A stretch of 64,000 nucleotides of DNA, from positions 22,328 through 86,327 of the forward strand of contig CAYJVT010000001.1 of NCBI GenBank assembly GCA_964373695.1, given 5' to 3'. The notes beneath the pieces are model-generated. The model was not told the DNA's origin and ran no database searches. It worked only from the letters and a program-made list of their open reading frames with translations. Shown one piece after another: positions 1 to 64,000 of the stretch. The stretch is from an uncultured archaeon (lineage in GTDB: Archaea > Aenigmatarchaeota > Aenigmatarchaeia > GW2011-AR5). The position numbers and the translations under genes are program-made. Numbering within the stretch: the first letter of the stretch is position 1; each line of letters begins with the position of its first letter.

Positions 1-1076
1 CGGGCCTGAGGTTCTGTTTCTTCAGCAGGCTTCCGGCGTCCTTCGCATACTTGGGGTTCTTCGCTATGCTGCCGATTATCTTGGCATAATTTATGTCAGG
101 AGGCAGCTTTTCGCTGCTGGTCCTAGGATACGACATAAGCCCGGCTTGGTAAAGCGACTCGGCGATGTTCATCGCCTGGTGCGGTGAGTATCCGAAGAAC
201 CTGTATATGTCCGCCAGGAAGGAGGTCGTGTTGTAGGGTTTGGGTGGCTTCTGTATCATGAGCTTCTTCTTTATGTCAGCTATGGTCCCTTTCTTTCCCG
301 ACGCGCTCTTCAGGACGCTTTCGGCATCGGCCTTGTTCCACATCTTGTCCTTCTCGTAGAAGGCCTTCAGCTGCTGCTTTCCCATGATTACGTCGGCTTC
401 CAGCTCCCAGAAGGGCTTTGGGACGAAATCTTTTATTTTTTTCTCGTGCTTTGACACCATATGAAGCACAGGCCCCTGCACCCGGCCGGTGGAGAGTATC
501 TTGAACCTCTTCGCCGAGACTTTTATCGCAAGCGTCAGGGCCCTCGTGAAGTTTACACCCCAGTACATGTCAAGATAGTGCCTGGCGTACCCGGCCTCGA
601 CCTGGTTGTTGTTTATTTTTGACGGCTTCAGGAAGCTCTCAAGCAGCTCATCCTTCGTCATAGTGGAGAATTTCATCCGCGGCGCCGTCTTCCTTCCGCA
701 TATCAGCCTCAGTATGTTGTAGCCTATGACCTCTCCCTCGTCGTCGTAGTCGGTCGCTACGATAACGTCCTCAGCTTCCTTTCCGAGGGCTTCCATGTTG
801 ATGAAATAGGGCTGGGAGAATGCGGCCATCTTGTTCGCCTTGTAGGAAGGCATCCATTCGACGTCAAAAACGGGATAGGACCACCCCTTTCCCTGCTGCT
901 TCAGTGTGAACAGGTGGCCGACGGCTGGCGCCGTGACGTATTTTTTTCCGTCCCTCTCGAATTCGTACCACACGACCTTTCCCTCGCCTTTCTTCAACGG
1001 CTTCCCCTCGGCAAGGGCTTCCGCAATGCTTTTCGATGCGGAAGGCTTTTCGCAGATTATTAGCGTGTATCCCATT
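1..1076 (-). CDS. topA: DNA topoisomerase I (type IA), N-terminal Toprim part; gene runs off the window start
   Basis: Reverse-strand translation from the ATG at 1074-1076 reads MGYTLIICEKPSASKSIAEALAEG... with the Toprim signature (EKPS, ...ATDYDDEGE...) and ...STGRVQGP.... The frame is open to position 1. Confidence 0.85.
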
Positions 1077-1127
1077 CGACCACTCTTTATTATTCCGGAT
1101 TTAACTTTTATAATATTGTCAAAAAGC

Positions 1128-2408
1128 TTAAGAACTTCTTATGGAGTCAAATCCGGTGTAAGGCACAAGAACTTTCGGTATCTCAATCGTGCCGTCCTCC
1201 TTCTGGAAATTCTCCATGATGGCGACAATGATGCGCGGGGACGCCACTCCTGTGTTGTTGAGCGTGTGGACCAGACCTGTGGCCGGTGCGTCCTTCTTCC
1301 CGTACTTTATGTTCAGCCTCCTGGCCTGATAATCGGTGCAGTTGCTGCACGAGGCCATCTCCCTGTACCTGTTCTGTGCCGGAAGCCACGCCTCTATGTC
1401 GTATTTCTTGGCTGCCACGCTCCCTATGTCGCCGGTGCATATGTTGACGACCCTGTAAGGTATTCCGAGCTCCCTGAAGAGCTCCTCGGTGTTCAGGAGA
1501 AGCTCCTCGTGCATGCGCCACGAGTCGTCCGGGTGGCAGAAAACGAACTGCTCGACCTTGTCGAACTGGTGCACGCGGAAGATGCCCTTTGTGTCCTTCC
1601 CGTGGGCTCCGGCCTCTTTTCTGAAGCAGGGCGATATGCCTGCCAGCTTTATTGGAAGCTCCTCTTCGTTTATCTTCTCCCCCATGTACATCGCCGCCAT
1701 CGGGTGCTCCGAAGTCGCTATGAGATGCATGTCCTCGCCGTCAATCTTGTACATGACTGTCTCGAAATCCGTCATGTCAGTGACCCCCTCGTAGGCCTCC
1801 CTCCTCATCATGTACGGCGGCTGCACGGGGATGAAATCCTTCTTCACAAGCCTGTCCAGAGCAAAGCGCAGTATGGAATGGTTAAGTATGACGAGTTCCT
1901 TCTTCAGGAAGTAGAACCTTGCGCCGGATATCTTTGCAGCCCTCTCAAGGTCTACGAGTCCGAGCTGCATGCCAATGTCAACGTGGCTCCTCTGCTCAAA
2001 GCCGAAATCCCTTTTCCTGCCCCATGCCCTTATCTCCACGTTCTCCGAATCGTCCTTGCCGACCGGCACGCTGTCGTGGAGTATATTGGGCAGCACTTTC
2101 AGTATCGCATCGCATTGCTTGTTGATAAGCAGCAGTTTCTCCTCCGATTTCTTTATCTCTGCCGGCAGGCTCTTTGCTTCCTTCATGAGGCGCACGGCGC
2201 TTTTTCCGGACGCCTTCGCCTTGGATATGTCCTTTGTTATCTCGTTCCGCGTCTTCTTCGTCTCCTCGACTTTTTTTATCAGCGCGCGCCTTTTCTTGTC
2301 AATGTTTATTAAGTTTTCAAGAAGTTTCATCCTTTCAGTGTCCTGCCTTTTCTCCAGGTCCTTCCTTACGGCATCAGGGGACTCCCTTATCAGCTTTATG
2401 TCGAGCAT
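1128..2408 (-). CDS. serS: Seryl-tRNA synthetase
   Basis: 426-aa ORF MLDIKLIRESPDAVRKDLEKRQD... with an N-terminal coiled-coil arm and a class II aaRS core. The ATG at 2406-2408 fits. Confidence 0.93.
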   Translation of the reverse strand: MLDIKLIRESPDAVRKDLEKRQDTERMKLLENLINIDKKRRALIKKVEETKKTRNEITKDISKAKASGKSAVRLMKEAKSLPAEIKKSEEKLLLINKQCDAILKVLPNILHDSVPVGKDDSENVEIRAWGRKRDFGFEQRSHVDIGMQLGLVDLERAAKISGARFYFLKKELVILNHSILRFALDRLVKKDFIPVQPPYMMRREAYEGVTDMTDFETVMYKIDGEDMHLIATSEHPMAAMYMGEKINEEELPIKLAGISPCFRKEAGAHGKDTKGIFRVHQFDKVEQFVFCHPDDSWRMHEELLLNTEELFRELGIPYRVVNICTGDIGSVAAKKYDIEAWLPAQNRYREMASCSNCTDYQARRLNIKYGKKDAPATGLVHTLNNTGVASPRIIVAIMENFQKEDGTIEIPKVLVPYTGFDSIRSS

Positions 2409-2446
2409 ATGGTAAGAATGTCTGAAGGGAATTTAAATAAGATTGG

Positions 2447-2761
2447 TTGAATGTTATTTCAATGCTCCACAAAGTTTATCGCATGCTCGGGAAAATCCCA
2501 AGAAGAAAAGTCGCCACGTACGGCTCTCTGGCTAGGGCCTGCGGGACGTCGCCGCGCGCTGTCGGTGCGCTGATGCGCTCGAACAGGCATCCTGAAATGT
2601 GCCCGTGCTACAAGGTCGTTAAGTCCACAGGAGAAATCGGCGGATACGGCGGCTGCATCAAAGGCGCAAAGCTCAGGAAGAAGGTTTCGCTTCTCAGGAA
2701 AGACGGAGTGAAAGTCGCTGGCGGCAGGATAGACCTCGAGAAATTCGCCCATAAGTTCTAG
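2447..2761 (+). CDS. Methylated-DNA-protein-cysteine methyltransferase family protein, C-terminal domain only (active-site Cys retained: PCYKVV)
   Basis: 104 aa: ...KVATYGSLARACGTSPRAVGALMRSNRHPEMCPCYKVV... matches the Ogt/MGMT helix-turn-helix plus the PCHRV-like motif. The true start may be an internal Met (2462 or 2483). Confidence 0.6.
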   Translation: MNVISMLHKVYRMLGKIPRRKVATYGSLARACGTSPRAVGALMRSNRHPEMCPCYKVVKSTGEIGGYGGCIKGAKLRKKVSLLRKDGVKVAGGRIDLEKFAHKF

Positions 2762-2838
2762 CGCGTGACATTAACTATAATTTATTCATTTCATCATGAG
2801 TATTCTTAATACGACGCTAGATGTAAGGGTATGGAATC

Positions 2839-3912
2839 CTATCGTGTTACCCTGGAATTTTTTACTATTTCATAAAGCCTTTTTGCCTCGCTCTTCTCAA
2901 AGTGCTTCCTCACCGGGGACAATATTTCATCCAGCGCCTCTGCAGTCTCTTTTTTCAGGTCCAGTGGATGAAGCTCGCCTTTTATGAACTTGTTTTCCAG
3001 TTCTTCGTATGATTGCACTTCAAAATTCCCGCCAAACTTTTCCGGCCTGTATATTGTTCTCGAGACAAATTTCCTCAAGATTATGTATTTCCACATCTCA
3101 AGTATCGGGTTTCCTTCTGTAGTTTTTCCGGGACAATACGCCTTGTTTATTTTTTCTTCTATTTCTTTTTTGGTGTCATGTATGAATATCGCCGTCTGCG
3201 GCTTCGACTTGCTCATCTTGTCTTCAATCCCTGCTGTTTCCTGCCCCATTCTTCCTTTCGAGCCCTGCAATCCCATTAGAAGATGGTGATGGACGCAGAC
3301 TCTCTGGGATCTGCCAATTTTTTTTGACAGTTCCCTTGAGAGTATTGTTGAATGCCTCTGGTCCATTCCAAGCTGCAAGATGTCGGCCTTGAAATAAAAA
3401 GGGTCCCACACCTGCATCATAGGATACAGAAGCTGCGCCGTATATTGCATCTCAGTCTCGTTTCTGCCCATCGTAGGGCTTGCCCTTATAGTTCTTTGTA
3501 CTGTAACATTTTTTGCAATATCAATGACGCCTTTCCAGTAATTCTGGTCTTTTACGGCATCACTAGTCCATAATATTTTTATTTTTTTGGTATCAACGCC
3601 GCATGCTTCCCAGCCTTCGATAAAATACTCGCCTACATTTTTTATGAGTTCCAGGTTGCCGCCCATCTTGTTATTGATGTAAGCAAACCAGTCAGCAATC
3701 CATAGGGTGAAATCTATCTTTGCCTCGAGAAGGTCTTTTATTTTTATCGCGCGCAGAATTCCGCTCCCAAGATGCAAAAATCCGCTGGGTTCGAAGCCGT
3801 CATAAGCCATTGGACTCTGCTTGGTCTCTAAAAGATGTCTTAGGTCTTCCTCTGTAATGACTTCCTCCGTAGGCGGCCTCTTTATCAACTCTAACCGTTC
3901 TTCTATGTCCAT
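2839..3912 (-). CDS. tyrS: Tyrosyl-tRNA synthetase, archaeal type
   Basis: From the internal Met (ATG at 3910-3912) the ORF reads MDIEERLELIKRPPTEEVITEEDLRHLLETKQSPMAYDGFEPSGFLHLGSG... with a KMSKS-like motif (DKMSKSKP). The 83-aa Arg/Ser-rich N-terminal extension in the listed ORF is rejected. Confidence 0.9.
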   Translation of the reverse strand: MDIEERLELIKRPPTEEVITEEDLRHLLETKQSPMAYDGFEPSGFLHLGSGILRAIKIKDLLEAKIDFTLWIADWFAYINNKMGGNLELIKNVGEYFIEGWEACGVDTKKIKILWTSDAVKDQNYWKGVIDIAKNVTVQRTIRASPTMGRNETEMQYTAQLLYPMMQVWDPFYFKADILQLGMDQRHSTILSRELSKKIGRSQRVCVHHHLLMGLQGSKGRMGQETAGIEDKMSKSKPQTAIFIHDTKKEIEEKINKAYCPGKTTEGNPILEMWKYIILRKFVSRTIYRPEKFGGNFEVQSYEELENKFIKGELHPLDLKKETAEALDEILSPVRKHFEKSEAKRLYEIVKNSRVTR

Positions 3913-3962
3913 GTATACACCTTTTAACCTTATTCGATAGGAATAATTTAAAGGCAAACAGA
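3913..3962. promoter_or_regulatory. Divergent promoter region between tyrS and the beta-CASP RNase gene; AT-rich box aataatttaaagg resembles an archaeal TATA/BRE
   Basis: 50-bp gap between divergent start codons with a tttaaa element ~15 nt upstream of the ATG at 3963. Confidence 0.3.
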
Positions 3963-5192
3963 ATGAAGATAAAAGTTCTCGGCGCCGGGCGCGAGGTTGG
4001 CAGGAGCTGCATACTTGTCGAAAGCGAAAGAAAGGTTGTTCTTGACTGCGGCGTGAAGCTGCAGCCGGAGCCTCCGCAGTATCCGCTTGTAGAGCAGATT
4101 GGGGACATTGACGCCGCCATCCTGTCCCATGCGCATCTGGACCACTGCGGCGCGATGCCACTTCTGATGAAGAACAGGAAGATTCCGGTGTTCATGAACG
4201 CCATTACGATGGAGCTTGCGGCGCTGCTGGTGAAGGACTCGATGAAGGTCGCGAAGATGCAGGGATACGGCACGCCCTACGGAATCCAGGACTTCAAGAG
4301 GTTCATGAAGAACTCAAAGCCAGTCAATTACGGGGAGAAATTCATGTCGTGCCGCCTCTACGACGCGGGGCATATCCCCGGGAGCGCCGGCATCATGATG
4401 GAAAAGGAGAAGATTTTCTACACCGGGGACATCCAGACGATACAGAGCCGGCTTCTTTCGCCGGCGAAGCTGCCGGAAAAATGCGAGACTCTTGTCATGG
4501 AAAGCACTTACGGTTTGGGGAACCATCCACTGAGGGAGCAGGAGGAGAGGAACCTTATAGAGTCCGTCGAGGAGGCCATAAGCAAGGACGAGACGGCCCT
4601 CATGCCGGTCTTCGCGGTCGGGCGTGCACAGGAAGTTCTCATGATACTGAAGGATTACGCAAACAAGATAGCGCTTGACGGGATGACGCGCACCGCCAGT
4701 GAGATAATCGCGGAATATGGCTCCTACCTGAAGAACCCGAAGGAATTTAGGAAGGTCCTGAAGAAGGTCCATATCGTGAAGAAAGGGGCCGAGAGGGGCA
4801 GGATACTGAAGAAATTTCCCATAATAATAGCCAGTGCAGGAATGCTCGGCGGCGGGCCTGCCGTTGATTACCTCTCGAAAATATCGCACAGGGAGGAAAG
4901 CAAGGTGCTCTTCACCGGCTTCCTGGTGGAGGAGAGCCCGGGAAGCAACCTCATCAAGACGAAGATATTCGAGAACGGAAGGGACAAATTCGATGTCAAC
5001 TGCGAGCTCAGGCAGTTCAACCTCAGCGCCCACGCCGACAGGAAGGGCCTGTTTTCGATAATAGAGAGGCTGAAGCCGAAGAACGTGCTCTGCATTCACA
5101 GCGATTCGTGCGGCGCATTCGCCAGGGAGATACATGAGAAATACGGGATAAATGCCTTCGCCCCCGGAAACGGCGAAGAGGTAAGGATATGA
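3963..5192 (+). CDS. Metallo-beta-lactamase / beta-CASP family ribonuclease (aCPSF2 / aRNase J-like, no KH domains)
   Basis: 409 aa: MKIKVLGAGREVGRSCILVE... with an HxHxDH motif (SHAHLDHCGAMP) and a C-terminal beta-CASP region. It is translationally coupled to rtcA (ATGA overlap at 5189-5192). Confidence 0.8.
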   Translation: MKIKVLGAGREVGRSCILVESERKVVLDCGVKLQPEPPQYPLVEQIGDIDAAILSHAHLDHCGAMPLLMKNRKIPVFMNAITMELAALLVKDSMKVAKMQGYGTPYGIQDFKRFMKNSKPVNYGEKFMSCRLYDAGHIPGSAGIMMEKEKIFYTGDIQTIQSRLLSPAKLPEKCETLVMESTYGLGNHPLREQEERNLIESVEEAISKDETALMPVFAVGRAQEVLMILKDYANKIALDGMTRTASEIIAEYGSYLKNPKEFRKVLKKVHIVKKGAERGRILKKFPIIIASAGMLGGGPAVDYLSKISHREESKVLFTGFLVEESPGSNLIKTKIFENGRDKFDVNCELRQFNLSAHADRKGLFSIIERLKPKNVLCIHSDSCGAFAREIHEKYGINAFAPGNGEEVRI

Positions 5193-6202
5193 TTGTTGTC
5201 GACGGCTCTCATGGTGAGGGGGGCGGCCAGATACTGAGGACCTCGCTTGCATTGTCCGCAGTCACCGGCGAGCCGTGTAAAATCTTGAACATAAGGAAAG
5301 GCAGGCAGAACCCGGGCATGCAGGCGCAGCATGTGGAGGCTGCAAAAGCCTTGGCCCAACTGTGCGATGCTGAAACAAGTGGCCTTCATCTTCATTCATC
5401 TGAACTTGAATTTGTTCCGCATGACATAAAGGGCGGCAATATACGTATTTTCATCCCCACTGCAGGCTCAGTTGCACTCGTTCTTCAGGGAATCATGATA
5501 GCGTCCCTTCGCGCGAAGAAGGGAGTTTCCGTGAGGATAGAGGGAGGCGCCACCCATGGAAAGTGGGCGCCCTCGGTGGTATATGCAAAGAACATCCTGC
5601 TGCCGCTCCTTTCAAAGATGGATTATGAGGGCTACATAGATGTGGAGAAGTACGGCTACTATCCAAAGGGCGGCGCCAGCGTGTCCTGCAACTTTGCCCC
5701 GAAAAAGCTGAAACCACTTGAGCTCATTGAAAGGGGGAAGGTGCTGTCAGTTGAGGGGGTTTCCCACGCATCCAAGCTTCTGGAGAAATCCCATGTAGCC
5801 GAGAGGCAGAAGAAATCCTGCGTGGAACACATGGAGAAGAACGGGTTTGAATGCAGGATATTCGATTCTTATTTCAACACAGTATGCGAGGGCTCCGCCG
5901 TCGACCTCTGGGCGAGAACGGAGAACTCTTTTCTTGGCGCCGACGGGCTTGGAGAAAAAGGGATGCGCGCGGAGGATGTCGGGAAGTGTGCGGCCGAAAA
6001 GCTCGTCGCTCTGCTGAAGGCCGGTGCCGCCCTGGACGAGCATGCGGAAGACCAGCTCCTTCCCTACATCGCCCTTGCAGGCGGCAGCTTCAGTTATCAT
6101 CACCTGACGCCGCACACGCGCACCAACATGCATGTGATAGAGAAATTCCTTCCAGTGAAATTCTCAATAGGTGAAAATATCATTTCATGCCGGGGCTCAT
6201 GA
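5189..6202 (+). CDS. rtcA: RNA 3'-terminal phosphate cyclase
   Basis: 337 aa starting MIVVDGSHGEGGGQILRTSLALSAVTGEPCKI..., the canonical RtcA N-terminus. A His-containing active-site region is present. Confidence 0.9.
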   Translation: MIVVDGSHGEGGGQILRTSLALSAVTGEPCKILNIRKGRQNPGMQAQHVEAAKALAQLCDAETSGLHLHSSELEFVPHDIKGGNIRIFIPTAGSVALVLQGIMIASLRAKKGVSVRIEGGATHGKWAPSVVYAKNILLPLLSKMDYEGYIDVEKYGYYPKGGASVSCNFAPKKLKPLELIERGKVLSVEGVSHASKLLEKSHVAERQKKSCVEHMEKNGFECRIFDSYFNTVCEGSAVDLWARTENSFLGADGLGEKGMRAEDVGKCAAEKLVALLKAGAALDEHAEDQLLPYIALAGGSFSYHHLTPHTRTNMHVIEKFLPVKFSIGENIISCRGS

Positions 6203-6748
6203 GGAAAACTTCATTTTCAGGTATTCTGCTATCGCGTGGCATATGAAGGAATGGACCGGTTCTATTATTGTGTAGTCGTTGTCATCCACTACAATGCAGT
6301 GCCCGGCGATTTTCTTGAGCATCCCGCCGGTAGAGCCTGTCAATCCGACTGTGGTTGCGCCTTTTTCTTTCGCGTACTCCACAGACTTGACAATGTTACG
6401 AGAGTTTCCCTTTGAGCTTATCGCTACGAGAACGTCATGTCCGTTCACGTTATGGATTCTCAGCTGTTCTGAAAAAACGTCGTCATACGATATGTCGTTT
6501 GAGATTGTTGTCATGAGGGATATGTTGACGGTGAGTGGTATGACATTGAACTGCTTTTTCGGCTTTGTATACGTGACGAGGTCGTTCGAAAAATGGGACG
6601 CTATGGAGGCGCTGCCGCCGTTGCCGCATATGAAGACCCTTCCGGCGCTCCCGTAAGTATTAAGCATGATATCCGCGATTTCATTTATCTTCTGATGCTC
6701 CAGGGAATTCAGGGCCTTGATATACATCTGCGTCATTTCCTGGAACAT
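6197..6748 (-). CDS. gmhA: SIS-domain phosphoheptose isomerase (D-sedoheptulose-7-phosphate isomerase)
   Basis: 183 aa with ...AGRVFICGNGGSASIASHFSNDL... (GmhA-type SIS motif) and the right size for GmhA. It is the last gene of the minus-strand heptose operon. Confidence 0.7.
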   Translation of the reverse strand: MFQEMTQMYIKALNSLEHQKINEIADIMLNTYGSAGRVFICGNGGSASIASHFSNDLVTYTKPKKQFNVIPLTVNISLMTTISNDISYDDVFSEQLRIHNVNGHDVLVAISSKGNSRNIVKSVEYAKEKGATTVGLTGSTGGMLKKIAGHCIVVDDNDYTIIEPVHSFICHAIAEYLKMKFSS

Positions 6749-6817
6749 AAATATGTCTTCCGTGGTGATTACTAAAGGGTTTTGCGTATGAATGCTTCGC
6801 CCATGAAATATCTTTCT

Positions 6818-7456
6818 TCACACCATAGCGCTCTTCTGGCTGCTTGCCATCGCCTGCTTTATGACGAAATCGACGCCGCCCGATTTCGCGGCGCCGTGGC
6901 CTGGAAAAAGGTATGAGATGCCCAGTTCCGAGAGCTTCTGGAGGGATTTGACCATGTCATCCCTGCTGCCGCCCGGGAAATCCGTCCTGCCTGATACTGT
7001 ATCGCCCGATATGAGTATCCTTTTCGCTCTCTCGTAGAGGCACACAGAGCCTGGCGTGTGCCCCGGAGTATGCAGTACTTCGAACCTGAAATTCTTTGTC
7101 TTTATGGCGGACTTGTCCTTCAGGAGCCTGTCAACAGTTGTCACCCGCGGCCTTTCGCCAAAAACCTCCGCAAGTGTCTCGCCGCTTTCAAGGCAGTCCT
7201 TGTCTTTCTGGTGTATGTATATCTCGGAGCCCAGCCAGTCCCTGAATTTCTTGTTCCCGCCTGTGTGGTCAAAGTGATGGTGCGTGTTTATTATGCTCTT
7301 GAGGCTCATTATGTCGGATATCGACTCTATCTCTCTTTTCATCTCATAAAAGAATCTCCCTGTGCCGGTGTCGATTATAAGCTCGTCATCCACGACATAG
7401 ACGTTGCAGTCGCCCTCAACGCCGGGCAGGACATGTATGTTTCTGAAGACCTGCAT
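6818..7456 (-). CDS. Metallo-beta-lactamase fold hydrolase
   Basis: 212 aa with INTHHHFDHTGG (HxHxDH) and a downstream ...HTPGHTPGS... metal-ligand motif. Confidence 0.7.
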   Translation of the reverse strand: MQVFRNIHVLPGVEGDCNVYVVDDELIIDTGTGRFFYEMKREIESISDIMSLKSIINTHHHFDHTGGNKKFRDWLGSEIYIHQKDKDCLESGETLAEVFGERPRVTTVDRLLKDKSAIKTKNFRFEVLHTPGHTPGSVCLYERAKRILISGDTVSGRTDFPGGSRDDMVKSLQKLSELGISYLFPGHGAAKSGGVDFVIKQAMASSQKSAMV

Positions 7457-7480
7457 CTTTTAGATATGCAGTGAAATTTT

Positions 7481-8290
7481 TTATAGGGATTCGGGCTGGA
7501 CATGCCTCCCGATAAGCCTGTGGGCGTTTATTGCGGAGAAGCGCGTCCCGTCCTTTAAGGCTATTATGTTCCCTTTGGCCGATGTTACCGTGCCCTTTAT
7601 CCTGATGCCGTCTGCAACCTCGACAACTTCGGGCTCCGATATTATCCTGTCGAGCCTGTAGTGGCTTCGCAGGTCGTATATCTCCGGGTTTATCAGATGC
7701 GCGTCGAATCCGTTCCCTCCAAGGCGTGCTATGGCTGAGGATATGGAGCCGATGCAGACATTGGGGTCGCAGAACAGCCTGGAATGCTTTTCCTTGGAGA
7801 CCATCCTGTCGACTATGCCGAGATGCCTCCTTATATCCTGCTCTATTATGCGGACCTCCTTCCCGTCCTTCACGTGGCCTATTTTCGCGCCGAAGTCGGC
7901 CCCCTGCTCTATGAGGCGGTAGAGAAACCTCATATCGAACGATATCCCTACTTTCAGCATCCCGTCAAAAGCGGCAAGATAGATGAAATACTTGTTCTCC
8001 ATGCAGCTGTCTCTCTTGACTGGGTTTATGCACTCCTTTCCAGTGCACTGGACGCAGTTGAAAAAATCGTCCTGCATGCAGCAGTAGTTGCACATGTAGT
8101 TGTTGTCGGTCGGTGAGGAGTTGGGGCATTCAAAGTGCTTTCCTCTTTTTTTGTACCCGGTGCATGTCTTCTTTCCGAGAACCATGTCTATGTAGCGGCC
8201 GAAAAGCTTAATGGAAGAGCCGTCGGAGAACGATATGAAGGGCTCGTAGGAGCCTGATTCCTGCTTCCATGAATATTTCATTATTTGCAT
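7481..8290 (-). CDS. Cysteine-rich hypothetical protein (Zn-ribbon-like clusters CTGY...C-x11-CNYCC...CVQCTGKEC)
   Basis: 269-aa ORF. Its start overlaps the stop of the upstream hypothetical gene by 10 nt. I recognise no family. Confidence 0.5.
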   Translation of the reverse strand: MQIMKYSWKQESGSYEPFISFSDGSSIKLFGRYIDMVLGKKTCTGYKKRGKHFECPNSSPTDNNYMCNYCCMQDDFFNCVQCTGKECINPVKRDSCMENKYFIYLAAFDGMLKVGISFDMRFLYRLIEQGADFGAKIGHVKDGKEVRIIEQDIRRHLGIVDRMVSKEKHSRLFCDPNVCIGSISSAIARLGGNGFDAHLINPEIYDLRSHYRLDRIISEPEVVEVADGIRIKGTVTSAKGNIIALKDGTRFSAINAHRLIGRHVQPESL

Positions 8291-8754
8291 CGGACTCTCC
8301 TCTTTGCCGCCTCAACCGCGGCTCTTATGAAATCCGAGTCGTCAAGATTTCGGAATGCCTTCAGCGCCGGAGCGCATTCCTCTATGTCCTCGGGCCTGCC
8401 GGAGGAGGCTATTTGGCTGTAATATATGTAAAAGAGATCGTCTGAATGCCCGTTCTTTGACATTTCCGCATTCACTTGGTCGTCGTCGCTTGTTCCCAGG
8501 GCGGCCTTGAAGAGCTGCCTTGTCAATAAGGCCTTTATCCCGCGCTCGTCCTTCTCGCGGACGAATATGTTGTCATAATCAATGCATATGAGCGCTGTGT
8601 CGCCCGACGAAAAGAAGGATGTTGAGTCCCTCACATGGAACTCCATTGATGAATACCTCAGTGGCAGGCCGAACCCTGTCAGGACTTCGTCAAATATTTT
8701 CGAGGCGAGCTTTGTAGAATCGTCATCTTTCACGAGGCTCTTCGTTACTCTCAT
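8281..8754 (-). CDS. Hypothetical protein, acidic
   Basis: 157 aa, no recognisable motif. It lies in an operon, translationally coupled to the downstream Cys-rich gene. Confidence 0.4.
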   Translation of the reverse strand: MRVTKSLVKDDDSTKLASKIFDEVLTGFGLPLRYSSMEFHVRDSTSFFSSGDTALICIDYDNIFVREKDERGIKALLTRQLFKAALGTSDDDQVNAEMSKNGHSDDLFYIYYSQIASSGRPEDIEECAPALKAFRNLDDSDFIRAAVEAAKRRVRCK

Positions 8755-8788
8755 GATAGTTATTTGGTTTCAGCGGTAAATAAAATTT

Positions 8789-9484
8789 CTATATGCCGGA
8801 GAAGTCCTTCCTCGCCTTCTCAAGCGCCTCAAAGGTTCCTACATCCACAAGCCTTTCGACCTCGAAGGCATACATCTTTTCGCCGGCCTTCAGCATGGAG
8901 GGGAATACGTCCTTCCCGAAGTCGCAGAAGCCGCTTGTTATGTACTTGAAAACCGACGGCTCCAGTATATAGACAGCTCCGCTGGCAAGATTTGACCTGG
9001 GCTTCTTGGGCTTCTCCTCAAAGGACACGATCCTTCCGTTGCCGTCCGTCTCTATTATGCCCTTTGATTGCGGATTGTTCGTTTCCATGTAGACCCCTAT
9101 GGTGGCCGCCGCGCCTTTCTTCCTGTGGAGCTTTGCCATGGCGCTCAGGTCGGCGTTTGTCATGTTGTCGCCGTAAATGACGACAAATGTGCCTTCAAGG
9201 AAATTTTCGAGGGATTTCACCCCTCCGGCCGCTCCGACAAGCTCCTTCTCCACCGTGTATAGTATGTTCACGCCGGAATCCGTGCCGTCACGAAAGTATT
9301 CGTGTATGCAGCTGGCGAGGTGGTGGGTCGTTATTACTATGTCCTTTATGCCGTGCTTTTTCAGGAGCTCTATTATATGCCATAGTATTGGCTTGCCGCC
9401 TACGTCTATCATCGGTTTGGGCACCTTCTCGGTGAGCGGAAGAAGCCGCGTCCCTTTGCCGGCGGCCACTATGACGCCTATCAT
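8789..9484 (-). CDS. hddC: Sugar-phosphate nucleotidyltransferase (candidate D-glycero-alpha-D-manno-heptose-1-phosphate guanylyltransferase)
   Basis: 231 aa: MIGVIVAAGKGTRLLPLTEKVPKPMIDVGGKPILWHII... (G-x-G-T-R-L loop). It lies next to gmhA and the hddA-like kinase. The hddC assignment is contextual. Confidence 0.7.
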   Translation of the reverse strand: MIGVIVAAGKGTRLLPLTEKVPKPMIDVGGKPILWHIIELLKKHGIKDIVITTHHLASCIHEYFRDGTDSGVNILYTVEKELVGAAGGVKSLENFLEGTFVVIYGDNMTNADLSAMAKLHRKKGAAATIGVYMETNNPQSKGIIETDGNGRIVSFEEKPKKPRSNLASGAVYILEPSVFKYITSGFCDFGKDVFPSMLKAGEKMYAFEVERLVDVGTFEALEKARKDFSGI

Positions 9485-10311
9485 ACTCCGCCACCCTTCA
9501 TGGCCCTTATGGCCCTCTCATATCCGTCGTGGCTTCCGACGTCAAGCACCATGCCGTCATAGATGTATCCCGAAAGCTGGCCGTCCATGGCCAGCCTGTT
9601 GAAGAGGTCTTCTATCATGAACTTCTGGCGAGTGACGTAATCCGACACTCCGGGCTCGAATATGCAGAGCCCGGCGTTTATTATGTTTGAAGTGCTCCTC
9701 GCCGGTTTTTCCTTGAAATGCACGACGCGGTTTCCCCTCATCTTGGCCACGCCGTAATTCCTCGTTTCGCTGGATGTGGAAAGCAGGACGGTAGCTAGCG
9801 TCCCCTGGCTCTTGTGGAATTCGTGCATCTCGTATAGGTCCGGATTGAGAAGCGTATCGACATTTACCATCACGAACCTGTTCCTTATCAGCTCCTTGGC
9901 CGGCATGAGGCACCCGGCTGTGCCGAAAGGCTTGTCCTCGGCTATGTATTCTATACTTACCCCGAAGTTGGAGCCGTTGCCGAAATGCTCCATCACCTTC
10001 TCCTTCATGTGGCCGACAGAAACCACGAGGTTGCGTATGTCATATTTCTTTAGCATCCTTATCTGATGCTCCAGTATCGGCCGTCCGTTTATCGGTATCA
10101 GCGGCTTGGGTATCTCGTAGGTTATGGGACGGAGGCTAACGCCTTCGCCTCCGGCCAGTATCAGCGCGGTATCCATGTCGGTTTTCCCGAATGCCCTGGA
10201 CAGCATGACCTCTATGGCATGGGACCTGTTTCTTATGTTTCTCTTGTCAACCATGCTGTCCAGCCTTTTCAGGACATCCTGCTTCACAGTTATCGTCACG
10301 CGCTCTACCAT
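9481..10311 (-). CDS. Ribbon-helix-helix (CopG/NikR-like) domain fused to a sugar-phosphate nucleotidyltransferase
   Basis: The N-terminal ~45 aa ...ITVKQDVLKRLDSMVDKRNIRNRSHAIEVMLSRAF is an RHH fold signature. It is followed by ALILAGGEGVSLRPITYEIPKPLIPINGRPILEHQI... (NTP-transferase G-loop). Probable ATG at 10309-10311; a GTG at 10312-10314 is also in frame. Confidence 0.7.
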   Translation of the reverse strand: MVERVTITVKQDVLKRLDSMVDKRNIRNRSHAIEVMLSRAFGKTDMDTALILAGGEGVSLRPITYEIPKPLIPINGRPILEHQIRMLKKYDIRNLVVSVGHMKEKVMEHFGNGSNFGVSIEYIAEDKPFGTAGCLMPAKELIRNRFVMVNVDTLLNPDLYEMHEFHKSQGTLATVLLSTSSETRNYGVAKMRGNRVVHFKEKPARSTSNIINAGLCIFEPGVSDYVTRQKFMIEDLFNRLAMDGQLSGYIYDGMVLDVGSHDGYERAIRAMKGGGV

Positions 10312-10314
10312 CAC

Positions 10315-10385
10315 ACCACCGTATTGAAATAGTATGAAAAAGTATGAAACTCAAATTATTTAAGCGGTAGTCCCATATTCTGCAG
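10315..10385. promoter_or_regulatory. Bidirectional promoter region with tandem direct repeat agtatgaaa (10331-10339, 10341-10349) and AT-rich TATA-like box aaattatttaag (10353-10364)
   Basis: 71-bp gap between the divergent RHH-NTase and hddA-like genes. The repeats sit immediately upstream of the RHH-NTase start. Confidence 0.4.
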
Positions 10386-11402
10386 ATGGTAATCAGGAGC
10401 AGGTCCCCGGTGAGGATATCCTTTGCCGGAGGGGGGACAGATGTGCCCCCGTATAGGGATGAAAAGGGCGGGTGCGTCGTTTCAGCGACGATAAACAAAT
10501 ACGCCTACGCGACGCTGGAGCAGCGCAACGACAGCAACATACACATACATTCCGCCGATTTCCTGAAGAGCTTGGCTTTCAAGAACACGGCCGAAATCGA
10601 ATACAATAACGAACTCGACCTTCTCAAGGCCGTGATAAAGAAGATGGCGCCTTCTGCCGGCATGAACATATTCATGAGGTGCGATGTCCCGCCGAAATCC
10701 GGGCTGGGCAGCAGCGCGGCCGCGTTTGCCGCCATGATAGGGCTGTTCAATCACATGAGAAAGGAAAGAAGGATGACGGATTATGAAGTGGCGGAACTGG
10801 CATACAGGCTTGAGAGGGAGGAGCTTAAGGTGGGCCGCGGGAACCAGGACCAGTATGCAACGGTTTTCGGCGGGATGAATTTCATAGAATTCGGGGAAGG
10901 CTGGGTGAAGGTCAACCCGCTGAGGATGAAAAAGGACCACTTGCTTGAGCTTGAAAAGCATCTTATCCTCGCGTACATAAAGCCGCGGCAGGACGAAAGC
11001 AGCAACATCATAGACGACCAGACGAACCGTTACATATCCGGCGATACGAGGACTGTGGAGGGCCTCGACAAGGCGAAGGAAGTGGCTGTCGAGATGAGAT
11101 ATGCCCTCCTCGGCGGCGACCTGATGCGGTTCGGCGAACTCCTCAATGAGGGTTGGGAGGCAAAGAAGAAGTTTTCGCCGCTCATCAGCAACAGGTATAT
11201 AGACGATATTTACGACCTGGCGAGGAGGAACGGCGCCCTCGGAGGGAAGATTACTGGAGCCGGTGGATCCGGCTTTTTCCTTTTTTTCTGCGAACCCAAC
11301 AAGGAGCATGTCCTAACAGACGTGCTGGAGAAATCGGGGCTCAAGCCCATGACTTTCACGTTCGACCACGACGGGCTTCAGACATGGGAAGTAAACAAGT
11401 GA
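10386..11402 (+). CDS. hddA: GHMP-family sugar kinase, D-glycero-D-manno-heptose-7-phosphate kinase-like
   Basis: 338 aa: MVIRSRSPVRISFAGGGTDVPPY... (HddA/GmhB-kinase-type N-terminus), a GHMP motif PPKSGLGSSAAAFAAM, and a C-terminal GAGGSGFFLFF. Confidence 0.75.
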   Translation: MVIRSRSPVRISFAGGGTDVPPYRDEKGGCVVSATINKYAYATLEQRNDSNIHIHSADFLKSLAFKNTAEIEYNNELDLLKAVIKKMAPSAGMNIFMRCDVPPKSGLGSSAAAFAAMIGLFNHMRKERRMTDYEVAELAYRLEREELKVGRGNQDQYATVFGGMNFIEFGEGWVKVNPLRMKKDHLLELEKHLILAYIKPRQDESSNIIDDQTNRYISGDTRTVEGLDKAKEVAVEMRYALLGGDLMRFGELLNEGWEAKKKFSPLISNRYIDDIYDLARRNGALGGKITGAGGSGFFLFFCEPNKEHVLTDVLEKSGLKPMTFTFDHDGLQTWEVNK

Positions 11403-11411
11403 GGTGTTGAG

Positions 11412-11669
11412 ATGAATGATGGATATAGGGAACTTATGGAAGCCGTAGGAGATATTCCGGTAGGGGCGAGAAGGGTCGTGTCCATAGGAGCATATCCGGG
11501 AAGGACGGAAATCATGATGACGGATAACGGCCCGAAGGCAATTTATGCAAATGGGGGCGACTCGGGATTGGCAACTGTTTACCTGGACAAAGAAGCGCCC
11601 CCTGAGGAGTGGAGAATAGGACGCGGCCTCAGCGAAGATGACTTTAGGAGGGCAGCTGAAAGGCTTTGA
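11412..11669 (+). CDS. Small hypothetical protein (85 aa)
   Basis: An ATG 10 nt after the hddA stop is preceded by GAGGTG. No recognised motif. Confidence 0.3.
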   Translation: MNDGYRELMEAVGDIPVGARRVVSIGAYPGRTEIMMTDNGPKAIYANGGDSGLATVYLDKEAPPEEWRIGRGLSEDDFRRAAERL

Positions 11670-11758
11670 CCCAAGGCTTAAAAAGAATTTGGGGAAGGGA
11701 TAGCCATGAAAATCCTTGAAAAACAAAGTTTTTCAGGATCTCAAAGGAGGCACCTCCT

Positions 11759-12676
11759 TTGAAGATATTGGTGACGGGCGGCGCGGGTTTCATAGGCAGC
11801 AATCTTTCCAAGGCGCTAGTCAAAAAGGGCCATGAAGTGACCGTCCTTGACAACTTCTTCCTCGGCGCAGAGAATAACATCGCAGACATCAAAAGCCGCA
11901 TAAAGCTCGTTAAGGCCGACATAACGGACGCGGCGGCCGTTACAGAAGCGTCTAGAGGATGTGACGTGATATTCAACGAAGCTGCTGCATCATCCTCCCC
12001 GATGTTCAAAAAGGACCTTCGCCGCAGCGTCGCCGTCAATGTCGACGGGTTCATCAACGTGATGGACGCGGCTGTGAAAAACGGCGTGAAACGCGTTGTT
12101 TATGCATCGACGTCGTCTATTTACGGTAACATGAAGCCCCCTCTTACAGAAGACGTGAAGTGCGTTCCGGTCAATATGTACGCATCAACGAAGCTCATGA
12201 ATGAGCATATAGCTCTCCTTTTAGGCATGGAAAACGGAATCGAAACCATAGGCCTCCGCTATATGAGCGTTTACGGCCCGGGGGAAGAGCCAAAGGGAAT
12301 CTTTGCCAATCTGGTGTCGCAGTTCCTGTGGGCCATGAAGAGGGGGGAGAGTCCTGTTATATACGGCGATGGCACCCAGACGCGCGACTTCACCTACGTG
12401 AAGGATGTCGTCAAAGCCAACATACTCGCAATGGAATCCAAAAAACACCTTAATGACGTGTTCAACGTAGGCACCGGAACGGAAGTTTCGCTCAACGGGC
12501 TCGTGGAAATCCTTAACCGTGTTCTGGGAAAGAAGATAAAAGCCAAGTACGTGAGAAACGATGTCAAAAATTATATATCAGCACAAAGGGTGGACATCTC
12601 GAAGATAAGGAAGGAGCTTGGATATGAGCCAGAGTTCACACTGGAAGCCGGCATAAGGGATATGCTATCACAATAG
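11759..12676 (+). CDS. NAD-dependent nucleotide-sugar epimerase/dehydratase (extended SDR)
   Basis: 305 aa: MKILVTGGAGFIGSNL... (Rossmann GxxGxxG) with a YxxxK region (YASTK). Confidence 0.8.
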   Translation: MKILVTGGAGFIGSNLSKALVKKGHEVTVLDNFFLGAENNIADIKSRIKLVKADITDAAAVTEASRGCDVIFNEAAASSSPMFKKDLRRSVAVNVDGFINVMDAAVKNGVKRVVYASTSSIYGNMKPPLTEDVKCVPVNMYASTKLMNEHIALLLGMENGIETIGLRYMSVYGPGEEPKGIFANLVSQFLWAMKRGESPVIYGDGTQTRDFTYVKDVVKANILAMESKKHLNDVFNVGTGTEVSLNGLVEILNRVLGKKIKAKYVRNDVKNYISAQRVDISKIRKELGYEPEFTLEAGIRDMLSQ

Positions 12677-13729
12677 TTTCTTTGCCATGTTCTTCATCTT
12701 TCTTTCGAATTGCGACGTGTCGTATTTCCTCGATTCTTTCATTAGCAATGCGGCATTCCACTTCGTCTTCTCCGACCTCTCTACAGCGGCGTTGAGCGAA
12801 TCCTCGTCAGGCTGGAAGAATATTCCTGTCTTTCCGTCCTTTATTGTCTCGGTGAAACCTCCTTCATTGACAGCTATGCACGGCTTGCCTGACGCCATGC
12901 TTTCGACAGCAACAAGACCGAAGTCTTCATCAACGGCAGCTGCAACCGTGGCCCTGCATCTGGAATATATGTCTATCAGTTCCTTTTCATCCAGGCTCCC
13001 GGTAAATTCTATGCTGTCATGCCCGGCAGCCAGTGCCTTGAGTCTTTTCTCGTCCGGGCCTGTGCTGGCTATCACAAGTCGCCTGCCATTCTCTATGAAC
13101 GCGTTTATTACCATATCGATTCTTTTGAGTTTATCCAGCCTGGACGTGGATAGGTAAAAGTCCTCGCTTTTCCTATTGAGGAATTTATTCGTGTCTACAG
13201 GAGGGTTCACAATGGAACATTTTTTGTACACGTCAGGCCCGTAATATTTCATGACCCTGCTCAGGGTATTTCTAGAATTGACAGCGATGGAACTGAATTC
13301 CCTGACAGCAGACTGGTCCAGATACATATATTTTTTGCAGAATCTCCTGAAAAAGAGCCTTGTTACCGGATTAATGCCGGATTCGAAATGAGCCTTCAGG
13401 TCGTAAAGGAAGCGCGGCGGGGTGTGCATGTAAAGTATGTTGGGCTTCAGCCTCTCCGCAGCGCTCATGCACCATGTCCCGGAAAATATGTAGAGGTCAT
13501 ATTTTATGTCAAGTTTTTTGAAGAGCCTTGACAGCTTGGTTATCCTGGAACGTCCGGCAGGCGGCCTGCCCATAAAGGTTTTCACGTTTATCCCGTCCGT
13601 ACAGTAAGTCTTCCCGCTATCCACGAACCCCGTGTAGAGGTCTGCATCGAACATCCTTGCAAGGGCCAGTGCAACACGCTCTCCGCCTCCCTTTTTGCCG
13701 AAATAATCGTGGAGTATCGCAACTCTCAT
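12668..13729 (-). CDS. Glycosyltransferase family 4
   Basis: MRVAILHDYFGKKGGGERV... N-terminal GT-B domain and a C-terminal E-x7-E-like region (...AVESMASGKPCIAVNEGG...). The start ATG at 13727-13729 overlaps the upstream stop (ATGA). Confidence 0.8.
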   Translation of the reverse strand: MRVAILHDYFGKKGGGERVALALARMFDADLYTGFVDSGKTYCTDGINVKTFMGRPPAGRSRITKLSRLFKKLDIKYDLYIFSGTWCMSAAERLKPNILYMHTPPRFLYDLKAHFESGINPVTRLFFRRFCKKYMYLDQSAVREFSSIAVNSRNTLSRVMKYYGPDVYKKCSIVNPPVDTNKFLNRKSEDFYLSTSRLDKLKRIDMVINAFIENGRRLVIASTGPDEKRLKALAAGHDSIEFTGSLDEKELIDIYSRCRATVAAAVDEDFGLVAVESMASGKPCIAVNEGGFTETIKDGKTGIFFQPDEDSLNAAVERSEKTKWNAALLMKESRKYDTSQFERKMKNMAKKLL

Positions 13730-14724
13730 TGGAGCACTTCCTCGTAGACATTTCCGGTCTTTTTCGCGGCTGTTTTCCACGTGAAATTATTCGACCTCTT
13801 CAGGGACTTCCTTGACATCTTTCTGGAAAGTCCGCTGTCGGCAAGTATGGACGAAACCTTGCTGCATATGTCTGCGGGGCTTTCCGGATCGAAGTATGTG
13901 GGGGCGTCGCCAAGTATCTCTGGCATTGCCGCAGCATTGCTTGAAGCCACCGGGCAGCCGCATGCCATGGCCTCGAGCGGCGTGAAGCCAAACCCCTCGA
14001 AAAGCGACGGGTATACGAACGCCCTTGCATTGGAATAGTACTCGGCCATCCCGTCCTCAGTAAGGTTCCCCGTTATTTTGACATCCTTCTCCAGTCCGAG
14101 GGACCTTATCCTCTCACGTATTGCCGGATTGTCGTAATTCTTGACCAGCTTCAGTCCCGGAAAATCCGCCTTCAGCATCGCGAAGGCGTCTATGAGGACC
14201 GGGATGTTTTTTCTCCTCTCTTCGGAACCGAAATAAACTATGTAATCTGCCTCTTTCTTCTTTCTTCGCGGCCTGAAAGCCCCGGATATCCCTGAATGCA
14301 CCACCCGTATGTCATCCTCTCGGGCCTGTGTGTATCTCATCACTTCGTTCTTGGTGAATTCTGATACGCATATTATTTTGCCGCATTTTTCCATGCCCTT
14401 TATAGCAAGCCTTGAGAAGAATGCATGCCTCCTGCTTTCAAAAAGCTCTGGTCTTGAAAACGCCATCATGTCATGGCAAGTTATTACCGTGGGCTTTCCC
14501 GTGGCAGACTTTGAAAGGTGCCCGAACGTCTGGGAGCTGAAATGGATGATGTCGCCACCGTCAAGATGCGGGGGCCGCATGTGCCTGAGGAACCCGTTTT
14601 CCGTCTCCTTTACCGTTATGCGGAATCCTTTTCCGATGTTCTTCGAAAGGCTCAGTATGTAGTTCTTTATGCCCCAGTTGTATTCGCTTCCGATACCGCC
14701 CGAAATCATCTGGACGTTTATCAT
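13726..14724 (-). CDS. Glycosyltransferase family 4
   Basis: 332 aa with ...PSLFEGFGFTPLEAMACGCPVASSNAAAMPEILGDAP..., the GT4 signature. Confidence 0.8.
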   Translation of the reverse strand: MINVQMISGGIGSEYNWGIKNYILSLSKNIGKGFRITVKETENGFLRHMRPPHLDGGDIIHFSSQTFGHLSKSATGKPTVITCHDMMAFSRPELFESRRHAFFSRLAIKGMEKCGKIICVSEFTKNEVMRYTQAREDDIRVVHSGISGAFRPRRKKKEADYIVYFGSEERRKNIPVLIDAFAMLKADFPGLKLVKNYDNPAIRERIRSLGLEKDVKITGNLTEDGMAEYYSNARAFVYPSLFEGFGFTPLEAMACGCPVASSNAAAMPEILGDAPTYFDPESPADICSKVSSILADSGLSRKMSRKSLKRSNNFTWKTAAKKTGNVYEEVLQ

Positions 14725-16220
14725 GAAGAAAACCTCTCCGCCACGGCTGCAAGCTTTTCAGGGAACGAACTCCTGATTATCATCATGTCGCTTTTGGTGA
14801 ATATTTTCACTTTGAGGAATATGCCGGCGTAGAACAGGCCCGCCAGCGATGCGCATATCGCGGCTTCGGCCAGTATGTTCATCGACAGAGCCTGCTTCAC
14901 GAAATAGATTATGACAACCGATGCGAGGGAGTTGGACAGGATGATTGATATGTCCCTCACTGGCGCCGATATTTTTATCTCTTTCCTGAGATGCAAATAA
15001 AATATCAGGAAACCTATGACGTATGAAGAAATGGCCGATGCGGCGGCGCCGGCGATGCCAAAAGCCGGCACCAGGATTATGTTTGCTGCCACGTTGAACG
15101 CCGACACTATAATGACAGTAAGCGTGCTTTTTTTGGGCTGTCCTATCGCGTTCAGGATGACAGAGAACAGGATGTTCATGCTGAAAAATATCATGCCAAA
15201 GCTGAGAACCTGCAGTGGCAGGGCGGAATCTATGTACTTTCTGCTAAGAAACAGGTCCATTATAATCTCGGGGAATGCTATGAATATGGCGGCCGCGAAC
15301 GCTATGAAAAGGAAAACGGACTTTATCATGAATTCCACATGCGTCGTCAGTTCCTTCTTATTCCCTTTTGCCCACATTTCCGACACCACAGGAAACAGTA
15401 TAACCGACAGCGAGCCGGCGAACACGAGGAGCATCTGCGATGTTGAAACGGCCGCCTGATAGAGTCCAACTTCGTATAGCGACCTGAAATACGTGAGTAT
15501 CATTGTGTCGGCAGAGCCTATGAGAAAAGTCGATATGCTCCCCAGAAAAACGAAGGAGCCGAATATTATGACATTCTTTTCCGAACCCATGAGTGCCTTC
15601 CCCTTCCCAAGACCCCTCACATGCTTTGCAACATAAAGCGCCATCATAACCTGTATCATCATTGACGCCGCGAAATAGCTCACGGCAACGCCGATGAGCG
15701 TGGCGTCGCCTGATGCCAATATGAAGGAGAAAATGACGGCTATTCTTATCGCTTCTATGAGCGAGAATGCAAGTATTTTCTGGAATCCCTGGAGGAGCAT
15801 TTTAAGGAACGATACTGCAAGCACCAGCTCGACTGAAAAAAGCTTTATCAGGAAGGATGCCTTCTCCGAGTGGAAGAAAGATAATGCTATGTAGTCGGAC
15901 ATCATGAAAGTTGCGAGCCCTATCACAGCCCCTATTGACAGCTGAAGCAGGAATGATGACTTTATGGCTCTTCCGATGGAAGCATAGGCTCCCTTTACCA
16001 TGAACTCTGGTATGTATTTTACCAGAGCCGAGCCGAGCCCGAAATCCTTTATCACGAAAAACAGCGAGAAAAAGGTCAGTATGGAATAAAAGAGGCCGAA
16101 ATCATCGACAGGGAGGCTCCTTGCAACAAATATCCTGAGAAGATATCCCATCCCGGTTCCAAGTATGGACAGTACAAAAGCAATTGAAGCGCCTTTTATT
16201 ATCCTGTTGGCGTAGCCCAT
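14721..16220 (-). CDS. Polysaccharide biosynthesis protein / oligosaccharide flippase (Wzx-like, MOP superfamily)
   Basis: 499-aa polytopic protein with ~12-14 hydrophobic helices. It overlaps the upstream gene by 4 nt. Confidence 0.75.
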   Translation of the reverse strand: MGYANRIIKGASIAFVLSILGTGMGYLLRIFVARSLPVDDFGLFYSILTFFSLFFVIKDFGLGSALVKYIPEFMVKGAYASIGRAIKSSFLLQLSIGAVIGLATFMMSDYIALSFFHSEKASFLIKLFSVELVLAVSFLKMLLQGFQKILAFSLIEAIRIAVIFSFILASGDATLIGVAVSYFAASMMIQVMMALYVAKHVRGLGKGKALMGSEKNVIIFGSFVFLGSISTFLIGSADTMILTYFRSLYEVGLYQAAVSTSQMLLVFAGSLSVILFPVVSEMWAKGNKKELTTHVEFMIKSVFLFIAFAAAIFIAFPEIIMDLFLSRKYIDSALPLQVLSFGMIFFSMNILFSVILNAIGQPKKSTLTVIIVSAFNVAANIILVPAFGIAGAAASAISSYVIGFLIFYLHLRKEIKISAPVRDISIILSNSLASVVIIYFVKQALSMNILAEAAICASLAGLFYAGIFLKVKIFTKSDMMIIRSSFPEKLAAVAERFSS

Positions 16221-16280
16221 TGGTGATATTTCAATAAGACCCTTTTAAAAGTGAAATTATCTTTAGATTTTTGTTCTAAG

Positions 16281-18038
16281 TTATTTCTTTTCTATCACGT
16301 AATTCCCCATTGCAAGGTACCTGAGGCCGCTTCTCTCAAGGGTGCTGAAAGCGTCGTGCGGCGTGCATACGATGGGCTCGCCGTGCAGGTTGAATGAGGT
16401 GTTCAGTATGCCGCCGTGACCCGTCTCCTTCTTGAAGGTTTTTATCAGTGCATGGTAGCGGGGATTCCATTCCCTGTCAACCACCTGCGGTCTTGCGGTG
16501 AAGTCTGACTGGTGCAGGGCAGCGCGCAACGCGTCCCTGCCGAGAGGCGTCGTATTGAAGGACAGTATCATATACTGGTCATTGGCGGACTTTCTGGGCA
16601 TCTCAAGGAGCTTCCTCGCGTCCTCCCTCATTATGGAAGGCGCGAAAGGCATCCAGAAATCGCGCTGCTTTATCTGGGAGTTTATCTCAGTTATTGCGCG
16701 CATGTCCCGCGGGTCCGCTAGTATGCTTCTGTTGCCGAGGGAGCGGGCGCCGAACTCCATCCTGCCGCTAAGGCGGGCAACTATTCGCCCTTCTGACAGC
16801 ATCTCGCCGACAGCCTTGTCTATGTCCCTGTGGCTCTCTATCCTGTACTTCTTCCTGTCTATCCCCTTCACGAATTCATCTATTTTGTCGTCGTAGGAGG
16901 GTCCTAAATATATGTCCTTTATCTCTTCGAATATTGGTTTGGAGCCGTCTTCCTTGCACAAGTCCGCGTATCCAAGCATCGCGGCTCCGATGCAGCTGCT
17001 CTCGTCTCCGCCCGAAGGCATCGCGAAAATGCTGCCGACCTCAGGCATCTCCATAAGGCGCTGGTTGCATTTGACGTTCATGAAGAACCCGCCGCATACC
17101 ATTATATCGTCTATTCCGTAGCGGCTTATGCAGTTCCTGACCCATCCAGCCGTCACTTTTTCGGCCATGTTCTGCAACGCATATGCGACGGCGTCGAATC
17201 TGTGCTTGTGCAGGCTGTCCCTGAGGTAGAGGCCGTATGAATGCGCCCACCTCTTCGTCCTGTTCCTGAATTTGACCCCTCTGACATCAGCCATGCGCTC
17301 GAACACATCGACGGATTTCCTGGCGTAATGTTCTGATGAATATGGAGCAAGGCCCATAACCTTGTACTCATGCTCCCATGGCTTCATCCCAAGGTACCAT
17401 GTCACCTCGTTGTACATCTTCGCTATGGAATGTACGAAGGGTATCGAAACCGTGCGGTGGATGTCTCCGTTCTCCGCTATGCTGACCGTTGCGCACAGGC
17501 CGTCGCCCTCTCCGTCGGATGTGAATACAAGCCTCCTGCCCTTTGGCGTGCCCTTGAAATAATAAGCGGTCGCCGCATGGACCTTGTGATGCTCATACAT
17601 GACTATCGGCGCGGTTATCCCGATCTGCCTGAGGGCTTTCATGTACGCAGGGAGGAATTTTCTTGTCTTGTAGAAGCGCCTGAACCTCGTCGCGGCCGGG
17701 CACAATATGCTCTCCGTCACTTTCATGGGAAATATCCTCGCAGCATGGGAGAACGCGACTATGGATTTCCTTTTCTCCTTCCTCATCTTCGCTATCTCGT
17801 TCAGGTCGGCGGGGGTTATATCCTTCGAGCTGAAGGCGACGAGGTTTATCTGTTCGCCGTTTATTCCCTCATCGGACATCATTTTTTGTATGGAATTTAT
17901 GGGAAACCTGTGGTCGTTCTTTATCCTCGTCAGCCTCTCCTCTATTATGCAGGAAACTGTGCGCCCGTTTACCATGATACACGCTGAAGAGGGGTGGCTG
18001 TCATTGATTCCAAGAACTATCCTGTCTGTCATTTTCAT
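16281..18038 (-). CDS. Carbamoyltransferase, NodU/CmcH family
   Basis: 585 aa with an N-terminal Kae1/YgjD-like domain (MKMTDRIVLGINDSHPSSACIMVNG..., ...TSDGEGDG...) and a C-terminal carbamoyltransferase domain (...ILNTSFNLHGEPIVCTPHDA...). Confidence 0.75.
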   Translation of the reverse strand: MKMTDRIVLGINDSHPSSACIMVNGRTVSCIIEERLTRIKNDHRFPINSIQKMMSDEGINGEQINLVAFSSKDITPADLNEIAKMRKEKRKSIVAFSHAARIFPMKVTESILCPAATRFRRFYKTRKFLPAYMKALRQIGITAPIVMYEHHKVHAATAYYFKGTPKGRRLVFTSDGEGDGLCATVSIAENGDIHRTVSIPFVHSIAKMYNEVTWYLGMKPWEHEYKVMGLAPYSSEHYARKSVDVFERMADVRGVKFRNRTKRWAHSYGLYLRDSLHKHRFDAVAYALQNMAEKVTAGWVRNCISRYGIDDIMVCGGFFMNVKCNQRLMEMPEVGSIFAMPSGGDESSCIGAAMLGYADLCKEDGSKPIFEEIKDIYLGPSYDDKIDEFVKGIDRKKYRIESHRDIDKAVGEMLSEGRIVARLSGRMEFGARSLGNRSILADPRDMRAITEINSQIKQRDFWMPFAPSIMREDARKLLEMPRKSANDQYMILSFNTTPLGRDALRAALHQSDFTARPQVVDREWNPRYHALIKTFKKETGHGGILNTSFNLHGEPIVCTPHDAFSTLERSGLRYLAMGNYVIEKK

Positions 18039-18130
18039 AATCTTTGTGAAAGCCTTTTTAAAAACTGATTTTGATATTCAAAATAATGTCCTAATGTAGT
18101 ATTTTAAACGTGTAACCCATATGCAGTTCA

Positions 18131-19819
18131 ATGAAAAAATACGCGCTGGCGGCGGCGCTTTGCCTCCTGATTGCCTCGATGGTGCAGTATGCCCTCTTCT
18201 TCGGGCTCCATCCCGAAGGTCTGGTATTCAACTCGCTTGGCGAGGACGAGGCCCTGTTCGTCACTGCCATAAAGCTGTCTGAGTTCGGCTACGAAAGCCC
18301 GTGGACCTTGGAAAGCGACGGCGTTGTCAGGCTTGCGTTCCTGAACCCGGCTAACGGCCCGGTTTTCATGCTGTTCCCTATATCCGTTTTTTACGCCGCT
18401 TCCGGCATAAGTGCCTTGGGGCTATTTGCGCTCTTCAAGCTCTTTTCGGCGGCGTTGATGCTCGCAGCCATATACCTGCTTGTCAGGCATTTCGATTTCA
18501 AATCAAGGTATAGGATTTTTATCCTACTCGTGCTTTCTGCAGGGTTCGGCGGATTAATCCATCTCGTGTCATCCTTCTTTTACCCGGACCGCCTTCTGTA
18601 CCCACAGTCGCTTTTCGGATTCGGCGTCAGCATCTTCCGCTTTGTGGAATCCTATCAGGCGTTCTCGCTTGCCCTGGGGCTCATGTCCCTGTTATTTTTC
18701 GTGAAAAAAAGGATTCTTCTATCGTCAGCGTTCCTCGGATTTACGGTTCTCGTGTATCCTTTTCACGGCATATCGTTCTTCATAGTAATGGCCATTTATT
18801 GCCGCGTCTTTTCGCTTGGAGCGTCTCATATATCAAAGGTGTTCGCGGCCCTGCTGGCCTTTTCGTCTGTATGGGCATTTTCATACTTTTTCCAGCCGGT
18901 TCTGTTTGACAACTATGCAAATGCGGTAGGCACGGTGAGCGTCAACGTCCTGCCTTCCGTTCTCCTGGGACTGGGGCCTCTGTTCATATTTCTCCTGTAC
19001 GACATGAAGAAAAGGTTTCCGTTTGTTTCTGAAAGGAGGCATTTGGCGTTCTTTCTTGCATCCTTCGCGCTCATGTCGTACTACCAGATATCAAGCTCGG
19101 TGTGGGCGCCGCCTCTTCCCTCTAATCCACTGTTCGTCATTTTCAGCGTGCCATTCCTCGCCTTTCTTGGATATCTTGCAAAGAAGATGCTGGAAAGCGG
19201 GCATGAAAAGCGCATTGTTTTCATGTATGCGTGGTTCGTTGTATTCCTCTTCATTGTGGTGTTTCCAGTCAAGATATTCTCGGTTCTGCCGCCGAAGGTG
19301 ACGGTGTTCCTTTATTTTCCGCTTGCTTTCCTGGCTTACGAGGGGATGAAGAAATCCGGTAAAGTCTTTATTGCCGTTGTAGCGGTTTCTGCACTGTCAA
19401 TATTCTTCTTCTATTCGTTCGAGCAGATGGACGCCAGGGATATCTACGATAACGGCACCATTAAGGAGCAGAACTTCTTTTACACTGAACCAGACATAAA
19501 GGCTCTTGGTTTCCTGAAGGGCATGCCGGCCGGGAATGCGATATCATCTCAGGCCATAGGAACTTACCTGCCGTATTATTCAGGGAAGAAATCCCTTCTG
19601 TTCGGCACCAACAGGGGCGATATAGTCCTTAATGTGGGCGAAAAGCTTTCGGATTACAGGAAGTTTTATTCGTCTCCGGACAGAAGCGTTCTTGAAAAGT
19701 ACGGCATCAGGTACGTGTTTTACGGGACTTTTGAAAAACGCCTGGGAGATTTAGGAAGCCCCGATTATCTCAGAAAGGTGTACAGCGACGGCACCGAGAT
19801 ATACGAATTCATCCCATGA
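18131..19819 (+). CDS. Polytopic membrane protein with C-terminal soluble domain, GT-C-like; member of a 3-paralog family in this window
   Basis: 562 aa with >10 predicted TM helices. Its C-terminus ...EKYGIRYVFYGTFEKRLGDLGSPDYLRKVYSDGTEIYEF aligns with the C-termini of the proteins at 20515..22248 and 56706..58538. Confidence 0.5.
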   Translation: MKKYALAAALCLLIASMVQYALFFGLHPEGLVFNSLGEDEALFVTAIKLSEFGYESPWTLESDGVVRLAFLNPANGPVFMLFPISVFYAASGISALGLFALFKLFSAALMLAAIYLLVRHFDFKSRYRIFILLVLSAGFGGLIHLVSSFFYPDRLLYPQSLFGFGVSIFRFVESYQAFSLALGLMSLLFFVKKRILLSSAFLGFTVLVYPFHGISFFIVMAIYCRVFSLGASHISKVFAALLAFSSVWAFSYFFQPVLFDNYANAVGTVSVNVLPSVLLGLGPLFIFLLYDMKKRFPFVSERRHLAFFLASFALMSYYQISSSVWAPPLPSNPLFVIFSVPFLAFLGYLAKKMLESGHEKRIVFMYAWFVVFLFIVVFPVKIFSVLPPKVTVFLYFPLAFLAYEGMKKSGKVFIAVVAVSALSIFFFYSFEQMDARDIYDNGTIKEQNFFYTEPDIKALGFLKGMPAGNAISSQAIGTYLPYYSGKKSLLFGTNRGDIVLNVGEKLSDYRKFYSSPDRSVLEKYGIRYVFYGTFEKRLGDLGSPDYLRKVYSDGTEIYEFIP

Positions 19820-20510
19820 GCCTGATGGCCATGAGCCTTAGCGCCATGCGCGGGCCGGACTTTATCCTGAAAGTGGAGAATTCGCTGTGGGACCACTTTA
19901 CAGGGAATTCTATTATGTTTCCTCCGCTCTTTTTTATTCTCCACAGCATCTCGGCGTCGAACTCGAATCCGCCGGATTTCATGCTGGCCAGGCATGATAA
20001 CATTTTCCTCGTCATGACCTTGGCGCCGCATTGGGTGTCCGTAATCCCTAGGCCGAAGAGAATGTTGACGTAATGGCTGAAGACATTGCCGAGAAGCCGC
20101 CTGTAGGCCGGCTGTTTTTTCGTCACGAATGATTTTTCCATGTTGCGGGAGCCTATTACAATGCAGTCCGCGCTTTTCCGGCAAGTCTCCATCATGGAAC
20201 GGAAATTGCCGGGCCCGACGGAGCCGTCGGCATCCGTAAAGCCTATTATATCTCCGCTGGCATGCCTTAGCCCTTCCATCACCGCCCTTCCCTTTCCGAG
20301 CCGGTTTCCGGACTCGATGATTCTCACGTCCTTATGAGCCTTCATGAAGCTTTTCGTGATGGAAGCCGTCGTGTCGCTTCCGTCGCATACCACTATAATC
20401 TCAAACTTCATCCCTGACTTCTTGAAGTGCCTGAAATAAGACTCCAGCGTTCCTTCTATCCTCTTCTCCTCGTTGTAGGCCGGTATCACGATGGAATACG
20501 AATTCTTCAT
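19809..20510 (-). CDS. GT2 glycosyltransferase, dolichyl-phosphate hexose synthase-like (DPM1/AglD/AglJ-type)
   Basis: From MKNSYSIVIPAYNEE... with ...DGSDTT...TDADGS... (DxD). ~230-aa soluble GT-A. Confidence 0.8.
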   Translation of the reverse strand: MKNSYSIVIPAYNEEKRIEGTLESYFRHFKKSGMKFEIIVVCDGSDTTASITKSFMKAHKDVRIIESGNRLGKGRAVMEGLRHASGDIIGFTDADGSVGPGNFRSMMETCRKSADCIVIGSRNMEKSFVTKKQPAYRRLLGNVFSHYVNILFGLGITDTQCGAKVMTRKMLSCLASMKSGGFEFDAEMLWRIKKSGGNIIEFPVKWSHSEFSTFRIKSGPRMALRLMAIRLMG

Positions 20511-20514
20511 GGCA

Positions 20515-22248
20515 TCATCTTCTGTAAACGTCAAACTTTCCGTTCCCCCACACTTTGTCGCCCGAAGCCGCCGCTCCGGCGCTTCTTTCGTAGGGGCCTA
20601 TAAGTACGTAGTCTGCTCTGTATTTTTCCCGGTTGGCTGCGTCCTCCAAATACCTCCTGTAGTTTTCCAGTATGTCAGCTTTCTTGGATTCGGGTATTCC
20701 GCTTCCGTACTCGAGGGAAAAGAGGTAGAGGTCCCAGAATGCTATTTCGAAGGACGATTTATTGAACGTATTGGTTCTGTGGTCTATTATATAGGAATTT
20801 CTTGTCTCTTCGTTGTTTATCATTCCACTGACATGGGATTCGTTGATGCCCAGCATCGAGTATGATATGTAGAATCTCTCCCATATCTCATCCGTCGTTG
20901 CAAGGGAATACGGGCCGTAAGGAAGGTATACGTTGTTATGGGTGTAGAGCGGTATGAGATAGCTCTGCTCCGTGCTCAACGTCAGCACGACATCGTCCTT
21001 TTCCGTATTTTCATCGAGCCACTCGTAGAGCTCTTTGTCGCTGTCGTCTATGGCGTAGAGGCTGTGCTTTTTGTCGGCAAATGAATACTGCGAGTAGAAT
21101 CCTATCGAGAAGAGAAATATGAACAGAATAGCGCCTATCTTCCTCATATCAAAGCGCTTTTCCGCGGCCTGCCACAGCGCGTAAATCATCATGATGGAGG
21201 CGAATGGCGCCATTGCAAACTCGTAGTGGCTTTTCTGTATCGAGAATCCCGTGATTATCTGGGAGTTCATGAGGAAAATTCCGGAAATTATTATGGAGCC
21301 CATGAGGAGGGAAAAATAGTCTTTTTTTGAAAACGCGTAGAAAATGGCGATGATAACCGCATATTTTGCCGTCTCTGCTATAGGAAGAGGGGACGAATAA
21401 GTTTTTCCGTTCCTTGTCGATATGTCCTCCAGAAAGCTCTTGTCGAAGGACGTATAGGACAACCAGAAAGGCAGCGAAACCGCGGCGAATACCGCGAGTA
21501 TGATAACAACGTGCTTCAGAATCCCGGGATTTTTCTTTGCCGCAAAATAGATGGTATGGAGCGCGAGAACGCCTGCGAATATCGTCCAGTAGAAAAAATA
21601 CGTATAGAACAGGAGTCCTGAAACGAGCCCGCATAGGATAGAATAAAATGCCTTTCTTTTTTTCATGGAAATGTAGAGGAGGAATACGGAAATGGCGAGA
21701 AAGATGAAAGTCATCTGTATGTGCGGTATCCTGCCGAAATAATTAAGAGGCCCGGATGCGTCCAGTATGTTTGTCGCGTGATAGGATATGTTGCGCAATG
21801 TGACAGGCGGCGTCACAATATAATCAAAGGCTATCAGCATGAAAACCGGCGCCAGGATGCTCAGATGAAGGTTTCCGGTCTGCCTGTAGATGAGCATGTA
21901 GATTATGAGAAATATTATGACTGGGAAGATGAAATTGCCGGCCGCGAAGGCGCCGGAAACCGAGCCTGAAAGAAGCGACATCGCTGCCAGTAGAGCCGTC
22001 GGAACGAGCGGCACGAAGGGGTTTATTTTGCCCTTGTATTCGTAAACGGTCGGGTCTCCTGGTATGTTGCCCTCGTAAAAATCCCTCGCAAGGGATGCGT
22101 ACGTAGTCTGGTCCCTGGAATACGCAAAAACGCCGTTGACGGCAAGCTGTGTGTAGCTGTCATCCCCTCTGAAGAGGGGCATCAGGATATTGGCTGTGGA
22201 AAAATAGATGCCGCAAAGAAGCGCCGCGGCCAGCACTATCTTTTTCAT
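20515..22248 (-). CDS. Large polytopic membrane protein, GT-C-like, paralog A
   Basis: 577 aa. The N-terminus MKKIVLAAALLCGIYFSTANILMPLFRGDDSYTQLAVNGVFAY... and C-terminus ...EWLDENTEKDDVVLTLSTEQSYLIPLYTHNNVYLP... are clearly homologous to 56706..58538. Confidence 0.6.
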   Translation of the reverse strand: MKKIVLAAALLCGIYFSTANILMPLFRGDDSYTQLAVNGVFAYSRDQTTYASLARDFYEGNIPGDPTVYEYKGKINPFVPLVPTALLAAMSLLSGSVSGAFAAGNFIFPVIIFLIIYMLIYRQTGNLHLSILAPVFMLIAFDYIVTPPVTLRNISYHATNILDASGPLNYFGRIPHIQMTFIFLAISVFLLYISMKKRKAFYSILCGLVSGLLFYTYFFYWTIFAGVLALHTIYFAAKKNPGILKHVVIILAVFAAVSLPFWLSYTSFDKSFLEDISTRNGKTYSSPLPIAETAKYAVIIAIFYAFSKKDYFSLLMGSIIISGIFLMNSQIITGFSIQKSHYEFAMAPFASIMMIYALWQAAEKRFDMRKIGAILFIFLFSIGFYSQYSFADKKHSLYAIDDSDKELYEWLDENTEKDDVVLTLSTEQSYLIPLYTHNNVYLPYGPYSLATTDEIWERFYISYSMLGINESHVSGMINNEETRNSYIIDHRTNTFNKSSFEIAFWDLYLFSLEYGSGIPESKKADILENYRRYLEDAANREKYRADYVLIGPYERSAGAAASGDKVWGNGKFDVYRR

Positions 22249-22340
22249 GAGTTTAATGTTGCAATGAGCTTTTTATACTGTGAAGCCGTCTTTGCAATAT
22301 ACTTTTAAATACTATTAAAATTAATAAAAATTCAGGTACC

Positions 22341-23804
22341 ATGTCGGAAATTCTTCTCATCCAGCCAAATATAGGCATACACGATTTCCTAGCCACCAGA
22401 TTCCCCGACCCTCTGCTCGCAATAGCCTCGGTGCCGCATATGAGGGGTTACAAGGTCAAGATACTTGACCAGAGGATAGAAAAAAACTTCAAGCATCTTC
22501 TGGAGCAGGAAATCGGAAAAAAGCCGCTGTGCATCGCCCTGCCTGTTATGACTGGCGGCCAGATACTCCGCGCCCTTGAGATATCGAAATTCATCAGAAG
22601 CATCGACAAAGACATAAAAATAGTCTGGGGCGGGCCGCATCCGACATTATTCCCTGTCCAGGTCTTGGAAAATGAAAATGTGGACATAATCGTGTCGGGC
22701 GAGGGCGAAATAACGTTTTTCGAGCTTGTCGAGGCTCTTTCAAAAGGCGCTCCTCTTTCAGGCATAAAAGGGATATCGTATAAGGAGGACAGCAGCATAA
22801 AAACGAATCCGGAAAGGGAGCTTATCAAAAATCTTGATGAGCTGCCGCCTATTCCATACGACCTGATAGACGCAAGCAAATATAATCCGACATACATATC
22901 AGGAAGGAAAGCCTTCACGCTCCTGACATCGAGGGGATGTCCATATCGATGCACGTTCTGCTTCGCTACTGCATACTACAACTTCACATGGCGCGGCTAT
23001 TCCGTGGACAGGACGATGGAAATGATACATGAAGCTGTCAACAAATTCGGCGCGCAGACAATACTGTTCCAGGAAGACAACTTCGCGACCAGCATACCGA
23101 GATGCAACGAGATATTTGACAGGATTATAGCGGACGGCCTCGACATTACGTTCAGCCTGGTGGGTATACGCGCCACCGATGTCGCAAGGATGGACCTGGA
23201 CAAGATGTACAAGGCCGGGTGCAGGAACTGCGACATGGGCGTCGAATCAGGGGACCCTGAAGTGATGAAAACCATGATAAAGGCCCTGACGCCGGAACTC
23301 GTCCTGGACGTGAACAGGAAGATAAGGGATTACGGCATAAAGGTGAAATATTCCTTCATAGCCGGCCTCCCGATGGAGAAGGACCCGAAGATATCGATAA
23401 ACTTCGCATTCAAGCTCATAAAGGAGAACAAGAACGCGTATACGCCGTTCTTCCCCTACACGCCTTTTCCGGGCACTGAAATGTACCATGCCGCGATAGA
23501 AAAAGGCTTTGTGCCGCCAACAACGCTCGAAGGCTGGGGCAATTTTGACCTGGAGCACTGGAGGGACCACTATCCCAGCTGGTACACAGAAGAGGAGAAG
23601 CGATGGATAGAGGGCATAGAAAGGATGTCGGTCCTAGGGAACCGCAACTCGAAATACAAGATATCAAACAAGACTTTCAGGTTTTTCTTCGACCTGTACC
23701 ACCCGATTGCCAAGTTCAGGTTCATGAGGAACTACTACGGGATGCCGCTTGACATAAAGATGCAGAACAAGGTCATGAATATGGTAGTCAAGACGCTTGA
23801 TTAA
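22341..23804 (+). CDS. B12-binding domain radical SAM enzyme (class B rSAM, probable C-methyltransferase or related)
   Basis: 487 aa with an N-terminal cobalamin-binding Rossmann domain and a radical SAM motif SRGCPYRCTFC (CxxxCxxC), then ...GVESGDPEV.... Confidence 0.85.
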   Translation: MSEILLIQPNIGIHDFLATRFPDPLLAIASVPHMRGYKVKILDQRIEKNFKHLLEQEIGKKPLCIALPVMTGGQILRALEISKFIRSIDKDIKIVWGGPHPTLFPVQVLENENVDIIVSGEGEITFFELVEALSKGAPLSGIKGISYKEDSSIKTNPERELIKNLDELPPIPYDLIDASKYNPTYISGRKAFTLLTSRGCPYRCTFCFATAYYNFTWRGYSVDRTMEMIHEAVNKFGAQTILFQEDNFATSIPRCNEIFDRIIADGLDITFSLVGIRATDVARMDLDKMYKAGCRNCDMGVESGDPEVMKTMIKALTPELVLDVNRKIRDYGIKVKYSFIAGLPMEKDPKISINFAFKLIKENKNAYTPFFPYTPFPGTEMYHAAIEKGFVPPTTLEGWGNFDLEHWRDHYPSWYTEEEKRWIEGIERMSVLGNRNSKYKISNKTFRFFFDLYHPIAKFRFMRNYYGMPLDIKMQNKVMNMVVKTLD

Positions 23805-25636
23805 TCAATAACAACGAGCTGCTCGTTCACGGATTTTTTTGTCTCTTCAAGATTCGGATAAAGGCTGAACGCCTCGAACTTGTCTCTCCAGTATTCCGAC
23901 TCGCTTAGATATTTCTCTACAAGCCGTATTCTTTCAGCCGCCCCGCCGACGTTGCCGGAATTAAACTCGCATGCGGCAAGCGTCATGTTTGCAAGCGCGT
24001 GGCCTGAAGTGACCACATCGCATATGTATCTCATCTGCCTGACGATCTTAGACAGCCTATCACGATCTTTTATGTTCATGACCCTCTCGTAATTTATTTT
24101 ATAATTCATGTAGAACCATATATCCATCAGCTGCTCCGAAGTCGGCTCCGCATCCAGGTTGCCGCTTTCGAATGGGTTGGCGAATTTTTTCACTTCCTTT
24201 TTGTGCTCGACGGTGTTCTGCTTCCCGTGGGGGCCTATCATGAACCGCGTTTCATTCGTCTGGAGCTTGTCCTCTATCAGGCCCTCTTTCACCATCGCCT
24301 TGTATATCGGGGTAGAGGGCAGAGGCTGCAGTATGTTCAGTGCATACCAGTCCAAGTCCAGCTCAAGTGCAAGGTTCATGGTATCGAGCATCATTCTCAG
24401 CGTTTCATGGGGAAAGCCCAGCATGAGGAAGCCGCGGGAGAATATCTTGGGATATTTCCTTAGAAGGGCCGCCGCATTCCTGAAATTGTCCACTGTCCCG
24501 GGCTTTTTTATGTCCAGAAGTATTTTCGGGTTTCCGGATTCGATGCCGAAGAAAAGCCCTATGCATCCCGATTCGGCCGTAGCCTCTATTATAGCAGGCT
24601 TGCACGCAGCAGCTATGACGCCGTTGGAGGCGTCCCATGTTATGCCGAGGTTGCGCCTTTTTATCTCCTGGAAAAGCTCTATTGTCCTCTTCTCGTTGAA
24701 GAAAAGGTCGTCGTCAAGCCACATTATATGCTTCACGCCGTATTTCCTGGCAAGGAGTTCTATCTCGTCCGCAACGCTTTCAATGCTTCTCTGCCTGACA
24801 CCCATGCCATTGAAGCTGCGGACGCTGCAGAACGTGCACATCGCCCGGCATCCCTTGTTGGAAAGCACGGTCGCGACCCTGGTTCCTGGCTCAAGCAGCG
24901 CAGTGAAGGAGCCGATGGTGCCCACGGAAGAATAATTCGATATATCGACAAGATCGTACGCCGGTATCCTGTTCAAATCATCCGTCTCCGGTGCCTTCCT
25001 TTCCTCCAGCGAATAATATTTGCCGCCTGCAATCACTGACACCTGATAAATCTCATCCCCATGACCGTTCGCGGCCTCAAGAAGCTTCTGGAAAGCCACC
25101 TCGCTCTCGTAGGAGCATGCTATGAGCCTTTCGTAGTCTATTGAGCGCAGAACCCTTTCTGTGTCGTTAGACACGTGAACGCCTCCGACAATTATCGGCA
25201 GTTCCTTTCCGGCGACCTCGCTGCATACTCGCACAAAGCTGTCGTGCGTCATCGTGAACATGCATGTTATGCCGACCGCGTCAGGCCTGAATTCGTCAAT
25301 CTTTCTGGCCAGAAGGCCTTTCCATTCGGCATCGTAATCCATCTTGCCCCCTGATTCCACGGCCCTCTTTATCACATGATAATTTAGGTCGACAATCTCG
25401 GGCTCGTGGCCATTCTCTCGCAAAACGTCGGCGAGAAGCAGCGGGCCATAAGGCGGATATGTATAACACCTTTTCTGCAATGCGGCCTCAAAGTTGAATT
25501 CCTCTGATGCGATGTCCGGCGGGTTGACGAGAAGCACCTTCCTAGCTTTTTTTCCGCCGAATATCTCGCGTATTCTCGCCAATATTGCCGCCTTCGCCTC
25601 CTGTCCCGGCTCGTGCTCTTTCAGAAGCTGCTCCAT
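23801..25636 (-). CDS. B12-binding domain radical SAM enzyme
   Basis: 611 aa with ...LLVNPPD... B12-like N-domain, NKGCRAMCTFC (CxxxCxxC) and ...FGIESGNPKIL.... Its stop codon overlaps the convergent rSAM gene's stop within the palindrome GATTAATC. Confidence 0.85.
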   Translation of the reverse strand: MEQLLKEHEPGQEAKAAILARIREIFGGKKARKVLLVNPPDIASEEFNFEAALQKRCYTYPPYGPLLLADVLRENGHEPEIVDLNYHVIKRAVESGGKMDYDAEWKGLLARKIDEFRPDAVGITCMFTMTHDSFVRVCSEVAGKELPIIVGGVHVSNDTERVLRSIDYERLIACSYESEVAFQKLLEAANGHGDEIYQVSVIAGGKYYSLEERKAPETDDLNRIPAYDLVDISNYSSVGTIGSFTALLEPGTRVATVLSNKGCRAMCTFCSVRSFNGMGVRQRSIESVADEIELLARKYGVKHIMWLDDDLFFNEKRTIELFQEIKRRNLGITWDASNGVIAAACKPAIIEATAESGCIGLFFGIESGNPKILLDIKKPGTVDNFRNAAALLRKYPKIFSRGFLMLGFPHETLRMMLDTMNLALELDLDWYALNILQPLPSTPIYKAMVKEGLIEDKLQTNETRFMIGPHGKQNTVEHKKEVKKFANPFESGNLDAEPTSEQLMDIWFYMNYKINYERVMNIKDRDRLSKIVRQMRYICDVVTSGHALANMTLAACEFNSGNVGGAAERIRLVEKYLSESEYWRDKFEAFSLYPNLEETKKSVNEQLVVID

Positions 25637-25735
25637 ACAAGAACTAGCATTTCACAGTTTTTAAAACTTGTAAAAGCAGTTCACGCCCTGCAGGTGGCTA
25701 TGTTGCCTGCAAGACCGAAAGCGATGGAATTATCA

Positions 25736-26143
25736 TTACGCGCTCGGGATCAACGTTCTTTTCCTCAGGTCCCTTTGTAATCTGGGGCGCAGCAAGATGT
25801 CCCTGAATGCGTCACCGACAAGGTATGTTCTTGTCATGAACTCGTCCTCGCTTATGCCGAAATTTTCTCTCGCCGCCTCCCTGTGCATGACTTTGTCTGG
25901 AAATTTCTCGTCAGCGCCGAGCCAGAAATGAAGGTATTTGGCAATTTTATGATATGTTACAACTCTGTCAAGATGCTCCTGCGGTATTCCTGTCGAGATG
26001 CATGCATGATTTCCGCCTTCTGCCATTCTCCTTAGGCATGCCTCGGCGTCGTCGTACAGGGGATATATTCTCGAAGTAACTCTTGATACGTATTTTCTTG
26101 CCAGTTCTTCCGCCCTTTCAGCCGGAAGACCAAACATTCCCAT
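25736..26143 (-). pseudogene. N-terminally truncated HAD-like hydrolase (motifs II-IV present, DxD motif I absent); likely a gene remnant
   Basis: 135 aa with ...CISTG... and ...TRTYLVGDAFRDIL... (HAD motifs). The upstream in-frame sequence is open to a stop at 26237-26239 but has no DxDxT motif. Compare the intact paralog at 32935..33594. Confidence 0.4.
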
Positions 26144-26213
26144 GATTTCCGCATACTGGTGCCCGGCAGGCTTTCCGCCTCCTTCTTTTAAGCTTATCTG
26201 CGATATGTGAAAA

Positions 26214-27149
26214 ATGCAAGCTGCAAGGATGGAAGACTATCTGTCTTCTTTGGGATTCAGAGACCTGACAATATATTTGGGCACTGCTGTCAGTATCGGA
26301 AGCCAATCGCTTTTGGACGCGAATAGGCATCTTTTTTCAGAGGATTTTGAAATGAAACCTGACGGTTCGATGGTTGGCGTTCTTGACAAAACAAGCGATG
26401 TGGCCATTGCAGCATATCTTAATTCTACTCCTGCAACTGAAGCCTGCAGATTCAGGTCAGAGGAAGGGATGGAATTCAGGCAGCCGTCTGAATATGAATA
26501 TGGGGCAATAATAGACCCTTTGGACGGAAGCATAAATCCACGAATAGGCGGGACAAACTTGCACTACATCGGAGTGGGCGGGGCTATTCACCAAAAGCCC
26601 GATGATGAACAGGTTGCTGCGGCAGCCTGTCTGCCTTTTGATGACGATGCCTTGTACGTGACGGAATGGGGAAAAGGAGTCTATAGAGTAACAAATACTG
26701 ATGGAGATTTTCAGTCAAGAAAATTGACGGTACCTGAGAAGCCTGCCCAGACAAATACTTTTATACAGTCAGGATGGCGGACTCCTTACACAAGAAAGGC
26801 GGAGGAAGCGCTTCACAGAAGCGGATTTTACGAGGAACTTGACTTCAACGCAGGCGACACGGTGACTGCCGGTATCTTCCAGACAATTTCCGGTATAAGG
26901 GATTACAGACAGGTCGTGATTAATATCGCGGCTACGCATCAGGCGGATTTTTGCTATCTGTTCCTTAAGGAAACAGGTATGAATCCCATAGCAAACGACG
27001 GCAGACCGATACATTCACAGGCATGCGCTATGCTTTCCGTATCGCCATCATACAGCAAAGATGCAAGTAGGCTTAAAGGAAAATTTGTCGAAGCTTTGCA
27101 TGATTACAGCGGCCATAACAACACCGGCATGCAGCGCGTCTGCGACTAA
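26214..27149 (+). CDS. Inositol-monophosphatase family phosphatase (IMPase/FBPase/CysQ-like)
   Basis: ...AIIDPLDGSINP... metal-binding motif with an upstream Glu and C-terminal Asp motifs. The start is uncertain (26214 or an internal Met at 26352). Confidence 0.65.
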   Translation: MQAARMEDYLSSLGFRDLTIYLGTAVSIGSQSLLDANRHLFSEDFEMKPDGSMVGVLDKTSDVAIAAYLNSTPATEACRFRSEEGMEFRQPSEYEYGAIIDPLDGSINPRIGGTNLHYIGVGGAIHQKPDDEQVAAAACLPFDDDALYVTEWGKGVYRVTNTDGDFQSRKLTVPEKPAQTNTFIQSGWRTPYTRKAEEALHRSGFYEELDFNAGDTVTAGIFQTISGIRDYRQVVINIAATHQADFCYLFLKETGMNPIANDGRPIHSQACAMLSVSPSYSKDASRLKGKFVEALHDYSGHNNTGMQRVCD

Positions 27150-27179
27150 TCATTTAAGCCTTTTTCTCATACGTAAAGC

Positions 27180-27824
27180 ATGCCAGGTCTCATAATACAG
27201 CACCGCGTCAACAATATAGGCGCGCTCCGCAAGATACAACCAAAATACGGCGTGGAGATAGACATCCGTCACGACAACAGGACAGGCAGCCTGTATCTGA
27301 ACCATGACCCGGGAGAGGGCGACGACTTCTTTGAATATTTGGATGTTTTCGCGGAGCAGGGCAACCGCTTCGCTATATTCAACCCGAAAGAAATCGGCAT
27401 TGAGCAGCGAATAATAGAAGCTGCCAAGGAACGCGGCATTGAGGACTACTTCCTTCTCGACCTTGAATTCCCTTTCATATATCGTGCCGCTCAAGGCGGC
27501 GTGCCAAACATCGGCAAACGCATCGCCATCCGCTATTCAGAGGCCGAGCCTTTGGAGCAGGCAATGCTGCTCAAAGGCAGGTTTGACTGGGTATTCGTCG
27601 ACGTCAACACTCGCCTGCCGCTCGACAAAAAAATATGCAATATGCTTGATGAAGCAGGCTTCAGGACCTGCATCGTATGCCCGTCGCGCTGGAAGCGTCC
27701 TGATGACATACCAAAGTTCATAGAGCAGATGAAGAAAGAAGGCATAAAGATAGACGCTGTCATGACCAAGGACCCGTATGCAGAACAGTGGGAGAACAGC
27801 GGCGTTGTGAGGCCGTTCAAATGA
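27180..27824 (+). CDS. Glycerophosphodiester phosphodiesterase-like (GDPD/PI-PLC-X TIM barrel), short form
   Basis: MPGLIIQHRVNN...GVEIDIRHDNRTGSLYLNHD... follows the GDPD pattern HR...E-I-D-I...DG..V..HD. The C-terminus reads ...GIKIDAVMTKDP. Confidence 0.5.
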   Translation: MPGLIIQHRVNNIGALRKIQPKYGVEIDIRHDNRTGSLYLNHDPGEGDDFFEYLDVFAEQGNRFAIFNPKEIGIEQRIIEAAKERGIEDYFLLDLEFPFIYRAAQGGVPNIGKRIAIRYSEAEPLEQAMLLKGRFDWVFVDVNTRLPLDKKICNMLDEAGFRTCIVCPSRWKRPDDIPKFIEQMKKEGIKIDAVMTKDPYAEQWENSGVVRPFK

Positions 27825-28648
27825 CAAACCTCGTCCCGATGGCAGGGCTCGGGAAGCGCTTCTCTGACGAAGGCTACAGCTTGCCGAAGCCGCTGATACC
27901 AGTGTCAGGCAGGCCGATGATAGTGCAGGCAATAAGGAGCATGCCTTCTGACAAGGATTGGGTTTTCGTGTGCAGGAAGGAGCACATAGAAAAATATCAT
28001 GTTGACAAAATCCTCATGAAGGAAGCGCCTTCCTGTAAAATCATTGCCGTTGACAAAACGACAGAAGGACAGGCATCCACATGCCTCCTCGCAAAGGGCT
28101 TCATAGACATGGAAAAGCCGCTTTTCATAGGCGCGTGCGACAACGGCATGGTATTCGACAGGGAGAAATGGAAAAAGCTTACTTCTGACAAGAGTATAGA
28201 CGCAATAATTCTGACATTCACGAGGCAGCCCAACATGACAAGAAATCCCAAGGCGTGGGGCTGGGTTGTTAATGACAATGGCGTTGTGCGGGATATATCT
28301 GTAAAAGTGCCTGTGAGCGACGACCCTTTCAACGACCACGCCGTCGTGGGCTCGTTCTGGTTCCGCACCGGCCAGGTATTCGTTGACGCGGCGGAGCAGA
28401 TGATAGCCTCCAACAAGCGCACGAACAACGAGTTCTATGTCGATTCTGTGCCCATGGAAATCATCGCGAACGGCGGCAAGGTCATGATATTCGACCTGAA
28501 GCAGTACATAGGATGGGGAACCCCCATAGACCTCCGCGAGTACGAGCATTGGGAATCTGCCATATTGAAGGGCGCCTCAGAGCAAGACAGGAAATCCGAT
28601 TTTTACGGCTTCTGGAAGGATTATTTCACGAAAAACATGATAAGATGA
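27821..28648 (+). CDS. Sugar/polyol-phosphate nucleotidyltransferase, WGTP-motif family (paralog 1 of 4 domains)
   Basis: MTNLVPMAGLGKRFSDEGYSLPKPLIPVSGRPMI... with a C-terminal ...YIGWGTPIDLREYEHW. The ATGA overlap with the upstream gene supports the start at 27821. Confidence 0.75.
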   Translation: MTNLVPMAGLGKRFSDEGYSLPKPLIPVSGRPMIVQAIRSMPSDKDWVFVCRKEHIEKYHVDKILMKEAPSCKIIAVDKTTEGQASTCLLAKGFIDMEKPLFIGACDNGMVFDREKWKKLTSDKSIDAIILTFTRQPNMTRNPKAWGWVVNDNGVVRDISVKVPVSDDPFNDHAVVGSFWFRTGQVFVDAAEQMIASNKRTNNEFYVDSVPMEIIANGGKVMIFDLKQYIGWGTPIDLREYEHWESAILKGASEQDRKSDFYGFWKDYFTKNMIR

Positions 28649-28691
28649 GCGCCCTGCCAAAAGTTAAATAAACTTGATTTAATGTGGTCAA

Positions 28692-31172
28692 ATGGGGCTC
28701 GTGGAAAGGCTTGAAGCGGGCGACAGGATAGGAAGCCAGTTTTCAAGGTTCGTCGTCATAGGCGGCATAAGCACGCTGATAAACTACGCCGTTTTCCTCG
28801 TCCTGTATGCCATGCTTTCCGTAAACTACCTTGTCGCGTCAGCCGCCGGCTACGTGGTCGGCGCCGTCTTTGGATATTACTTCAACGCCCGCCTGACCTT
28901 CAGGAGCAGGCCCGGCCTCAGCGTGATGCCCTATTTTGCCGTATACCTGTTCTCGCTGGTGGCGGGTCTTGGGGTGCTGAGGTTCTTCTCTGTGTCGGCC
29001 GGCATAGAGCCGCTGTTTTCAAACGTGATTTCAATAGCGTTCACGGCGGCGGCCAACTTCCTGGGGTGCAGGTATCTGGTTTTCGGCGGCCTGAAAATAC
29101 CTTCGGTATTCAAAAGTAAGGCATTCCTGTCTGTGCTTGCCTTAAAGATAATTTTCGCCTTTCTTTTAGCCTCGGACTTCATGACGCAGCTCTTCATACC
29201 GTTTGTGCAATATTTCGTCGGGAACCCGCTTTCAAATCCCTACCAGCATTTCATCGACATAGGCAACGTGAAGGCGTTCCCGTACCCCCCATTCATGCTC
29301 CTGGTAGTCTCCGTCCCGTACATGCTGTTTGGCGTCTTCAGCGGGCCGTTTTTTGAGCTTTTCGCGATGCGTATACCGCTTCTGGCGGCCGACATAGCGA
29401 TATTCTACGTTCTGTACAGGATTCTGGACGGGAAGAAGGTGATGCTCCTCTACTGGGCGTCCCCTGTGGTGTTCTACATAACGTATATCCACGGCCAGCT
29501 CGACATAATACCCGTGGCGCTCCTGTTCCTGTCAGCCTATTTCCTCAAAGGCCGTCAGTACGTGAAATCCGCGGCCCTCCTGGGCGCCGGCATCGCGGCG
29601 AAGTCGTTTGTCTTCGTGGCGCTTCCTCTTTACCTCGCTTACCTGATAAAGAAAAAAATCCGCTGGATAGGGACGGCTGCATTTTTCGCCATTTCCCTGG
29701 GGATGTATGCCGCCTTCCTCGTGCCCTTTGTCTTCAGCGAAGGCTTCGTCCGCATGGTATTCGGCGCCGAGGAGCAGTTCAGGCTGTTCAATCTTTCGGT
29801 GGATTTAACCCTTGGCCTGGTCTATTACATAGTTCCTGCAGCCTATGCATACATACTTTTCAAGGCATTCTCCTTCAAGAGGATGACGAGTGACATGCTG
29901 TTCGTCCTTCTGGGCATGACCCTTACATTTCTTGTCACGTTCATACATCCTGAGCGCGGCTGGTATATGTGGGCTATCCCGTTCGTAATCTATTTTCTGG
30001 TGAAGGAGAGGATAAGCGTATGGATTTACTCGGCTTTCAATGCCGCGTACCTCCTTTACTTCCTTTTCGTTCCGGACTCGGACGTGTTCCGCGTATTCCA
30101 GGTGGTGTGGCCATCTATATCATCACTGATGACGCCGTACTACATGCTGGTTTCCGCAGGAATCCCATCGGACATACTGGTCAACGTCCTGTTCACCGCC
30201 ATGACGTCGGCGCTGCTTTACCTTACGTACATAATCTACAGGAGGGGCGTCAGAAGCGGTCTGCTGTTCCAGGAGAAGAACGGAATACCGATAATAGGGA
30301 TAGGAGGCGACTCAGGCTCCGGCAAGACCACCCTTGCGAAGACTCTTTCGGAACTGTTTGGCAGGGAGCGCGTGACGACTGTATACGGGGATGACATACA
30401 CAGATGGGAGAGAAAAGACAGTAACTGGGAAAAGTATACGCATCTCAACCCTGCCGGAAACAGAATTTACCTGAATTACAGGCAGATAAGGAAGCTGAAG
30501 GGCGGCGCCACGATAAGCAGGCCGCATTACGACCACGGCACCGGGAAATTCACTTCCCCGTCCAGTATAAAGCCGAGAGACATAATAATCTCCGAAGGCC
30601 TCCATACGTTTTTCATCAGCGAATCCAATAGCATCTACGAAATAAAGGCTTTCCTTGACCCCGATCCATCATTAAGAGTTCTGTGGAAGCTCAGGCGTGA
30701 TATGAAGCTCAGGGGATACTCAAAGAAGGAGGTAATGAAGAAACTTGGGCAAAGAAGGCGCGACTCAGACAGGTTCATCGCGCCGCAGAAGATGTATGCC
30801 GACATGGTGATTTCTTACATGCCTGAAGGGAAGGTGAGCTTTTCCGACATTGAAAATGACGTTCCTGTAAGGCTGCAGATCGACGTGAAGAACGACATAC
30901 CGCTCGAAGGTTTTCTGGAGGCTGCGTCCGGAATAAAATCTCTCGGCATAGAGATGGAATACCATGACCACAGATTCCAGCGCATGGTGTTCAGGGGCGG
31001 CGCTTCGGTGGAAGATATTGGAAATCTGCTGAACTCCCTTGACATAGATTACGAAACGTACGAAATAGACAGGAACGGAATCAGGGGCGGGTTCGACGGC
31101 ATTTTACAGGTTATTTTCCTTTATTGCCTCAACGAAAGGCTCAAGGTGCTGGGTGGTGGCGGCGATGAATGA
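28692..31172 (+). CDS. Three-domain fusion: GtrA-like module + GT-C-like polytopic membrane domain + phosphoribulokinase/uridine-kinase-family P-loop kinase
   Basis: aa 1-125 FSRFVVIGGISTLINYAVFLVLY...FLGCRYLVFG (GtrA); aa ~130-520 carry >10 hydrophobic helices; aa ~525-826 carry GIPIIGIGGDSGSGKTTLAKTL (Walker A) and ISEGLHTFF...FLDPDPSLRVLWKLRRDMKLRGYSKKEVMKKLGQRRRDSDRFIAPQKMYADMVI (PRK signature region). Confidence 0.8.
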   Translation: MGLVERLEAGDRIGSQFSRFVVIGGISTLINYAVFLVLYAMLSVNYLVASAAGYVVGAVFGYYFNARLTFRSRPGLSVMPYFAVYLFSLVAGLGVLRFFSVSAGIEPLFSNVISIAFTAAANFLGCRYLVFGGLKIPSVFKSKAFLSVLALKIIFAFLLASDFMTQLFIPFVQYFVGNPLSNPYQHFIDIGNVKAFPYPPFMLLVVSVPYMLFGVFSGPFFELFAMRIPLLAADIAIFYVLYRILDGKKVMLLYWASPVVFYITYIHGQLDIIPVALLFLSAYFLKGRQYVKSAALLGAGIAAKSFVFVALPLYLAYLIKKKIRWIGTAAFFAISLGMYAAFLVPFVFSEGFVRMVFGAEEQFRLFNLSVDLTLGLVYYIVPAAYAYILFKAFSFKRMTSDMLFVLLGMTLTFLVTFIHPERGWYMWAIPFVIYFLVKERISVWIYSAFNAAYLLYFLFVPDSDVFRVFQVVWPSISSLMTPYYMLVSAGIPSDILVNVLFTAMTSALLYLTYIIYRRGVRSGLLFQEKNGIPIIGIGGDSGSGKTTLAKTLSELFGRERVTTVYGDDIHRWERKDSNWEKYTHLNPAGNRIYLNYRQIRKLKGGATISRPHYDHGTGKFTSPSSIKPRDIIISEGLHTFFISESNSIYEIKAFLDPDPSLRVLWKLRRDMKLRGYSKKEVMKKLGQRRRDSDRFIAPQKMYADMVISYMPEGKVSFSDIENDVPVRLQIDVKNDIPLEGFLEAASGIKSLGIEMEYHDHRFQRMVFRGGASVEDIGNLLNSLDIDYETYEIDRNGIRGGFDGILQVIFLYCLNERLKVLGGGGDE

Positions 31173-32097
31173 ACTTGAATGGCTCGTAAAGACCTCAGGG
31201 AATATCGGAAGCGACCCAAGGCTTGTCCAGGGCACCGGGGGCAACCTGTCAGTGAAGCTCGGCGGAAAGATGATGATAAAATCCTCCGGGGTCAGAATGG
31301 ATGCTGTCAGTAACGGCAGCGGATGGAGCGTCGTCGACCACGGGAAGATAGCCGGCATATATTCAAGAAGATTAACAGAGGAAGACGCCGGGAGGGTTTT
31401 GGAAGAAGCCATTATCGAAGGCTCAAAGCCCTCGATAGAGACGGGGTTTCACTCGTTTCTTGAAAAATACGTCATTCACGTCCACCCTGTCCATCTTAAT
31501 GTCATTCTGTGCTGTGAAAAAAGCGCTGAAATTATGTCCGAAATTTTCTCGCCGGACGAATTCACCTGGGTTCCTTATACCAAGGTAGGCCACAGACTGG
31601 CAGCAGAGATAAAAGACCGCGGCCATGACAGAGGGATTATATTCCTGGAAAATCACGGTGTGATAATATCATCAGACAGCCCCAAGGACTGCACAGAAAT
31701 TCTTTCGTCTGTCGAGGAGCGTGTAAGAAAATACCTAGAGTCAAAAATCCGGCCGTTCGAGCCGTTTTCATATACGATACCAAGGGAAGCGGAAGGCTGC
31801 TATGTCAGCACTTCCGAAGCGGTTCTGCGCGGCAGGTCGGGAATTTTCTCCGGCTTTCTTTTCCCTGACGCCGTCGTCTTCTCCTTGCCGGAAAAGATAA
31901 AAGCTGACGCCAAGGGCGTAACGTATTTAATGGATTATGCGAATGCTGTAAACGTTGATGGCGTGCTGGCGGCTCATGCATACATAAAGGAAAATGCCGC
32001 AAAGCTCGGCATGCTGAAATACCTCACGGAAATGGAAATCAGCGACATAATAGGCATGGAATCTGAAAAATACAGGAGAAAGATGGTTGGATTATGA
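31165..32097 (+). CDS. Class II aldolase/adducin-family protein (FucA/AraD/MtnB-like aldolase, epimerase or dehydratase)
   Basis: ...GNIGSDPRLVQGTGGNLSVKLGG... matches the class II aldolase N-terminal motif, with metal-ligand His residues (HSFLEKYVIHVHPVH). ATG at 31165 overlaps the upstream stop (ATGA). Confidence 0.7.
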   Translation: MNELEWLVKTSGNIGSDPRLVQGTGGNLSVKLGGKMMIKSSGVRMDAVSNGSGWSVVDHGKIAGIYSRRLTEEDAGRVLEEAIIEGSKPSIETGFHSFLEKYVIHVHPVHLNVILCCEKSAEIMSEIFSPDEFTWVPYTKVGHRLAAEIKDRGHDRGIIFLENHGVIISSDSPKDCTEILSSVEERVRKYLESKIRPFEPFSYTIPREAEGCYVSTSEAVLRGRSGIFSGFLFPDAVVFSLPEKIKADAKGVTYLMDYANAVNVDGVLAAHAYIKENAAKLGMLKYLTEMEISDIIGMESEKYRRKMVGL

Positions 32098-32963
32098 AAG
32101 TGATAATACCGGCGGCCGGGATTGGCCAGAGATTTCTGGATGCCGGATATAAAAAACCGAAGCCGCTGATACTCGCCGACGGCATCCCGTTTGCCAGGCA
32201 TGTGGCAAATATGTTTTCCCCTAGCGATGAGTTTGTTTTCGTGTGCAATGAAGAGCACCTGAAAACGACGGAGATGCGCAGCGTCGTCGAAAGCGTCGGC
32301 CGCATAGTTTCCATAAAGCCCCACTCCCTCGGCCCTGTGCACAGCGTTCTTGCCGCCTCTGACCTCATAGAGGAAGATGAGCCTGTGATGGTCTGCTACT
32401 GCGATTTCTACGAATGGTGGGATTATCAGCATTTCAAAGATACAGTGAAAGAAAGCGGATGCGACGCGGCCGTCACCGCGTACACCGGATTCCACCCCCA
32501 CCTTCTGGGCACCGGCCTATACGCCTCGATGAAAGTGGAAAACGGCTGGATGCTGGAATGCAGGGAGAAGCACAGCTTTACGGAGGACAAGATGGACAGC
32601 TTCCACCAGACTGGAAAGTTTTACTTCTCCACCGGAAGCATTTTGAAAAGGTTCTTCAGTGATATAAAGGAAAGGAACCTCGTAGTGAACGGTGAATTCT
32701 ACATCAGCGTCGTGACGCAGGCGATGGTGGAGGCGGGCCTGAAGGTGATGGTATATCCGGTGGAGCATTTCCTCCAGTGGGGCACGCCGCAGGAGCTGGA
32801 GGAATACACGCAGTGGTCAGGGTACTTCTCGGGCAAGAACGGGTTGCCGGAGGCTTTCGACGAAAGGAGCTTAGGATACTGGGAATCGTTCTTCAGGAAA
32901 TGCCCGTGGCATCCGTACGGAAAAGGTGGGGCTCATGATAAAGGGGATTATGCTAGACCTTGA
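32094..32963 (+). CDS. Sugar/polyol-phosphate nucleotidyltransferase, WGTP-motif family (paralog 2)
   Basis: MKVIIPAAGIGQRFLDAGYKKPKPLILADGIPF... with a C-terminal ...FLQWGTPQELEEYTQW. ATGA overlap with the aldolase gene. Confidence 0.75.
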   Translation: MKVIIPAAGIGQRFLDAGYKKPKPLILADGIPFARHVANMFSPSDEFVFVCNEEHLKTTEMRSVVESVGRIVSIKPHSLGPVHSVLAASDLIEEDEPVMVCYCDFYEWWDYQHFKDTVKESGCDAAVTAYTGFHPHLLGTGLYASMKVENGWMLECREKHSFTEDKMDSFHQTGKFYFSTGSILKRFFSDIKERNLVVNGEFYISVVTQAMVEAGLKVMVYPVEHFLQWGTPQELEEYTQWSGYFSGKNGLPEAFDERSLGYWESFFRKCPWHPYGKGGAHDKGDYARP

Positions 32964-33594
32964 CAACACCCTCTATGACTATGAAACCTGCAATGAATAC
33001 GCAAAATACGAGCTTTTCCGCAAAATCGAGGGCGATATGGGCGTTGCCGGCGCCGAAAAGGCGTTCGACGAAGCAAGAAAATCCGTGAAGAAGTCTCTTG
33101 AGAAGACGGCGGCCGGCCATTCGCGCCTTCTTTACATAGGGAAGGCGCTAGAGGCCCTTGGCATAAGCGCACTCCATTCGGTGCGCTATCATGATTTTTT
33201 CTGGGAAAAATATTTCGAGAAAATGGAGCTTTTCGAGAGCGTCGCGGATTTTCTCGAGCATGCAAAAAATTCCGGGATGAAAATCTGCATAGTCACGGAC
33301 CTCACCGCCGAAATCCAGATGAAGAAAATAATCCACCTCGGGATAGAAGGCTATGTAGATTTTATCGTGTCGTCTGAGGAGGTGGGTGAAGATAAGCCGT
33401 CATCGAAGGTGTTCTGCATGGCCCTAGAGAAGATGGGTATGAAAAAGGAGGATGTTGTTATGGTGGGGGACGACGAGGAAAAGGACATAAAAGGCGCGGA
33501 AAATGCAGGCATCCGTGCGGTGAAGGCGGACCCTTCCATCTTTGCATCCGGGAGGCTCGTGGAAATCCTGCAGGCGGCGGATAGGTTTAAGTAA
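32935..33594 (+). CDS. HAD-superfamily hydrolase (subfamily IA-like phosphatase)
   Basis: MIKGIMLDLDNTLYDYE... (motif I DxDxT), ...CIVTD... (motif II), ...KP... and ...VVMVGDDEEKDIKGAENAG... (motifs III/IV). Confidence 0.8.
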   Translation: MIKGIMLDLDNTLYDYETCNEYAKYELFRKIEGDMGVAGAEKAFDEARKSVKKSLEKTAAGHSRLLYIGKALEALGISALHSVRYHDFFWEKYFEKMELFESVADFLEHAKNSGMKICIVTDLTAEIQMKKIIHLGIEGYVDFIVSSEEVGEDKPSSKVFCMALEKMGMKKEDVVMVGDDEEKDIKGAENAGIRAVKADPSIFASGRLVEILQAADRFK

Positions 33595-33616
33595 ATTTTT
33601 TGCGTATCTTTGGAAT

Positions 33617-34246
33617 ATGATACTGCTCCCGAAGCTCAGGCTCGGCGTAACCGCATTTTCGGGCCCAGAATCCGTGGAAGCGATAAGTAAAATGGGGGTC
33701 AGGCATGTGAACATCCCTTCATCTCTCCTGAATGCTGACAACGCCGGTGCCTACATGGAGAACGCCAAAAAATTCAATATCACAATCGAGGCCGTGTGCA
33801 CCGGCGGCTCGGATAATTTCGCGGAGCTGGCGGCAGCCGTGGGAGCGAAGGCACTGTGCATAGCCTTGGATGACATAAGCCTTATCGGAGCCGTTTCGGA
33901 CAGCGCCAAGAGCACAGGACTTAATTATCTGATATGGGAACCTGCAGGCATCGGTATGGAAGACTGTAAAAGGACTCTGACAGACATCAGCAAGACGTCT
34001 GCCATTCCTGTGAAGCTCGCACTCTCTCTCGAGTCGGATAACATCTACGAGATGTCGAGAATTATAGGAAAGGACGCCATGATAATCATAAGGAGGAAGG
34101 AAGACATTGCAATACTCGGGAAGGTTATCGACAGCCTGAGAACGGGTGGCTCTAGGGAAAACATGATAATGCTGGATATGCCTTCGGCAGCCATTGACAG
34201 CCTCGAGACCTCGGTGGACTACTGTAGGAGTTTCGTCAGAGAGTGA
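33617..34246 (+). CDS. Hypothetical protein, possibly TIM-barrel-like
   Basis: ~210 aa from MILLPKLRLGVTAFSG.... No confident family. Its position in the operon supports a real gene. Confidence 0.35.
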   Translation: MILLPKLRLGVTAFSGPESVEAISKMGVRHVNIPSSLLNADNAGAYMENAKKFNITIEAVCTGGSDNFAELAAAVGAKALCIALDDISLIGAVSDSAKSTGLNYLIWEPAGIGMEDCKRTLTDISKTSAIPVKLALSLESDNIYEMSRIIGKDAMIIIRRKEDIAILGKVIDSLRTGGSRENMIMLDMPSAAIDSLETSVDYCRSFVRE

Positions 34247-34251
34247 AATTA

Positions 34252-35151
34252 ATGACAAAAATCAAATTCGGCACTGACCTTGACTTTGCGGTTAACAGGT
34301 ATCCGGAGCCTGAGGAATGGGCACGCGTCCTGTCGGAAGAGCTTGGCGTCAGGCATGCCCAGTTCCGCTCCGACCTCATCCAGCCGCATTTTTCCGATGA
34401 AATAATAAATGAGCAGGCTGAAAGGGTAAGAGCCGCATGCAAGGAATACGGAATCAGGCTGGAGCATGCGTTCACCAGCCAGAGATGGGCCTACTGCGGC
34501 CATCCTGACGCAAAAATAAGGGAATACTGGCACTGGTGGCTGAAGCGCTATTCTGATATTGCTGCAAAAGTCGGTGCGCGGAGCGCAGGAAGCCGCCTCG
34601 GCATATACAGCATGAAAGACCTTTCAACAAGGAAGGAGTTCATTCTAAAGGAGATAATGAGTTTCTGGAAGAAATGGGCATCTTATTCGAAGAAGGCCGG
34701 CCTTGACTGCCTGACATTCGAGCATCTCTCAATCCCGAGGGAGCTTGCCGACACGATAGAAGGCGCAAGACAGGTGCTTGACATGGCAAAGGGCTCCGAA
34801 ATTCCAATCCTGTTGTGCCTTGACACCGACCAAGGAAATGTGATGTCCGGAAACCCGAAGGATGGCGACCCGTACGAATGGCTCAGGGAATTCGGCAAAG
34901 ACGCGCCTATCCTGCACCTCAAACAGAGAATAAGAGGCAACGCCTCGTCTGGCAAGCCGTTCACGCCCGAAAACAACAAGGAAGGAATGATAATACCGGA
35001 GAAAGTCGTGGAAGCACTTGAAGAAAGCGGAGCGAAGGAAGTCAACCTTTACCTTGAGCCTTCATTCCGCGAACGCCTGCCGCAGGACAACAACGTAATC
35101 AGTGACCTCAGGCAGTCGGTCAACTTCTGGAAGCCTTACGCCGACGAATAG
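34252..35151 (+). CDS. Xylose-isomerase-like TIM-barrel protein (sugar-phosphate isomerase/epimerase family)
   Basis: 300 aa. MTKIKFGTDLDFAV... and the spacing of conserved E/H/D residues (...TFEHLS..., ...LCLDTDQGN..., ...LHLKQ...) are typical of the AP-endonuclease-2/xylose-isomerase-like fold. Confidence 0.6.
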   Translation: MTKIKFGTDLDFAVNRYPEPEEWARVLSEELGVRHAQFRSDLIQPHFSDEIINEQAERVRAACKEYGIRLEHAFTSQRWAYCGHPDAKIREYWHWWLKRYSDIAAKVGARSAGSRLGIYSMKDLSTRKEFILKEIMSFWKKWASYSKKAGLDCLTFEHLSIPRELADTIEGARQVLDMAKGSEIPILLCLDTDQGNVMSGNPKDGDPYEWLREFGKDAPILHLKQRIRGNASSGKPFTPENNKEGMIIPEKVVEALEESGAKEVNLYLEPSFRERLPQDNNVISDLRQSVNFWKPYADE

Positions 35152-35179
35152 CTCAAAGCCTATGAAACGTCTGTCATGC

Positions 35180-35752
35180 TCACTCCAGATTCGCGTGGTA
35201 TTTCCACAGCTCTTCGCCGGGAATGCTTTTCCTGCCTTGTATCATCAAAGATACTATGTCCCCGAATACGTGGAGTGACTGGTCAAAGAGCGTGCTCATG
35301 GGCTGTATAGACTTCACGCCTTCCTGCATATTGGTCTTCGTCGGGCATTTCAGGTGGACGCACATGTCTGCAAGAGATTTTATTGTGGATTGCTCCGAAG
35401 ATGTAATGAGAGCCAGCTTGGCGTTGTGCTTCTTCGCTATCTGCGATATTGTGACAGGAACCTTGCTCTCGCCTGAGCCGCTGGCGACTATGAGGAGATC
35501 GCGCGGCGTTATGGCCTTTTCTGCGACGGAGCCGACGACGTGGCAGTCTATGCCCAAATGGCTTAAGCGCTTTGCCATGCACTGCAAGGAAAGGAATACG
35601 CGGCCGACTGCTATGAAGAATACTTTCTCGGCTCTCAGTATTTCTTCCACTAGCGCATCCACTTCGTTTGTATCGACCATTTTCGTTACGCTGTATATCT
35701 CGTCCAGGACAGACACTGTGAACTTGCTGTATTCGTGCTCCATAAACATCAC
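35180..35752 (-). CDS. SIS-domain sugar isomerase, 6-phospho-3-hexuloisomerase (PHI)-like
   Basis: 190 aa with ...KVFFIAVGRVFLSLQCMAKRLSHLG... and ...LLIVASGSGES..., an SIS pattern with PHI-like length. Confidence 0.65.
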   Translation of the reverse strand: MMFMEHEYSKFTVSVLDEIYSVTKMVDTNEVDALVEEILRAEKVFFIAVGRVFLSLQCMAKRLSHLGIDCHVVGSVAEKAITPRDLLIVASGSGESKVPVTISQIAKKHNAKLALITSSEQSTIKSLADMCVHLKCPTKTNMQEGVKSIQPMSTLFDQSLHVFGDIVSLMIQGRKSIPGEELWKYHANLE

Positions 35753-36789
35753 GGTTCCACGACGACCTTCAGGCCGTCACGGTTTTTTACTGTTTCAAAC
35801 GCCTTTAAAATATCGTCAAGTGGGAATTTGTGAGTTATGATATTTTTCGTCTTTATGTCTCCGTTTGCAAGCAGCTCCAGGGCCTTCCTGTGGTGATCTT
35901 TTGTGGAGGAAAATGAGCCGCCGACGGCGAACTGCCTGTAATGCATGTAGTTGTTCTGGAATGTCACGGTGTCGTCGGTGCCTTTCGGCACGCCGCCAAA
36001 AAGGTTCACGAAACCGCCCTTTGCCACAGCCTGGATGCAGGCGCGATGCGCATTTATGTCACTGCACGCCGAAACAACGATATCATATCCCCTTCCGCCT
36101 GTCAGCTCTATGGACTCCTCAAGGAAGTCGTTGTTCTCCGAATGGATATAATGGTCGGCGCCTGTAGGCCTTGACATCTCAAGCCTTTTCTCATTCCTGT
36201 CAACAAGAACAGCCATCGAGGCGCCCATTATCTGTGCCGTATTTATCATGAGATTTCCTATCGGCCCAGCCCCTATCACGAGCACACTTTTCCCTTCTTT
36301 CATGCCGGCGAATTCCAGCCCGTTGTATACGCATGCGAGCGGCTCTGCAAAGGACGCCTCGACAAAGTCGAGGTTCTTCGGCATGAAATTAATCGGCCCG
36401 CGTTCCGCCGCTTCCTTCGGCAAAAGCAGATATTCAGCGAAGCCTCCCGGGACGGTCGAGCCTATGGAGATAACATTCTGGCAAAGCATGTCCAGGCCCC
36501 TCCGGCATTCCTCACAGTTTCTGCATGATATCTCATTACCCATGGCAAGCCTGTCTCCAATGCTGAAATTCTCCACGCCTTTTCCAATTTCAGTAACAGT
36601 GCCGGCGATTTCGTGCCCCATTACAAAGGGGAATTTCTTTATCCTGTCGCCGTACTCGTAGAACCTGAGGTCTGAGCCGCAGACGCCGCATGCGCCAACC
36701 TTAAGGAGTATCTCACCTTCTTTCGGGACAGGCGTTTCGACATCCCCGACCCTCATATTTTTGGGGCTTTCAAGAAGGGCGGCTTTCAT
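35749..36789 (-). CDS. Zinc-dependent alcohol/polyol(-phosphate) dehydrogenase (MDR family)
   Basis: 346 aa with ...GACGVCGSDL...GHEIAG... (catalytic Zn), CRNCEECRRG (structural Zn) and GAGPIGN (Rossmann). Confidence 0.85.
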   Translation of the reverse strand: MKAALLESPKNMRVGDVETPVPKEGEILLKVGACGVCGSDLRFYEYGDRIKKFPFVMGHEIAGTVTEIGKGVENFSIGDRLAMGNEISCRNCEECRRGLDMLCQNVISIGSTVPGGFAEYLLLPKEAAERGPINFMPKNLDFVEASFAEPLACVYNGLEFAGMKEGKSVLVIGAGPIGNLMINTAQIMGASMAVLVDRNEKRLEMSRPTGADHYIHSENNDFLEESIELTGGRGYDIVVSACSDINAHRACIQAVAKGGFVNLFGGVPKGTDDTVTFQNNYMHYRQFAVGGSFSSTKDHHRKALELLANGDIKTKNIITHKFPLDDILKAFETVKNRDGLKVVVEP

Positions 36790-36910
36790 GCTAGTCCTAA
36801 ATCAAAAGTCTTTATAACAGTATCGTATGAAAAAAACGTCGTTTTGTTGCATTGTTTATGAAGAATAGAACGGTTTCGGTTTTAAAAGCGTTTTTCCTTA
36901 ATACAAATAA
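36790..36910. promoter_or_regulatory. AT-rich bidirectional promoter region between the divergent ADH/SIS operon and the tandem nucleotidyltransferase gene
   Basis: 121-bp gap containing ctttataa and ttttaaaa TATA-like boxes. Confidence 0.3.
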
Positions 36911-38518
36911 ATGAAGGTTATCATACCGATGGCCGGGAATAACGAGGACTTCCGCCGGGAAGGGATGGATGAAGTAAAGCACATGATGAATATAGACGGC
37001 AAGAGCATGATAGAGCACGTATGCGGCATGTTCCCCCAGAACAGCAGCTTCATATTTCTCTGCAGGAAGGCGCATCTGGATAATTCAGGCCTTATGGAAC
37101 ATCTCCAGAAAATAGTCAAGAATTCCACGATAATAGTAGTTGAAAACGACACGAGAGGGCCGGTGGAAACTGTGTTGCTCGCTGACGGGGCTGTGAGAGA
37201 TGATGAGGAAGTAATAATAGCCCATTCCGACGCCATATCGGACTGGGATTTCAGCGTGTTCCTGAAGAAAATAAAGGACAGAAAAGCCGATGGCGCCCTT
37301 TCAACGTTCATAGGCTTTCATCCGACACACCTCAACGGGGTGCGTTATGCCTCCATATCAACAGACGACAACGACTATGTAGTCAGTATAAAGGAAAAGG
37401 AGCTCATAACAAAGGGCTACATTGAAAACTACACTTCCGCCGGTGTGTATTATTTTTCAAGGTGGGATGTGTTCAAGAAATACGCTGAAAGGATGATAGA
37501 AAACGTCGAACACGAGATGTTTTACATAAGCCTGGTATACAACGAGATGTTGAAAGACGGCCTGAAGGTCGTGCCTTTCGAGGCTGAGGGCCTAATTTAC
37601 TGGGGTGAACCGCAGAATCTGAAGGAGTATGTGTTCTGGTCGGAATATTTTGCGTCCCTGACCAAGCAGGGCAAGGAAAGGGGAATGTACGATATGGTAA
37701 ATCTCATACCTTCCGCAGGCCGCGGAAAGAGATTTGCAGACGCTGGGTACAAGATTCCCAAGCCGTTCATAGATGTTCTTGGCGAGCATATGATAGTGAA
37801 ATGTGCAAAATCGCTTCCAAAAACGGCCAGATACGTCTTCGTCTGCCTAAGGCAGCATGTAGAAAATTTCGGGCTCGACGAAATTCTGAAAAAAAACTTC
37901 CCGGAATGCGATATTGTCATAGTAAATGACTATACAGACGGCATGGCACGCTCGTGTCTCATGGCCAAGCATCTTCTGGACAAGGACAAGCCTGTTTTCG
38001 TCTCGTCATGCGACTACAGCTTCGTCTACAACGACGAAAATCTCAGGAGGCTGATTGAGGACGAGGACCCTGATGCAGTAGTGTGGACATTCAGGGGGTA
38101 TCCGGATGCCAGAATAGCACCAATGGCATACGCCTACATGGTAGTGGAGAACGGCCGTGTCAAAAGAATCTCGGAAAAGGTTCCGATAAGCGACGAGCCG
38201 CACAAGGATCCAATAGTGCAGGGCATTTTCTACTTCAAGACAGCCAAGCTTCTGATAGATTGCATAAACGAGATGATAGAAAAAAACATAACCGTCAACG
38301 GCGAGTTCTACGTCGGAACCGCCATAAACCATCTCATAGAGAAGGGTATGAAAGTCATGCCATTTGAGCTGGATAAATACATATGCTGGGGAACGCCGCA
38401 CGACCTGCTTGTGTTCCAGTTCTGGGAAAACTACTTCATAAATAATCCGAATCACCCATATAAAAGGATTGTACCTAAATCGGAATTAAGCCAACTGAAA
38501 TTGGCTAAGATGTGGTAA
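36911..38518 (+). CDS. Internally duplicated (tandem) WGTP-family nucleotidyltransferase; N-terminal copy has a degenerate G-loop, C-terminal copy canonical
   Basis: Domain 1: MKVIIPMAGNNEDFRREGMDEVKHMMNIDGKSMI...LIYWGEPQNLKEYVFW. Domain 2: LIPSAGRGKRFADAGYKIPKPFIDVLGEHMI...YICWGTPHDLLVFQFW. Confidence 0.75.
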   Translation: MKVIIPMAGNNEDFRREGMDEVKHMMNIDGKSMIEHVCGMFPQNSSFIFLCRKAHLDNSGLMEHLQKIVKNSTIIVVENDTRGPVETVLLADGAVRDDEEVIIAHSDAISDWDFSVFLKKIKDRKADGALSTFIGFHPTHLNGVRYASISTDDNDYVVSIKEKELITKGYIENYTSAGVYYFSRWDVFKKYAERMIENVEHEMFYISLVYNEMLKDGLKVVPFEAEGLIYWGEPQNLKEYVFWSEYFASLTKQGKERGMYDMVNLIPSAGRGKRFADAGYKIPKPFIDVLGEHMIVKCAKSLPKTARYVFVCLRQHVENFGLDEILKKNFPECDIVIVNDYTDGMARSCLMAKHLLDKDKPVFVSSCDYSFVYNDENLRRLIEDEDPDAVVWTFRGYPDARIAPMAYAYMVVENGRVKRISEKVPISDEPHKDPIVQGIFYFKTAKLLIDCINEMIEKNITVNGEFYVGTAINHLIEKGMKVMPFELDKYICWGTPHDLLVFQFWENYFINNPNHPYKRIVPKSELSQLKLAKMW

Positions 38519-38520
38519 AA

Positions 38521-39555
38521 ATGAGCTCGATGGATGCTGTCGTTGTTGAGGGGATAGGGAATATAGAATGCAAGAAAATACCTTTTCCTGAATGCGGCGA
38601 CAACGACGTCATCATACTTACCGAAAGGTCCGGGATATGCAGCACCGACGTCATAAGGTCGATGAAAACCGGATTCTACCGCTACCCAATCGTGCCAGGC
38701 CATGAATTCTGCGGGGTTGTGGTCAAGAAAGGGAAGAACGTCGCCGGCGTTGATATAGAGGATAACGTGGTCGTGTACCCCCTCATACCGTGCAAGAAAT
38801 GCGTTCCGTGCATGGCAGGACACCACAACCTGTGCGACACGTACGATTTTCTGGGCTCGAGATCCAACGGAGGGCACGCCGAATACGTCAAGTGTCCCTC
38901 AGAAAACCTGCTGAAAATACCGAAAAACATAAGCTTCGATGAAGCCTGTATGGCGGAGCCGTCGTCTGTCGGTCTTCATGCCAGCCGAGTTTCCGGAAAG
39001 GCTGTGAATGTGGTCGTAATGGGCCTTGGCCCAATAGGCTTCTTTACGGCCCAATGGGCAAAGATTCTGGGAGCGAACCATATTTTTGGTGTGGACAGAC
39101 ACGACCAGAGATTCAAAATCTCCAGAAAGGTCGGCATCCACGAATTCATAGACTCCAGGGACCAGGAAATTACAAAGGCAATAAAGGAGCTTACGGACGG
39201 TCAGGGAGCCGACGTGATATTTGAGTGCTCGGGCTCCATAGACCTTCAGAGGGAAGCTATCTCATCGGCCGCGAAGCGTGGCAGGATTATTCTCCTTGGA
39301 AACCCGACTAACGACCTTGTTTTGAACAAGGAAACTTATTCGATGGTGCTCAGAAGGGAACTGAGTATAATAGGCTCATGGAGCTCGCTTATCTCGACCG
39401 ACGAATGGAGCCAGTCCCTGGAGCACATGTCGAGCAAAAAGATAAACGCAATGCCGGTGATAACCCATAATTTTCACGTGAGCGAGGCCAAGAACGTCAT
39501 AGAGGACATGCATCACAAGAGATTCGAGTTCTCCAAAGTGGTCTTCCGGATGTAG
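38521..39555 (+). CDS. Zinc-dependent alcohol/polyol(-phosphate) dehydrogenase (MDR family), second copy
   Basis: ...GICSTDV...GHEFCG..., CKKCVPCMAGHHNLC (structural Zn) and GLGPIG. The ATG at 38521 directly follows the upstream stop. Confidence 0.85.
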   Translation: MSSMDAVVVEGIGNIECKKIPFPECGDNDVIILTERSGICSTDVIRSMKTGFYRYPIVPGHEFCGVVVKKGKNVAGVDIEDNVVVYPLIPCKKCVPCMAGHHNLCDTYDFLGSRSNGGHAEYVKCPSENLLKIPKNISFDEACMAEPSSVGLHASRVSGKAVNVVVMGLGPIGFFTAQWAKILGANHIFGVDRHDQRFKISRKVGIHEFIDSRDQEITKAIKELTDGQGADVIFECSGSIDLQREAISSAAKRGRIILLGNPTNDLVLNKETYSMVLRRELSIIGSWSSLISTDEWSQSLEHMSSKKINAMPVITHNFHVSEAKNVIEDMHHKRFEFSKVVFRM

Positions 39556-39593
39556 TATGAATTTAAAAGTCATAGCATCAATATTTCTCTTGG

Positions 39594-40286
39594 ATGACAA
39601 AGCTTTCCGTTATACTCCCGTGCTACAACGAGGGGGAGAACATACCGCTCATTCTTGAGAGATATTCGCAGGTTGCGAAGAGGGTGCCTATGGAGCTCGT
39701 CTTGGTCGATAACGGCTCTACGGACGGGACTGAAGGCATCCTCAGAAAGGAGCTCCCGAAATACAAGTTCGCAAGGTCTGTGAAAGTCGGAAAGAACATA
39801 GGGTACGGCTTCGGCATCCTTTCTGGCCTCAGAACCGCCAAGAGCGGGTATCTGGCGTTCTCCCATGCCGACATGCAGTGCGACCCCAGAGACATAGAGA
39901 AGGGGTGGAAAATTCTCATATCATCCGTCTCCCCGGAAAGGACGCTGGTAAAGGGCAACCGCGAGGGGAGGGCGAACTTCTTCACGTCATGCTTCCATGC
40001 GGCATCCTCTGCCGTCCTTATGAAGCATTTCGACGACGTCAACGGCCAGCCGAAGATATTCCATAAAGACCTTCTGGGAATGATGAAGAAGCCGCCGAAC
40101 GGGTTTTCTCTGGACCTTTACGTTCAGTACACCGCCCTCAGGAACGGATTTGCCGTCAGAAGCTTCCCGGTGAAATTCAAGAGAAGGCTTCATGGGAAGT
40201 CCAGCTGGGCGACCGGCATACGCTCAAGAGCGAAGACGATAGCCGGAATGTCCGCATATATTCTGAAGCTCAGGATGGGGCTTTAG
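39594..40286 (+). CDS. GT2 glycosyltransferase (dolichyl-phosphate sugar synthase-like)
   Basis: MTKLSVILPCYNEGENI...VDNGSTDGT...SHADMQCDP (DxD-equivalent). Confidence 0.8.
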   Translation: MTKLSVILPCYNEGENIPLILERYSQVAKRVPMELVLVDNGSTDGTEGILRKELPKYKFARSVKVGKNIGYGFGILSGLRTAKSGYLAFSHADMQCDPRDIEKGWKILISSVSPERTLVKGNREGRANFFTSCFHAASSAVLMKHFDDVNGQPKIFHKDLLGMMKKPPNGFSLDLYVQYTALRNGFAVRSFPVKFKRRLHGKSSWATGIRSRAKTIAGMSAYILKLRMGL

Positions 40287-40317
40287 CATTTAAGAATCGT
40301 GCTAAAATAGTGTCTTT

Positions 40318-41028
40318 ATGTCCAGACCAGAGCTTTCCGTGGTTGTCCCGTTTTACAACGAGCAGGACAACGCAAAAACAGTTCTATCCGGCCTCGGCAA
40401 CGCCCTGGATGATATAAATTACGAAATCATAGCCGTCAACAACGGCTCTACAGACAATACGGCGTCCGTGCTCCGTGAGGTGAAAAACAGCAGAATAATA
40501 ATCGTGACAGTGGAAAAAAACATCGGATTCGGCTACGGCATCAGAAAGGGCCTGGAATCGGCGAAAGGCAAATATCTCGGCTACATGTGGGGGGACAACC
40601 AGATTTCCGCCGGCGTCGTCGCGGAGATTTACAGGAAGCTCGCCAAAGAGGGGCTGGATTTGTGCAAGATAAGGCGCGCCGCAAGGGATTACGGATTTTT
40701 CAGGAAGCTTGAATCCGCCGCATACAACAGGATATTTCTGGCGCTGTTTTTTGGGAAGATAAGCAACGACATAAACGGAAGCCCCAAGATAATGAAGAGG
40801 GCGCTTTACGAAAGGCTGGGCCTGGAGTCAAACGACTGGTTCATCGACACGGAACTCATGGTGAAAGTGAAGGTCCTGGGCGGCAGGGTTGGCGAAGTGA
40901 AGGCTGCCTACAACAAGAGAAGCAAGGGAAAGTCCAAAGTAAAGTTCTACGTCATGATGGAATTCCTCTCAAATATCCTCAGATTCAGGTTCAGCGGGCT
41001 CAAGAAATTTAAAGACTCCGTAGACTAG
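40318..41028 (+). CDS. GT2 glycosyltransferase, paralog of 39594..40286
   Basis: MSRPELSVVVPFYNEQDN...VNNGSTDNT...WGDNQ. Confidence 0.75.
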   Translation: MSRPELSVVVPFYNEQDNAKTVLSGLGNALDDINYEIIAVNNGSTDNTASVLREVKNSRIIIVTVEKNIGFGYGIRKGLESAKGKYLGYMWGDNQISAGVVAEIYRKLAKEGLDLCKIRRAARDYGFFRKLESAAYNRIFLALFFGKISNDINGSPKIMKRALYERLGLESNDWFIDTELMVKVKVLGGRVGEVKAAYNKRSKGKSKVKFYVMMEFLSNILRFRFSGLKKFKDSVD

Positions 41029-41034
41029 TCAAGA

Positions 41035-41970
41035 ATGTCATCGCTCGGCGGCGCCAGTGTTCTTGTGACAGGTGGCAACGGCTTCATAGGCTCGCACCTC
41101 GTGGAAAGACTTGCCGATGAAGGCGCTGCAGTTCACGTTCTTTCCAGAAGCGACGTTAATATCAGGGGTATGGGAAATGTCATATTCCATAAAGCCGACA
41201 TCAGGGACTACGGGGCCGTCAAAAACGTCGTAAACGAAGCGGAGCCAAAAAAAATCTTCCATCTTGCCGCAATGGTCAACCTCAGCAGGGAAATGAAGGA
41301 CCTGAAGCCTGTGATGGAAACGAAAATAAACGGGACGCTGAACCTGCTGAATGCTCTTGACGGCATCGATTATGACTGCTTTATCAACACGGGAACGTGT
41401 GAGGAATACGGCTCAAACCACCCGCCTTTCAGGGAGGACATGACTCCAAGGCCCATATCCCACTATTCGGCCGCCAATGCGTCCGTGACTTCCATATGCA
41501 GGATGCTGTACGAAACAAACGCTCTGCCGATTCTTACTCTGCGGCAGTTCACATGCTACGGCCCGGGCCAGAAGCCCAGCATGCTGATACCCTACGTCAT
41601 AAGCTCCGCGATGACGGGGAATGACATCAGGCTGACGAAGGGGGAGCAGAAAAGGGATTTCAACTACGTGGATGACGCCGTCGAATCATTCATGAAAGCT
41701 TCGGCAGAGAAGCGAGCCATAGGCGAGGTGATAAACATAGGGACCGGCGAGAGCCGTAGAATAACGGATGTCGTGGCGTCAATACTTTCCATTACAAATA
41801 GTTCCGCGAAGCCGCTGTTCGGGGCCATTCCATACAGGAAACCTGAGATATGGGAAATAAGGGCCGACATCTCAAAGGCGGAGCGCATCCTGGGATGGAG
41901 ACCTGTAACCGGCATGGAAGACGGGTTGAAAAGGACTGTGGAATGGTACAGAAAATCTATTTCCTCGTGA
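41035..41970 (+). CDS. NAD-dependent nucleotide-sugar epimerase/dehydratase (SDR)
   Basis: VLVTGGNGFIGSHLVERL... with a YSAANAS region (YxxxN/K). Confidence 0.8.
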   Translation: MSSLGGASVLVTGGNGFIGSHLVERLADEGAAVHVLSRSDVNIRGMGNVIFHKADIRDYGAVKNVVNEAEPKKIFHLAAMVNLSREMKDLKPVMETKINGTLNLLNALDGIDYDCFINTGTCEEYGSNHPPFREDMTPRPISHYSAANASVTSICRMLYETNALPILTLRQFTCYGPGQKPSMLIPYVISSAMTGNDIRLTKGEQKRDFNYVDDAVESFMKASAEKRAIGEVINIGTGESRRITDVVASILSITNSSAKPLFGAIPYRKPEIWEIRADISKAERILGWRPVTGMEDGLKRTVEWYRKSISS

Positions 41971-43429
41971 GTATATCAAAAGGCCCGACCGAAGCGCTTT
42001 TTCGGTATTCGTTCTCCAGATATTCGTATGTTATGGGATTGAAATATCTCGACTGCTGTGTGTTGTCCACCACGACTGTCTTTACGCCGCTTGAGCGTAA
42101 TATCTCCACAGTCCTTGCCTGCTCAGTGTCGTTCACGTGCTCTTTGTAAGGATAAAGGTAATACATGCCGGGCGGCGGGTCCCTTTCCGACAGATGGTAT
42201 ATGGTGGGGTTGTATCCGAACACGTAGAGCATCTCCTCCTCTTCCATGGTATTTTTCAGGTAAGACGACACGTCCTCCATATGTGTGTAGTAATCCGACG
42301 ATGCGCTATGCAGCCTGTAGACGCTGTAGGAATTGAGACCAAGTGAAAGTGCCAGGAGCACGGCTATCGGGAAGACGATGAGTATTTTGGCGTATAAGCT
42401 ATCAATTTTAGCCGACATCGTCCTCTGAATCATTATCGCAGACAAGACGGAAAGTGGTATTACCATAAGGCTCATGTACTTGAGAACCGCCACGAACGGA
42501 TACGACGTTACAGCAAGCAGGATGGCGAAAAACATGTCGCTGCCCATGTCCCTTTTCCTGTCCAAAAGGAAAGCTATGAAAAAGGCCGTGGCAAGGAAAA
42601 GTACCGGCGACATGACGGAGAGATTATATATGGTCTCCAGTGATGTGAATTTCGACGGGTCGCTCAGCCAGGTATCATCTTTTCTTATGTTCAGTGCCTC
42701 CGCGGTGGTCCAGTTGAGTATCTCGGCGAAGGCTCCTATGAGAATGAAATGAGCTGCAACAATGATGAGCGGTATAAGCAGGGAAGCGACTATAAGCACT
42801 GCCGGCTTTATTTTGGCGGCTATGTTTTTTCTCTCGGCAGCGAAGCATATGAAATAAAATAGAATAAGCATCGCTGCCGTCTGTTTTGAAAGCAGGGCCA
42901 GCCCGGCAAGCATTCCAGAGGCGGCTATGTATTTTGCTCTTTTCTCTTTGGTAAAAAAGAACAAGGATGCGGCGGAAAACAGTATCATAAGTCTGTCTCC
43001 ATTGAGAGCATAACCAAAAAACGAGGGCATCGTGAATATGAAGAGGAATATTGATGCGGCCGCCAGAGCCGTTCTCTTGCTGTACATCCTTGTAACGATC
43101 GTGTATATCATCAAGGAGGCGGCGGCATTCATGGAGATTGCCAGCATCCTTATGAGCTGCAGAATCTGGCCTGAATACGCCAGAACGGAAAAGATGTAGT
43201 AATTGAGGGGGGGCTTTACGTCCGTCGAATAGTCCTTGTAGGGGGCGTAACCTTCTAGCATTTTTTCTGAAGTGAAAATATAATTGCTTTCGTCCGGAGT
43301 AAACCCTGTATTCAGGTATATCGAGCTGTTTACAAGGATGTATGCAACAACGACAATCCAAATCTCCTTGCCTCTCAGGTCCATTCTAAAAACTTCATTT
43401 TTAATGCTTAAAAATCGCCATCGTTTCAT
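41957..43429 (-). CDS. GT-C membrane glycosyltransferase, ArnT/PMT (GT39/GT83)-like
   Basis: 490 aa. The N-terminal TM helix is followed by ...FTPDESNYIFTSEKMLEGYAPYKDYSTDVKPPLNYYI... (GT-C first-loop D/E motif), then ~11 TM helices and a C-terminal soluble tail. Confidence 0.6.
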   Translation of the reverse strand: MKRWRFLSIKNEVFRMDLRGKEIWIVVVAYILVNSSIYLNTGFTPDESNYIFTSEKMLEGYAPYKDYSTDVKPPLNYYIFSVLAYSGQILQLIRMLAISMNAAASLMIYTIVTRMYSKRTALAAASIFLFIFTMPSFFGYALNGDRLMILFSAASLFFFTKEKRAKYIAASGMLAGLALLSKQTAAMLILFYFICFAAERKNIAAKIKPAVLIVASLLIPLIIVAAHFILIGAFAEILNWTTAEALNIRKDDTWLSDPSKFTSLETIYNLSVMSPVLFLATAFFIAFLLDRKRDMGSDMFFAILLAVTSYPFVAVLKYMSLMVIPLSVLSAIMIQRTMSAKIDSLYAKILIVFPIAVLLALSLGLNSYSVYRLHSASSDYYTHMEDVSSYLKNTMEEEEMLYVFGYNPTIYHLSERDPPPGMYYLYPYKEHVNDTEQARTVEILRSSGVKTVVVDNTQQSRYFNPITYEYLENEYRKSASVGPFDILTRK

Positions 43430-43487
43430 TAGGACATATTTTGAACCAATTTTTGTATATTAAAAGGGTTTTTGCGTATCTGATAAA

Positions 43488-44258
43488 ATGGACGTTGTGA
43501 TACTCTGCGGCGGCCGCGGAACACGGCTTGCTGAAAAGACTTCTGTGATGCCGAAGCCGCTCGTTCCGATAGGGGAGAAGCCGATAATCTGGCATATAAT
43601 GAAGCTGTATTTCCACTACGGCTACAAGAGGTTTGTTCTTCCTCTAGGATATTTGGGACATGAGATAAAGAGGTTCTTCGTCGAATATCCGTGGATAAGC
43701 GGGGACTTCGAGCTTAATATGCATTCCGTGTCGGTGCCGAAGCCGAGGGAAGACTGGTCTGTGGCGCTTGTCGACACCGGTATCGACTCTAAGACGCAGA
43801 AAAGGCTGCATCTGGTGAAGGAGCACATAAAAACCGACAGGTTCATGCTCACGTACGGGGACGGCGTCGCCGACATAGACATCGGAGACCTTGTAAGAAG
43901 GCATGAATACCTGAGGAAAACATATGGCGTCCTGGGCACGGTAACTCTCCATACTCCGAAATCAAAGTTCGGCGTGGTCGACATAGAAAAAGACCTTGCC
44001 ACGGCATTCAGGGAAAAGCCTGATGCCGACAAGTTCGTGAATATAGGATTCATGGTCCTTGAAAAAGGCGTCTTCGACTACATGGACGGCTCGGATGTGA
44101 TGCTTGAGACTTCTCTTCTGCCGAAGCTTGCAGCCGAAGGCAAGATAGGATTCTATCACCATCGAAACTTCTGGGGGTGCATGGACACCTATGGCGACTA
44201 TATGCACCTTAATGATATATGGAAAAATGAAAGGCCGTGGAAGGTATGGCAGGACTAG
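43488..44258 (+). CDS. rfbF: Glucose-1-phosphate cytidylyltransferase
   Basis: MDVVILCGGRGTRLAEKTSVMPKPLVPIGEKPIIWHIMKLY... matches the RfbF/DdhA N-terminus. ~256 aa. Confidence 0.85.
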   Translation: MDVVILCGGRGTRLAEKTSVMPKPLVPIGEKPIIWHIMKLYFHYGYKRFVLPLGYLGHEIKRFFVEYPWISGDFELNMHSVSVPKPREDWSVALVDTGIDSKTQKRLHLVKEHIKTDRFMLTYGDGVADIDIGDLVRRHEYLRKTYGVLGTVTLHTPKSKFGVVDIEKDLATAFREKPDADKFVNIGFMVLEKGVFDYMDGSDVMLETSLLPKLAAEGKIGFYHHRNFWGCMDTYGDYMHLNDIWKNERPWKVWQD

Positions 44259-45229
44259 ATTTCTGGAAGGGTAAAAAAGTGCTTATAACGGGAGCCACCG
44301 GGTTCATAGGCTCTCACGTAGCTTCGGCTCTGTGCAGAACAGCTGATGTCACGGTGCTGGAAAGGGATAGTACAAAGGATTCTTTTCTCACTCTGTCGGG
44401 AAACATGAAACACGTTAACATAGCGAGGGGAGAGCTTGAAAGCATGGATGCTGTGATGCGCGTCCTTGCTGAGTATGAGATAGACACAGTCTTCCATATA
44501 GGCGCCCAGCCGATAGTGGAAATATCCAAAGTAGAGCCCAGGAAGACATTCGAATCAAACATAGAAGGGACATGGAACGTACTGGAAGCCTGCCGCCTCG
44601 TTTCGTATGAAAGCAGGAAGCTACAGAGAATAATCGTTGCGTCAAGCGACAAGTCCTACGGCAGCCAGGCGCCGCCTTACACTGAGGACATGCCCCTCGG
44701 AGGCGAGTCTCCATACGACGTGTCGAAGGCGTGCGCAGACCTGATATCACAGTCGTACCGAAAAAACTATGCTCTGCCGATATGCATCTCCCGCCTGGGA
44801 AACGTTTTCGGCCCGGGCGACACGAACTTCAACCGTATCGTGCCTGGAACTATAAAGTCCATAATCGAAGGCGGCGACGTGAAAATAAGAAGCGACGGCT
44901 CTCTGGTCAGGGAATATTTCTATGTGAAGGACGCCGTCTCGGCCTATCTCACATTGGCGGAAAACATGCACAGGAAGGAAGTTCTTGGCGAAGCCTTCAA
45001 TTTCGGCAGCGGCGAAAAAATGTCTGTCCTGGACGTGGTGAAAAGGATTTCGGACTTCATGGGATACAAAGGGCAGCCCAAAATACTCGATTCGGCAAGG
45101 AACGAGATACAGACGCAGTTCCTGTCGACGGGAAAGGCAAGGCGTATCCTTGGATGGTCGCCTTCGTTCTCATTTTCCGGCGCTTTGCCGGAAACCGTGG
45201 GATGGTACAAAGCATTCCTGGGTGGATGA
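44246..45229 (+). CDS. rfbG: CDP-glucose 4,6-dehydratase
   Basis: ...LDFWKGKKVLITGATGFIGSHV... (RfbG/DdhB N-terminal signature) with a YDVSK catalytic pair. Confidence 0.85.
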   Translation: MAGLDFWKGKKVLITGATGFIGSHVASALCRTADVTVLERDSTKDSFLTLSGNMKHVNIARGELESMDAVMRVLAEYEIDTVFHIGAQPIVEISKVEPRKTFESNIEGTWNVLEACRLVSYESRKLQRIIVASSDKSYGSQAPPYTEDMPLGGESPYDVSKACADLISQSYRKNYALPICISRLGNVFGPGDTNFNRIVPGTIKSIIEGGDVKIRSDGSLVREYFYVKDAVSAYLTLAENMHRKEVLGEAFNFGSGEKMSVLDVVKRISDFMGYKGQPKILDSARNEIQTQFLSTGKARRILGWSPSFSFSGALPETVGWYKAFLGG

Positions 45230-45230
45230 A

Positions 45231-46529
45231 ATGGAGAAAGAACTTAGGGAGGAAATAAGGAAGAAGGTTGCAGAATACTACAGGGAAGTCCTGTCGGAAA
45301 GGCAGAGGCACAAGATACCGGCATCGGGAAAGGTCTTTGACGAGAACGAAATGATGAATGCCGTTGACGCTGTACTGGACGGTGTTTGGACCCACGGAAG
45401 GTTCGCTCTTGCATTTGAAAATGCTCTCTCCTCATTTCTAAGCGTAAGGCACTGCGTCATAACCAATTCGGGGTCGTCAGCTAATCTTCTCGCGGCCTCT
45501 GTACTGTTCTCCGCTGAGGTGGAAAACAGCATCAGGAAGGGGGATGAGATAATCACGGCCGCAGCCGGTTTCCCGACGACGACAAACCCTATAATACAGA
45601 ATGGCGGTGTCCCAGTGTTTGTCGACATAAAAGAGGGCACATACAACATAGACGAAAGTCTTGTGGAAGATGCCATAACAGACAAAACAAAAGCCATAAT
45701 GACGGCCCATACTCTGGGAAATCCTTTCAACTTGGATAAAATTGTGTCAATATGCAAAAAGCACGGCCTGTTCCTTATAGAGGACTGCTGCGACGCCCTC
45801 GGCTCAAAATACAGGGATAAATACGTATCAACATTCGGCGATTTGGCGACTTTCAGCTTTTATCCGGCCCATCATATAACAATGGGGGAGGGAGGGGCGG
45901 TTGTCACGAACTCCGACATACTTGAAAAGTGCGCCGAATCCATAAGGGACTGGGGAAGGGACTGCTGGTGCATGCCTGGCGTGGACAACACATGCGGAAA
46001 GCGCTTCTCCTGGAAGCTCGGCGGGCTCCCGGAAGGATACGACCACAAATATACGTATTCCAGGCTCGGATACAACCTTAAGGCAACGGACATGCAGGCT
46101 GCCATAGGCCTTGCCCAGCTCGGCAAGCTCCCTTCGTTCATCGAGGCCAGGAAAAGGAACTTTGATGCTCTCAAGTCGGCGCTTTCCGGGTTCGACTGCC
46201 TTGCATTCGCTGAAAGCGAGCCTGGCGCGGAGCCGTCATGGTTCGGGTTCATCATAAGACTGAAAGGGGGGTGCGGCTTCAGCAGGGAGCATCTGACAGG
46301 CTTCCTGGAAAAAAACGGGATAGTGACGCGGCTTGTATTCGCCGGAAACCTGACAAAACAGCCCTATTTATTCAACGGAAATGTTGATTACAGAATCTCA
46401 GGAAATCTGGAAAAGTCGGACAACGCCATGAAGAACGCATTCTGGATAGGCGTCTGGCCCGGTATTACCGAACAGGACATAAGCCATATATACGAGACGT
46501 TTGGAAAATTTATTGGTGGTTCAAGATGA
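45231..46529 (+). CDS. ddhC: CDP-6-deoxy-D-xylo-4-hexulose-3-dehydrase-like (E1), DegT/DnrJ/EryC1 PMP-dependent family
   Basis: MEKELREEIRKKVAEYY... with ...VITNSGSSANLLA... and ...SFYPAHHITMGEGGAV... (His replacing the Lys, as in E1 dehydrases). ~433 aa. It directly follows rfbG. Confidence 0.75.
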   Translation: MEKELREEIRKKVAEYYREVLSERQRHKIPASGKVFDENEMMNAVDAVLDGVWTHGRFALAFENALSSFLSVRHCVITNSGSSANLLAASVLFSAEVENSIRKGDEIITAAAGFPTTTNPIIQNGGVPVFVDIKEGTYNIDESLVEDAITDKTKAIMTAHTLGNPFNLDKIVSICKKHGLFLIEDCCDALGSKYRDKYVSTFGDLATFSFYPAHHITMGEGGAVVTNSDILEKCAESIRDWGRDCWCMPGVDNTCGKRFSWKLGGLPEGYDHKYTYSRLGYNLKATDMQAAIGLAQLGKLPSFIEARKRNFDALKSALSGFDCLAFAESEPGAEPSWFGFIIRLKGGCGFSREHLTGFLEKNGIVTRLVFAGNLTKQPYLFNGNVDYRISGNLEKSDNAMKNAFWIGVWPGITEQDISHIYETFGKFIGGSR

Positions 46530-47473
46530 AGCCTCTCGTGAGCATATGCATACCCAATTACAACGGAGAAAGGTATATAAGGCACGCCATAGAGAGCGCC
46601 CTGGCGCAGACATACCGCAGGACTGAAATCATCGTGACGGACAACGCATCCACGGACGGCTCGTGGGATATAATAAAATCCTTCAGGAGGATAAAAAAAT
46701 TCAGGCATAAGTCCAACATGGGATATAACAGGAACCTCAATACATGCGTAGAGCTTGCAAAAGGAAAGTATGTGAAGATTCTACATTCCGATGACATGCT
46801 TGAAAAGGATGCCGTGAAAACGCAGGTGGAAGCGATGGAAAGCGCGCCGGCAGCCGGCTTCATATACAGCCCGGTGAAGCTTATTGACGAGAAGGGGGAT
46901 TTCATTGAAAATTTCTCCGCCGGAGACGCCGCCCTCATAATACCGGGGAAGCAGAAACTGGCCGAGCTACTCAATGGCAACCATATAATGTTTCCTTCTG
47001 TCATGATAAGGGCCGAATGCTTCAGGAAGGTCGGTTTGTTCGACGGTGAAATACCGTACTGCAATGACTGGGACATGTGGATGAGGATATCCATGAAATA
47101 TGACGTCGCGTACAGCAATTGTGTTTCCGCATCATACAGGGTATACCGCCATAGCGGAGGCACCGTCAGGTATGAGGTTCATGACATATCGGGCTTCCAG
47201 ATGTACATGTGCCTGACAAAAATCCTCTCCATGATAAGCGACGAATCTATCCTGAAAAACGGGAGAAGATACTATAAGAATCTTGCGATGGAGCAGATAT
47301 CCAGGGGCCTTTCCCTGATAAAGAAGGGAAGAAAATCCCACGGCAGGAGATACGTCCTGGCGGCTTCTTCCATGTATGACGGCTTCCTGTTCAGGCTGTC
47401 CGTCTATGCCGTATATCTTCTGACATATGCCGGCATGAGCGGAATTATTCTCAGGCTGGGAAAAATCAAGTAG
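46526..47473 (+). CDS. GT2 glycosyltransferase
   Basis: MKPLVSICIPNYNGERYI...TDNASTDGS...HSDD (DxD). ATGA overlap with ddhC. Confidence 0.8.
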   Translation: MKPLVSICIPNYNGERYIRHAIESALAQTYRRTEIIVTDNASTDGSWDIIKSFRRIKKFRHKSNMGYNRNLNTCVELAKGKYVKILHSDDMLEKDAVKTQVEAMESAPAAGFIYSPVKLIDEKGDFIENFSAGDAALIIPGKQKLAELLNGNHIMFPSVMIRAECFRKVGLFDGEIPYCNDWDMWMRISMKYDVAYSNCVSASYRVYRHSGGTVRYEVHDISGFQMYMCLTKILSMISDESILKNGRRYYKNLAMEQISRGLSLIKKGRKSHGRRYVLAASSMYDGFLFRLSVYAVYLLTYAGMSGIILRLGKIK

Positions 47474-47549
47474 GACATTATTCGAAACTCCTGTATATAT
47501 TCATAAATTTATTTGGGCATGTTATGTTACCAAAAACTTTGGTGTAAAT

Positions 47550-48437
47550 ATGCGTATACTTGTGACTGGCGGAAGCGGATTCGTAGGCAGGAATGCGGCG
47601 GAACATTTCGGGAAAAAACACGAAGTCCTGGCGCCAACGCACAGGGAACTGGACCTGCTTGAGGAAAACAAGGTAAGGGATTTCTTCAGGCAGAATGAAG
47701 TGGACGTTGTAGTCCACGCTGCAATAAAGCCAGGAAACAGGAATACAAAAGAGACTTCCAACCGATTTTACAGCAACGTCAGGATGTTCTTCAACATAAT
47801 GCGCAATTCCGACAGGTTTGGTAAGATGATATTCACGAGTTCTGGCGCCATTTATGACATGAGGTATCCGATACAGAAAGTGACGGAGGATTTCGCCGGC
47901 GAACGCGTCCCGGCAGACGACCTGGGCTTTTCCAAGTATATAATATCAAAACACATCGACCACTCGCCAAACGTGACGGAGCTCAGGGTATTCGGGGTTT
48001 TCGGGAAATACGAGGATTATGAAATAAGGTTTATTTCAAATGCAATTTGCAGGGCGCTTCTAGGTCTGCCGATAGCAATAAAACAGAACAGGGTTTTCAG
48101 CTATGTTTACATTGATGACCTGATGAAAGTAATGGAGCACTTCATCAAAAAGGATGGTGAATACAGGTCGTACAACGTCACGGACGGGCTCCCTATGGAG
48201 CTTTTGACCATCGCAAAGAAGGTATCTGAAATAGCCGGAAAGGACGCGGGTATCAAAGTGAGGTATGAAGGCATGGAAGACGAGTACAGCGGAGACAATT
48301 CACGCTTGAAGAAAGAGACAGGCATCGGATTCACGCCAATAGGCGATGCAATAAAGAACCTTGTTGCATGGTATGAAGAAAATATAAGCCAAATCAACAA
48401 AGACCTGTTGGTTCTGGATGAAAAGAGTAGGTGGTAA
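47550..48437 (+). CDS. NAD(P)-dependent SDR reductase/epimerase (candidate CDP-4-keto-3,6-dideoxyhexose reductase, RfbJ/RfbS/YerF-like)
   Basis: MRILVTGGSGFVGRNAAEHF.... 295 aa, the size of abequose/paratose synthases. Confidence 0.65.
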   Translation: MRILVTGGSGFVGRNAAEHFGKKHEVLAPTHRELDLLEENKVRDFFRQNEVDVVVHAAIKPGNRNTKETSNRFYSNVRMFFNIMRNSDRFGKMIFTSSGAIYDMRYPIQKVTEDFAGERVPADDLGFSKYIISKHIDHSPNVTELRVFGVFGKYEDYEIRFISNAICRALLGLPIAIKQNRVFSYVYIDDLMKVMEHFIKKDGEYRSYNVTDGLPMELLTIAKKVSEIAGKDAGIKVRYEGMEDEYSGDNSRLKKETGIGFTPIGDAIKNLVAWYEENISQINKDLLVLDEKSRW

Positions 48438-48442
48438 TAAAT

Positions 48443-50257
48443 ATGATGATACTATCCGACTACATTATGAAGAGGCTTGTTGAATACGGGGTCAGGCATA
48501 TTTTCACTATCACTGGCGGCGGCGCCATGTACCTTAACGATGCCATGCAGAAATGCAAGGAAATAGAATACATATGTAACCACCACGAGCAAGCGTGCGC
48601 CATGGCCGCGGAAGGCTACTCGAGGGCGTGCGAAAAGATGGCCGTCGTCCAGGTGACGACAGGCCCGGGGGGCACCAATACGGTTACCGGGGTCTTGGGC
48701 CAGTGGACGGACTCCGTGCCAGTATTGTATATCTCCGGCCAGGTGAAGCTGGAGACTTCTGTTGAATCGTGCCTAGATATAGGACTGAGGCAGCTGGGCG
48801 ACCAGGAAGCCAGGATTGTGAAAATAGTGAAGCCAATAACCAAATTCGCTGCTGTCGTAAAGAACCCGGAAGATATCAGGAAACTCCTTGAGAAAGCGAT
48901 ATACATCTGCACACATGGCAGGCCTGGACCTGTCTGGCTTGACATACCGACAAATGTGCAGAGCACGCTGATAGACGAAACAAATCTGGAAGGGTATGAC
49001 GAAAAGGAAGATGAGATGAAGTTCAATGGGGACAGTTTGAAGGAAAACGTAAAGAAGGTAGTTGCGCTTATAAAGGCGTCCAAGAGGCCTGTAATCATAG
49101 CGGGCCGCGGAATAAGGATTTCAGGCTCGCGCGACATTTTCCTGGGCATAGCAGAGAGCATGGGGATTCCAGTCCTGTCCACCCACAACGGCTACGACGT
49201 AATCTATACGGACCATCCTCTGTCAGTAGGGAGGATAGGGATATACGGCGACAGGTCTGGCAACTTTGCGCTGCAGAATTCCGATTTATTGATATCAATA
49301 GGCTCGAGAAACAACGTGAAGCAGGTGAGCTACAACTGGAAATGCTTCGCAAGGGAGGCAAAAAAGGTTTTTGTTGACATAGACGAGTCCGAGCTGAAGA
49401 AGCCTACGATAAGCCCCGATATCGCAATACATTCCGACGCCAAGGATTTTCTTCTGGAGCTCAAATCTCAGATGGCGAAGGAAAAAATGCCTTCTTTCTC
49501 TGAATGGCTTAAATGGTGCATCGAAAGGAAAAAGCGGTATCCTGTGGTACTTCCCGAATATAAAAAGCCGGGAAAGTTTGTCAACCCATATTATTTCAAC
49601 CAGAAGGTCACGGAATGCCTGAAAGAAGACGACATCATTGTGACCGGCGTCGGCACGTCATTCTTTGCTGTCTATCAGTCGGCAATAGTGAAGAAAAACC
49701 AGCGGTTTATATGGAACACCGGATGCTCGGCAATGGGGTACGACCTCCCGGCTGCGATAGGCGCGTGCGTCGCAAGCGGAAGAAAGGACATAATATGCCT
49801 CGCGGGCGACGGGAGCATACAACTGAACATCCAGGAGCTTCAAACTATTTCTTATCACAAAATGCCGATAAAGATTTTCGTCTACAACAACAACGGATAC
49901 GTCTCCATGAGGCAGACGCAGGAGAACTTTTTTGACAAAAGGTACATAGGATGCGACAAGAACTCTGGAGTAGGATTCCCGGACATCAGAAAAGTGGCAG
50001 CCGCCTACAACATACAGTCCGAAATAATAGAAAGTCATGAAGACATGGAGAGAAAAATAATGAAAGTTCTGGGGCACAAGGGACCAATTGTATGCGAAGT
50101 CGTGATGGACCCTGACTGCAGGTTCCTGCCGAAGATAACGTCGAGAAAGGTTAACGGCACTTTCGTTTCGAGCCCGCTGGAAGACATGTCCCCATTCCTT
50201 GAGCGCGAGGAACTCAAGGACAACATGATAATACCCATGTGGGAAGAAAGCAAGTAG
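48443..50257 (+). CDS. Thiamine-diphosphate-dependent acetolactate-synthase-like enzyme (YerE-like carboligase candidate)
   Basis: ~604 aa with TPP_N (...GVRHIFTITGGGAMYLNDAM...VQVTTGPGGTNTVTGV...) and a TPP-binding C-domain (...GDGSIQLNIQEL...). Confidence 0.7.
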   Translation: MMILSDYIMKRLVEYGVRHIFTITGGGAMYLNDAMQKCKEIEYICNHHEQACAMAAEGYSRACEKMAVVQVTTGPGGTNTVTGVLGQWTDSVPVLYISGQVKLETSVESCLDIGLRQLGDQEARIVKIVKPITKFAAVVKNPEDIRKLLEKAIYICTHGRPGPVWLDIPTNVQSTLIDETNLEGYDEKEDEMKFNGDSLKENVKKVVALIKASKRPVIIAGRGIRISGSRDIFLGIAESMGIPVLSTHNGYDVIYTDHPLSVGRIGIYGDRSGNFALQNSDLLISIGSRNNVKQVSYNWKCFAREAKKVFVDIDESELKKPTISPDIAIHSDAKDFLLELKSQMAKEKMPSFSEWLKWCIERKKRYPVVLPEYKKPGKFVNPYYFNQKVTECLKEDDIIVTGVGTSFFAVYQSAIVKKNQRFIWNTGCSAMGYDLPAAIGACVASGRKDIICLAGDGSIQLNIQELQTISYHKMPIKIFVYNNNGYVSMRQTQENFFDKRYIGCDKNSGVGFPDIRKVAAAYNIQSEIIESHEDMERKIMKVLGHKGPIVCEVVMDPDCRFLPKITSRKVNGTFVSSPLEDMSPFLEREELKDNMIIPMWEESK

Positions 50258-50306
50258 GACATTCTTCAAAAAATAAAGTCAAGCTTAAATAACTTGCCAA
50301 TTTATT

Positions 50307-50924
50307 ATGAAAATGTTTGATGTATCCGACAGGCTCGTTACGGAAAGAAGGGCGCTTTTCAGCTACAGTCCTGTGCTTTTCAGAACTGGCGAATCTTATG
50401 GCCGTTCGATGGAGCAAGTGCCTGAAGGATTCGCTGCATCCTCATTGCGACATGAAGGGTACATAATACAGCAGATGAGAGAAGATGTCGGGCCCCTTTC
50501 TTACGAGCCGTATTCAGAAGTCTTCGGCATCGGAAGCAGCGAGCGAGCGAGGCTCATGCTATCCACAAGGCTTCGCGTTCCGCACGGCCATGACCCGGAG
50601 AAATACGAAACACGGGGCGGGAGAAGACACTGGAGAAGGATGCTTGTGGAAGGAGACAGCGAGACAGGTGTGATGGTTCCTGAAAGCGGCGTTGTCTATC
50701 GGTTCGACAAAGAGTCGGGACTTCCGGAAGTCACCGGACCGCTTGCAGAAAGTTTGTATCCGTTTTCGGTAAGATTCAATTTCAGGCCGTTGTGGAGTGA
50801 CTCGGTTATTGTAATAAAAGATGCCGGCCCTGACACAGACAAAGGCCTAGTAATAGAAGCGTCCAGAAGCACGCGCTACAGGCATCCGGACCACTCTGTA
50901 AGGCTTGTAAGAGAACTGGCCTAA
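50307..50924 (+). CDS. Hypothetical protein
   Basis: 205-aa ORF and the only long ORF in this interval. No recognisable motif. Confidence 0.35.
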   Translation: MKMFDVSDRLVTERRALFSYSPVLFRTGESYGRSMEQVPEGFAASSLRHEGYIIQQMREDVGPLSYEPYSEVFGIGSSERARLMLSTRLRVPHGHDPEKYETRGGRRHWRRMLVEGDSETGVMVPESGVVYRFDKESGLPEVTGPLAESLYPFSVRFNFRPLWSDSVIVIKDAGPDTDKGLVIEASRSTRYRHPDHSVRLVRELA

Positions 50925-51090
50925 ATCTTTCTGCATTTGGCTTTGTAGAAATGCTCTAAAGTTCAGCTAGAATCGACAAGGATATATAAATTAACGCAAA
51001 ATCCACTCCTACCAAAACCTGTAATAAACAGAGTGATTTATTAACTCCTTAATTTGACAGGAAAGAAATTCAAGGATAATCATAGGGTTT

Positions 51091-51711
51091 CTACAGAGCC
51101 CTGCATTTCACTATGTAGCCTTCACAGAAGAACTCGTTCTTGAATGGCATCTCAAACCTGAAGAACGGTATCATTGGCCTGTGGTAGTGCACCTCTTCTA
51201 TTTCAAACATGCCATGAAGCATCTTCTTCAGGTACCACAGGAAAACAGGCGTAACGTGCACTTTCTTTTCCGGTTCGTCGGCAAAGAAGCCGTGGAAGCC
51301 GCCAGTGAAAAGGAAGTACAGTTTCTGGTACCAGTTGTTCGGGTTCGGGGTTGAGATTATGGCTTGGCCGCCTTTTCTTAGCACCCTATGAAACTCTTTT
51401 ATCGCGGTATATGGGCTGTCAAGGTGCTCCAGATTCTCTATTGAAAATATGAAGTCGAATGAATTGTCATTGAAAGGTATTTTCTCGTTGAGGTCGGCTT
51501 TCTTGAATTCCACTCCATCGGCAAAGAATTTTTCCTTCTCTATATCGACTCCATGGAGGTTCTTGTACCCCATCTTCTGCAGTTCATTGAGAAGCGCCCC
51601 CTCGCCGCAGCCGGCATCGAGTACCGCGGCTTTCTTGGCTATATTATTTCTCAGAAATATCTCCATGACCTTTTCATGAAGTTTCGGCGTGGCAATAGGC
51701 TTCGGTTCCAT
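51091..51711 (-). CDS. Class I SAM-dependent methyltransferase
   Basis: ...AAVLDAGCGEGALLNEL... (motif I) and ...DFIFSIENLEHL... (motif II/post I). Confidence 0.75.
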   Translation of the reverse strand: MEPKPIATPKLHEKVMEIFLRNNIAKKAAVLDAGCGEGALLNELQKMGYKNLHGVDIEKEKFFADGVEFKKADLNEKIPFNDNSFDFIFSIENLEHLDSPYTAIKEFHRVLRKGGQAIISTPNPNNWYQKLYFLFTGGFHGFFADEPEKKVHVTPVFLWYLKKMLHGMFEIEEVHYHRPMIPFFRFEMPFKNEFFCEGYIVKCRAL

Positions 51712-51789
51712 TAATTATCCTCTGATTATAGAAGATTAATCAAACGTTTAAAAAGAATGAATAATAGGGGTTTTACTGGTCGTATTGTC

Positions 51790-52452
51790 TTACTGCAATC
51801 CGTTCACTTCTATCAGGTCTCCAACGCCATCGTATCTGGGACGGGAGCCTACATTGTCAAGCCCTTCAAAATCATGTCGCCAGTCAAAGCTGATGTTGAA
51901 TTTTCCGTGTCCTTTAAGCGGGTATGTGCGCCCTACAAATCTATCATCACTAGAGGCGCTGCTGGGCTGAAAAAAGAATGAAACCTGGCCAGGCGGCACG
52001 CCTTTTTTCTCCAGCCTTCTCATCGCCTCTTCTTTGCTGTCAACTGTCTCGAGCGGTATGAGTGTTTCAAAGGTCTCGCATCCGCGTGTTTCTTTACGGA
52101 ACCATCCGTCTTCTGTGAGCACATACCAGCCGCTCCTCGGCGCCCACGTATCAATGACTGCTTCTCTTTCTGTACCGGTATTGAGAACATACTTCAAATG
52201 AATCCTGCCTCTTCTGTCGGACCCGTTTTTGCGTATTCTTGCCGCATCCATTGTTATCTCAGACCAATATCTCATTTCTCTGCCTCTTTCATCGTCCGTA
52301 CGGCATATGGGATTGTCAAAATTGTTGTGGCTATAGCCTTTCCATAAATTGGCTCCTGAATCCGCCCGCTCAGAAAGTGTTCTGTACGGCAAAGAAAATC
52401 CGTCCACAAAATTTGCAACAGCCAGTCCATTTCCGAGAGAAATATATTGCAT
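51790..52452 (-). CDS. Hypothetical protein
   Basis: 220-aa ORF. The structured repeat element lies just upstream. No family recognised. Confidence 0.4.
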   Translation of the reverse strand: MQYISLGNGLAVANFVDGFSLPYRTLSERADSGANLWKGYSHNNFDNPICRTDDERGREMRYWSEITMDAARIRKNGSDRRGRIHLKYVLNTGTEREAVIDTWAPRSGWYVLTEDGWFRKETRGCETFETLIPLETVDSKEEAMRRLEKKGVPPGQVSFFFQPSSASSDDRFVGRTYPLKGHGKFNISFDWRHDFEGLDNVGSRPRYDGVGDLIEVNGLQ

Positions 52453-52518
52453 AGATTTTTTAGGTGGTAAATTTATTTAAAAAACATGAAAAACTTTTAT
52501 CTTTGTTCTAGGCGTTCA

Positions 52519-52611
52519 TATAGTGCTCCAAGAAAACAATCATAATTATTAGTTTTCTTGGCACTATATGTGAACCAAATAAGTTATATCCTGTTTATTT
52601 ATTTGGTTCAC
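52519..52611. repeat. Structured ~95-bp repeat element, copy 1 (palindrome TATAGTGCTCCAA...TTGGCACTATA plus hairpin GTGAACCAAATAA...TTATTTGGTTCAC)
   Basis: An imperfect inverted repeat at 52519-52537 / 52552-52568, and a perfect 13-bp inverted repeat at 52570-52582 / 52599-52611 abutting the GT4 stop codon. It is homologous to 56601-56695 in inverted orientation. Confidence 0.7.
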
Positions 52612-53675
52612 TATAGAAGCGATTTATATATTTTGTAAACTTTTTCCGACACTTCGCCGTCCCTGAACTGCGTTGTGTGCTTTATTGCTTTCTTTCCAAG
52701 AGACTTTCTTTTTCTGCTGTCGTCGATGAGATTCTCTATCTTCTCTTTCATGTCTTTCCAGTCCCCGTAATCAACTAGGACTCCGCCTTCGCCAACTGTC
52801 TCAGGCACGGCACCGACGCGTGTGCTCACTACGGGCGTGCCGCACATCCCTGCCTCGGCAAGCACATATCCGAACGACTCGTATTTCGTTGGTGCCACCA
52901 ATATGTCCATGGAATTCAGGTGCGAGGCTATGTTCTTTGGGGCAAGTTCTCTGTGGAATTTGAACCTGCCGTTCTTTCTTATCTCGCTCTCAAGTTCGCC
53001 GAACCCTATGAAAACAAACTCGACGTCTTTCCTCTCCTCCTGTATCTTGCCGAAAATCTCGGCCGCTACCAGAGCCCCTTTCCACGGAAGCATGGGGCCT
53101 ATGAAACCTATGCGTGTTTTTCCGCTTTCCTTCCTGTCAGGATAGAATGTTCTGCTGTCGACCGGCGGCGGCACGACATCGAAGTTCCCTTTCACGTACC
53201 TGGAAAGCCTTGTCCTCTCGTCTTTGTTGAAGGCCAGCGTCTTTTTTGAGAATTTCAGGAGCGGCCATCCCTGAAAAATCCCGTACTGCCAAGAAAGCAT
53301 CCTCTTTCCTGTGGTGTAAATGGGGGGGTGGAAGGCCGGGGTGAAAATATGCGGGCTCTTCATCCTTATCGACGATACGAAGCCGGCCGTTGCCGGAAAG
53401 TATCCGTAATGGAACGAATGAAATATGTCAGGCCTGGATCTGGGCTCCGTCAGCATCTTTCTGGCGAAAAGAAAGCTTTTCATTCCGGCTTCGAATCTTT
53501 TCACGCTTATGTTGCCCTCTTTTTCGTATGTTTTCTGGGGGCCGGAAACTATGGAACAGACGCTTATTTCGTCGCCTTTTTCAGCCATATTTCTCGCTAG
53601 GAAATACGCAGCATTGGATATGCCGAATTTCGAATGGCCGAGGCTGAACATTGTGGTGAACATAGATACTTTCAT
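52611..53675 (-). CDS. Glycosyltransferase family 4
   Basis: ...ESFGYVLAEAGMCGTPVVSTRVGAVPETV... GT4 signature. Confidence 0.8.
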   Translation of the reverse strand: MKVSMFTTMFSLGHSKFGISNAAYFLARNMAEKGDEISVCSIVSGPQKTYEKEGNISVKRFEAGMKSFLFARKMLTEPRSRPDIFHSFHYGYFPATAGFVSSIRMKSPHIFTPAFHPPIYTTGKRMLSWQYGIFQGWPLLKFSKKTLAFNKDERTRLSRYVKGNFDVVPPPVDSRTFYPDRKESGKTRIGFIGPMLPWKGALVAAEIFGKIQEERKDVEFVFIGFGELESEIRKNGRFKFHRELAPKNIASHLNSMDILVAPTKYESFGYVLAEAGMCGTPVVSTRVGAVPETVGEGGVLVDYGDWKDMKEKIENLIDDSRKRKSLGKKAIKHTTQFRDGEVSEKVYKIYKSLL

Positions 53676-54586
53676 TCCATCATCACCTTGGAAAAAACAT
53701 CCGAATAAAGTTTTGCCTGGTTCTTCCAGTCATGTTTTTTCGCCACCTCGACGGCATCTTTACCCTTCACATTATAGACGCCTTTCCTGATGGGGAATAT
53801 CTCTAAATTAGACTCCATGCTGGCGATTATGTTCAGACCGCATGCAGCCGCCTCCATAGGCACCAGCGGATGTCCCTCGAATTTCGAAAAAAACAGCAGA
53901 GTGCTGGCAGCCCTGTATAAATCTGGCATATCCTCATGCCTCATCATGCCAAGATACCTGATGCCGTCAGAATCCTGGCCTTCGACGCCGACTATTGTTA
54001 TCACGCCTTTGTGCCTCTTGGCGTATTCTATGGCACCATCAAGTCCTTTCAGCGCCGGGTTGTCGCCGACCCAGATAAAACCCCTGCCCCTTTTCGTGGG
54101 GCTGAAAAATCCCGTATCAACGCCGTTATGCACCACTGTTATCTTCTCTGAATCTATCCTATATTCCTGGATTATCTGGCTTTTGACGCTGTTGGAAACC
54201 GCTATTATATGGTCCGACTTCCTCAATAGCCTTCCCTGGAAGAACACCGCCATCCTGGACTTTATTTTCTCTGTTGCTGTACGCGGGGGCGATATCTTGT
54301 AGTAGTTTTTCCACAGTCCGTGGCATGTGTACACCGTCTTTTTCATGAAAGGTCGGAAGGTGCAGAAATATCCGTGAGTGTCATGAATATTGACGATGTC
54401 GCATCCGCTTGCCGCGACCCTCAGAGGTGCCGCCAGCATCAATAAAATATTTTTCACGGCGCTCCTTGAGCCGGAAACCGTGTGCCCCCCGACATATCTC
54501 CTTATGTTTCTCACGACGTTCGGCGTGCCGCCATTATACCTGTCCGGATTGGAATCGAGCACATAGCAGACCTGCATTTTATACAC
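53672..54586 (-). CDS. Glycosyltransferase family 4
   Basis: ...FEGHPLVPMEAAACGLNIIAS... with an N-terminal GT-B domain. Confidence 0.8.
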   Translation of the reverse strand: MYKMQVCYVLDSNPDRYNGGTPNVVRNIRRYVGGHTVSGSRSAVKNILLMLAAPLRVAASGCDIVNIHDTHGYFCTFRPFMKKTVYTCHGLWKNYYKISPPRTATEKIKSRMAVFFQGRLLRKSDHIIAVSNSVKSQIIQEYRIDSEKITVVHNGVDTGFFSPTKRGRGFIWVGDNPALKGLDGAIEYAKRHKGVITIVGVEGQDSDGIRYLGMMRHEDMPDLYRAASTLLFFSKFEGHPLVPMEAAACGLNIIASMESNLEIFPIRKGVYNVKGKDAVEVAKKHDWKNQAKLYSDVFSKVMME

Positions 54587-54675
54587 TATTAAGCATACCC
54601 ATTTAAACCGTAATTGATTAGAACAGTCTTGGAAAGAATTACGGCTTTAAAGCCGTAGTATAATACTCTTCTGAA

Positions 54676-55623
54676 ATGAAAAGGAAGAAAATCAGCGTCG
54701 TCATAACAACGTACAACAGGGCGCCGCAGCTTCTCAAATGTGTGAATTCTGTCATTAACCAGAATTATCCCAGAAACATGTATGAAATAATAGTCGTGAA
54801 CGACTGCTCGACAGACAGCACGAAAAGTGTGATGGATGGTATTTCGAGGAGCCATAAAAATATTCGTGTATTGTCGCACAGCGAAAATAGGGGCGAGGCC
54901 GGAGCCCGCAACACCGGAATAAAGGCCGCCGGAGGCGATGTAATAGCGTTTATTGACGACGACTGCATTGCCGGGAAGGGATGGCTCTCTTCCATTAACC
55001 ATTCGTTTGGTAAGAACGTGGACGGAGTCGAGGGTAAAACATTCGCTGTGGGTGTTAAGGGGCCTTTTGACAATTATGTGGAGAATCTTCACGGCGGGAA
55101 ATACATGACATGCAACATGTCGTACAGGGCACGGCTCATAAAGGGAATAAGATGCGATGAGCGCCTTCTATATGCAAACAGGGTGGACAGCGACCTCGCA
55201 TTCTCCGTCATTGAAAATGGTGGGAAGATGGTTTTCAGCAAAGAAGCTTCCGTGGAGCATTCAATAACGCGCGGCTCCTTTTGCTCAAAGCTGCGCAGAA
55301 AGAAGTTCTTCATGAACGACGCCCTGCTCTATAAGAAGCATCCGGCTCTGTATAAGAGGGATATAAGATTCCCCTTCGAGAAATTCACGCCGTTTTACAT
55401 GCTCTTTGCAGTAGCCTCGCTCATAAGCCCGCTTTTCCTCGCAGGGCTTTTCTTGGTGGCGGCGGCCGAGCTCGTTGACAGGGGATGGCGCGCCGGTCCC
55501 GCGGACTTCGTTAAATTTGCCGTTCTCCAGTCCGTCGGTTCCTTTGTAATAATAGCCTCCGTTTTATATGGGTGCTGGAAATACGGCTCTTCTCCGAGAA
55601 TCCTCCTCCCTTTTAAATCTTGA
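54676..55623 (+). CDS. GT2 glycosyltransferase with C-terminal transmembrane segments
   Basis: KISVVITTYNRAPQLLKCVNSV...VNDCSTDST...FIDDDC (DxD), and a hydrophobic C-terminus. Confidence 0.8.
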   Translation: MKRKKISVVITTYNRAPQLLKCVNSVINQNYPRNMYEIIVVNDCSTDSTKSVMDGISRSHKNIRVLSHSENRGEAGARNTGIKAAGGDVIAFIDDDCIAGKGWLSSINHSFGKNVDGVEGKTFAVGVKGPFDNYVENLHGGKYMTCNMSYRARLIKGIRCDERLLYANRVDSDLAFSVIENGGKMVFSKEASVEHSITRGSFCSKLRRKKFFMNDALLYKKHPALYKRDIRFPFEKFTPFYMLFAVASLISPLFLAGLFLVAAAELVDRGWRAGPADFVKFAVLQSVGSFVIIASVLYGCWKYGSSPRILLPFKS

Positions 55624-55638
55624 CTTTATAGGAAATAC

Positions 55639-56586
55639 ATGCGCGCCCTAATAACAGGCATCAGCGGCTTTGTAGGCTCACACCTGGCCGAGCATCTCAT
55701 AGAAAATGGAGTTGAAGTATTCGGCAGCATAAGGTGGAGGAGCAGGCTGGACAACATAGTGCACATAAAAGACAGGATAAAGCTCATAGAAACAGACATG
55801 AGAGATTCGCACAGCGTTGTCGGTCTCATAAAGGACACAGAACCTGATTTGATATTTCATCTGGCTGCCCAGTCTTTCGTTCCGACAAGCTGGAACGCGC
55901 CCCAGGACACCATATACACCAACGTGATAGGGACGGTGAATCTTCTGGAGGCGGTGCGCTCGTCAAAGATCGACCCGAAGATACACATAGCAGGCAGCAG
56001 CGAGGAGTACGGGCTCGTAACCCAGGATGAGGTGCCGATAAAGGAGACCAACCAGCTGAGGCCGCTGAGCCCTTACGGCGTCAGCAAAGTGGCGGAGGAA
56101 ATGCTTGGATTCCAGTACTTCCGCTCTTATTCTCTGAGGAGCGTTATAACCCGCGCGTTCAACCATTCTGGCCCTAGAAGGGGGGACGTCTTCGTCGAGT
56201 CCAATTTCGCGAAGCAGATAGCTGACATAGAGAACGGGAAAGAGCCTGTCATATATGTGGGAAACCTGGAAGCCCAGCGGGACTTCACCGATGTCAGGGA
56301 TGTTATAAAGGCTTATGTGATGGCGCTGGAAAAGTGCAGGCCAGGGGAGACGTACAACATATGCTCCGAGAAGGCCGTAAGAATAAAGGACATGCTGGAT
56401 ATGCTTCTTTCCATGTCCGGGAAGGAGATATCAGTCGAAAAGGACGCAAAAAGGATGAGGCCTTCGGACGTCGACCTGCTCGTAGGCGACTGCTCAAAGT
56501 TCAGGAAAGCGACAGGATGGAAGCCCGAAATTCCCCTGAAAAAAACGCTCGAAGACCTTCTGGACTACTGGCGGCAAAAGGCTTAA
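55639..56586 (+). CDS. NAD-dependent nucleotide-sugar 4,6-dehydratase/reductase (GDP-mannose 4,6-dehydratase-like extended SDR)
   Basis: MRALITGISGFVGSHLAEHLIENGVEVFGSIRW... with YGVSK. Confidence 0.7.
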   Translation: MRALITGISGFVGSHLAEHLIENGVEVFGSIRWRSRLDNIVHIKDRIKLIETDMRDSHSVVGLIKDTEPDLIFHLAAQSFVPTSWNAPQDTIYTNVIGTVNLLEAVRSSKIDPKIHIAGSSEEYGLVTQDEVPIKETNQLRPLSPYGVSKVAEEMLGFQYFRSYSLRSVITRAFNHSGPRRGDVFVESNFAKQIADIENGKEPVIYVGNLEAQRDFTDVRDVIKAYVMALEKCRPGETYNICSEKAVRIKDMLDMLLSMSGKEISVEKDAKRMRPSDVDLLVGDCSKFRKATGWKPEIPLKKTLEDLLDYWRQKA

Positions 56587-56600
56587 ATCGCTCCCATTTT

Positions 56601-56695
56601 TATAGTGAAACAAGAAAATAATACCGACATTATAGCTTGTTTCACATATAGTGCCCAATGATATAATATCCTTTTTATTTCATTGGAGCACTATA
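56601..56695. repeat. Structured ~95-bp repeat element, copy 2 (hairpin GTGAAACAAG...CTTGTTTCAC plus palindrome TATAGTGCCCAATGA...TCATTGGAGCACTATA), inverted relative to copy 1
   Basis: The stems are conserved with copy 1 (TATAGTGCTCCAA, GGCACTATATGTGAAMCAA, TTGKTTCACTATA) while the loops differ. It ends 10 nt before the ATG at 56706 and contains ctatataa. Confidence 0.7.
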
Positions 56696-56705
56696 TAACT
56701 ATCAT

Positions 56706-58518
56706 ATGCTTAAATCTCGCGAAGTGATTCTGTCGGCATTGCTGTGCGCCGTGATATTTTCATTGCCTAATTTTCTTATGCCTGTCTTGAGGGGTGACGG
56801 CGCATATACCCCGCTTCTCGTGAAGGACGTCAATACATATGCAGTAGACCAGACCATGCTCTATGCTCCGGGCATAAGGGACGTGATGGACGGGCACCTC
56901 ATCGCCAATGATCCGGCCATCTTTGAAAACAAGGACAGGCTGTCGTTTCTGGCGCCGCTCTTCCCGACTCTGTTTCTTGGGATTATGTCGGTGCTTGCTG
57001 GTTCCGTTCAGGCGACATTTATGCTGGGGAGCTTCGTATTTCCGTTCATAGCATTTATTCTGGTGTATTTCCTCTTCTACGAGGCCACGAAAAGCAGGAA
57101 CGCCTCTTTGCTGTCGTCTTTCTGCGTTTCTCTGGGATTCAATTTCATAGCCAATATGCCGGTGACGGCGGAAACCATACGGTTTTACTTGGGGAGGCTT
57201 TTTCTGAATCCTATAGAGCCCATAAACTATCTTGGGAGGCTGCCGCACATACAGTTTACCTTCATCTTGCTGCTCCTTTCGCTGATATTCATCTACCTTA
57301 CGCTTGAAAGGAAGAAGGTATCGTATGCAGCAGCAGGAGGCATAATGCTTGGGGTGCTTTTCTATTCGTATTTCTATTACTGGACTGCGATATTGGCCGC
57401 GGTAGGGATTCTGTTCCTTGTTTCCATGGCGAAAAGGGACTTCAGAACAGCCGGAAACATGGTGGTGATATCCGTTGTGGGCGCTGTTCTGGCAGCGCCG
57501 TACATAGCGAATCTTTTTGTCATGGCATCATCAGAGAGTTATGCAGACATAGGGAGCAGGCTGGGGCTTGAGTCCGGATTTGAAGTGCTCCTGCCCGTGA
57601 AATACCTGGCCGTTTACCTGATATTCGCCGGGCTGACCAGAAAAAGGAATAATTTTTTCTGGCTTGTGTCGTCGGCTTTCATGGCCGGGATCGCCCTTAT
57701 CATCATGCCTGTGCTGACGGGCTTCGGCATACAGAGCAGGCACTACGACACGACTCTTCTGGCGCCGCTTTCTGCCATGGCTCTGGTTTACGCATTCAGG
57801 GAGCTCTCCATAGGCGACCATAAAAGGCCTGTTCTGTCGCAGATGTCCGATTTTATAAGGACCAATTCCAGGAATATAACGCTTGTGGTTGCGCTGTTTC
57901 TTGTCGTTGTCAGCTTCTACTCGCAAGCCGCTTACGCATTCAATGCTTACAGGGCTTTCGGGCTCAAAGGCGAATATAAAGAGGTTTACGACTGGCTTAA
58001 CGAAAACACCGAAAAAGACAGCGTCGTTTTTACTATGAGCGTCGAGCAGAACTCCCTTATACCTGTCTATACGCACAACAATGTTTTTATTCCAAATGGA
58101 TTCTTCTCTCCATATTCAGACGAGGAGATACTCGAGAGGCTTTTCATTGTCTACAGGCTCTTCGGCGTGACACCGGAATACCTGGAGGGCCTTATGGAAA
58201 ACGGGGATTCGGCAAGAAGGTACAACGGGATGCGGGAGAGGCTTGAGGAGTCCGACCAGGCCCTGTTTGAAAGCGCATACTGGAACCTTTACCCGTTCCA
58301 CGAAAAGTTCATCAATGAAAGGATAATTCAGTCGGAACTCCTGGGGGAGATGGACAAAGCCGGGATATACAAGGCCATGCTCGACTACTACAGAAACTTC
58401 ACGCCGGACATGGAGAAATACAGGATTGATTATATGATGGCCGGCGAATATGAAAGAAGCGTCTCCGATTTTGAGCCGCCGTCGGGGTTCAGGCTTCTGT
58501 GGTCGAATGAAAAGATTT

Positions 58519-58538
<20 letters not shown>
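56706..58538 (+). CDS. Large polytopic membrane protein, GT-C-like, paralog B
   Basis: 610 aa: ...LPNFLMPVLRGDGAYTPLLVKDVNTYAVDQT... and ...DWLNENTEKDSVVFTMSVEQNSLIPVYTHNNVFIP... parallel 20515..22248 throughout. Confidence 0.6.
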
Positions 58539-61493
<2,955 letters not shown>

Positions 61494-61497
<4 letters not shown>

Positions 61498-62426
61498 CCA
61501 GACGCCTCTTTCATCCATTCAGCCGCGCTCTCCACTATAGACCTTATATCATGCCGCGGCTTCCATCCGAGAACTTTTCTGGCCCTCGTTTCATCTGCAA
61601 ATACTTCGGGAGGGTCGCCCGGCATCCTCGGCAATATCCTGAGACGTATGTCCTTTCCTGTGACCTCCTCGACAACCCTGACTATCTCCATGTTGGAAAC
61701 GCCGGAGCCGTATCCTATGTTGTATGTCCCTGTCTTGTCCAGCGAAAGTATGTGCGCCTGCGCTATGTCCTCGACATGCACGTAGTCCCGTATGCACGTG
61801 CCGTCCCTTGTCGGGTAGTCGTTGCCGTATATGTCAAGCGCATGCCCGCCGAGAGCGGCGCCGAGCGCGTTGGATACGAGCCTTCCGGACATTTCGCCTG
61901 TGCCGCGGCTGGCTCCCGCGACGTTGAAATACCTGAGTATTGTGCATTCGAATCCGCGCTGTTTTTCGTACCAGAGAAGTGTCTTTTCCGCCATGGCTTT
62001 CGTTTCGGCGTATACGCTTTCCGGACTTATTGGCGTTTCCTCCGTCACTGGCAGTCTTTTCGGGATGCCATAAACGGCGCACGACGACGAGAATATGATT
62101 TTTTTTATTCCGAAGTCATCCATCGAGCCGAGCAGGTTTACGGTCCCTGAAACATTGTTCACGAAGTAAGCTCCTGGCCGTTTCATTGAATCCCCGACAT
62201 GCGCCAGCGCCGCCAGATGCATCACAGCATCTATGTCGCCTTTTCCCATAACATCGTCTATCTGGGATTTGTTCGTGATATCGCCTTTTACTATATTGAC
62301 GCCTTTCGGAGGGGCGCGGCCTGATGAAAAATTGTCGAAGACTATGGTGTCAAAGCCCTTCTCCTGAAGAACCGCATTGGTCACAGAGCCTATGTACCCT
62401 GCGCCTCCTGTTATAAGCACAGCCAT
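61494..62426 (-). CDS. galE: UDP-glucose 4-epimerase
   Basis: From the internal Met (ATG at 62424-62426): MAVLITGGAGYIGSVTNAVL...YAETKAM... . The 103-aa Arg/Glu-rich N-terminal extension of the listed ORF is rejected. Confidence 0.8.
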
Positions 62427-62479
62427 TTGTTCCTTATCGAATCGACGTTTTAAAAGGAATCTTAGAACAATGCTTGAAA

Positions 62480-64000
62480 TTACTTTCCGGCGAGAAGGCT
62501 CTTTATGACCATCTTCGCGGCGCGCGGATAGTCCCTCTTCTTGGTGAACTTCAGGTTTGCCAGATAGAAAGCTTTTACCCTCTCGTCCGCCGGGTATTCG
62601 GGTGTGTCGAATACGGGCTTCGGCCTGGCGCCTATGTGGAACCCTTCCTTCCAGTCCCTCAGCATCCTCACGTTCGGGTCGGCCCTCACCTGGTTCCATA
62701 CCTCTGTCCCTGGGTAGGGCACAAGTATTCCCCACGAAGCCGATTCAAGCCCGACCTTTTTCACGAATTCCATCGAGCGTTTGTCAGTCTCGTAGGTGCT
62801 TCCGACCAGACCAAGTATGAAGAATCCGTGGACCTTGAGGCCGGCTTTCTTTGCAATTGCTATGCCATGCTCCACGTCCTCGAGCTTCTCGCCCTTGTTT
62901 ATCTTCCTGAATACCTCGGGGTCGCCGCTTTCCACCCCTATCGACACCGAGTAGCATCCGGCCTTCACCATGAGCTCGCACAGCTCGTCATCAAGCCTGT
63001 CCGCCCGTATGCCGTTGGGGCATGTCCATTTCATGTCCAGCCCTTCGTCGATGAAGAACCTGCATATGTCCTTTGCCCTGTCCATCAGGAGCGTGAAGTT
63101 GTCGTCAAGCACCTTGAATTCCGTGCATCCGTATTTCTCCTGGGCATATCTCAGCTCATTCATTATGTTCTCGCCAGAGCGCGTCCTGAACTTCCTGCCT
63201 ATTACTGTCGGGACATTACAGTTGTTCACAAGGAAGCCGTTTGCCGTGTAGGTGTGGTCTTCTTCTACTTCTATGTTATATACAATGCCGGTGAAATCCT
63301 CGGTATCAGCGCTTTCTACCGGGAAGTATACGGCATTTTCATCTCTTATCTCAATTTCTGTTCTTCCTGCATCCTCTGCAATTTCTATTCCAAAAATGCT
63401 CTCAGATAGTCTTTTCACATCCCTTTTTGACTTGAAACTAAGATGATAATTGTAGCCGCAGGAGTCTATTTTCCTGCCGTTTATTTCGCTGCTACCAGCG
63501 TTGTTTTTCTGGAGGCTGGGCGAAAACCCTATTTTTTGGGCGATTATGAAAAACTGGTAGGCGAGGGAATGCGATACAGTTGAAGCCTTTATCATCTTTT
63601 TGCCTTCATATCTGACTATTCCGCCATCTCCGAGTATCCAGCCCTTTAGAAGCCCTTCTAAAGTCACCGCGTCAGATTTCATTATGATTTCAGGTATTGA
63701 TTTTTTGCCTGAACCTGAGCCAAAGAGCTTTTCGAAAAGCATTGAAATCGGGGCATTTGAAACATAAACTCTTGTTACACTATTTTGATTCACAATTAGT
63801 GGATCTAAATCAAAAATATTCTTTATCAGGTATTTTACATCTTCTATGTATGCAATTTCATCATTTCTGAATGTCCATGATATTGTATAGCTATTTGGCC
63901 TTCTTTTGCTCTTTGTTACCGAACCCTCTGCCAGATAATATCCAAAAAGCCTGGACAAATCTTTTGTTATAGGTATTTTTGAAGGGATTCCTTTAGAGAG
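62480..64000 (-). CDS. B12-binding/radical SAM enzyme (paralog of 22341..23804) interrupted by an intein; partial, continues beyond window end
   Basis: C-terminal extein (62480-63220): CNVPTVIGRKFRTRS...GVESGDPEVFRKI... is a radical SAM barrel. Upstream, in frame and open to position 64000, lies the intein sequence. Confidence 0.75.
   Translation of the reverse strand, partial: LSKGIPSKIPITKDLSRLFGYYLAEGSVTKSKRRPNSYTISWTFRNDEIAYIEDVKYLIKNIFDLDPLIVNQNSVTRVYVSNAPISMLFEKLFGSGSGKKSIPEIIMKSDAVTLEGLLKGWILGDGGIVRYEGKKMIKASTVSHSLAYQFFIIAQKIGFSPSLQKNNAGSSEINGRKIDSCGYNYHLSFKSKRDVKRLSESIFGIEIAEDAGRTEIEIRDENAVYFPVESADTEDFTGIVYNIEVEEDHTYTANGFLVNNCNVPTVIGRKFRTRSGENIMNELRYAQEKYGCTEFKVLDDNFTLLMDRAKDICRFFIDEGLDMKWTCPNGIRADRLDDELCELMVKAGCYSVSIGVESGDPEVFRKINKGEKLEDVEHGIAIAKKAGLKVHGFFILGLVGSTYETDKRSMEFVKKVGLESASWGILVPYPGTEVWNQVRADPNVRMLRDWKEGFHIGARPKPVFDTPEYPADERVKAFYLANLKFTKKRDYPRAAKMVIKSLLAGK
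63221..64000 (-). mobile_element. Intein with LAGLIDADG homing-endonuclease domain (C-terminal splice junction ...ANGFLVNN|C), partial
   Basis: DOD motifs LFGYYLAEGSV and LLKGWILGDGGI. The C-terminal Blocks F/G read IVYNIEVEEDHTYTANGFLVNN followed by the +1 Cys. That Cys aligns with the third Cys of the rSAM CxxxCxxC motif of the paralogs. Confidence 0.75.

Follow-up and report, generated by a model that had tools for sequence, protein, structure and literature searches.

Organization of the locus

Six closely spaced genes, all on the plus strand, occupy positions 43488-50257 of the 64-kb stretch of DNA analysed here (the window), as delineated from its open reading frames. Family membership was assigned with Pfam and NCBIfam profiles and with the closest solved structures by bit score. 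The first three genes encode RfbF, an rfbF/ddhA-like glucose-1-phosphate cytidylyltransferase (43488-44258, 256 aa); RfbG, an rfbG/ddhB-like CDP-glucose 4,6-dehydratase of the extended SDR type (44246-45229, 327 aa); and RfbH/E1, corresponding to rfbH/ddhC (45231-46529, 432 aa). They are followed by a GT2 glycosyltransferase (46526-47473, 315 aa), an extended SDR resembling RmlD and GDP-fucose synthase (47550-48437, 295 aa) and a ThDP/FAD-type carboligase (48443-50257, 604 aa). The last of these can be read as a GTG-initiated frame of 608 aa from position 48431, which exceeds the gene called in public assemblies by four codons. Since the successive intergenic distances are only -13, 1, -4, 76 and 5 nt, we consider the six genes to form an operon. 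A preliminary description of this DNA had listed the same set and interpreted it as a pathway to a branched 3,6-dideoxy sugar; each gene was recovered in its place and on the plus strand.

Proposed route from glucose-1-phosphate to the 3-deoxy intermediate

RfbF matched the NCBIfam model TIGR02623 over its full length (248 bits, under the cutoff of 300), and its best solved relative was the S. typhi glucose-1-phosphate cytidylyltransferase 1TZF (196 bits, with the runner-up at 66 bits). RfbG, whose gene overlaps rfbF by 13 nt, contains LDFWKGKKVLITGATGFIG together with the motifs GATGFIG and YDVSK. Its top NCBIfam model was TIGR02622 (200 bits, under the cutoff of 278), with the dTDP-glucose dehydratase model at 156 bits. 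The best solved relative of RfbG was the Y. pseudotuberculosis CDP-glucose 4,6-dehydratase 1RKX, with a small margin over dTDP-glucose dehydratase structures (136 vs 120 bits). That both proteins scored below their equivalog cutoffs weighs against the branched-sugar interpretation. Given its strong homology, RfbF would convert CTP and glucose-1-phosphate into CDP-glucose, while RfbG, with good homology under the equivalog cutoff, would produce CDP-4-keto-6-deoxyglucose by oxidation and dehydration.

From its very strong homology, RfbH is predicted to be a PMP- and [2Fe-2S]-dependent CDP-6-deoxy-L-threo-D-glycero-4-hexulose 3-dehydrase of the E1 type. It contains FYPAHHITMGEGG, exceeded the cutoff of NF011936 (637 bits, cutoff 423) and scored 488 bits against the Yersinia E1 structure 3BCX, with which it shares the histidine and cysteine motifs. 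At the position of the PLP-binding lysine RfbH carries H214-H215, in the alignment column of His220 of Yersinia E1; the same column holds a lysine in the H220K mutant structure 3BB8. The substitution of histidine for lysine had been proposed in the preliminary description, and the catalytic lysine that an aminotransferase would carry was not found. All four cysteines of the [2Fe-2S] motif are kept (C187-X57-C245-X1-C247-X7-C255). With these motifs intact, RfbH would remove the 3-hydroxyl group through a PMP Schiff base and a 3,4-glucoseen intermediate, according to the mechanism described for E1-type 3-dehydrases (PMC8987622). The two electrons would pass through its own [2Fe-2S] cluster from a donor encoded elsewhere, possibly a dedicated E3 or, as with SpnQ, a general ferredoxin/flavodoxin system.

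Pfam scans of most ORFs of the window revealed no Fer2 or FNR-type domain, tblastn searches of the window with the FNR-like family of some bacterial loci gave no match, and a motif scan of the window found no E3, in agreement with the earlier remark that ddhD/E3 is missing from it. This absence was counted as a point against a branched 3,6-dideoxy product. Among 48 rfbH-bearing bacterial loci, an FNR-like gene lies nearby in just 5, so a reductase unlinked to rfbH is the norm. The other 43 share with the window the arrangement of the SpnQ-type E1 homologues, Fe-S/PMP 3-dehydrases that have no dedicated E3 partner gene (PMC8987622). The substrate of SpnQ is a dTDP-2,6-dideoxy sugar, whereas the RfbH of the window is much nearer to the CDP-specific E1.

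The missing E3 would also fit a reduced genome that has no competent reductase and does not deoxygenate C-3, the ThDP enzyme then branching CDP-4-keto-6-deoxyglucose to yield a 6-deoxy branched sugar. Seven bacterial clusters (L006, L007, L008, L021, L041, L047 and L059) combine rfbF and rfbG with the ThDP enzyme and have rfbH nowhere within 10 kb, which suggests that this enzyme family may accept the 6-deoxy ketone. We nevertheless hold such a product to be very improbable here, as rfbH is intact in all catalytic and Fe-S residues, translationally coupled within the operon and conserved at 65-91% identity among relatives. The prevalence of unlinked reductases and the ability of SpnQ to run on general ferredoxin or flavodoxin systems (PMC8987622) argue in the same direction.

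Affinities of the ThDP enzyme

The ThDP enzyme comprises the three TPP domains recognized by Pfam, with E49 located within HHEQ and a GDG-X24-NN motif. Its closest solved relative is JanthE from Janthinobacterium sp. HH01 (PDB 8RPH/8RPI/8RPJ), a YerE-like ThDP lyase, the match to 8RPH extending over the full length with 426 bits and 36% identity. Scores were lower against E. coli AHAS I (IlvB; 258 bits, 29.6% identity) and PpYerE, a solved homologue of YerE (252 bits, 31.5% identity). JanthE and the window enzyme have in common a C-terminal tail of ~40 residues (PK..S..G..VS.PLED.SPF), and equivalents of the JanthE pocket residues F564 and K567 are kept. They differ in the ThDP motif, which is an unusual CDG in JanthE and the canonical GDG in the window enzyme, and in having LRMWGVQG and LRQLGDQE, respectively. 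The motifs LRQxGxQE and GSR..V(K/R)Q are common to the window enzyme and PpYerE.

With AHAS large subunits (IlvB/IlvG/IlvI) the enzyme shares the three-domain ThDP/FAD fold, ~30% identity, the catalytic glutamate and the GDG...NN motif. AHAS large-subunit models were its best NCBIfam matches and its homologues are publicly annotated as 'acetolactate synthase', so it might be taken for a diverged acetolactate/acetohydroxyacid synthase of branched-chain amino acid synthesis that lies beside the sugar genes by chance. We give this explanation almost no weight. The enzyme stayed under every AHAS cutoff (393 bits against TIGR00118, cutoff 538) and does not have the AHAS acceptor motifs, RFDDR being replaced by RNNVKQ and QMW by SFF. 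Unlike AHAS, it carries the JanthE-type tail as well as an additional loop ahead of the xQE motif, its gene is accompanied by neither a small subunit nor an ilv context, with ilvN, ilvC and ilvD absent from Pfam scans of most ORFs of the window, and the family is systematically linked to rfb genes. The enzyme is thus not an ordinary acetolactate synthase, and the clustering with IlvB that would have spoken against its role in sugar branching was not seen.

We propose on these sequence affinities that it is a carboligase of the JanthE ('YerE-like') clade and the C-4 branching enzyme. The earlier designation as YerE-like stands as far as the grouping with JanthE, the failure at the AHAS cutoffs and the linkage to rfb genes are concerned, but PpYerE is no nearer than IlvB; 'YerE-like' therefore denotes a functional class and a gene context, with no claim of orthology to YerE. 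JanthE has been characterized experimentally and couples 2-oxo acids to non-activated ketones (PMC12188165). Both JanthE and YerE are carboligases that accept ketones, the substrate of YerE being CDP-3,6-dideoxy-4-keto-D-glucose (PMC12247030, PMC12188165, PMC9306805). The physiological substrates of JanthE are not known (PMC12188165), a point counted against the branched-sugar interpretation. The window enzyme would decarboxylate an alpha-keto acid and add the acyl anion equivalent to the C-4 ketone, forming a tertiary alcohol. We infer this step from membership in the JanthE/YerE-like clade and from the conserved gene context.

Gene context and the proposed product

The context of the ThDP family was surveyed at 80 genomic loci, 52 of which had flanks of 6 kb or more on either side. 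RfbF was found at 56 of the 80 loci, RfbG at 55 and RfbH at 48. At least one of rfbF, rfbG and rfbH was present in 46 of the 52 full-flank loci and all three in 34, a tie that extends across many phyla. In bacteria, the ThDP enzyme is accompanied at 51 of the 80 loci by a GT2 that resembles ArnC/GtrB and bears a transmembrane tail.

The gene logic of the archaeal cluster matches that of the yersiniose A pathway of Yersinia pseudotuberculosis O:6 (DdhA, DdhB, DdhC/E1, DdhD/E3, YerE, YerF): a cytidylyltransferase, a CDP-glucose 4,6-dehydratase, an E1 3-dehydrase and a ThDP/FAD-type carboligase with an adjoining NAD(P)H reductase. It differs in having no E3, in a ThDP enzyme as near to AHAS as to PpYerE, in the GT2 inserted between rfbH and the SDR, and in its host, an archaeon without LPS. 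We estimate at about 60% the probability that the operon directs the synthesis of a CDP-activated C-4-branched 3,6-dideoxyhexose, which is passed to a glycosyltransferase for a surface glycan of the archaeal host, an Aenigmarchaeota-like member of DPANN. The histidine and cysteines of RfbH, the affinities of the ThDP enzyme and the gene context all support this reading, which the preliminary description had put forward. To our knowledge, C-branched 3,6-dideoxy sugars have so far been reported solely from surface polysaccharides of bacteria. While the kind of pathway is already known, its occurrence in Archaea would place it in a new domain of life.

The cluster contains no aldolase or NeuB donor-supply module, which makes pyruvate the simplest donor and a C2 (yersiniose-like) branch the simplest outcome; the ThDP enzyme would then create a 4-C-acetyl branch. 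Yersiniose A synthesis likewise has no donor-supply genes, consistent with a pyruvate donor (PMC9306805). We infer the C2 length solely from the absence of such genes. The same chemistry with another donor (such as 2-oxobutyrate, hydroxypyruvate or a longer functionalised 2-oxo acid produced elsewhere) would give a branch of C3 or more, as in erwiniose (ErwE/ErwF/ErwI/ErwJ) and caryophyllose-type clusters, where a ThDP enzyme and a reductase also act on CDP-4-keto-3,6-dideoxyglucose (PMC9306805). JanthE takes C3 to C6 donors and ErwE refuses pyruvate (PMC12247030, PMC9306805). Of the 52 full-flank loci, 46 have either an HpcH/HpaI aldolase or a NeuB module, never both; either module would provide a long donor. 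Such extended clusters house the majority of the window enzyme's bacterial homologues, including its nearest bacterial relatives (L004-L008, L011, L013 and L024). On the other side, the aldolase, NeuB, DHQS-like and SDR224 families have no homologue anywhere in the 64-kb window, and bacterial minimal clusters without donor modules exist as well (L046, L079 and L082). A longer branch thus has a modest chance of being correct.

The 295-aa SDR matched PF01370 and PF04321 and contains the motifs GGSGFVG and Y130-IIS-K134; no close solved structure was found (top match 45 bits). We propose that it reduces the branch carbonyl in a YerF-like role, although C-4 could be an alternative site of reduction. 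Judging from adjacency, it would turn the side chain into a 1-hydroxyethyl group, so that the finished sugar would resemble yersiniose. The embedded GT2 (PF00535, 105 bits), whose gene overlaps rfbH by 4 nt, would transfer the product.

The 295-aa SDR is similar in size to the CDP-abequose and CDP-paratose synthases, which are short extended SDRs. This likeness raises the prospect of an unbranched CDP-3,6-dideoxyhexose (abequose-, paratose- or tyvelose-like), with C-4 reduced by this SDR or by a 311-aa extended SDR encoded upstream (41035-41970, plus strand) and the ThDP enzyme unrelated. Aenigmarchaeota relatives without this ThDP enzyme keep the rfbF-G-H-GT2 core and the 311-aa SDR, so the core presumably yields a product without it. 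In those relatives, the same slot is occupied by an SDR and another ThDP enzyme (a split transketolase), which speaks against an unrelated ThDP gene, as does the tie to rfbF/G/H across phyla. The family of the 295-aa SDR, present at 32 of the 80 loci, tracks the ThDP gene and not rfbH: at 17 of 31 loci it immediately precedes the ThDP gene on the same strand, and it occurs at L006, L007 and L008, where rfbH is missing within 10 kb. We therefore regard an unbranched product as unlikely.

Archaeal residence and flanking genes

The assignment of this DNA to an archaeon was borne out. Its SerRS shares 90% identity with a protein from Aenigmarchaeota, its TyrRS is of the archaeal type, and there are relatives with conserved synteny. 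The tetranucleotide signature is coherent, correlating at 0.79-0.84 with the remainder of the contig and at 0.29-0.53 with the bacterial loci. A 1.3-Mb Micrarchaeia contig holds a matching set of ThDP enzyme, RfbF, RfbG, SDR296 and RfbH, its SDR being 44% identical to the 295-aa SDR. Several DPANN MAGs already carry auto-annotated RfbH homologues; the pathway is therefore less singular in archaeal genomes than the preliminary description had assumed when it called a 3,6-dideoxy sugar in an archaeon remarkable. The rfbF-G-H-GT2 core is old within this lineage. Two Aenigmarchaeota relatives, L086 and L087, likewise have the GT2 beside rfbH (62% and 46% identity, respectively). The SDR and ThDP genes appear to be an exchangeable cassette, their closest relatives being found in bacteria at 60-63% identity.

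The 311-aa SDR, for which LegB, dTDP-glucose dehydratase and GalE were the best models, all under cutoff, is part of a conserved Aenigmarchaeota frame upstream of rfbF: in L086 it is 67% identical and syntenic, immediately preceding rfbF. It may be a 4-ketoreductase or epimerase for an unbranched sugar and could draw the 4-keto intermediate off towards an unbranched dideoxyhexose. Between this gene and rfbF, and divergent from the latter, lies a GT-C type (PMT_2) membrane glycosyltransferase (41957-43429, minus strand; PF13231), which together with two small Dpm1-like GT2 genes (39594-41028) may form a lipid-phosphate-sugar dependent transferase. A homologue of the GT-C enzyme with 34% identity is found near the rfbFGH operon of L087.

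A compact operon predicted to make a CDP-linked deoxy sugar

A yersiniose-type route is the best-supported reading of the operon at 43488-50257 on the forward strand. We give a probability of about 0.6 to its product being a C-4-branched 3,6-dideoxyhexose, and roughly two-thirds of that share would fall to a C2 branch. The boundaries of the six open reading frames (ORFs) match those of the preliminary description exactly, and both peptide signatures quoted there are found in the window. RfbF (43488-44258), RfbG (44246-45229), RfbH (45231-46529), a GT2 (46526-47473) and a 295-aa SDR (SDR295; 47550-48437) are co-directional with the rest of the operon, which ends with the ThDP enzyme (48443-50257). 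The latter has 604 aa in public assemblies, its start being called 4 codons downstream of that of a 608-aa ORF with a GTG start. Consecutive genes are spaced by -13, 1, -4, 76 and 5 nt, which is the spacing to be expected of an operon.

RfbF aligned over its full length with the NCBIfam model for glucose-1-phosphate cytidylyltransferase, TIGR02623 (248 bits, under the cutoff of 300), and 1TZF was clearly its closest solved structure, with 196 bits against 66 bits for the second best. The best NCBIfam model for RfbG was TIGR02622, CDP-glucose 4,6-dehydratase, at 200 bits (under the cutoff of 278); its best match among solved structures, the Yersinia enzyme 1RKX (136 bits), scored only slightly higher than dTDP-glucose dehydratases (120 bits). 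RfbH passed the RfbH equivalog NF011936 (637 bits, cutoff 423) and matched the Yersinia structure of E1 (RfbH/DdhC), 3BCX, with 488 bits. Alignment with 3BCX and 3BB8 showed that its motif FYPAHHITMGEGG is identical to the E1 motif and that H214 falls in the His220 column of E1; the H220K mutant 3BB8 differs precisely at the first His. A motif scan placed Cys187, Cys245, Cys247 and Cys255 in a C-X57-C-X1-C-X7-C spacing, which we take to be the [2Fe-2S] motif of E1.

Based on the equivalog pass, the match to 3BCX, the His motif and the four-Cys spacing, RfbH is unambiguously predicted to be an E1-type reductive 3-dehydrase, which bears out the earlier claim of a DdhC/E1 protein whose PLP-Lys is replaced by His. 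On the same evidence, RfbH is neither a ColD-type dehydrase nor an aminotransferase. In both E1 and SpnQ, a [2Fe-2S] cluster is bound via four cysteines and the aminotransferase Lys is replaced by His (PMC8987622). Strong homology and motif evidence point to RfbF, RfbG and RfbH as the enzymes of the first three steps of the proposed pathway.

The ThDP enzyme groups with a ketone-accepting lyase

All three TPP domains (PF02776, PF00205 and PF02775) were matched in the ThDP enzyme, which carries the catalytic Glu E49 in HHEQ and a GDG455-X24-NN motif. Among solved structures, the top match over the full length was 8RPH (426 bits), followed by E. coli acetohydroxyacid synthase (AHAS) I (258), 5AHK (252) and plant AHAS (~252). 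5AHK is presumably PpYerE, the crystallised YerE homologue, and is reportedly the structure of Hampel et al. 2018. The identity to 8RPH, which is JanthE of Janthinobacterium, was 36%, and the enzyme was equally near PpYerE (252 bits, 31.5% identity) and IlvB (258 bits, 29.6%). In a neighbour-joining tree, JanthE and the ThDP enzyme formed sister groups; AHAS entered this tree only as one outgroup, which makes the placement of PpYerE with regard to AHAS uninformative.

The alignment with 5AHK and IlvB revealed a C-terminal tail of ~40 residues common to the ThDP enzyme and JanthE only, which in the ThDP enzyme includes the positions equivalent to F564 and K567 in the JanthE pocket. The RFDDR motif of AHAS is replaced by GSRNNVKQ in the window family, by GTRLAIPQ in JanthE and by GSRMDVRQ in 5AHK. 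All three also share R-(Q/M)-x-G and the loop before it, whereas IlvB has GTDAFQE there. The QMW motif of AHAS is gone from the window family and JanthE but is kept by 5AHK.

The ThDP enzyme missed every NCBIfam AHAS model widely (TIGR00118, 393 bits against a cutoff of 538), and no ilv genes were found in the 64-kb window. Together with the replaced RFDDR and QMW motifs, this rules out the assignment as IlvB, and the enzyme is clearly not an AHAS. As judged from the alignments and the tree, it is a member of a large clade sister to JanthE. It is closer to JanthE than to AHAS (426 versus 258 bits) but no closer to PpYerE than to IlvB, and a specific relation to YerE itself is no more than possible.

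Solved structures exist for both PpYerE and JanthE (PMC12247030), and JanthE, a 'YerE-like' ThDP enzyme, couples 2-oxo acids to non-activated ketones (PMC12188165, PMC12247030). The clade shared with this characterised ketone-accepting lyase, along with a very consistent gene context, suggests that the ThDP enzyme would perform the branching step, in which an acyl group from a 2-oxo acid would be joined to the C-4 ketone of the CDP-sugar, and that reduction of the branch would follow. The donor, the reductant of E1 and the final acceptor in this scheme are ones that we infer.

Gene neighbourhood and the putative branch donor

The ThDP family is abundant, with thousands of matches at 45-63% identity from many bacterial phyla among the matches listed, and the genome scan covered at least 600 stretches with matches. 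For context counts, all ORFs of 80 fetched genome loci were clustered into families. The RfbF, RfbG and RfbH families occur alongside the ThDP gene in 56, 55 and 48 of the 80 loci, respectively, and SDR296, the family of SDR295 and its homologues, in 32. Where flanks of at least 6 kb were available on both sides (n=52), at least one rfb gene was present in 46 loci and all three in 34.

In 17 of the 31 loci with a ThDP ORF call, the gene immediately upstream of the ThDP gene, in the same orientation, belongs to SDR296, and an alternative 358-aa SDR (SDR358) takes this position in 12 other loci. A ThDP gene next to NDP-4-keto-deoxy-sugar genes and an adjacent reductase is likewise the arrangement of the window, where SDR295 has intact SDR motifs and adjoins the ThDP gene. 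By this adjacency, SDR295 is a putative branch ketoreductase with a role like that of YerF.

An aldolase or NeuB module was found in 46 of the 52 full-flank loci, and the two together in none. Among the bacterial loci L004-L083, an HpcH/HpaI-type aldolase module is present in 41, frequently accompanied by a 224-aa SDR and a DHQ-synthase-like protein, and a NeuB-type synthase module in 28, frequently along with a HAD phosphatase. These modules look like alternative routes to long 2-oxo-acid donors, and the bacterial loci bearing them parallel the aldolase-fed long-branch logic of erwiniose (PMC9306805). In 51 of these loci there is also an ArnC/GtrB-like GT2 bearing a membrane tail.

No homologues of the aldolase or NeuB modules were found in the 64-kb window. 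Such a 'minimal' architecture without a donor module is that of a minority, comprising the window and the loci L046, L079 and L082. Since the donor module is absent from the window, a central metabolite, for instance pyruvate, would be the simplest donor. A minimal, donor-module-free relative of JanthE is of interest to the biocatalysis of chiral tertiary alcohols.

Related archaeal loci and a variable slot

A locus from Aenigmarchaeota (L086; GCA_016187365.1) and the window are syntenic. The frame common to both, with identities to the window proteins, consists of SDR311 (67%), RfbF (72%, in two ORFs), RfbG (75%), RfbH (76%) and the GT2 (62%), and it resumes beyond a variable stretch with a pair of GT4 genes (63% and 56%) plus an SDR (61%). 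The rfbF homologue of L086 (L086:1317-2077) is called as ORFs of 72 and 174 aa, either because the gene is frameshifted or a pseudogene or because of an error in the assembly.

The variable stretch of the window (47550-52452) holds SDR295, the ThDP enzyme and hyp205, with a methyltransferase and hyp220 on the opposite strand. Its counterpart in L086 (L086:5295-9561) encodes a transketolase split in two (269 + 305 aa), along with a 306-aa SDR and a B12-radical SAM enzyme. A split transketolase was also found ~7 kb from rfbH in another relative, L087, whose RfbH is 65% identical. Split-gene transketolases have been proposed as keto-sugar branching enzymes in Streptomyces only, with none characterised (PMC12247030).

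The presence in L086 of a transketolase set where the window has SDR295 and the ThDP enzyme suggests exchangeable ThDP 'branching cassettes' downstream of a conserved rfbF-G-H-GT2 core. More tentatively, this core might be a vertically inherited pathway to a CDP-4-keto-3,6-dideoxyhexose across Aenigmarchaeota, followed by a slot for interchangeable ThDP branching cassettes, a generalisation that we regard as possible although rather unlikely. Should both cassettes prove to branch one and the same keto sugar, they would provide the first C-branched sugars in Archaea, the first split-transketolase branching candidates outside Streptomyces, and an example of how episymbiotic archaea diversify their surface sugars by way of cassettes.

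The two hypothetical proteins that flank the cassette, hyp205 (50307-50924; 205 aa) and hyp220 (51790-52452; 220 aa), have no Pfam or NCBIfam match and no similarity to each other. They are lineage-specific, being conserved only in the 90% relative L003, with identities of 72% and 40%, respectively.

A cluster in Micrarchaeia (L089:1775-11314, on a 1.3-Mb contig) encodes an ALS-like ThDP enzyme (44% identity), SDR296 (44%), RfbH (59%), RfbF and RfbG, and thus the whole system is present in at least two DPANN lineages. This cluster additionally contains an HpcH/HpaI-like aldolase, a HAD phosphatase and an LdpA_C iron-sulfur protein.

The system type itself is known. YerE has been known since 1998, homologous clusters are very common in bacteria, and an in silico survey, as cited in a review, counts more than 200 YerE-like clusters (PMC12247030). 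The novelty lies in a well-anchored example from archaea (DPANN), in its minimal architecture and in an apparent cassette exchange with a transketolase module. A limited literature search returned no published 3,6-dideoxyhexose or ThDP-branched sugar in Archaea, which is absence of evidence only, and within the same scope the C-branched 3,6-dideoxy sugars yersiniose, erwiniose and caryophyllose were reported from bacterial glycans only. DPANN archaea lead a host-attached life, and the compact operon yields a testable prediction of an unusual surface sugar in this group.

Archaeal host of the operon

The archaeal host named in the preliminary description was corroborated. The SerRS at the start of the contig has its closest named relatives in Aenigmarchaeota (90, 79 and 78% identity), and the TyrRS is of the archaeal type (PRK08560, 395 bits versus 95 for the bacterial model). 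The tetranucleotide signature is coherent: correlations of the operon are 0.79-0.84 to the remainder of the window and 0.79 to the Aenigmarchaeota SerRS contig, but only 0.29-0.53 to the bacterial homologue loci. The Aenigmarchaeota contig bearing the 90% SerRS relative also has CDC48-intein and RadA-like genes.

RfbH homologues grade through 91, 80, 76, 73, 65 and 62% identity and include proteins from named Aenigmarchaeota MAGs, and further homologues occur in MAGs of Micrarchaeia, Nanoarchaeota, Woesearchaeota and Methanobacteriota.

The cluster recurs in its entirety, as a 90%-identical copy, on a 22-kb contig labelled 'Candidatus Berkelbacteria' (L003; GCA_016187225.1, JACPKC010000009.1). 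We rejected this label, as the contig correlates with an Aenigmarchaeota housekeeping contig at a tetranucleotide r of 0.91, and it is probably mis-binned. The only archaeal-labelled locus among the scan matches listed, L030 (CAZXUC010000031.1, 'uncultured Halobacteriales archaeon'), was left uncounted. Haloarchaeal proteins typically have acidic pI values; the locus has 62.6% GC, but its proteins have a pI of 6.6-9.9, and its taxonomic label is doubtful.

Reduction of E1

Neither E3 (DdhD, with plant-type ferredoxin and FNR domains) nor any ferredoxin, FNR or flavodoxin gene was found in the 64-kb window, in agreement with the earlier statement that E3 is not encoded there. Using a relaxed regex to score FNR-like ORFs, we detected one within 10 kb of rfbH in only 5 of the 48 rfbH-bearing loci. 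This shows that E1-type dehydrases are usually encoded without E3. SpnQ, an Fe-S homologue of E1, is functional with general reductase pairs of the ferredoxin or flavodoxin kind (PMC8987622). Given both the locus counts and the use of general reductases by SpnQ, a window without E3 is not unusual. An E1 without a linked E3 raises the question of its reductant in organisms with minimal redox metabolism. The LdpA_C iron-sulfur protein encoded beside the Micrarchaeia cluster might donate electrons to E1 there; as a substitute for E3 it was rejected, since neither the window nor the bacterial loci contain a homologue of it.

The surrounding glycan island

Past the tRNA synthetase genes, nearly all of the window (6197-64000) is one glycan-biosynthesis island. 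It contains heptose-type genes for a SIS isomerase (6197-6748), two nucleotidyltransferases (8789-10314), an HddA-like kinase (10386-11402) and an epimerase (11759-12676), as well as a flippase (14721-16220), a carbamoyltransferase (16281-18038), two B12-radical SAM enzymes (22341-25636), a UDP-glucose dehydrogenase (60241-61518) and several GT2, GT4 and SDR genes.

The genes at 28692-35151 form an unusual run. The first encodes an 826-aa protein in which a GtrA-like membrane domain is fused to a PRK/uridine-kinase domain, and after it come those for a class II aldolase, a MobA-like nucleotidyltransferase, a HAD phosphatase, an unknown ORF and a xylose-isomerase-like TIM barrel. This run may represent another activated-sugar or alditol pathway. 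At 36911-39555, the gene for a zinc alcohol dehydrogenase follows that for a 535-aa protein containing two nucleotidyltransferase domains, of which one bears a faint resemblance to IspD; the pair resembles CDP-alditol synthesis of the TarI/TarJ type. Two small Dpm1-like GT2 genes (39594-41028) come after the zinc alcohol dehydrogenase gene.

Follow-up and report, generated by a model that had tools for sequence, protein, structure and literature searches.

We examined a 64-kb stretch of DNA, referred to below as the window, in which two inverted copies of a structured repeat bracket a divergent block of four genes encoding glycosyltransferases and a sugar-nucleotide dehydratase-like protein (Table 1). 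Both copies share the layout TATAGTG, hairpin A, CACTATATGTG, hairpin B, CACTATA. The GTG/CAC triplets form the stem feet of both hairpins, which are 36 nt each in copy 1 and 35 nt each in copy 2. Folding of either strand is predicted to give two hairpins in both copies (-22.7 to -23.9 kcal/mol, z -8.8 to -10). They are inverted on the chromosome, yet they have the same polarity relative to the local genes, the order at each being inner-gene stop, hairpin B, hairpin A, outer-gene start. A sequence-only reading had described a structured inverted pair of ~95 bp here. The pair proved to be real, with the sequences as quoted and strong folds (z about -9 to -10). The limits given for copy 2 (56601-56695) stood, but copy 1 ends at 52615 and not at 52611, the terminal TATA having been omitted.

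Table 1. Coordinates of the two repeat copies, their parts and the enclosed genes in the window
Feature	Position	Strand	Basis
Copy 1, double-hairpin element (A then B on + strand)	52519..52615	+	sequence; CM 92.7 bits, E 3.6e-16; DNA fold -23.4 kcal/mol, z -8.8
Copy 1 hairpin A: GTG-C-(TC bulge)-CAAGAAAAC ... GTTTTCTTG-G-CAC	52523..52564	+	fold, family alignment, pair counts
Copy 1 central TATAT linker between hairpins; CD-module insertion site in other genomes	52565..52569	.	sequence, comparison with other loci
Copy 1 hairpin B: GTGAACCAAATAA ... TTATTTGGTTCAC, 13-bp perfect stem	52570..52611	+	fold
TAG stop of GT4 gene (52611-53675, minus), made by the element's terminal CAC/TATA box	52611..52613	-	sequence, gene calls
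Enclosed genes: GT4, GT4 (minus), GT2, SDR/GDP-mannose-dehydratase-like (plus); context, outside element	52616..56600	.	Pfam
Copy 2, double-hairpin element (A then B on minus strand)	56601..56695	-	sequence; CM 97.7 bits; DNA fold -22.8 kcal/mol, z -9.5
Copy 2 hairpin B: GTGAAACAAG ... CTTGTTTCAC; GTCGGTATT motif in loop	56605..56645	-	sequence, alignment, fold
Copy 2 hairpin A: GTG-C-(T bulge)-CCAATGA ... TCATTGG-G-CAC; GGATAT in loop	56651..56691	-	sequence, alignment, fold

The earlier claim that the sequence shared by the two copies goes beyond chance was confirmed. We found exactly two occurrences of TATAGTGCTCCAA in the window, both at element copies, and exact matches to GCACTATATGTGAA at the two copies only, a count reached by 0 of 100 shuffles. 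The spaced pattern TATAGTG-N(15-45)-CACTATA gave 2 matches in the window vs 0.00 expected. When the 64-kb window was searched with a covariance model (CM) with filters off, the two copies were recovered (92.7 and 97.7 bits) and nothing else scored above 14 bits. The two copies are 68% identical, share no exact stretch longer than 14 nt and belong to different subfamilies. As each other's relative they rank 17th or 24th of 28, each being nearer to copies in other genomes.

To define the family, the pattern TATAGTG-N(25-50)-CACTATATGTG-N(25-50)-CACTATA was run against 185,579 species genomes. It returned 27 further copies at 26 loci, with fewer than one chance match expected for the three-box pattern by our own estimate. 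All 27 were found in about 9 MAGs, which are Aenigmatarchaeota or unclassified archaeal. A CM search of those loci added ~14 more diverged copies, bringing the family to 29 strict copies (window pair included) and ~14 diverged ones, 83-105 bp long, in about 10 MAGs; the comparison sequences were MAGs or short-read contigs throughout. The single pattern match among 2.9 million viral contigs had no hairpins and scored 18.9 bits, and we therefore treat it as a chance-level control. With one copy in an unbiased 20.7-kb locus of another MAG and two in the window, copy density is roughly one per 20-30 kb, and we estimate tens of copies per genome. The element is non-coding and has a GC content of 0.27 vs 0.50 for the genome. 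Its ends are sharp, the flanks outside the terminal boxes being unrelated between copies. T occupies position -1 in 21 of the 29 copies (72%), so that the left flank reads T followed by TATA; the right flank does not mirror it (p = 0.017). Subfamilies are genome-specific (hairpin A identity 0.78 within genomes vs 0.63 between). Elsewhere the copies are intergenic, in either orientation, beside unrelated housekeeping genes (aaRS, eIF2-gamma, eRF1, PCNA, FttA and L7Ae/S27e, among others), and pairs 2-5 kb apart are common in both relative orientations. They show no tie to gene function or to the direction of transcription: counting gene stop codons up to 30 nt away, 7 copies have one beside hairpin A and 7 beside hairpin B. 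The search for further copies that had been called for thus yielded a family in Aenigmatarchaeota that is intergenic and not scattered in coding regions. In this DPANN phylum it constitutes a new family of MITE/REP-like hairpin-dimer repeats.

The family unit of ~97 bp reads (T)TATA, hairpin A, TATAT, hairpin B, TATA. Its two hairpins, which are related, are arranged as direct repeats, with GTG...CAC-footed stems of 11-14 bp and loops of about 13 nt. A bulged T in hairpin A is kept across the family, and a motif, TCRGGAT(A/T), is conserved in the loops of both hairpins. The loops had earlier been called unrelated, which holds for the window pair but not for the family. In the family alignment 97.7% of the cells in stems are paired, vs 85.1% in shuffles and 37-50% in slid controls. 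Both sides had changed in 90 cells vs 29 expected, and compensatory changes were seen in 10 stem pairs. The GTG/CAC feet also covary, becoming GTC/GAC at locus L006 and ATG/CAT at L041. These strong compensatory changes bear out the proposal of selection for secondary structure. The terminal inverted repeat (TIR) is TATAGTG/CACTATA, perfect over 7 bp; further in, A-type and B-type arms differ systematically (CTNCAAG vs AANCAA). A host function would fit equally well with the conservation of loops and bulge across species and with the near-perfect stems of diverged copies.

Near-identical copies with different flanks, at non-homologous intergenic sites, were found both inside one MAG (L014 with L020a, L007 with L022) and across MAGs (L015, L017, L018). 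At L020 a whole element, bounded by TA, splits the loop of a B-type hairpin, and in silico removal of the element plus one TA restored a normal hairpin with the B-loop motif. In some copies the central TATA carries an inserted CD module of about 50 nt with two GC-rich triloop hairpins, placed at the first TA in L023 and at the second TA in L020. For the nested copy and the CD inserts, TA duplication accounts for the data as well as insertion 3' of TA/TATA without duplication does, the putative duplicated TA being part of the conserved TATA. Element positions differ between the syntenic regions compared. In the S27e-L7Ae gap, the element is present in L008 and absent from the syntenic site in L009, a comparison confounded by the loss of the entire intergenic region there; no clean empty site was recovered for either window copy. 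In three samples of the window's population, k=31 Logan contigs have ends at 52547 and 56628 and starts at 52587 or 52589. If the assembler behaves at repeats as we suppose, these breaks would put the limits of the repeat at 52518, 52616-52618 and 56599, coinciding with the element termini. Reassortment of A and B modules among the copies counts against simple copy-and-paste, which does not predict it. Truncated copies and mosaic clusters are also present in the family. No transposase of any kind was found in 59 of the 60 called window ORFs (at least 100 aa) or in ~40 ORFs next to copies in other MAGs. Neither tnpA/tnpB nor a longer element with the same ends, nor solo ends flanking an ORF, turned up in the roughly 330 kb of element-bearing sequence examined.

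We conclude, with a probability of about 0.65, that the copies represent a double-hairpin repeat that is non-coding, present in many copies and specific to the lineage Candidatus Aenigmatarchaeota, most likely a miniature non-autonomous mobile element akin to MITEs, IS200/IS605-derived palindromic elements and REP/BIME. A MITE-like element was among the options first put forward and is the best fit. Such an element would insert at TA/TATA in AT-rich DNA, either duplicating TA or entering 3' of (T)TATA without duplication. It would be mobilised in trans by an enzyme encoded elsewhere, which would recognise the folded hairpins by their foot, bulge and loop, probably as single-stranded DNA. In the window, two unrelated copies would have landed in intergenic gaps at the outer ends of the divergent four-gene block, with copy 1 coming to supply the GT4 stop codon. 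Terminator, insulator or promoter effects on the neighbours, if any, would be a by-product.

The alternative that survives best, though we consider it unlikely, is a host-serving structural element like bacterial REP/BIME, acting at gene boundaries, possibly spread by transposition and kept by host selection. It might be a bidirectional terminator, a 3'-end mRNA stabiliser, a binding site for supercoiling or chromatin proteins, or the carrier of a central TATA promoter. About half of the copies lie 5-27 nt past a stop codon, and stems, bulged T and loop motifs are conserved over about 10 species, diverged copies included. Near two-fold symmetry at the level of the boxes means that the element could act in either orientation. 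At L008 a canonical TATA box lies upstream of it and the Shine-Dalgarno sequence of the L7Ae operon downstream, so it must be transcribed there. That 97-bp inserts are tolerated in compact DPANN genomes is also notable, the gene gaps in the window being mostly below 100 nt. However, syntenic regions do not share element positions, copies show no preference among tandem, convergent and divergent gaps, and only 2 of about 60 window gene boundaries carry an element. The nested and truncated copies and mosaic clusters resemble insertion debris, and archaeal transcription usually terminates via oligo-T tracts rather than at hairpins. The terminal TATA had been proposed as a promoter for the adjacent start; in copy 2 and L008 only 10-13 nt separate it from the start codon that follows, too close for an archaeal TATA box serving that start. 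A promoter role of the central box or the loops is possible.

A doubtful variant is an archaeal counterpart of REP/REPIN-RAYT, in which a structure-specific enzyme (HUH or other), encoded in single copy and possibly domesticated, would keep vertically inherited hairpin repeats in streamlined DPANN genomes over long periods. The enzyme would read foot, bulge and loop, and the A, B and CD hairpins would assemble into BIME-like mosaics. If true, Archaea would have their first system of this type, implying that the repeats serve the host at gene boundaries. We found no RAYT in the element-bearing loci examined, and RAYT subclasses have been reported only in Bacteria (PMC6006769).

We think it very unlikely that the two hairpins function as RNA, whether as a family of small structured non-coding RNA genes or as a cis-regulatory RNA. 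The loops are conserved and covariation is strong, both of which would suit an RNA; so would the CM scores (95-110 bits on the forward strand vs 40-55 bits on the reverse), which give the element a defined polarity. G-U is normally tolerated in genuine RNA helices, but in the stems G-U-type cells (7) were no commoner than A-C-type cells (5). Both strands therefore stay Watson-Crick, as expected of DNA hairpins and not of a single RNA strand. Rfam 15 gave no match at the gathering threshold in the window, relaxed E-values giving only sub-threshold generic hairpin (miRNA-like) hits, and inspection of the element revealed no C/D or H/ACA boxes, pseudouridylation pocket or K-turn. There is no conserved promoter or flank outside the element and its orientation is random relative to neighbouring genes; the nested and truncated copies likewise speak against an RNA gene.

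It is highly improbable that the inverted pair forms the functional ends of the glycosyltransferase block, as the sequence-only reading had suggested (cassette TIRs, phase-variation inversion sites, exchange sites or paired operators): the copies do bracket the block exactly, MITE pairs in bacteria can mobilise the DNA between them, and short-read contigs break at both elements so that the orientation of the block in the population is not read directly, but two copies have a 50% prior of being inverted, the 40 or more copies elsewhere in about 10 MAGs lie beside unrelated genes, the pairs among them being direct as well as inverted, and the window copies differ as described above. The composition check proposed for an acquired origin of 52.6-56.6 kb came out ordinary (GC 0.494 for the enclosed 4 kb vs 0.496 for the window; tetranucleotide distance at the median), and the block is one piece of a ~55-kb glycan biosynthesis locus. 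It assembles as a single contig in another sample. We also considered an invertible or phase-variable segment as such, with contigs breaking at the elements; the 68% identity and the lack of a recombinase or transposase domain in the window ORFs scanned (59 of the 60 called, at least 100 aa) speak against it.

For annotation of the window the lesson is thus negative: the glycosyltransferase block as a demarcated mobile or invertible cassette is not supported. DPANN archaea have tightly packed genomes of roughly 1 Mb that are thought to be poor in repetitive DNA. The family would mean that small palindromic mobile DNA can thrive even there. The element is also a sequence marker for a clade of Aenigmatarchaeota, may explain recurrent assembly breaks in their MAGs and offers a tractable lead to a hairpin-recognising enzyme.

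Among known systems, integron attC sites are likewise imperfect palindromes, found just after cassette ORFs, whose structure is kept more than their sequence. In contrast, neither an integrase nor R''/R' core sites (RYYYAAC/GTTRRRY) were found here, and our element is dispersed by housekeeping genes in both orientations rather than arrayed after cassettes. In bacterial REP/BIME/REPIN, as here, imperfect palindromes of 35-43 nt lie outside genes and bear a short conserved tag at the foot. Both kinds form dimers and mosaics with other small motifs, preserve their stems by compensatory change, number tens of copies per genome and have a vertical, lineage-specific distribution. REP tags are defined as GTAG or CGTC (PMC3733652), whereas the foot here is TATA plus GTG, and the A-B unit is a direct dimer rather than the inverted dimer of a REPIN. 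Inverted arrangements are a minority, consisting of B-reverse/B-forward pairs and of the CD module; REPIN-like two-fold symmetry is seen in the CD module only.

Prokaryotic MITEs (Sulfolobus SM1-SM4; TA-targeting, IS630/Tc1-mariner-derived) resemble the element in being small (below ~500 bp), without coding capacity, AT-rich, multi-copy, dispersed in intergenic DNA and strongly self-folding, with a short TIR, TA at both ends, nested insertions and genome-specific subfamilies. Here, however, the two ends diverge beyond 7 bp, and the interior consists of two direct hairpins with conserved loops and bulge, features not kept in ordinary TIR-MITEs. Among about 100 ORFs in about 330 kb we found no parent IS whose ends match. 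Archaeal MITEs have been reported from Sulfolobus, Halobacterium, Haloquadratum and Desulfurococcus, not from DPANN (PMC10969869). The ends of IS200/IS605 and of their gene-less derivatives, the palindrome-associated transposable elements (PATEs), differ in that our hairpins abut the element ends, the foot directly adjoining the presumed cleavage site, in that a short TIR is present and, for IS200/IS605, in the lack of tnpA/tnpB noted above. In Archaea the only TnpA-Y1 subclass known is that of the IS200-type Y1 transposases (PMC6006769). The T at -1 and the asymmetric flank are compatible with, but not diagnostic of, the oriented, duplication-free insertion 3' of a fixed tetra- or pentanucleotide that marks this group. 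Like the left- and right-end hairpins of that group, the two subterminal hairpins of the element are related and point the same way on one strand. A conserved extrahelical T in a stem is also shared, as is strict Watson-Crick maintenance, which fits single-stranded DNA hairpins.

Both repeats quoted in the sequence-only reading are present in the window, but the end assigned to copy 1 fell 4 nt short and missed the terminal TATA. Each copy runs in the order TATAGTG, 36/35 nt, CACTATATGTG, 36/35 nt, CACTATA. The GTG/CAC triplets form the feet of both stems, giving hairpins A and B, in that order, bounded by TATA on the outside and separated by TATAT. Folded as single-stranded DNA, either strand of each copy gave two hairpins (-22.7 to -23.9 kcal/mol, z -8.8 to -10). 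The blocks common to the two copies are far above chance: TATAGTGCTCCAA and GCACTATATGTGAA had exact matches in the window only at copies 1 and 2, and the observed count of the latter was reached in 0/100 shuffles. TATAGTG-N(15-45)-CACTATA matched twice against 0.00 expected. The remaining four CACTATA heptamers of the window were isolated; the three inspected all lay in coding sequence. A covariance model of the element, run over the 64 kb with filters off, recovered copies 1 and 2 and no others.

Coordinates of the two window copies and of the CD-type modules (small hairpin repeats found at other loci)
Feature	Locus	Position	Strand	Basis
Copy 1	window	52519-52615		sequence
Copy 2	window	56601-56695	minus	sequence
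CD-type module	L023	4343-4398		
CD-type modules	L020	1986-2133, 756-802		
CD-type module	L026	5133-5185		
CD-type module	L027	7177-7228		

We scanned 185,579 genomes, one per species, with a three-box pattern that left both hairpins free. It gave 27 matches in 26 loci, where by our own estimate fewer than one was expected by chance. All 27 lay in MAGs of Candidatus Aenigmatarchaeota or of unclassified archaea (nine at most in any one MAG), and the free segments folded as hairpins in every match. The covariance model, built on 29 copies, added about 14 more diverged copies within the pattern-matched loci. It found none in 77 kb of distant relatives' loci and one in an unbiased 20.7-kb locus from another MAG of the same samples. 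That copy, taken with two in the 64-kb window, suggests a density of about one per 20-30 kb, or tens per genome of ~1 Mb. Copies occur between genes, whether these are tandem, convergent or divergent, and beside unrelated housekeeping genes (aminoacyl-tRNA synthetases, eIF2-gamma, eRF1, PCNA, FttA, ribosomal proteins, transporters, kinases). Stop codons occurred within 30 nt as often on the A side (seven copies) as on the B side (seven). The pattern had a single match in 2.9 million viral contigs, which lacked hairpins and scored 18.9 bits; we took it as a chance-level control and dropped a virus association. The literature searched held nothing on Aenigmatarchaeota. The element is a MITE/REP-like double-hairpin repeat family, specific to this DPANN phylum and undescribed as far as we could find.

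Its structure is under constraint. The 26 consensus pairs were 97.7% paired, compared with 85.1% in column shuffles and 37-50% in slid controls. Compensatory changes were found in 10 pairs, and cells altered on both sides numbered 90, where shuffles gave 29. In diverged copies the GTG/CAC feet covary as well (GTC/GAC in L006, ATG/CAT in L041), leaving the TATA punctuation as the one part that is truly fixed across the family. In hairpin A the first stem pair is always followed by a bulged T. The loops had been described as unrelated, an impression that came from two copies; family-wide they are conserved, loop A approximating ATTCAGGATATTA and loop B CATGTCGGGATTC. TCRGGAT(A/T) is common to both, so that A and B are variants of a single hairpin design, set in the same orientation. 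Independent single-hairpin units were rejected: in a hairpin scan, practically every GTG...CAC hairpin belonged to an A-B pair or a fragment of one. Model scores of 95-110 bits on the forward strand and 40-55 bits on the reverse give the element a polarity.

The best-supported reading is that the element is probably a non-autonomous, hairpin-dimer mobile element. It would insert at TA or TATA of AT-rich intergenic DNA and would be moved in trans by an enzyme encoded elsewhere that recognises the folded hairpins. Flanks beyond the terminal boxes are unrelated between copies, with T at position -1 in 21/29 and A or T at +1 in 24/29 (asymmetry p = 0.017). Near-identical copies occupy non-homologous sites both within one MAG (L014 and L020a; L007 and L022) and across MAGs (L015, L017, L018), and hairpin A identity is 0.78 within genomes against 0.63 between them. 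A and B variants also reassort, the A of L014 matching L026 and its B matching L020a. At L020 a complete element splits the loop of a reversed B-type hairpin; taking out the element plus one TA restores a 12-bp stem whose loop has the B motif. A host function of the element at gene boundaries is a serious rival to mobility, or an add-on to it.

Insertion sites were also compared between relatives. The divergent S27e/L7Ae gap holds an element in L008 and none at the syntenic site of L009, which lacks the whole gap and so offers no clean empty site. The L008 gap (920-1130) is 208 nt long, with a TATA box, the element and a Shine-Dalgarno sequence. At L009 3300-3320 the two genes are directly adjacent, almost without a spacer, and TTG has to serve as start codon for each; the arrangement reflects a deletion or a collapsed assembly, or else promoters that lie inside the coding regions. 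A metagenome scan with the 610-aa protein beside copy 2 returned only 24-28% relatives, their loci devoid of elements. The homologue search for the 220-aa protein beside copy 1 gave an identical protein and 42% relatives in other gene context, with no orthologous empty site. Pfam searches of the 59/60 window ORFs and ~40 copy-flanking ORFs of other MAGs showed no transposase, integrase or recombinase, and no solo TATAGTG/CACTATA boxes flanking an ORF were found.

Four longer copies (L023, L020, L027, L026) carry an insert of ~50 nt in the central TATA, where L023 has it at the first TA and L020 at the second. This CD module consists of two GC-rich triloop hairpins (C-GAA-G, C-TTC-G), symmetric about TGTACA and with CAAGCAG/CTGCTTG ends. 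CD-type modules also occur alone, outside the element; the window has none. They often carry the motif GCGAAGC, and d(GCGAAGC) is a classically hyperstable DNA mini-hairpin, which again points to DNA-level folding. A separate stretch at L025 (~3590-3880) has tRNA-like ends (GGGCCCGTAGCTCAGTT ... GGGAGTTCGATTC ... CTCGGGCCCA) with long structured inserts between them. ARAGORN made no tRNA call there; the stretch may represent a tRNA gene that is split by several introns or disrupted in some other way.

Copy 1 has the stop of a GT4 gene (52611-53675, minus) at one end and the start of the 220-aa gene (51790-52452, minus; no Pfam match) at the other; copy 2 is likewise flanked by an SDR gene's stop (55639-56586, plus) and by the start of the 610-aa gene (56706-58538, plus). 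The copies are inverted on the chromosome, yet in the direction of local transcription both read stop, B, A, start. The TAG stop of the GT4 gene (52613-52611) is itself built from the terminal box of copy 1.

A family of non-coding RNA genes is unlikely. G-U-type cells (7) were as rare as A-C-type cells (5), so these counts showed no asymmetry by which to assign a strand. Watson-Crick pairing is thus kept on both strands, a pattern more in keeping with DNA hairpins or duplex symmetry than with one functional RNA strand. No known RNA identity emerged: the window had no match in an Rfam gathering scan, relaxed Rfam scans of copies 1 and 2 gave only sub-threshold generic hairpin matches, a tRNA scan found none, and visual inspection revealed no C/D, H/ACA or K-turn motifs.

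The sequence-only reading was right that the repeats are real and non-random, but its main interpretation, that they are the functional ends of a four-gene glycosyltransferase cassette (GT4, GT4, GT2, SDR) or of an invertible switch, is not supported. The copies are 68% identical to each other. Their closest relatives are L011 for copy 1 (84%) and L020b for copy 2 (83%), the partner ranking 17th and 24th of 28; they are not a matched pair. Elsewhere, pairs 2-5 kb apart are both direct and inverted, and any two copies have an even chance of being inverted to each other. The enclosed 4 kb has a GC content of 0.494 (window 0.496) and a median tetranucleotide distance, and the sole mildly deviant stretch (49-55 kb) is centred outside the block, so horizontal acquisition was rejected. 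No integrase, invertase or transposase domain was present among the 59/60 window ORFs. Replication-origin ORB boxes and integron attC sites were also considered, but the number and dispersal of the copies spoke against both.

By Pfam (59/60 non-overlapping ORFs called), ~8.8-62 kb of the window is a single glycan or cell-surface biosynthesis locus of ~55 kb, a big investment for a DPANN genome. It holds (~8800-62150) at least seven SDR epimerase/dehydratases, seven nucleotidyltransferases and about ten glycosyltransferases (GT1/GT2/GT4), with a flippase, DegT, UDP-glucose dehydrogenase, PMT_2, carbamoyltransferase and B12-radical SAM enzymes. Positions 49000-55000 show a mild GC dip (0.46 against 0.50) and the largest tetranucleotide deviation of the window, centred on genes left of copy 1 (50307-52452), namely one methyltransferase and two proteins without Pfam matches. 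A 492-aa radical SAM protein (62480-63958, minus) carries a LAGLIDADG_3 homing-endonuclease-like domain (residues 102-187) ahead of its radical SAM core (residues 247-398); the former domain may be an intein or endonuclease insertion.

Logan contigs (k=31) from three sequencing runs carried the window genes at 99.9-100% identity. They stopped at 52547, started at 52587 or 52589 and stopped at 56628, which places repeat boundaries at 52518, 52616-52618 and 56599, 1-3 nt from the element termini. We infer that the window copies have 31 nt or more in common with other loci of that genome or community. One contig, L037, is exactly the four-gene block; as contigs break at both elements, the orientation of the block in the population is unreadable. 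Flip-flop inversion of the loop was rejected as the cause, the breaks lying ~10 nt past the expected branch start. The family is a systematic source of contig fragmentation in these MAGs (window, L001, L002, L036-L039).

The element resembles several known systems. Its direct, related hairpins, conserved bulge and loops, asymmetric flank and strict Watson-Crick upkeep are IS200/IS605 (HUH)-like; its 7-bp terminal inverted repeat and TA ends recall TA-targeting MITEs, and its clusters bacterial BIMEs. Unlike REPs, it has no GTAG/CGTC tags. Membership of none of these families is established, because neither a transposase nor a parent IS turned up, the REP tags are absent and target duplication is ambiguous. 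RAYT/REP systems have been reported from Bacteria only, and the Y1 enzymes reported in Archaea are of IS200 type only (PMC6006769). Archaeal MITEs are known from Sulfolobus, Halobacterium, Haloquadratum and Desulfurococcus (PMC10969869).

Follow-up and report, generated by a model that had tools for sequence, protein, structure and literature searches.

Gene organization and reading frame

The minus strand of the window (the whole stretch of 64,000 nucleotides analysed here) carries a reading frame that runs uninterrupted from the window edge at 64000 to a TAA stop codon at 62480-62482, corresponding to 506 translated codons. This open frame had been predicted from the sequence, and all peptide strings quoted in that prediction were found, including YYLAEGSV, LLKGWILGDGGI, IVYNIEVEEDHTYTANGFLVNN, NVPTVIGRKFRTRS and GVESGDPEV. 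By translation and profile matches, the frame comprises (i) the C-terminal 260 of the 443 residues of an intein, i.e., the homing-endonuclease domain and the C-terminal splicing blocks (63221-64000), (ii) a TGT codon for the +1 cysteine (63218-63220), and (iii) the C-extein of the host enzyme, which begins at this cysteine and extends over 246 amino acids plus stop codon (62480-63220).

The missing upstream part is present on a metagenome contig (L001) that shares 99.986 % identity with window positions 56667-64000 and carries the gene beyond the window edge. In the same frame, the gene continues upstream to an ATG and encodes a protein of 882 amino acids with the order B12-binding domain, ...GCPYVCSY, 443-aa intein, CNVPTVIGRKF... 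and radical SAM core. The N-terminal 183 residues of the intein are thus located outside the window, and the complete element spans L001:6970-8298. Assemblies from three sequencing runs carry this gene with 100 % identity and with the frame intact over all 882 codons. The source samples are ERR3478686 and ERR4904390/1. The nearest species representative (88 % identity) is an Aenigmatarchaeota MAG, pointing to an Aenigmatarchaeota-like (DPANN) archaeon as host organism. Scans of the whole window for Rfam families and tRNAs gave no matches.

Host enzyme and gene neighbourhood

The window fragment matches the Radical_SAM profile PF04055 with 62.6 bits (cutoff 29.5) over residues 261-412, and this match (profile positions 14-165) begins right at the +1 cysteine. 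For the gene extended beyond the window, PF04055 (72.4 bits; cutoff 29.5) is joined by the B12-binding profile PF02310 (49.1 bits; cutoff 32.1). A profile of the orthologs matches AprD4 (6fd2, E = 5e-30) and also TokK, CysS, OxsB and TsrM. Judging from these profile matches, the host is a B12-binding-domain radical SAM enzyme. The predicted spliced sequence reads CPYVCSYC (ligated junction peptide ...CPYVCSYCNVPTVIGR). Since predicted splicing restores this CxxxCxxC motif, the nucleophilic +1 residue would at the same time be the third cysteine ligating the iron-sulfur cluster. The original prediction had assigned it this double role from the C-extein, and both the N-extein ...CPYVCSY on contig L001 and the intein-free allele described below agree with it.

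None of the specific radical SAM equivalog models (HpnJ, PhpK, AprD4, Tes and others) reaches its curated NCBIfam cutoff. The best of them, HpnJ (cutoff 577.6 bits), scores 171 bits with the window gene and 177 bits with the intein-free ortholog P0001. Downstream of the host gene and co-directional with it, Pfam and NCBIfam profiles identify four genes on the minus strand, all of them outside the intein: a GalE-like epimerase (61494-62426), a UDP-glucose 6-dehydrogenase (60241-61518), a nucleotidyl transferase (about 59450-60250) and an NDP-sugar epimerase/dehydratase (58519-59457). The gene context around the host enzyme is conserved in four genomes. The designation as a glycan-modification enzyme is therefore backed by this conserved context, from which a glycan role may be inferred, but by no equivalog model at its cutoff.

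At least three other B12-type radical SAM genes are located in the same region. Comparison of open reading frames assigns the two paralog strings that had originally been aligned with the C-extein to two intein-free genes of this type, CPYRCTFCFATAYYNFTWRGYS to 22284-23804 on the plus strand and CRAMCTFCSVRSFNGMGVRQRS to 23801-25651 on the minus strand. The two paralogs carry the unbroken motifs CPYRCTFC and CRAMCTFC.

Intein splicing elements

The N-terminal junction is located on contig L001, outside the window, and reads ...TSRGCPYVCSY followed by CFPSGTLVHTEKG (intein CFPSGTLV...), with Cys1 as first intein residue. Block B contains TLNH as its TxxH motif (intein residues 74-77), which aligns with TPNH of mini-intein orthologs. 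An N-terminal splicing domain in the same frame, the absence of which had been named as grounds for rejecting an intein, is hence present with Cys1 and TLNH. The C-terminal junction at 63218-63241 (...NGFLVNN, then C) contains the terminal Asn and Cys+1, so that all core splicing residues (Cys1, TxxH, terminal Asn and Cys+1) are in place. Blocks F and G (IVYNIEVEEDHTYTANGFLVNN; GIVYNIEVEEDHTYTANGFLVNN) occupy 63221-63289 on the minus strand and match TIGR01443 (intein_Cterm) with 26.8 bits (cutoff 15.6). Further matches were obtained with TIGR01445 (intein_Nterm, 30.5 bits, cutoff 24.5, residues 194-263) and PF14890 (Intein_splicing, 47.5 bits, cutoff 35.8).

Two positions deviate from the canonical pattern. 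Asn replaces His as the penultimate residue, as already read from the window and confirmed by the translation, and Asn also takes the place of Asp at position 4 of block F. His and Asp at these two positions are common, not universal, assisting residues, and fast-splicing DnaE inteins likewise lack the penultimate His. Both deviations are shared by the mini-intein orthologs and by most relatives at the same site; Asn occupies block F position 4 in 24 of 35 inteins of the clade, while a penultimate His is found in a minority. Because these Asn substitutions characterise the clade as a whole, mini-inteins of long standing included, they argue only weakly against splicing activity.

Homing endonuclease

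The element comprises a split splicing domain of the Hint type, an HTH-like linker and a double-motif LAGLIDADG endonuclease; the HTH-like part, like the N-terminal part, is located outside the window. LAGLIDADG motif 1 (LSRLFGYYLAEGSV; YYLAEGSV) is located at 63917-63958 and aligns to LLGYYVSEG of PI-PkoII, with the acidic Glu kept, and motif 2 (LLKGWILGDGGI; LEGLLKGWILGDGGI) at 63617-63661 aligns to FLEGYFIGDG of PI-PkoII, with the acidic Asp kept (both on the minus strand). Both motifs end with the acidic residue and Gly (YYLAEG and ILGDG), and the clade-typical signature RRPNS follows immediately after the span of motif 1. Together with the match to PF14528 (LAGLIDADG_3, 38.3 bits, cutoff 22.5), these features suggest that the endonuclease is apparently intact.

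Empty alleles and mini-intein orthologs

A check for orthologs without the insertion, proposed in the original prediction, identified 57 empty orthologs. One of them (P0001/L005), with 96 % protein and 91 % DNA identity on either side of the insertion site, is shorter by exactly 1329 nt, i.e., precisely the intein. Its uninterrupted protein reads CPYSCSYC directly continued by NVPTVIGRKF, and the DNA at this site reads ...GGATGTCCGTATTCTTGCTCGTAC immediately followed by TGCAATGTCCCGACAGTGATAGG.... The insertion is therefore exact relative to the empty allele and located at a conserved motif of the host. Relative to the empty allele, the spliced gene shows 90 synonymous and 16 non-synonymous codon differences. 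Nucleotide differences are concentrated close to the junction, between positions -16 and -4 (11 per 60 nt; mean 5.4), which would fit a co-conversion tract; since another region elsewhere in the gene has 13 differences per 60 nt, the cluster at the junction is not counted as evidence.

At least 11 orthologs (P0013, P0026, P0028, P0032, P0033, P0035, P0036, P0039, P0040, P0047 and P0049) contain homologous mini-inteins of about 150 amino acids at the identical site, and P0135 represents a second full-length intein in the same enzyme family and at the same insertion point. The mini-inteins and P0135 share with the window intein a homologous splicing domain, Asn at block F position 4 and the lack of a penultimate His. 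The mini-intein of P0013 is 32 % identical to it in the N-terminal part and 57 % in blocks F/G, and P0135 is 53 % identical over the endonuclease and C-terminal part. In the mini-inteins, the endonuclease region of about 290 amino acids is gone. Among the orthologs, empty alleles occur side by side with mini-intein and full-intein alleles in a patchy distribution, and in the ortholog tree the five other sampled members of the clade containing the window copy are all empty. With alleles that are empty, that carry the full-length element or that have lost the endonuclease, this single gene family amounts to a textbook-quality natural example of the intein life cycle.

The GC content of the window intein is much lower than that of the host gene (intein GC 38.4 %, GC3 37 %; exteins GC 51–55 %, GC3 67–73 %). 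This gap in base composition suggests recent acquisition of the intein from a foreign source.

Related inteins in radical SAM enzymes

A filter-free HMMER search gave 5752 hits and retrieved about 33 protein clusters with related full-length inteins inserted between Cx3-4Cxx and the third Cys, 10 of which rank among the 15 best HMMER matches. Their hosts include B12-type radical SAM, AmmeMemoRadiSam, Rv2578c/PA0069-family and other radical SAM proteins. The strict junction pattern used for counting gave 36 matches, including P0158, P0180 and P0200 with misplaced C-terminal junctions; a relaxed expression allowing Ser, Ala or Thr at position 1 added likely false positives, and the strict count was relied upon. 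The signature RP[NS]S is found in 25 of the 36 inteins at the radical SAM site, compared to 7 of 114 others (Fisher p = 5e-14). On this sequence evidence, the window intein belongs to a lineage with members at this site in several families of radical SAM enzymes. A word-indexed protein search with the intein alone had yielded 14 distant matches (best match 29 % identity) with hosts other than radical SAM proteins, which made the element appear as an orphan, a reading overturned by the filter-free search.

Two curated NCBIfam models describe radical SAM proteins interrupted by inteins, i.e., NF045703 (intein-containing tetraether lipid synthase Tes) and NF038136 (intein-containing Rv2578c family), in both of which the intein is placed at or next to the third cysteine by model-coordinate arithmetic. 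Residues 225-730 of the window protein are colinear with positions 213-704 of NF045703, through the intein into the radical SAM core, and the alignment of the relative P0146 starts in the CxxxCxx segment. The score of the window protein is 75 bits against a cutoff of 1700 bits for NF045703, and scores so far below the cutoffs indicate that the host is neither Tes nor Rv2578c. Among structurally known inteins, the DNA polymerase intein PI-PkoII of Thermococcus kodakarensis (PDB 2cw7) matches with E = 2e-16 across splicing and endonuclease parts, the endonuclease region being aligned over 245 residues, and the Mja KlbA mini-intein (2jmz) matches in sequence with E = 3e-7. With these two the window intein has the canonical Hint domain and double-LAGLIDADG architecture in common; they differ in hosts and insertion sites, in having Asp at block F position 4 and in lacking RP[NS]S after motif 1.

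MoaA belongs to the radical SAM superfamily. In two reports (PMC3922620, PMC10663303; Callahan et al. 2011 is summarised there), splicing of the experimentally studied MoaA intein of Pyrococcus abyssi, which resides in an oxygen-sensitive host, is described as being controlled by a native disulfide between Cys-3 and Cys1. The arrangement of a cysteine at N-extein position -3 and Cys1 is the same as in C-S-Y/C here and is what an insertion ahead of the third CxxxCxxC cysteine should produce, the identity of the site in MoaA being deduced from the reported Cys-3. The hosts differ, MoaA being a GTP 3',8-cyclase and the present protein a B12-domain radical SAM enzyme, and in these sources redox control is shown for MoaA only.

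The original view that an intein in a B12-type radical SAM enzyme is unusual was overstated, in view of the related inteins found at this position across many families of radical SAM enzymes, the two NCBIfam models and the P. abyssi MoaA precedent; the window intein joins a kind of intein at the radical SAM site for which curated examples already exist. It leaves established knowledge of inteins and of radical SAM chemistry unaltered. In the searchable literature, no paper on inteins in radical SAM motifs was found beyond MoaA, and likewise, with the MoaA case as sole exception, no description of a superfamily-wide, site-specific lineage. One may speculate, with considerable doubt, that a single lineage has specialised on the radical SAM cluster loop and crosses unrelated families, with the CxxxCxxC-coding sequence as homing site and splicing gated by redox or Fe-S status. 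Its distinguishing features would be Asn at block F position 4, RP[NS]S after motif 1 and often the HTH-like linker, and it would include B12-type, AmmeMemoRadiSam, Rv2578c/PA0069-type and other families. If this were true, Cys1 would complete a pseudo-CxxxCxxC motif, and disulfide formation or Fe-S/metal binding would gate splicing, so that the hosts mature only under reducing, iron-replete conditions.

Proposed splicing and alternative explanations

Taken together, the element very probably represents a genuine class-1 intein of 443 amino acids that separates, in frame, Tyr(-1) from the third CxxxCxxC cysteine. In the precursor, an N-S acyl shift would occur at Cys1, followed by trans-thioesterification transferring the acyl group to Cys+1, the future cluster ligand. 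Cyclisation of the terminal Asn443 and an S-N shift would then join ...CPYVCSY to CNVPTV..., recreating CPYVCSYC; the ligated exteins would comprise 439 amino acids (~49 kDa), and the free intein would have a mass of ~50 kDa. Since the insertion target is a catalytic metal ligand, native cluster binding should be impossible before splicing, and both a natively arranged cluster and the cleavage of SAM would have to await ligation. The freed endonuclease may cut intein-free alleles at the sequence coding for the cluster loop, with subsequent repair copying the intein in (homing). The second cluster cysteine is located at -3 relative to Cys1, which makes a Cys-3/Cys1 disulfide of the kind described for P. 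abyssi MoaA sterically plausible; speculatively, such a disulfide could delay splicing under oxidising conditions.

Two alternatives, a chimeric assembly and a free-standing endonuclease beside a truncated radical SAM gene, are refuted for practical purposes: one continuous frame leads from the ATG through the B12-binding, N-terminal splicing and endonuclease parts and the C-terminal blocks into the radical SAM core, the gene is identical in three independent assemblies, and the junctions are precise with respect to the empty allele. That the insertion is dead, i.e., that the intein no longer splices, the host gene is thereby inactivated and other B12-type radical SAM paralogs of the locus cover the role of the host enzyme, is improbable. 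The two Asn residues found in place of the penultimate His and the block F Asp would be compatible with loss of splicing, as would the presence of at least three other B12-type radical SAM genes in the region. However, the same residues occur clade-wide, including the mini-inteins of many diverged but otherwise conserved orthologs, and the penultimate His is dispensed with by fast-splicing DnaE inteins. Moreover, the AT-rich frame of 443 codons is free of stops and frameshifts and identical in three assemblies, and the changes in the exteins are mostly synonymous.

Compatible with a class-1 intein, but adding a function to it, is the notion of a conditional intein, the splicing of which is gated by redox or iron-sulfur status such that the oxygen-labile enzyme matures only under reducing conditions. 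The precursor CPYVCSY-C(Cys1) still forms a CxxxCxxC motif, and a disulfide or cluster/metal ligation at Cys1 could prevent the initial acyl shift. The arrangement of Cys(-7), Cys(-3), Cys1 and Cys+1 is directly visible in the sequence, the accounts of P. abyssi MoaA (PMC3922620, PMC10663303) provide a precedent for splicing control by a Cys-3/Cys1 disulfide, and the maintenance of endonuclease-free mini-inteins in many orthologs could reflect retention for function. However, every intein located ahead of the third cysteine necessarily has a cysteine at -3, and the arrangement is therefore no evidence of selection. The patchy occupancy with closest relatives being empty, the foreign base composition and the intact-looking endonuclease rather fit a selfish mobile element without benefit for the host, rendering a conditional function possible but rather unlikely. 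Natural inteins with Cys-3, Cys1 and Cys+1 represent candidates for redox- or Fe-S-responsive splicing switches. For annotation it may be considered that radical SAM genes encoding about 830–1000 amino acids, the lengths of the intein-bearing B12-type hosts retrieved here, may hold inteins instead of representing novel fusions.

Structure of the interrupted gene

On the minus strand, 506 codons are open from the window edge at 64000 to a TAA stop (62480–62482), and their translation contains every string on which the original prediction was built: LAGLIDADG motif 1 (LSRLFGYYLAEGSV, 63917–63958), LAGLIDADG motif 2 (LEGLLKGWILGDGGI, 63617–63661), intein blocks F/G (GIVYNIEVEEDHTYTANGFLVNN, 63221–63289), the +1 Cys codon (63218–63220) and, within 62480–63220, the C-extein, reading NVPTVIGRKFRTRS... 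after this Cys and later ...GVESGDPEV (all minus strand). Chance matches of these strings are excluded, since curated profiles score above their cutoffs in the same frame, i.e., LAGLIDADG_3 (38.3 vs 22.5 bits), the intein C-terminal splicing model TIGR01443 (26.8 vs 15.6 bits) and Radical_SAM (62.6 vs 29.5 bits), the latter alignment beginning at profile position 14, exactly on the +1 Cys.

An exact-sequence look-up of the neighbouring UDP-glucose dehydrogenase yielded four metagenome contigs, of which L001 is 99.986 % identical to window positions 56667–64000 and runs 7.5 kb further. The complete gene (L001:6391–9039) is a single frame of 882 aa, encoding an N-terminal B12-binding domain (PF02310, 49.1 bits), the N-extein ending in ...PLVTSRGCPYVCSY, the N-terminal splicing blocks, an HTH-like linker, the two LAGLIDADG motifs, ...FLVNN/CNVPTVIGRKF... 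(here and below, a slash within a sequence marks a splice junction) and the radical SAM core. The intein comprises residues 194–636 (443 aa; L001:6970–8298), 260 of them inside the window (63221–64000); it starts with Cys1 (CFPSGTLVHTEKG; TIGR01445, 30.5 bits; Intein_splicing, 47.5 bits) and has TLNH as block B. Joining of the exteins in silico gives a product of 439 aa reading CPYVCSYC. The 882-aa frame and both junctions therefore bear out the predicted architecture point by point: at the N-terminal junction, CxxxCxx is followed by a Cys nucleophile, and the +1 extein nucleophile is the third cluster Cys. An assembly chimera was ruled out, since the 2649-nt gene is 100 % identical across assemblies of three sequencing runs.

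The HTH-like segment (KEGFSTRQIASKTGLSKSFVHTAM; L001:7348–7449, intein residues ~127–160) lies just past the window edge and separates the endonuclease from the N-terminal splicing domain. The same residues are matched by about a dozen HTH families of Pfam, none of them at threshold (best HTH_23, E=1e-3, 19 bits vs 24.6), and a similar G.S.R.IA stretch is present in about one third of the related inteins at radical SAM (rSAM) sites and in the glycosyltransferase intein P0121. The segment may represent an extra DNA-binding module.

Integrity of the intein and proposed splicing

The intein resembles PI-PkoII (2cw7) in both its splicing and endonuclease parts (one match spanning both, E=2e-16) and also matches the Mja KlbA intein (2jmz). 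Both LAGLIDADG motifs retain the acidic residue (YLAEG, LGDG). The assisting residues are non-canonical, with Asn instead of Asp at block F position 4 (F:4) and, as already recognized from the window, Asn instead of the usual His at the penultimate position. Of 35 related inteins at the same site, 24 have Asn at F:4, and a penultimate His occurs in a minority only; mini-inteins at this point terminate in SN. On sequence comparison, both deviations are traits of the clade. Fast DnaE inteins likewise lack the penultimate His. The intein is therefore expected to be splicing-competent.

Splicing is assumed to follow the class-1 intein paradigm, and the junction residues needed for each step are present. 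After folding of the 882-aa precursor, Cys1 would attack the carbonyl of Tyr(-1), the acyl group would be handed to Cys+1, cyclisation of Asn443 would free the intein, and an S-N shift would yield the 439-aa enzyme with its restored cluster motif. Once freed, the intein would direct its endonuclease against empty alleles, with the cleavage site in the sequence coding for the cluster loop. Since the precursor retains a pseudo-CxxxCxxC (CPYVCSY-C(1)), it is conceivable, if speculative, that a disulfide or a bound metal gates splicing.

Empty, mini and full alleles

With the spliced extein as query, more than 1200 homologues were found. The nearest of them have no insertion: P0001 (96 % identity), the protein of an empty allele on contig L005, reads TSRGCPYSCSYCNVPTVIGRKFRTRS, and P0002–P0005 (85–88 % identity), several of them named Candidatus Aenigmarchaeota, are likewise intein-free. 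In its DNA, the L005 allele is 91 % identical on both flanks, with precisely the 1329 nt of the intein missing. At least 11 orthologs of about 70–79 % identity carry a mini-intein of ~150 aa at the same point (...CPYTCTY/CFEGEM...TPNHKIK...VYNLEVEDDHTYTVNGIAVSN/CNVPTVIGR), which is homologous to the splicing domain of the window intein and has no endonuclease. When 70 exteins were placed on a neighbour-joining tree, mini-inteins (11) and full inteins (2) were dispersed among empty alleles (57), and the five other members of the window gene's clade are all empty. The GC content is 38.4 % in the intein (GC3 37 %), 50.9 % in the N-extein (GC3 67 %) and 54.5 % in the C-extein (GC3 73 %). Taken together, exact empty alleles, mini-inteins, patchy distribution and base composition indicate a mobile element recently acquired from a donor of lower GC content. 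GC across the whole window is 49.6 %, vs 38 % in the intein.

The spliced gene differs from the empty allele by 90 synonymous and 16 non-synonymous codons, consistent with a functional host gene; most of this divergence may predate the insertion.

A lineage of inteins at the radical SAM cluster loop

While a word-indexed search with the intein alone retrieved only 14 distant relatives, all in other hosts, a filter-free HMMER search of 1.84 billion cluster representatives (query: window part of the intein plus 30 extein residues) gave 5752 matches at E≤1e-3. The top match, P0135 (53 % identity, 872 aa), belongs to the same enzyme family and is interrupted at the same site by an intein of 445 aa. 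The arrangement Cx3-4Cxx/C-intein-N/C occurs in 36 of the best 150 of the 5752 matches, including 10 of the 15 top-ranked; ~33 remain once three with misplaced junctions are removed. Their hosts are varied and include several B12-type rSAM families, AmmeMemoRadiSam proteins (P0146, 302 bits; P0186, 257 bits; cutoff 220), a PA0069/Rv2578c-family enzyme (P0223) and P0144, whose best rSAM match, a maturase model for tungsten-cofactor oxidoreductases, scores far under cutoff. RP[NS]S follows LAGLIDADG motif 1 in 25 of the 36 rSAM-site inteins vs 7 of the 114 other matches (Fisher p=5e-14), at least two of these 7 being rSAM-site inteins missed by the junction pattern. Because same-site inteins occur in diverse rSAM hosts and share this enrichment, the window intein is assigned, by sequence, to a coherent lineage tied to the rSAM cluster loop. 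Spread of this lineage across unrelated enzyme families through the shared Cx3-4Cxx/C motif is suggested.

Asn at F:4 and RP[NS]S after motif 1 mark the lineage among P0135–P0284 (e.g., P0136, P0141, P0146, P0186, P0223). Very long proteins of 3000–4900 aa (P0137 with 4920 aa, P0153, P0155 and others) match the query in five to seven separate places and may be multi-intein proteins. In the DNA cytosine methyltransferase P0131, an intein lies at the catalytic ...GGSPC/.../QDFS (PCQ) motif; it shares its block F (VYNIEVEEDHTYTAN) with the window intein residue for residue, whereas identity over the remainder is only ~27 %.

NCBIfam holds two curated exception models of intein-containing rSAM proteins, NF045703 (Tes) and NF038136 (Rv2578c family); model-coordinate arithmetic suggests that both inteins lie at or beside the third Cys, and the window protein is colinear with NF045703 over the intein and on into the rSAM core. 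MoaA is also an rSAM enzyme. According to reviews (PMC3922620; PMC10663303), the Pyrococcus abyssi MoaA intein is kept from splicing in an oxidising environment by a native disulfide that links Cys-3 of the N-extein to Cys1. Cys at -3 is the outcome expected when an intein enters CxxxCxxC ahead of its third Cys, and the window intein has the same C-x-x/C geometry. Besides MoaA, no paper on inteins at the rSAM cluster motif was found in the searchable literature. In view of the ~33 related inteins, the two curated models and MoaA, the supposed rarity of an intein in a B12-type rSAM enzyme is not upheld: the window intein is a further case of a known type, from a lineage that appears little described. 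What makes it valuable is that it illustrates intein dynamics at the site of a catalytic metal ligand in a clean, natural case, and that it offers a way into this broad lineage.

Host enzyme and genomic neighbourhood

Among species-representative genomes, Aenigmatarchaeota MAGs come nearest, the best being 88 % identical and intein-free and four carrying the mini-intein; remoter homologues belong to other DPANN archaea and bacteria. The host enzyme matches no equivalog model at cutoff (HpnJ, 171 bits vs 578), and AprD4 is its best solved relative. The gene order STT3-like/unknown/divergent GT4/rSAM is kept in four genomes, with sugar epimerases, GT2, PMT_2 genes and a second B12-type rSAM gene nearby; this conserved context makes it reasonable to infer that the enzyme modifies glycans or glycolipids.

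At least four B12-type rSAM enzymes are encoded in the region: the interrupted gene, one at L001:220–1710, and the two intein-free paralogs that had served as comparators (22284–23804, plus strand, 506 aa; 23801–25651, minus strand, 616 aa), which are convergent and share 4 nt at their 3' ends. Across the 64-kb window, no tRNA genes or Rfam families were detected at threshold. An ORF of 610 aa (56706–58538, plus strand), convergent with the sugar-nucleotide operon, has no Pfam match at E≤0.01; gene calls over this region on contigs L001–L003 are 622–623 aa long and reach the contig ends. Outside the window, a partial gene (L001:1–99) adjoining a B12-type rSAM gene encodes MtrA (PF04208) and pterin-binding DUF4346 domains, in what is seemingly a DPANN (Aenigmatarchaeota-like) genome and no methanogen; its product could be a corrinoid-handling protein serving B12-dependent enzymes.
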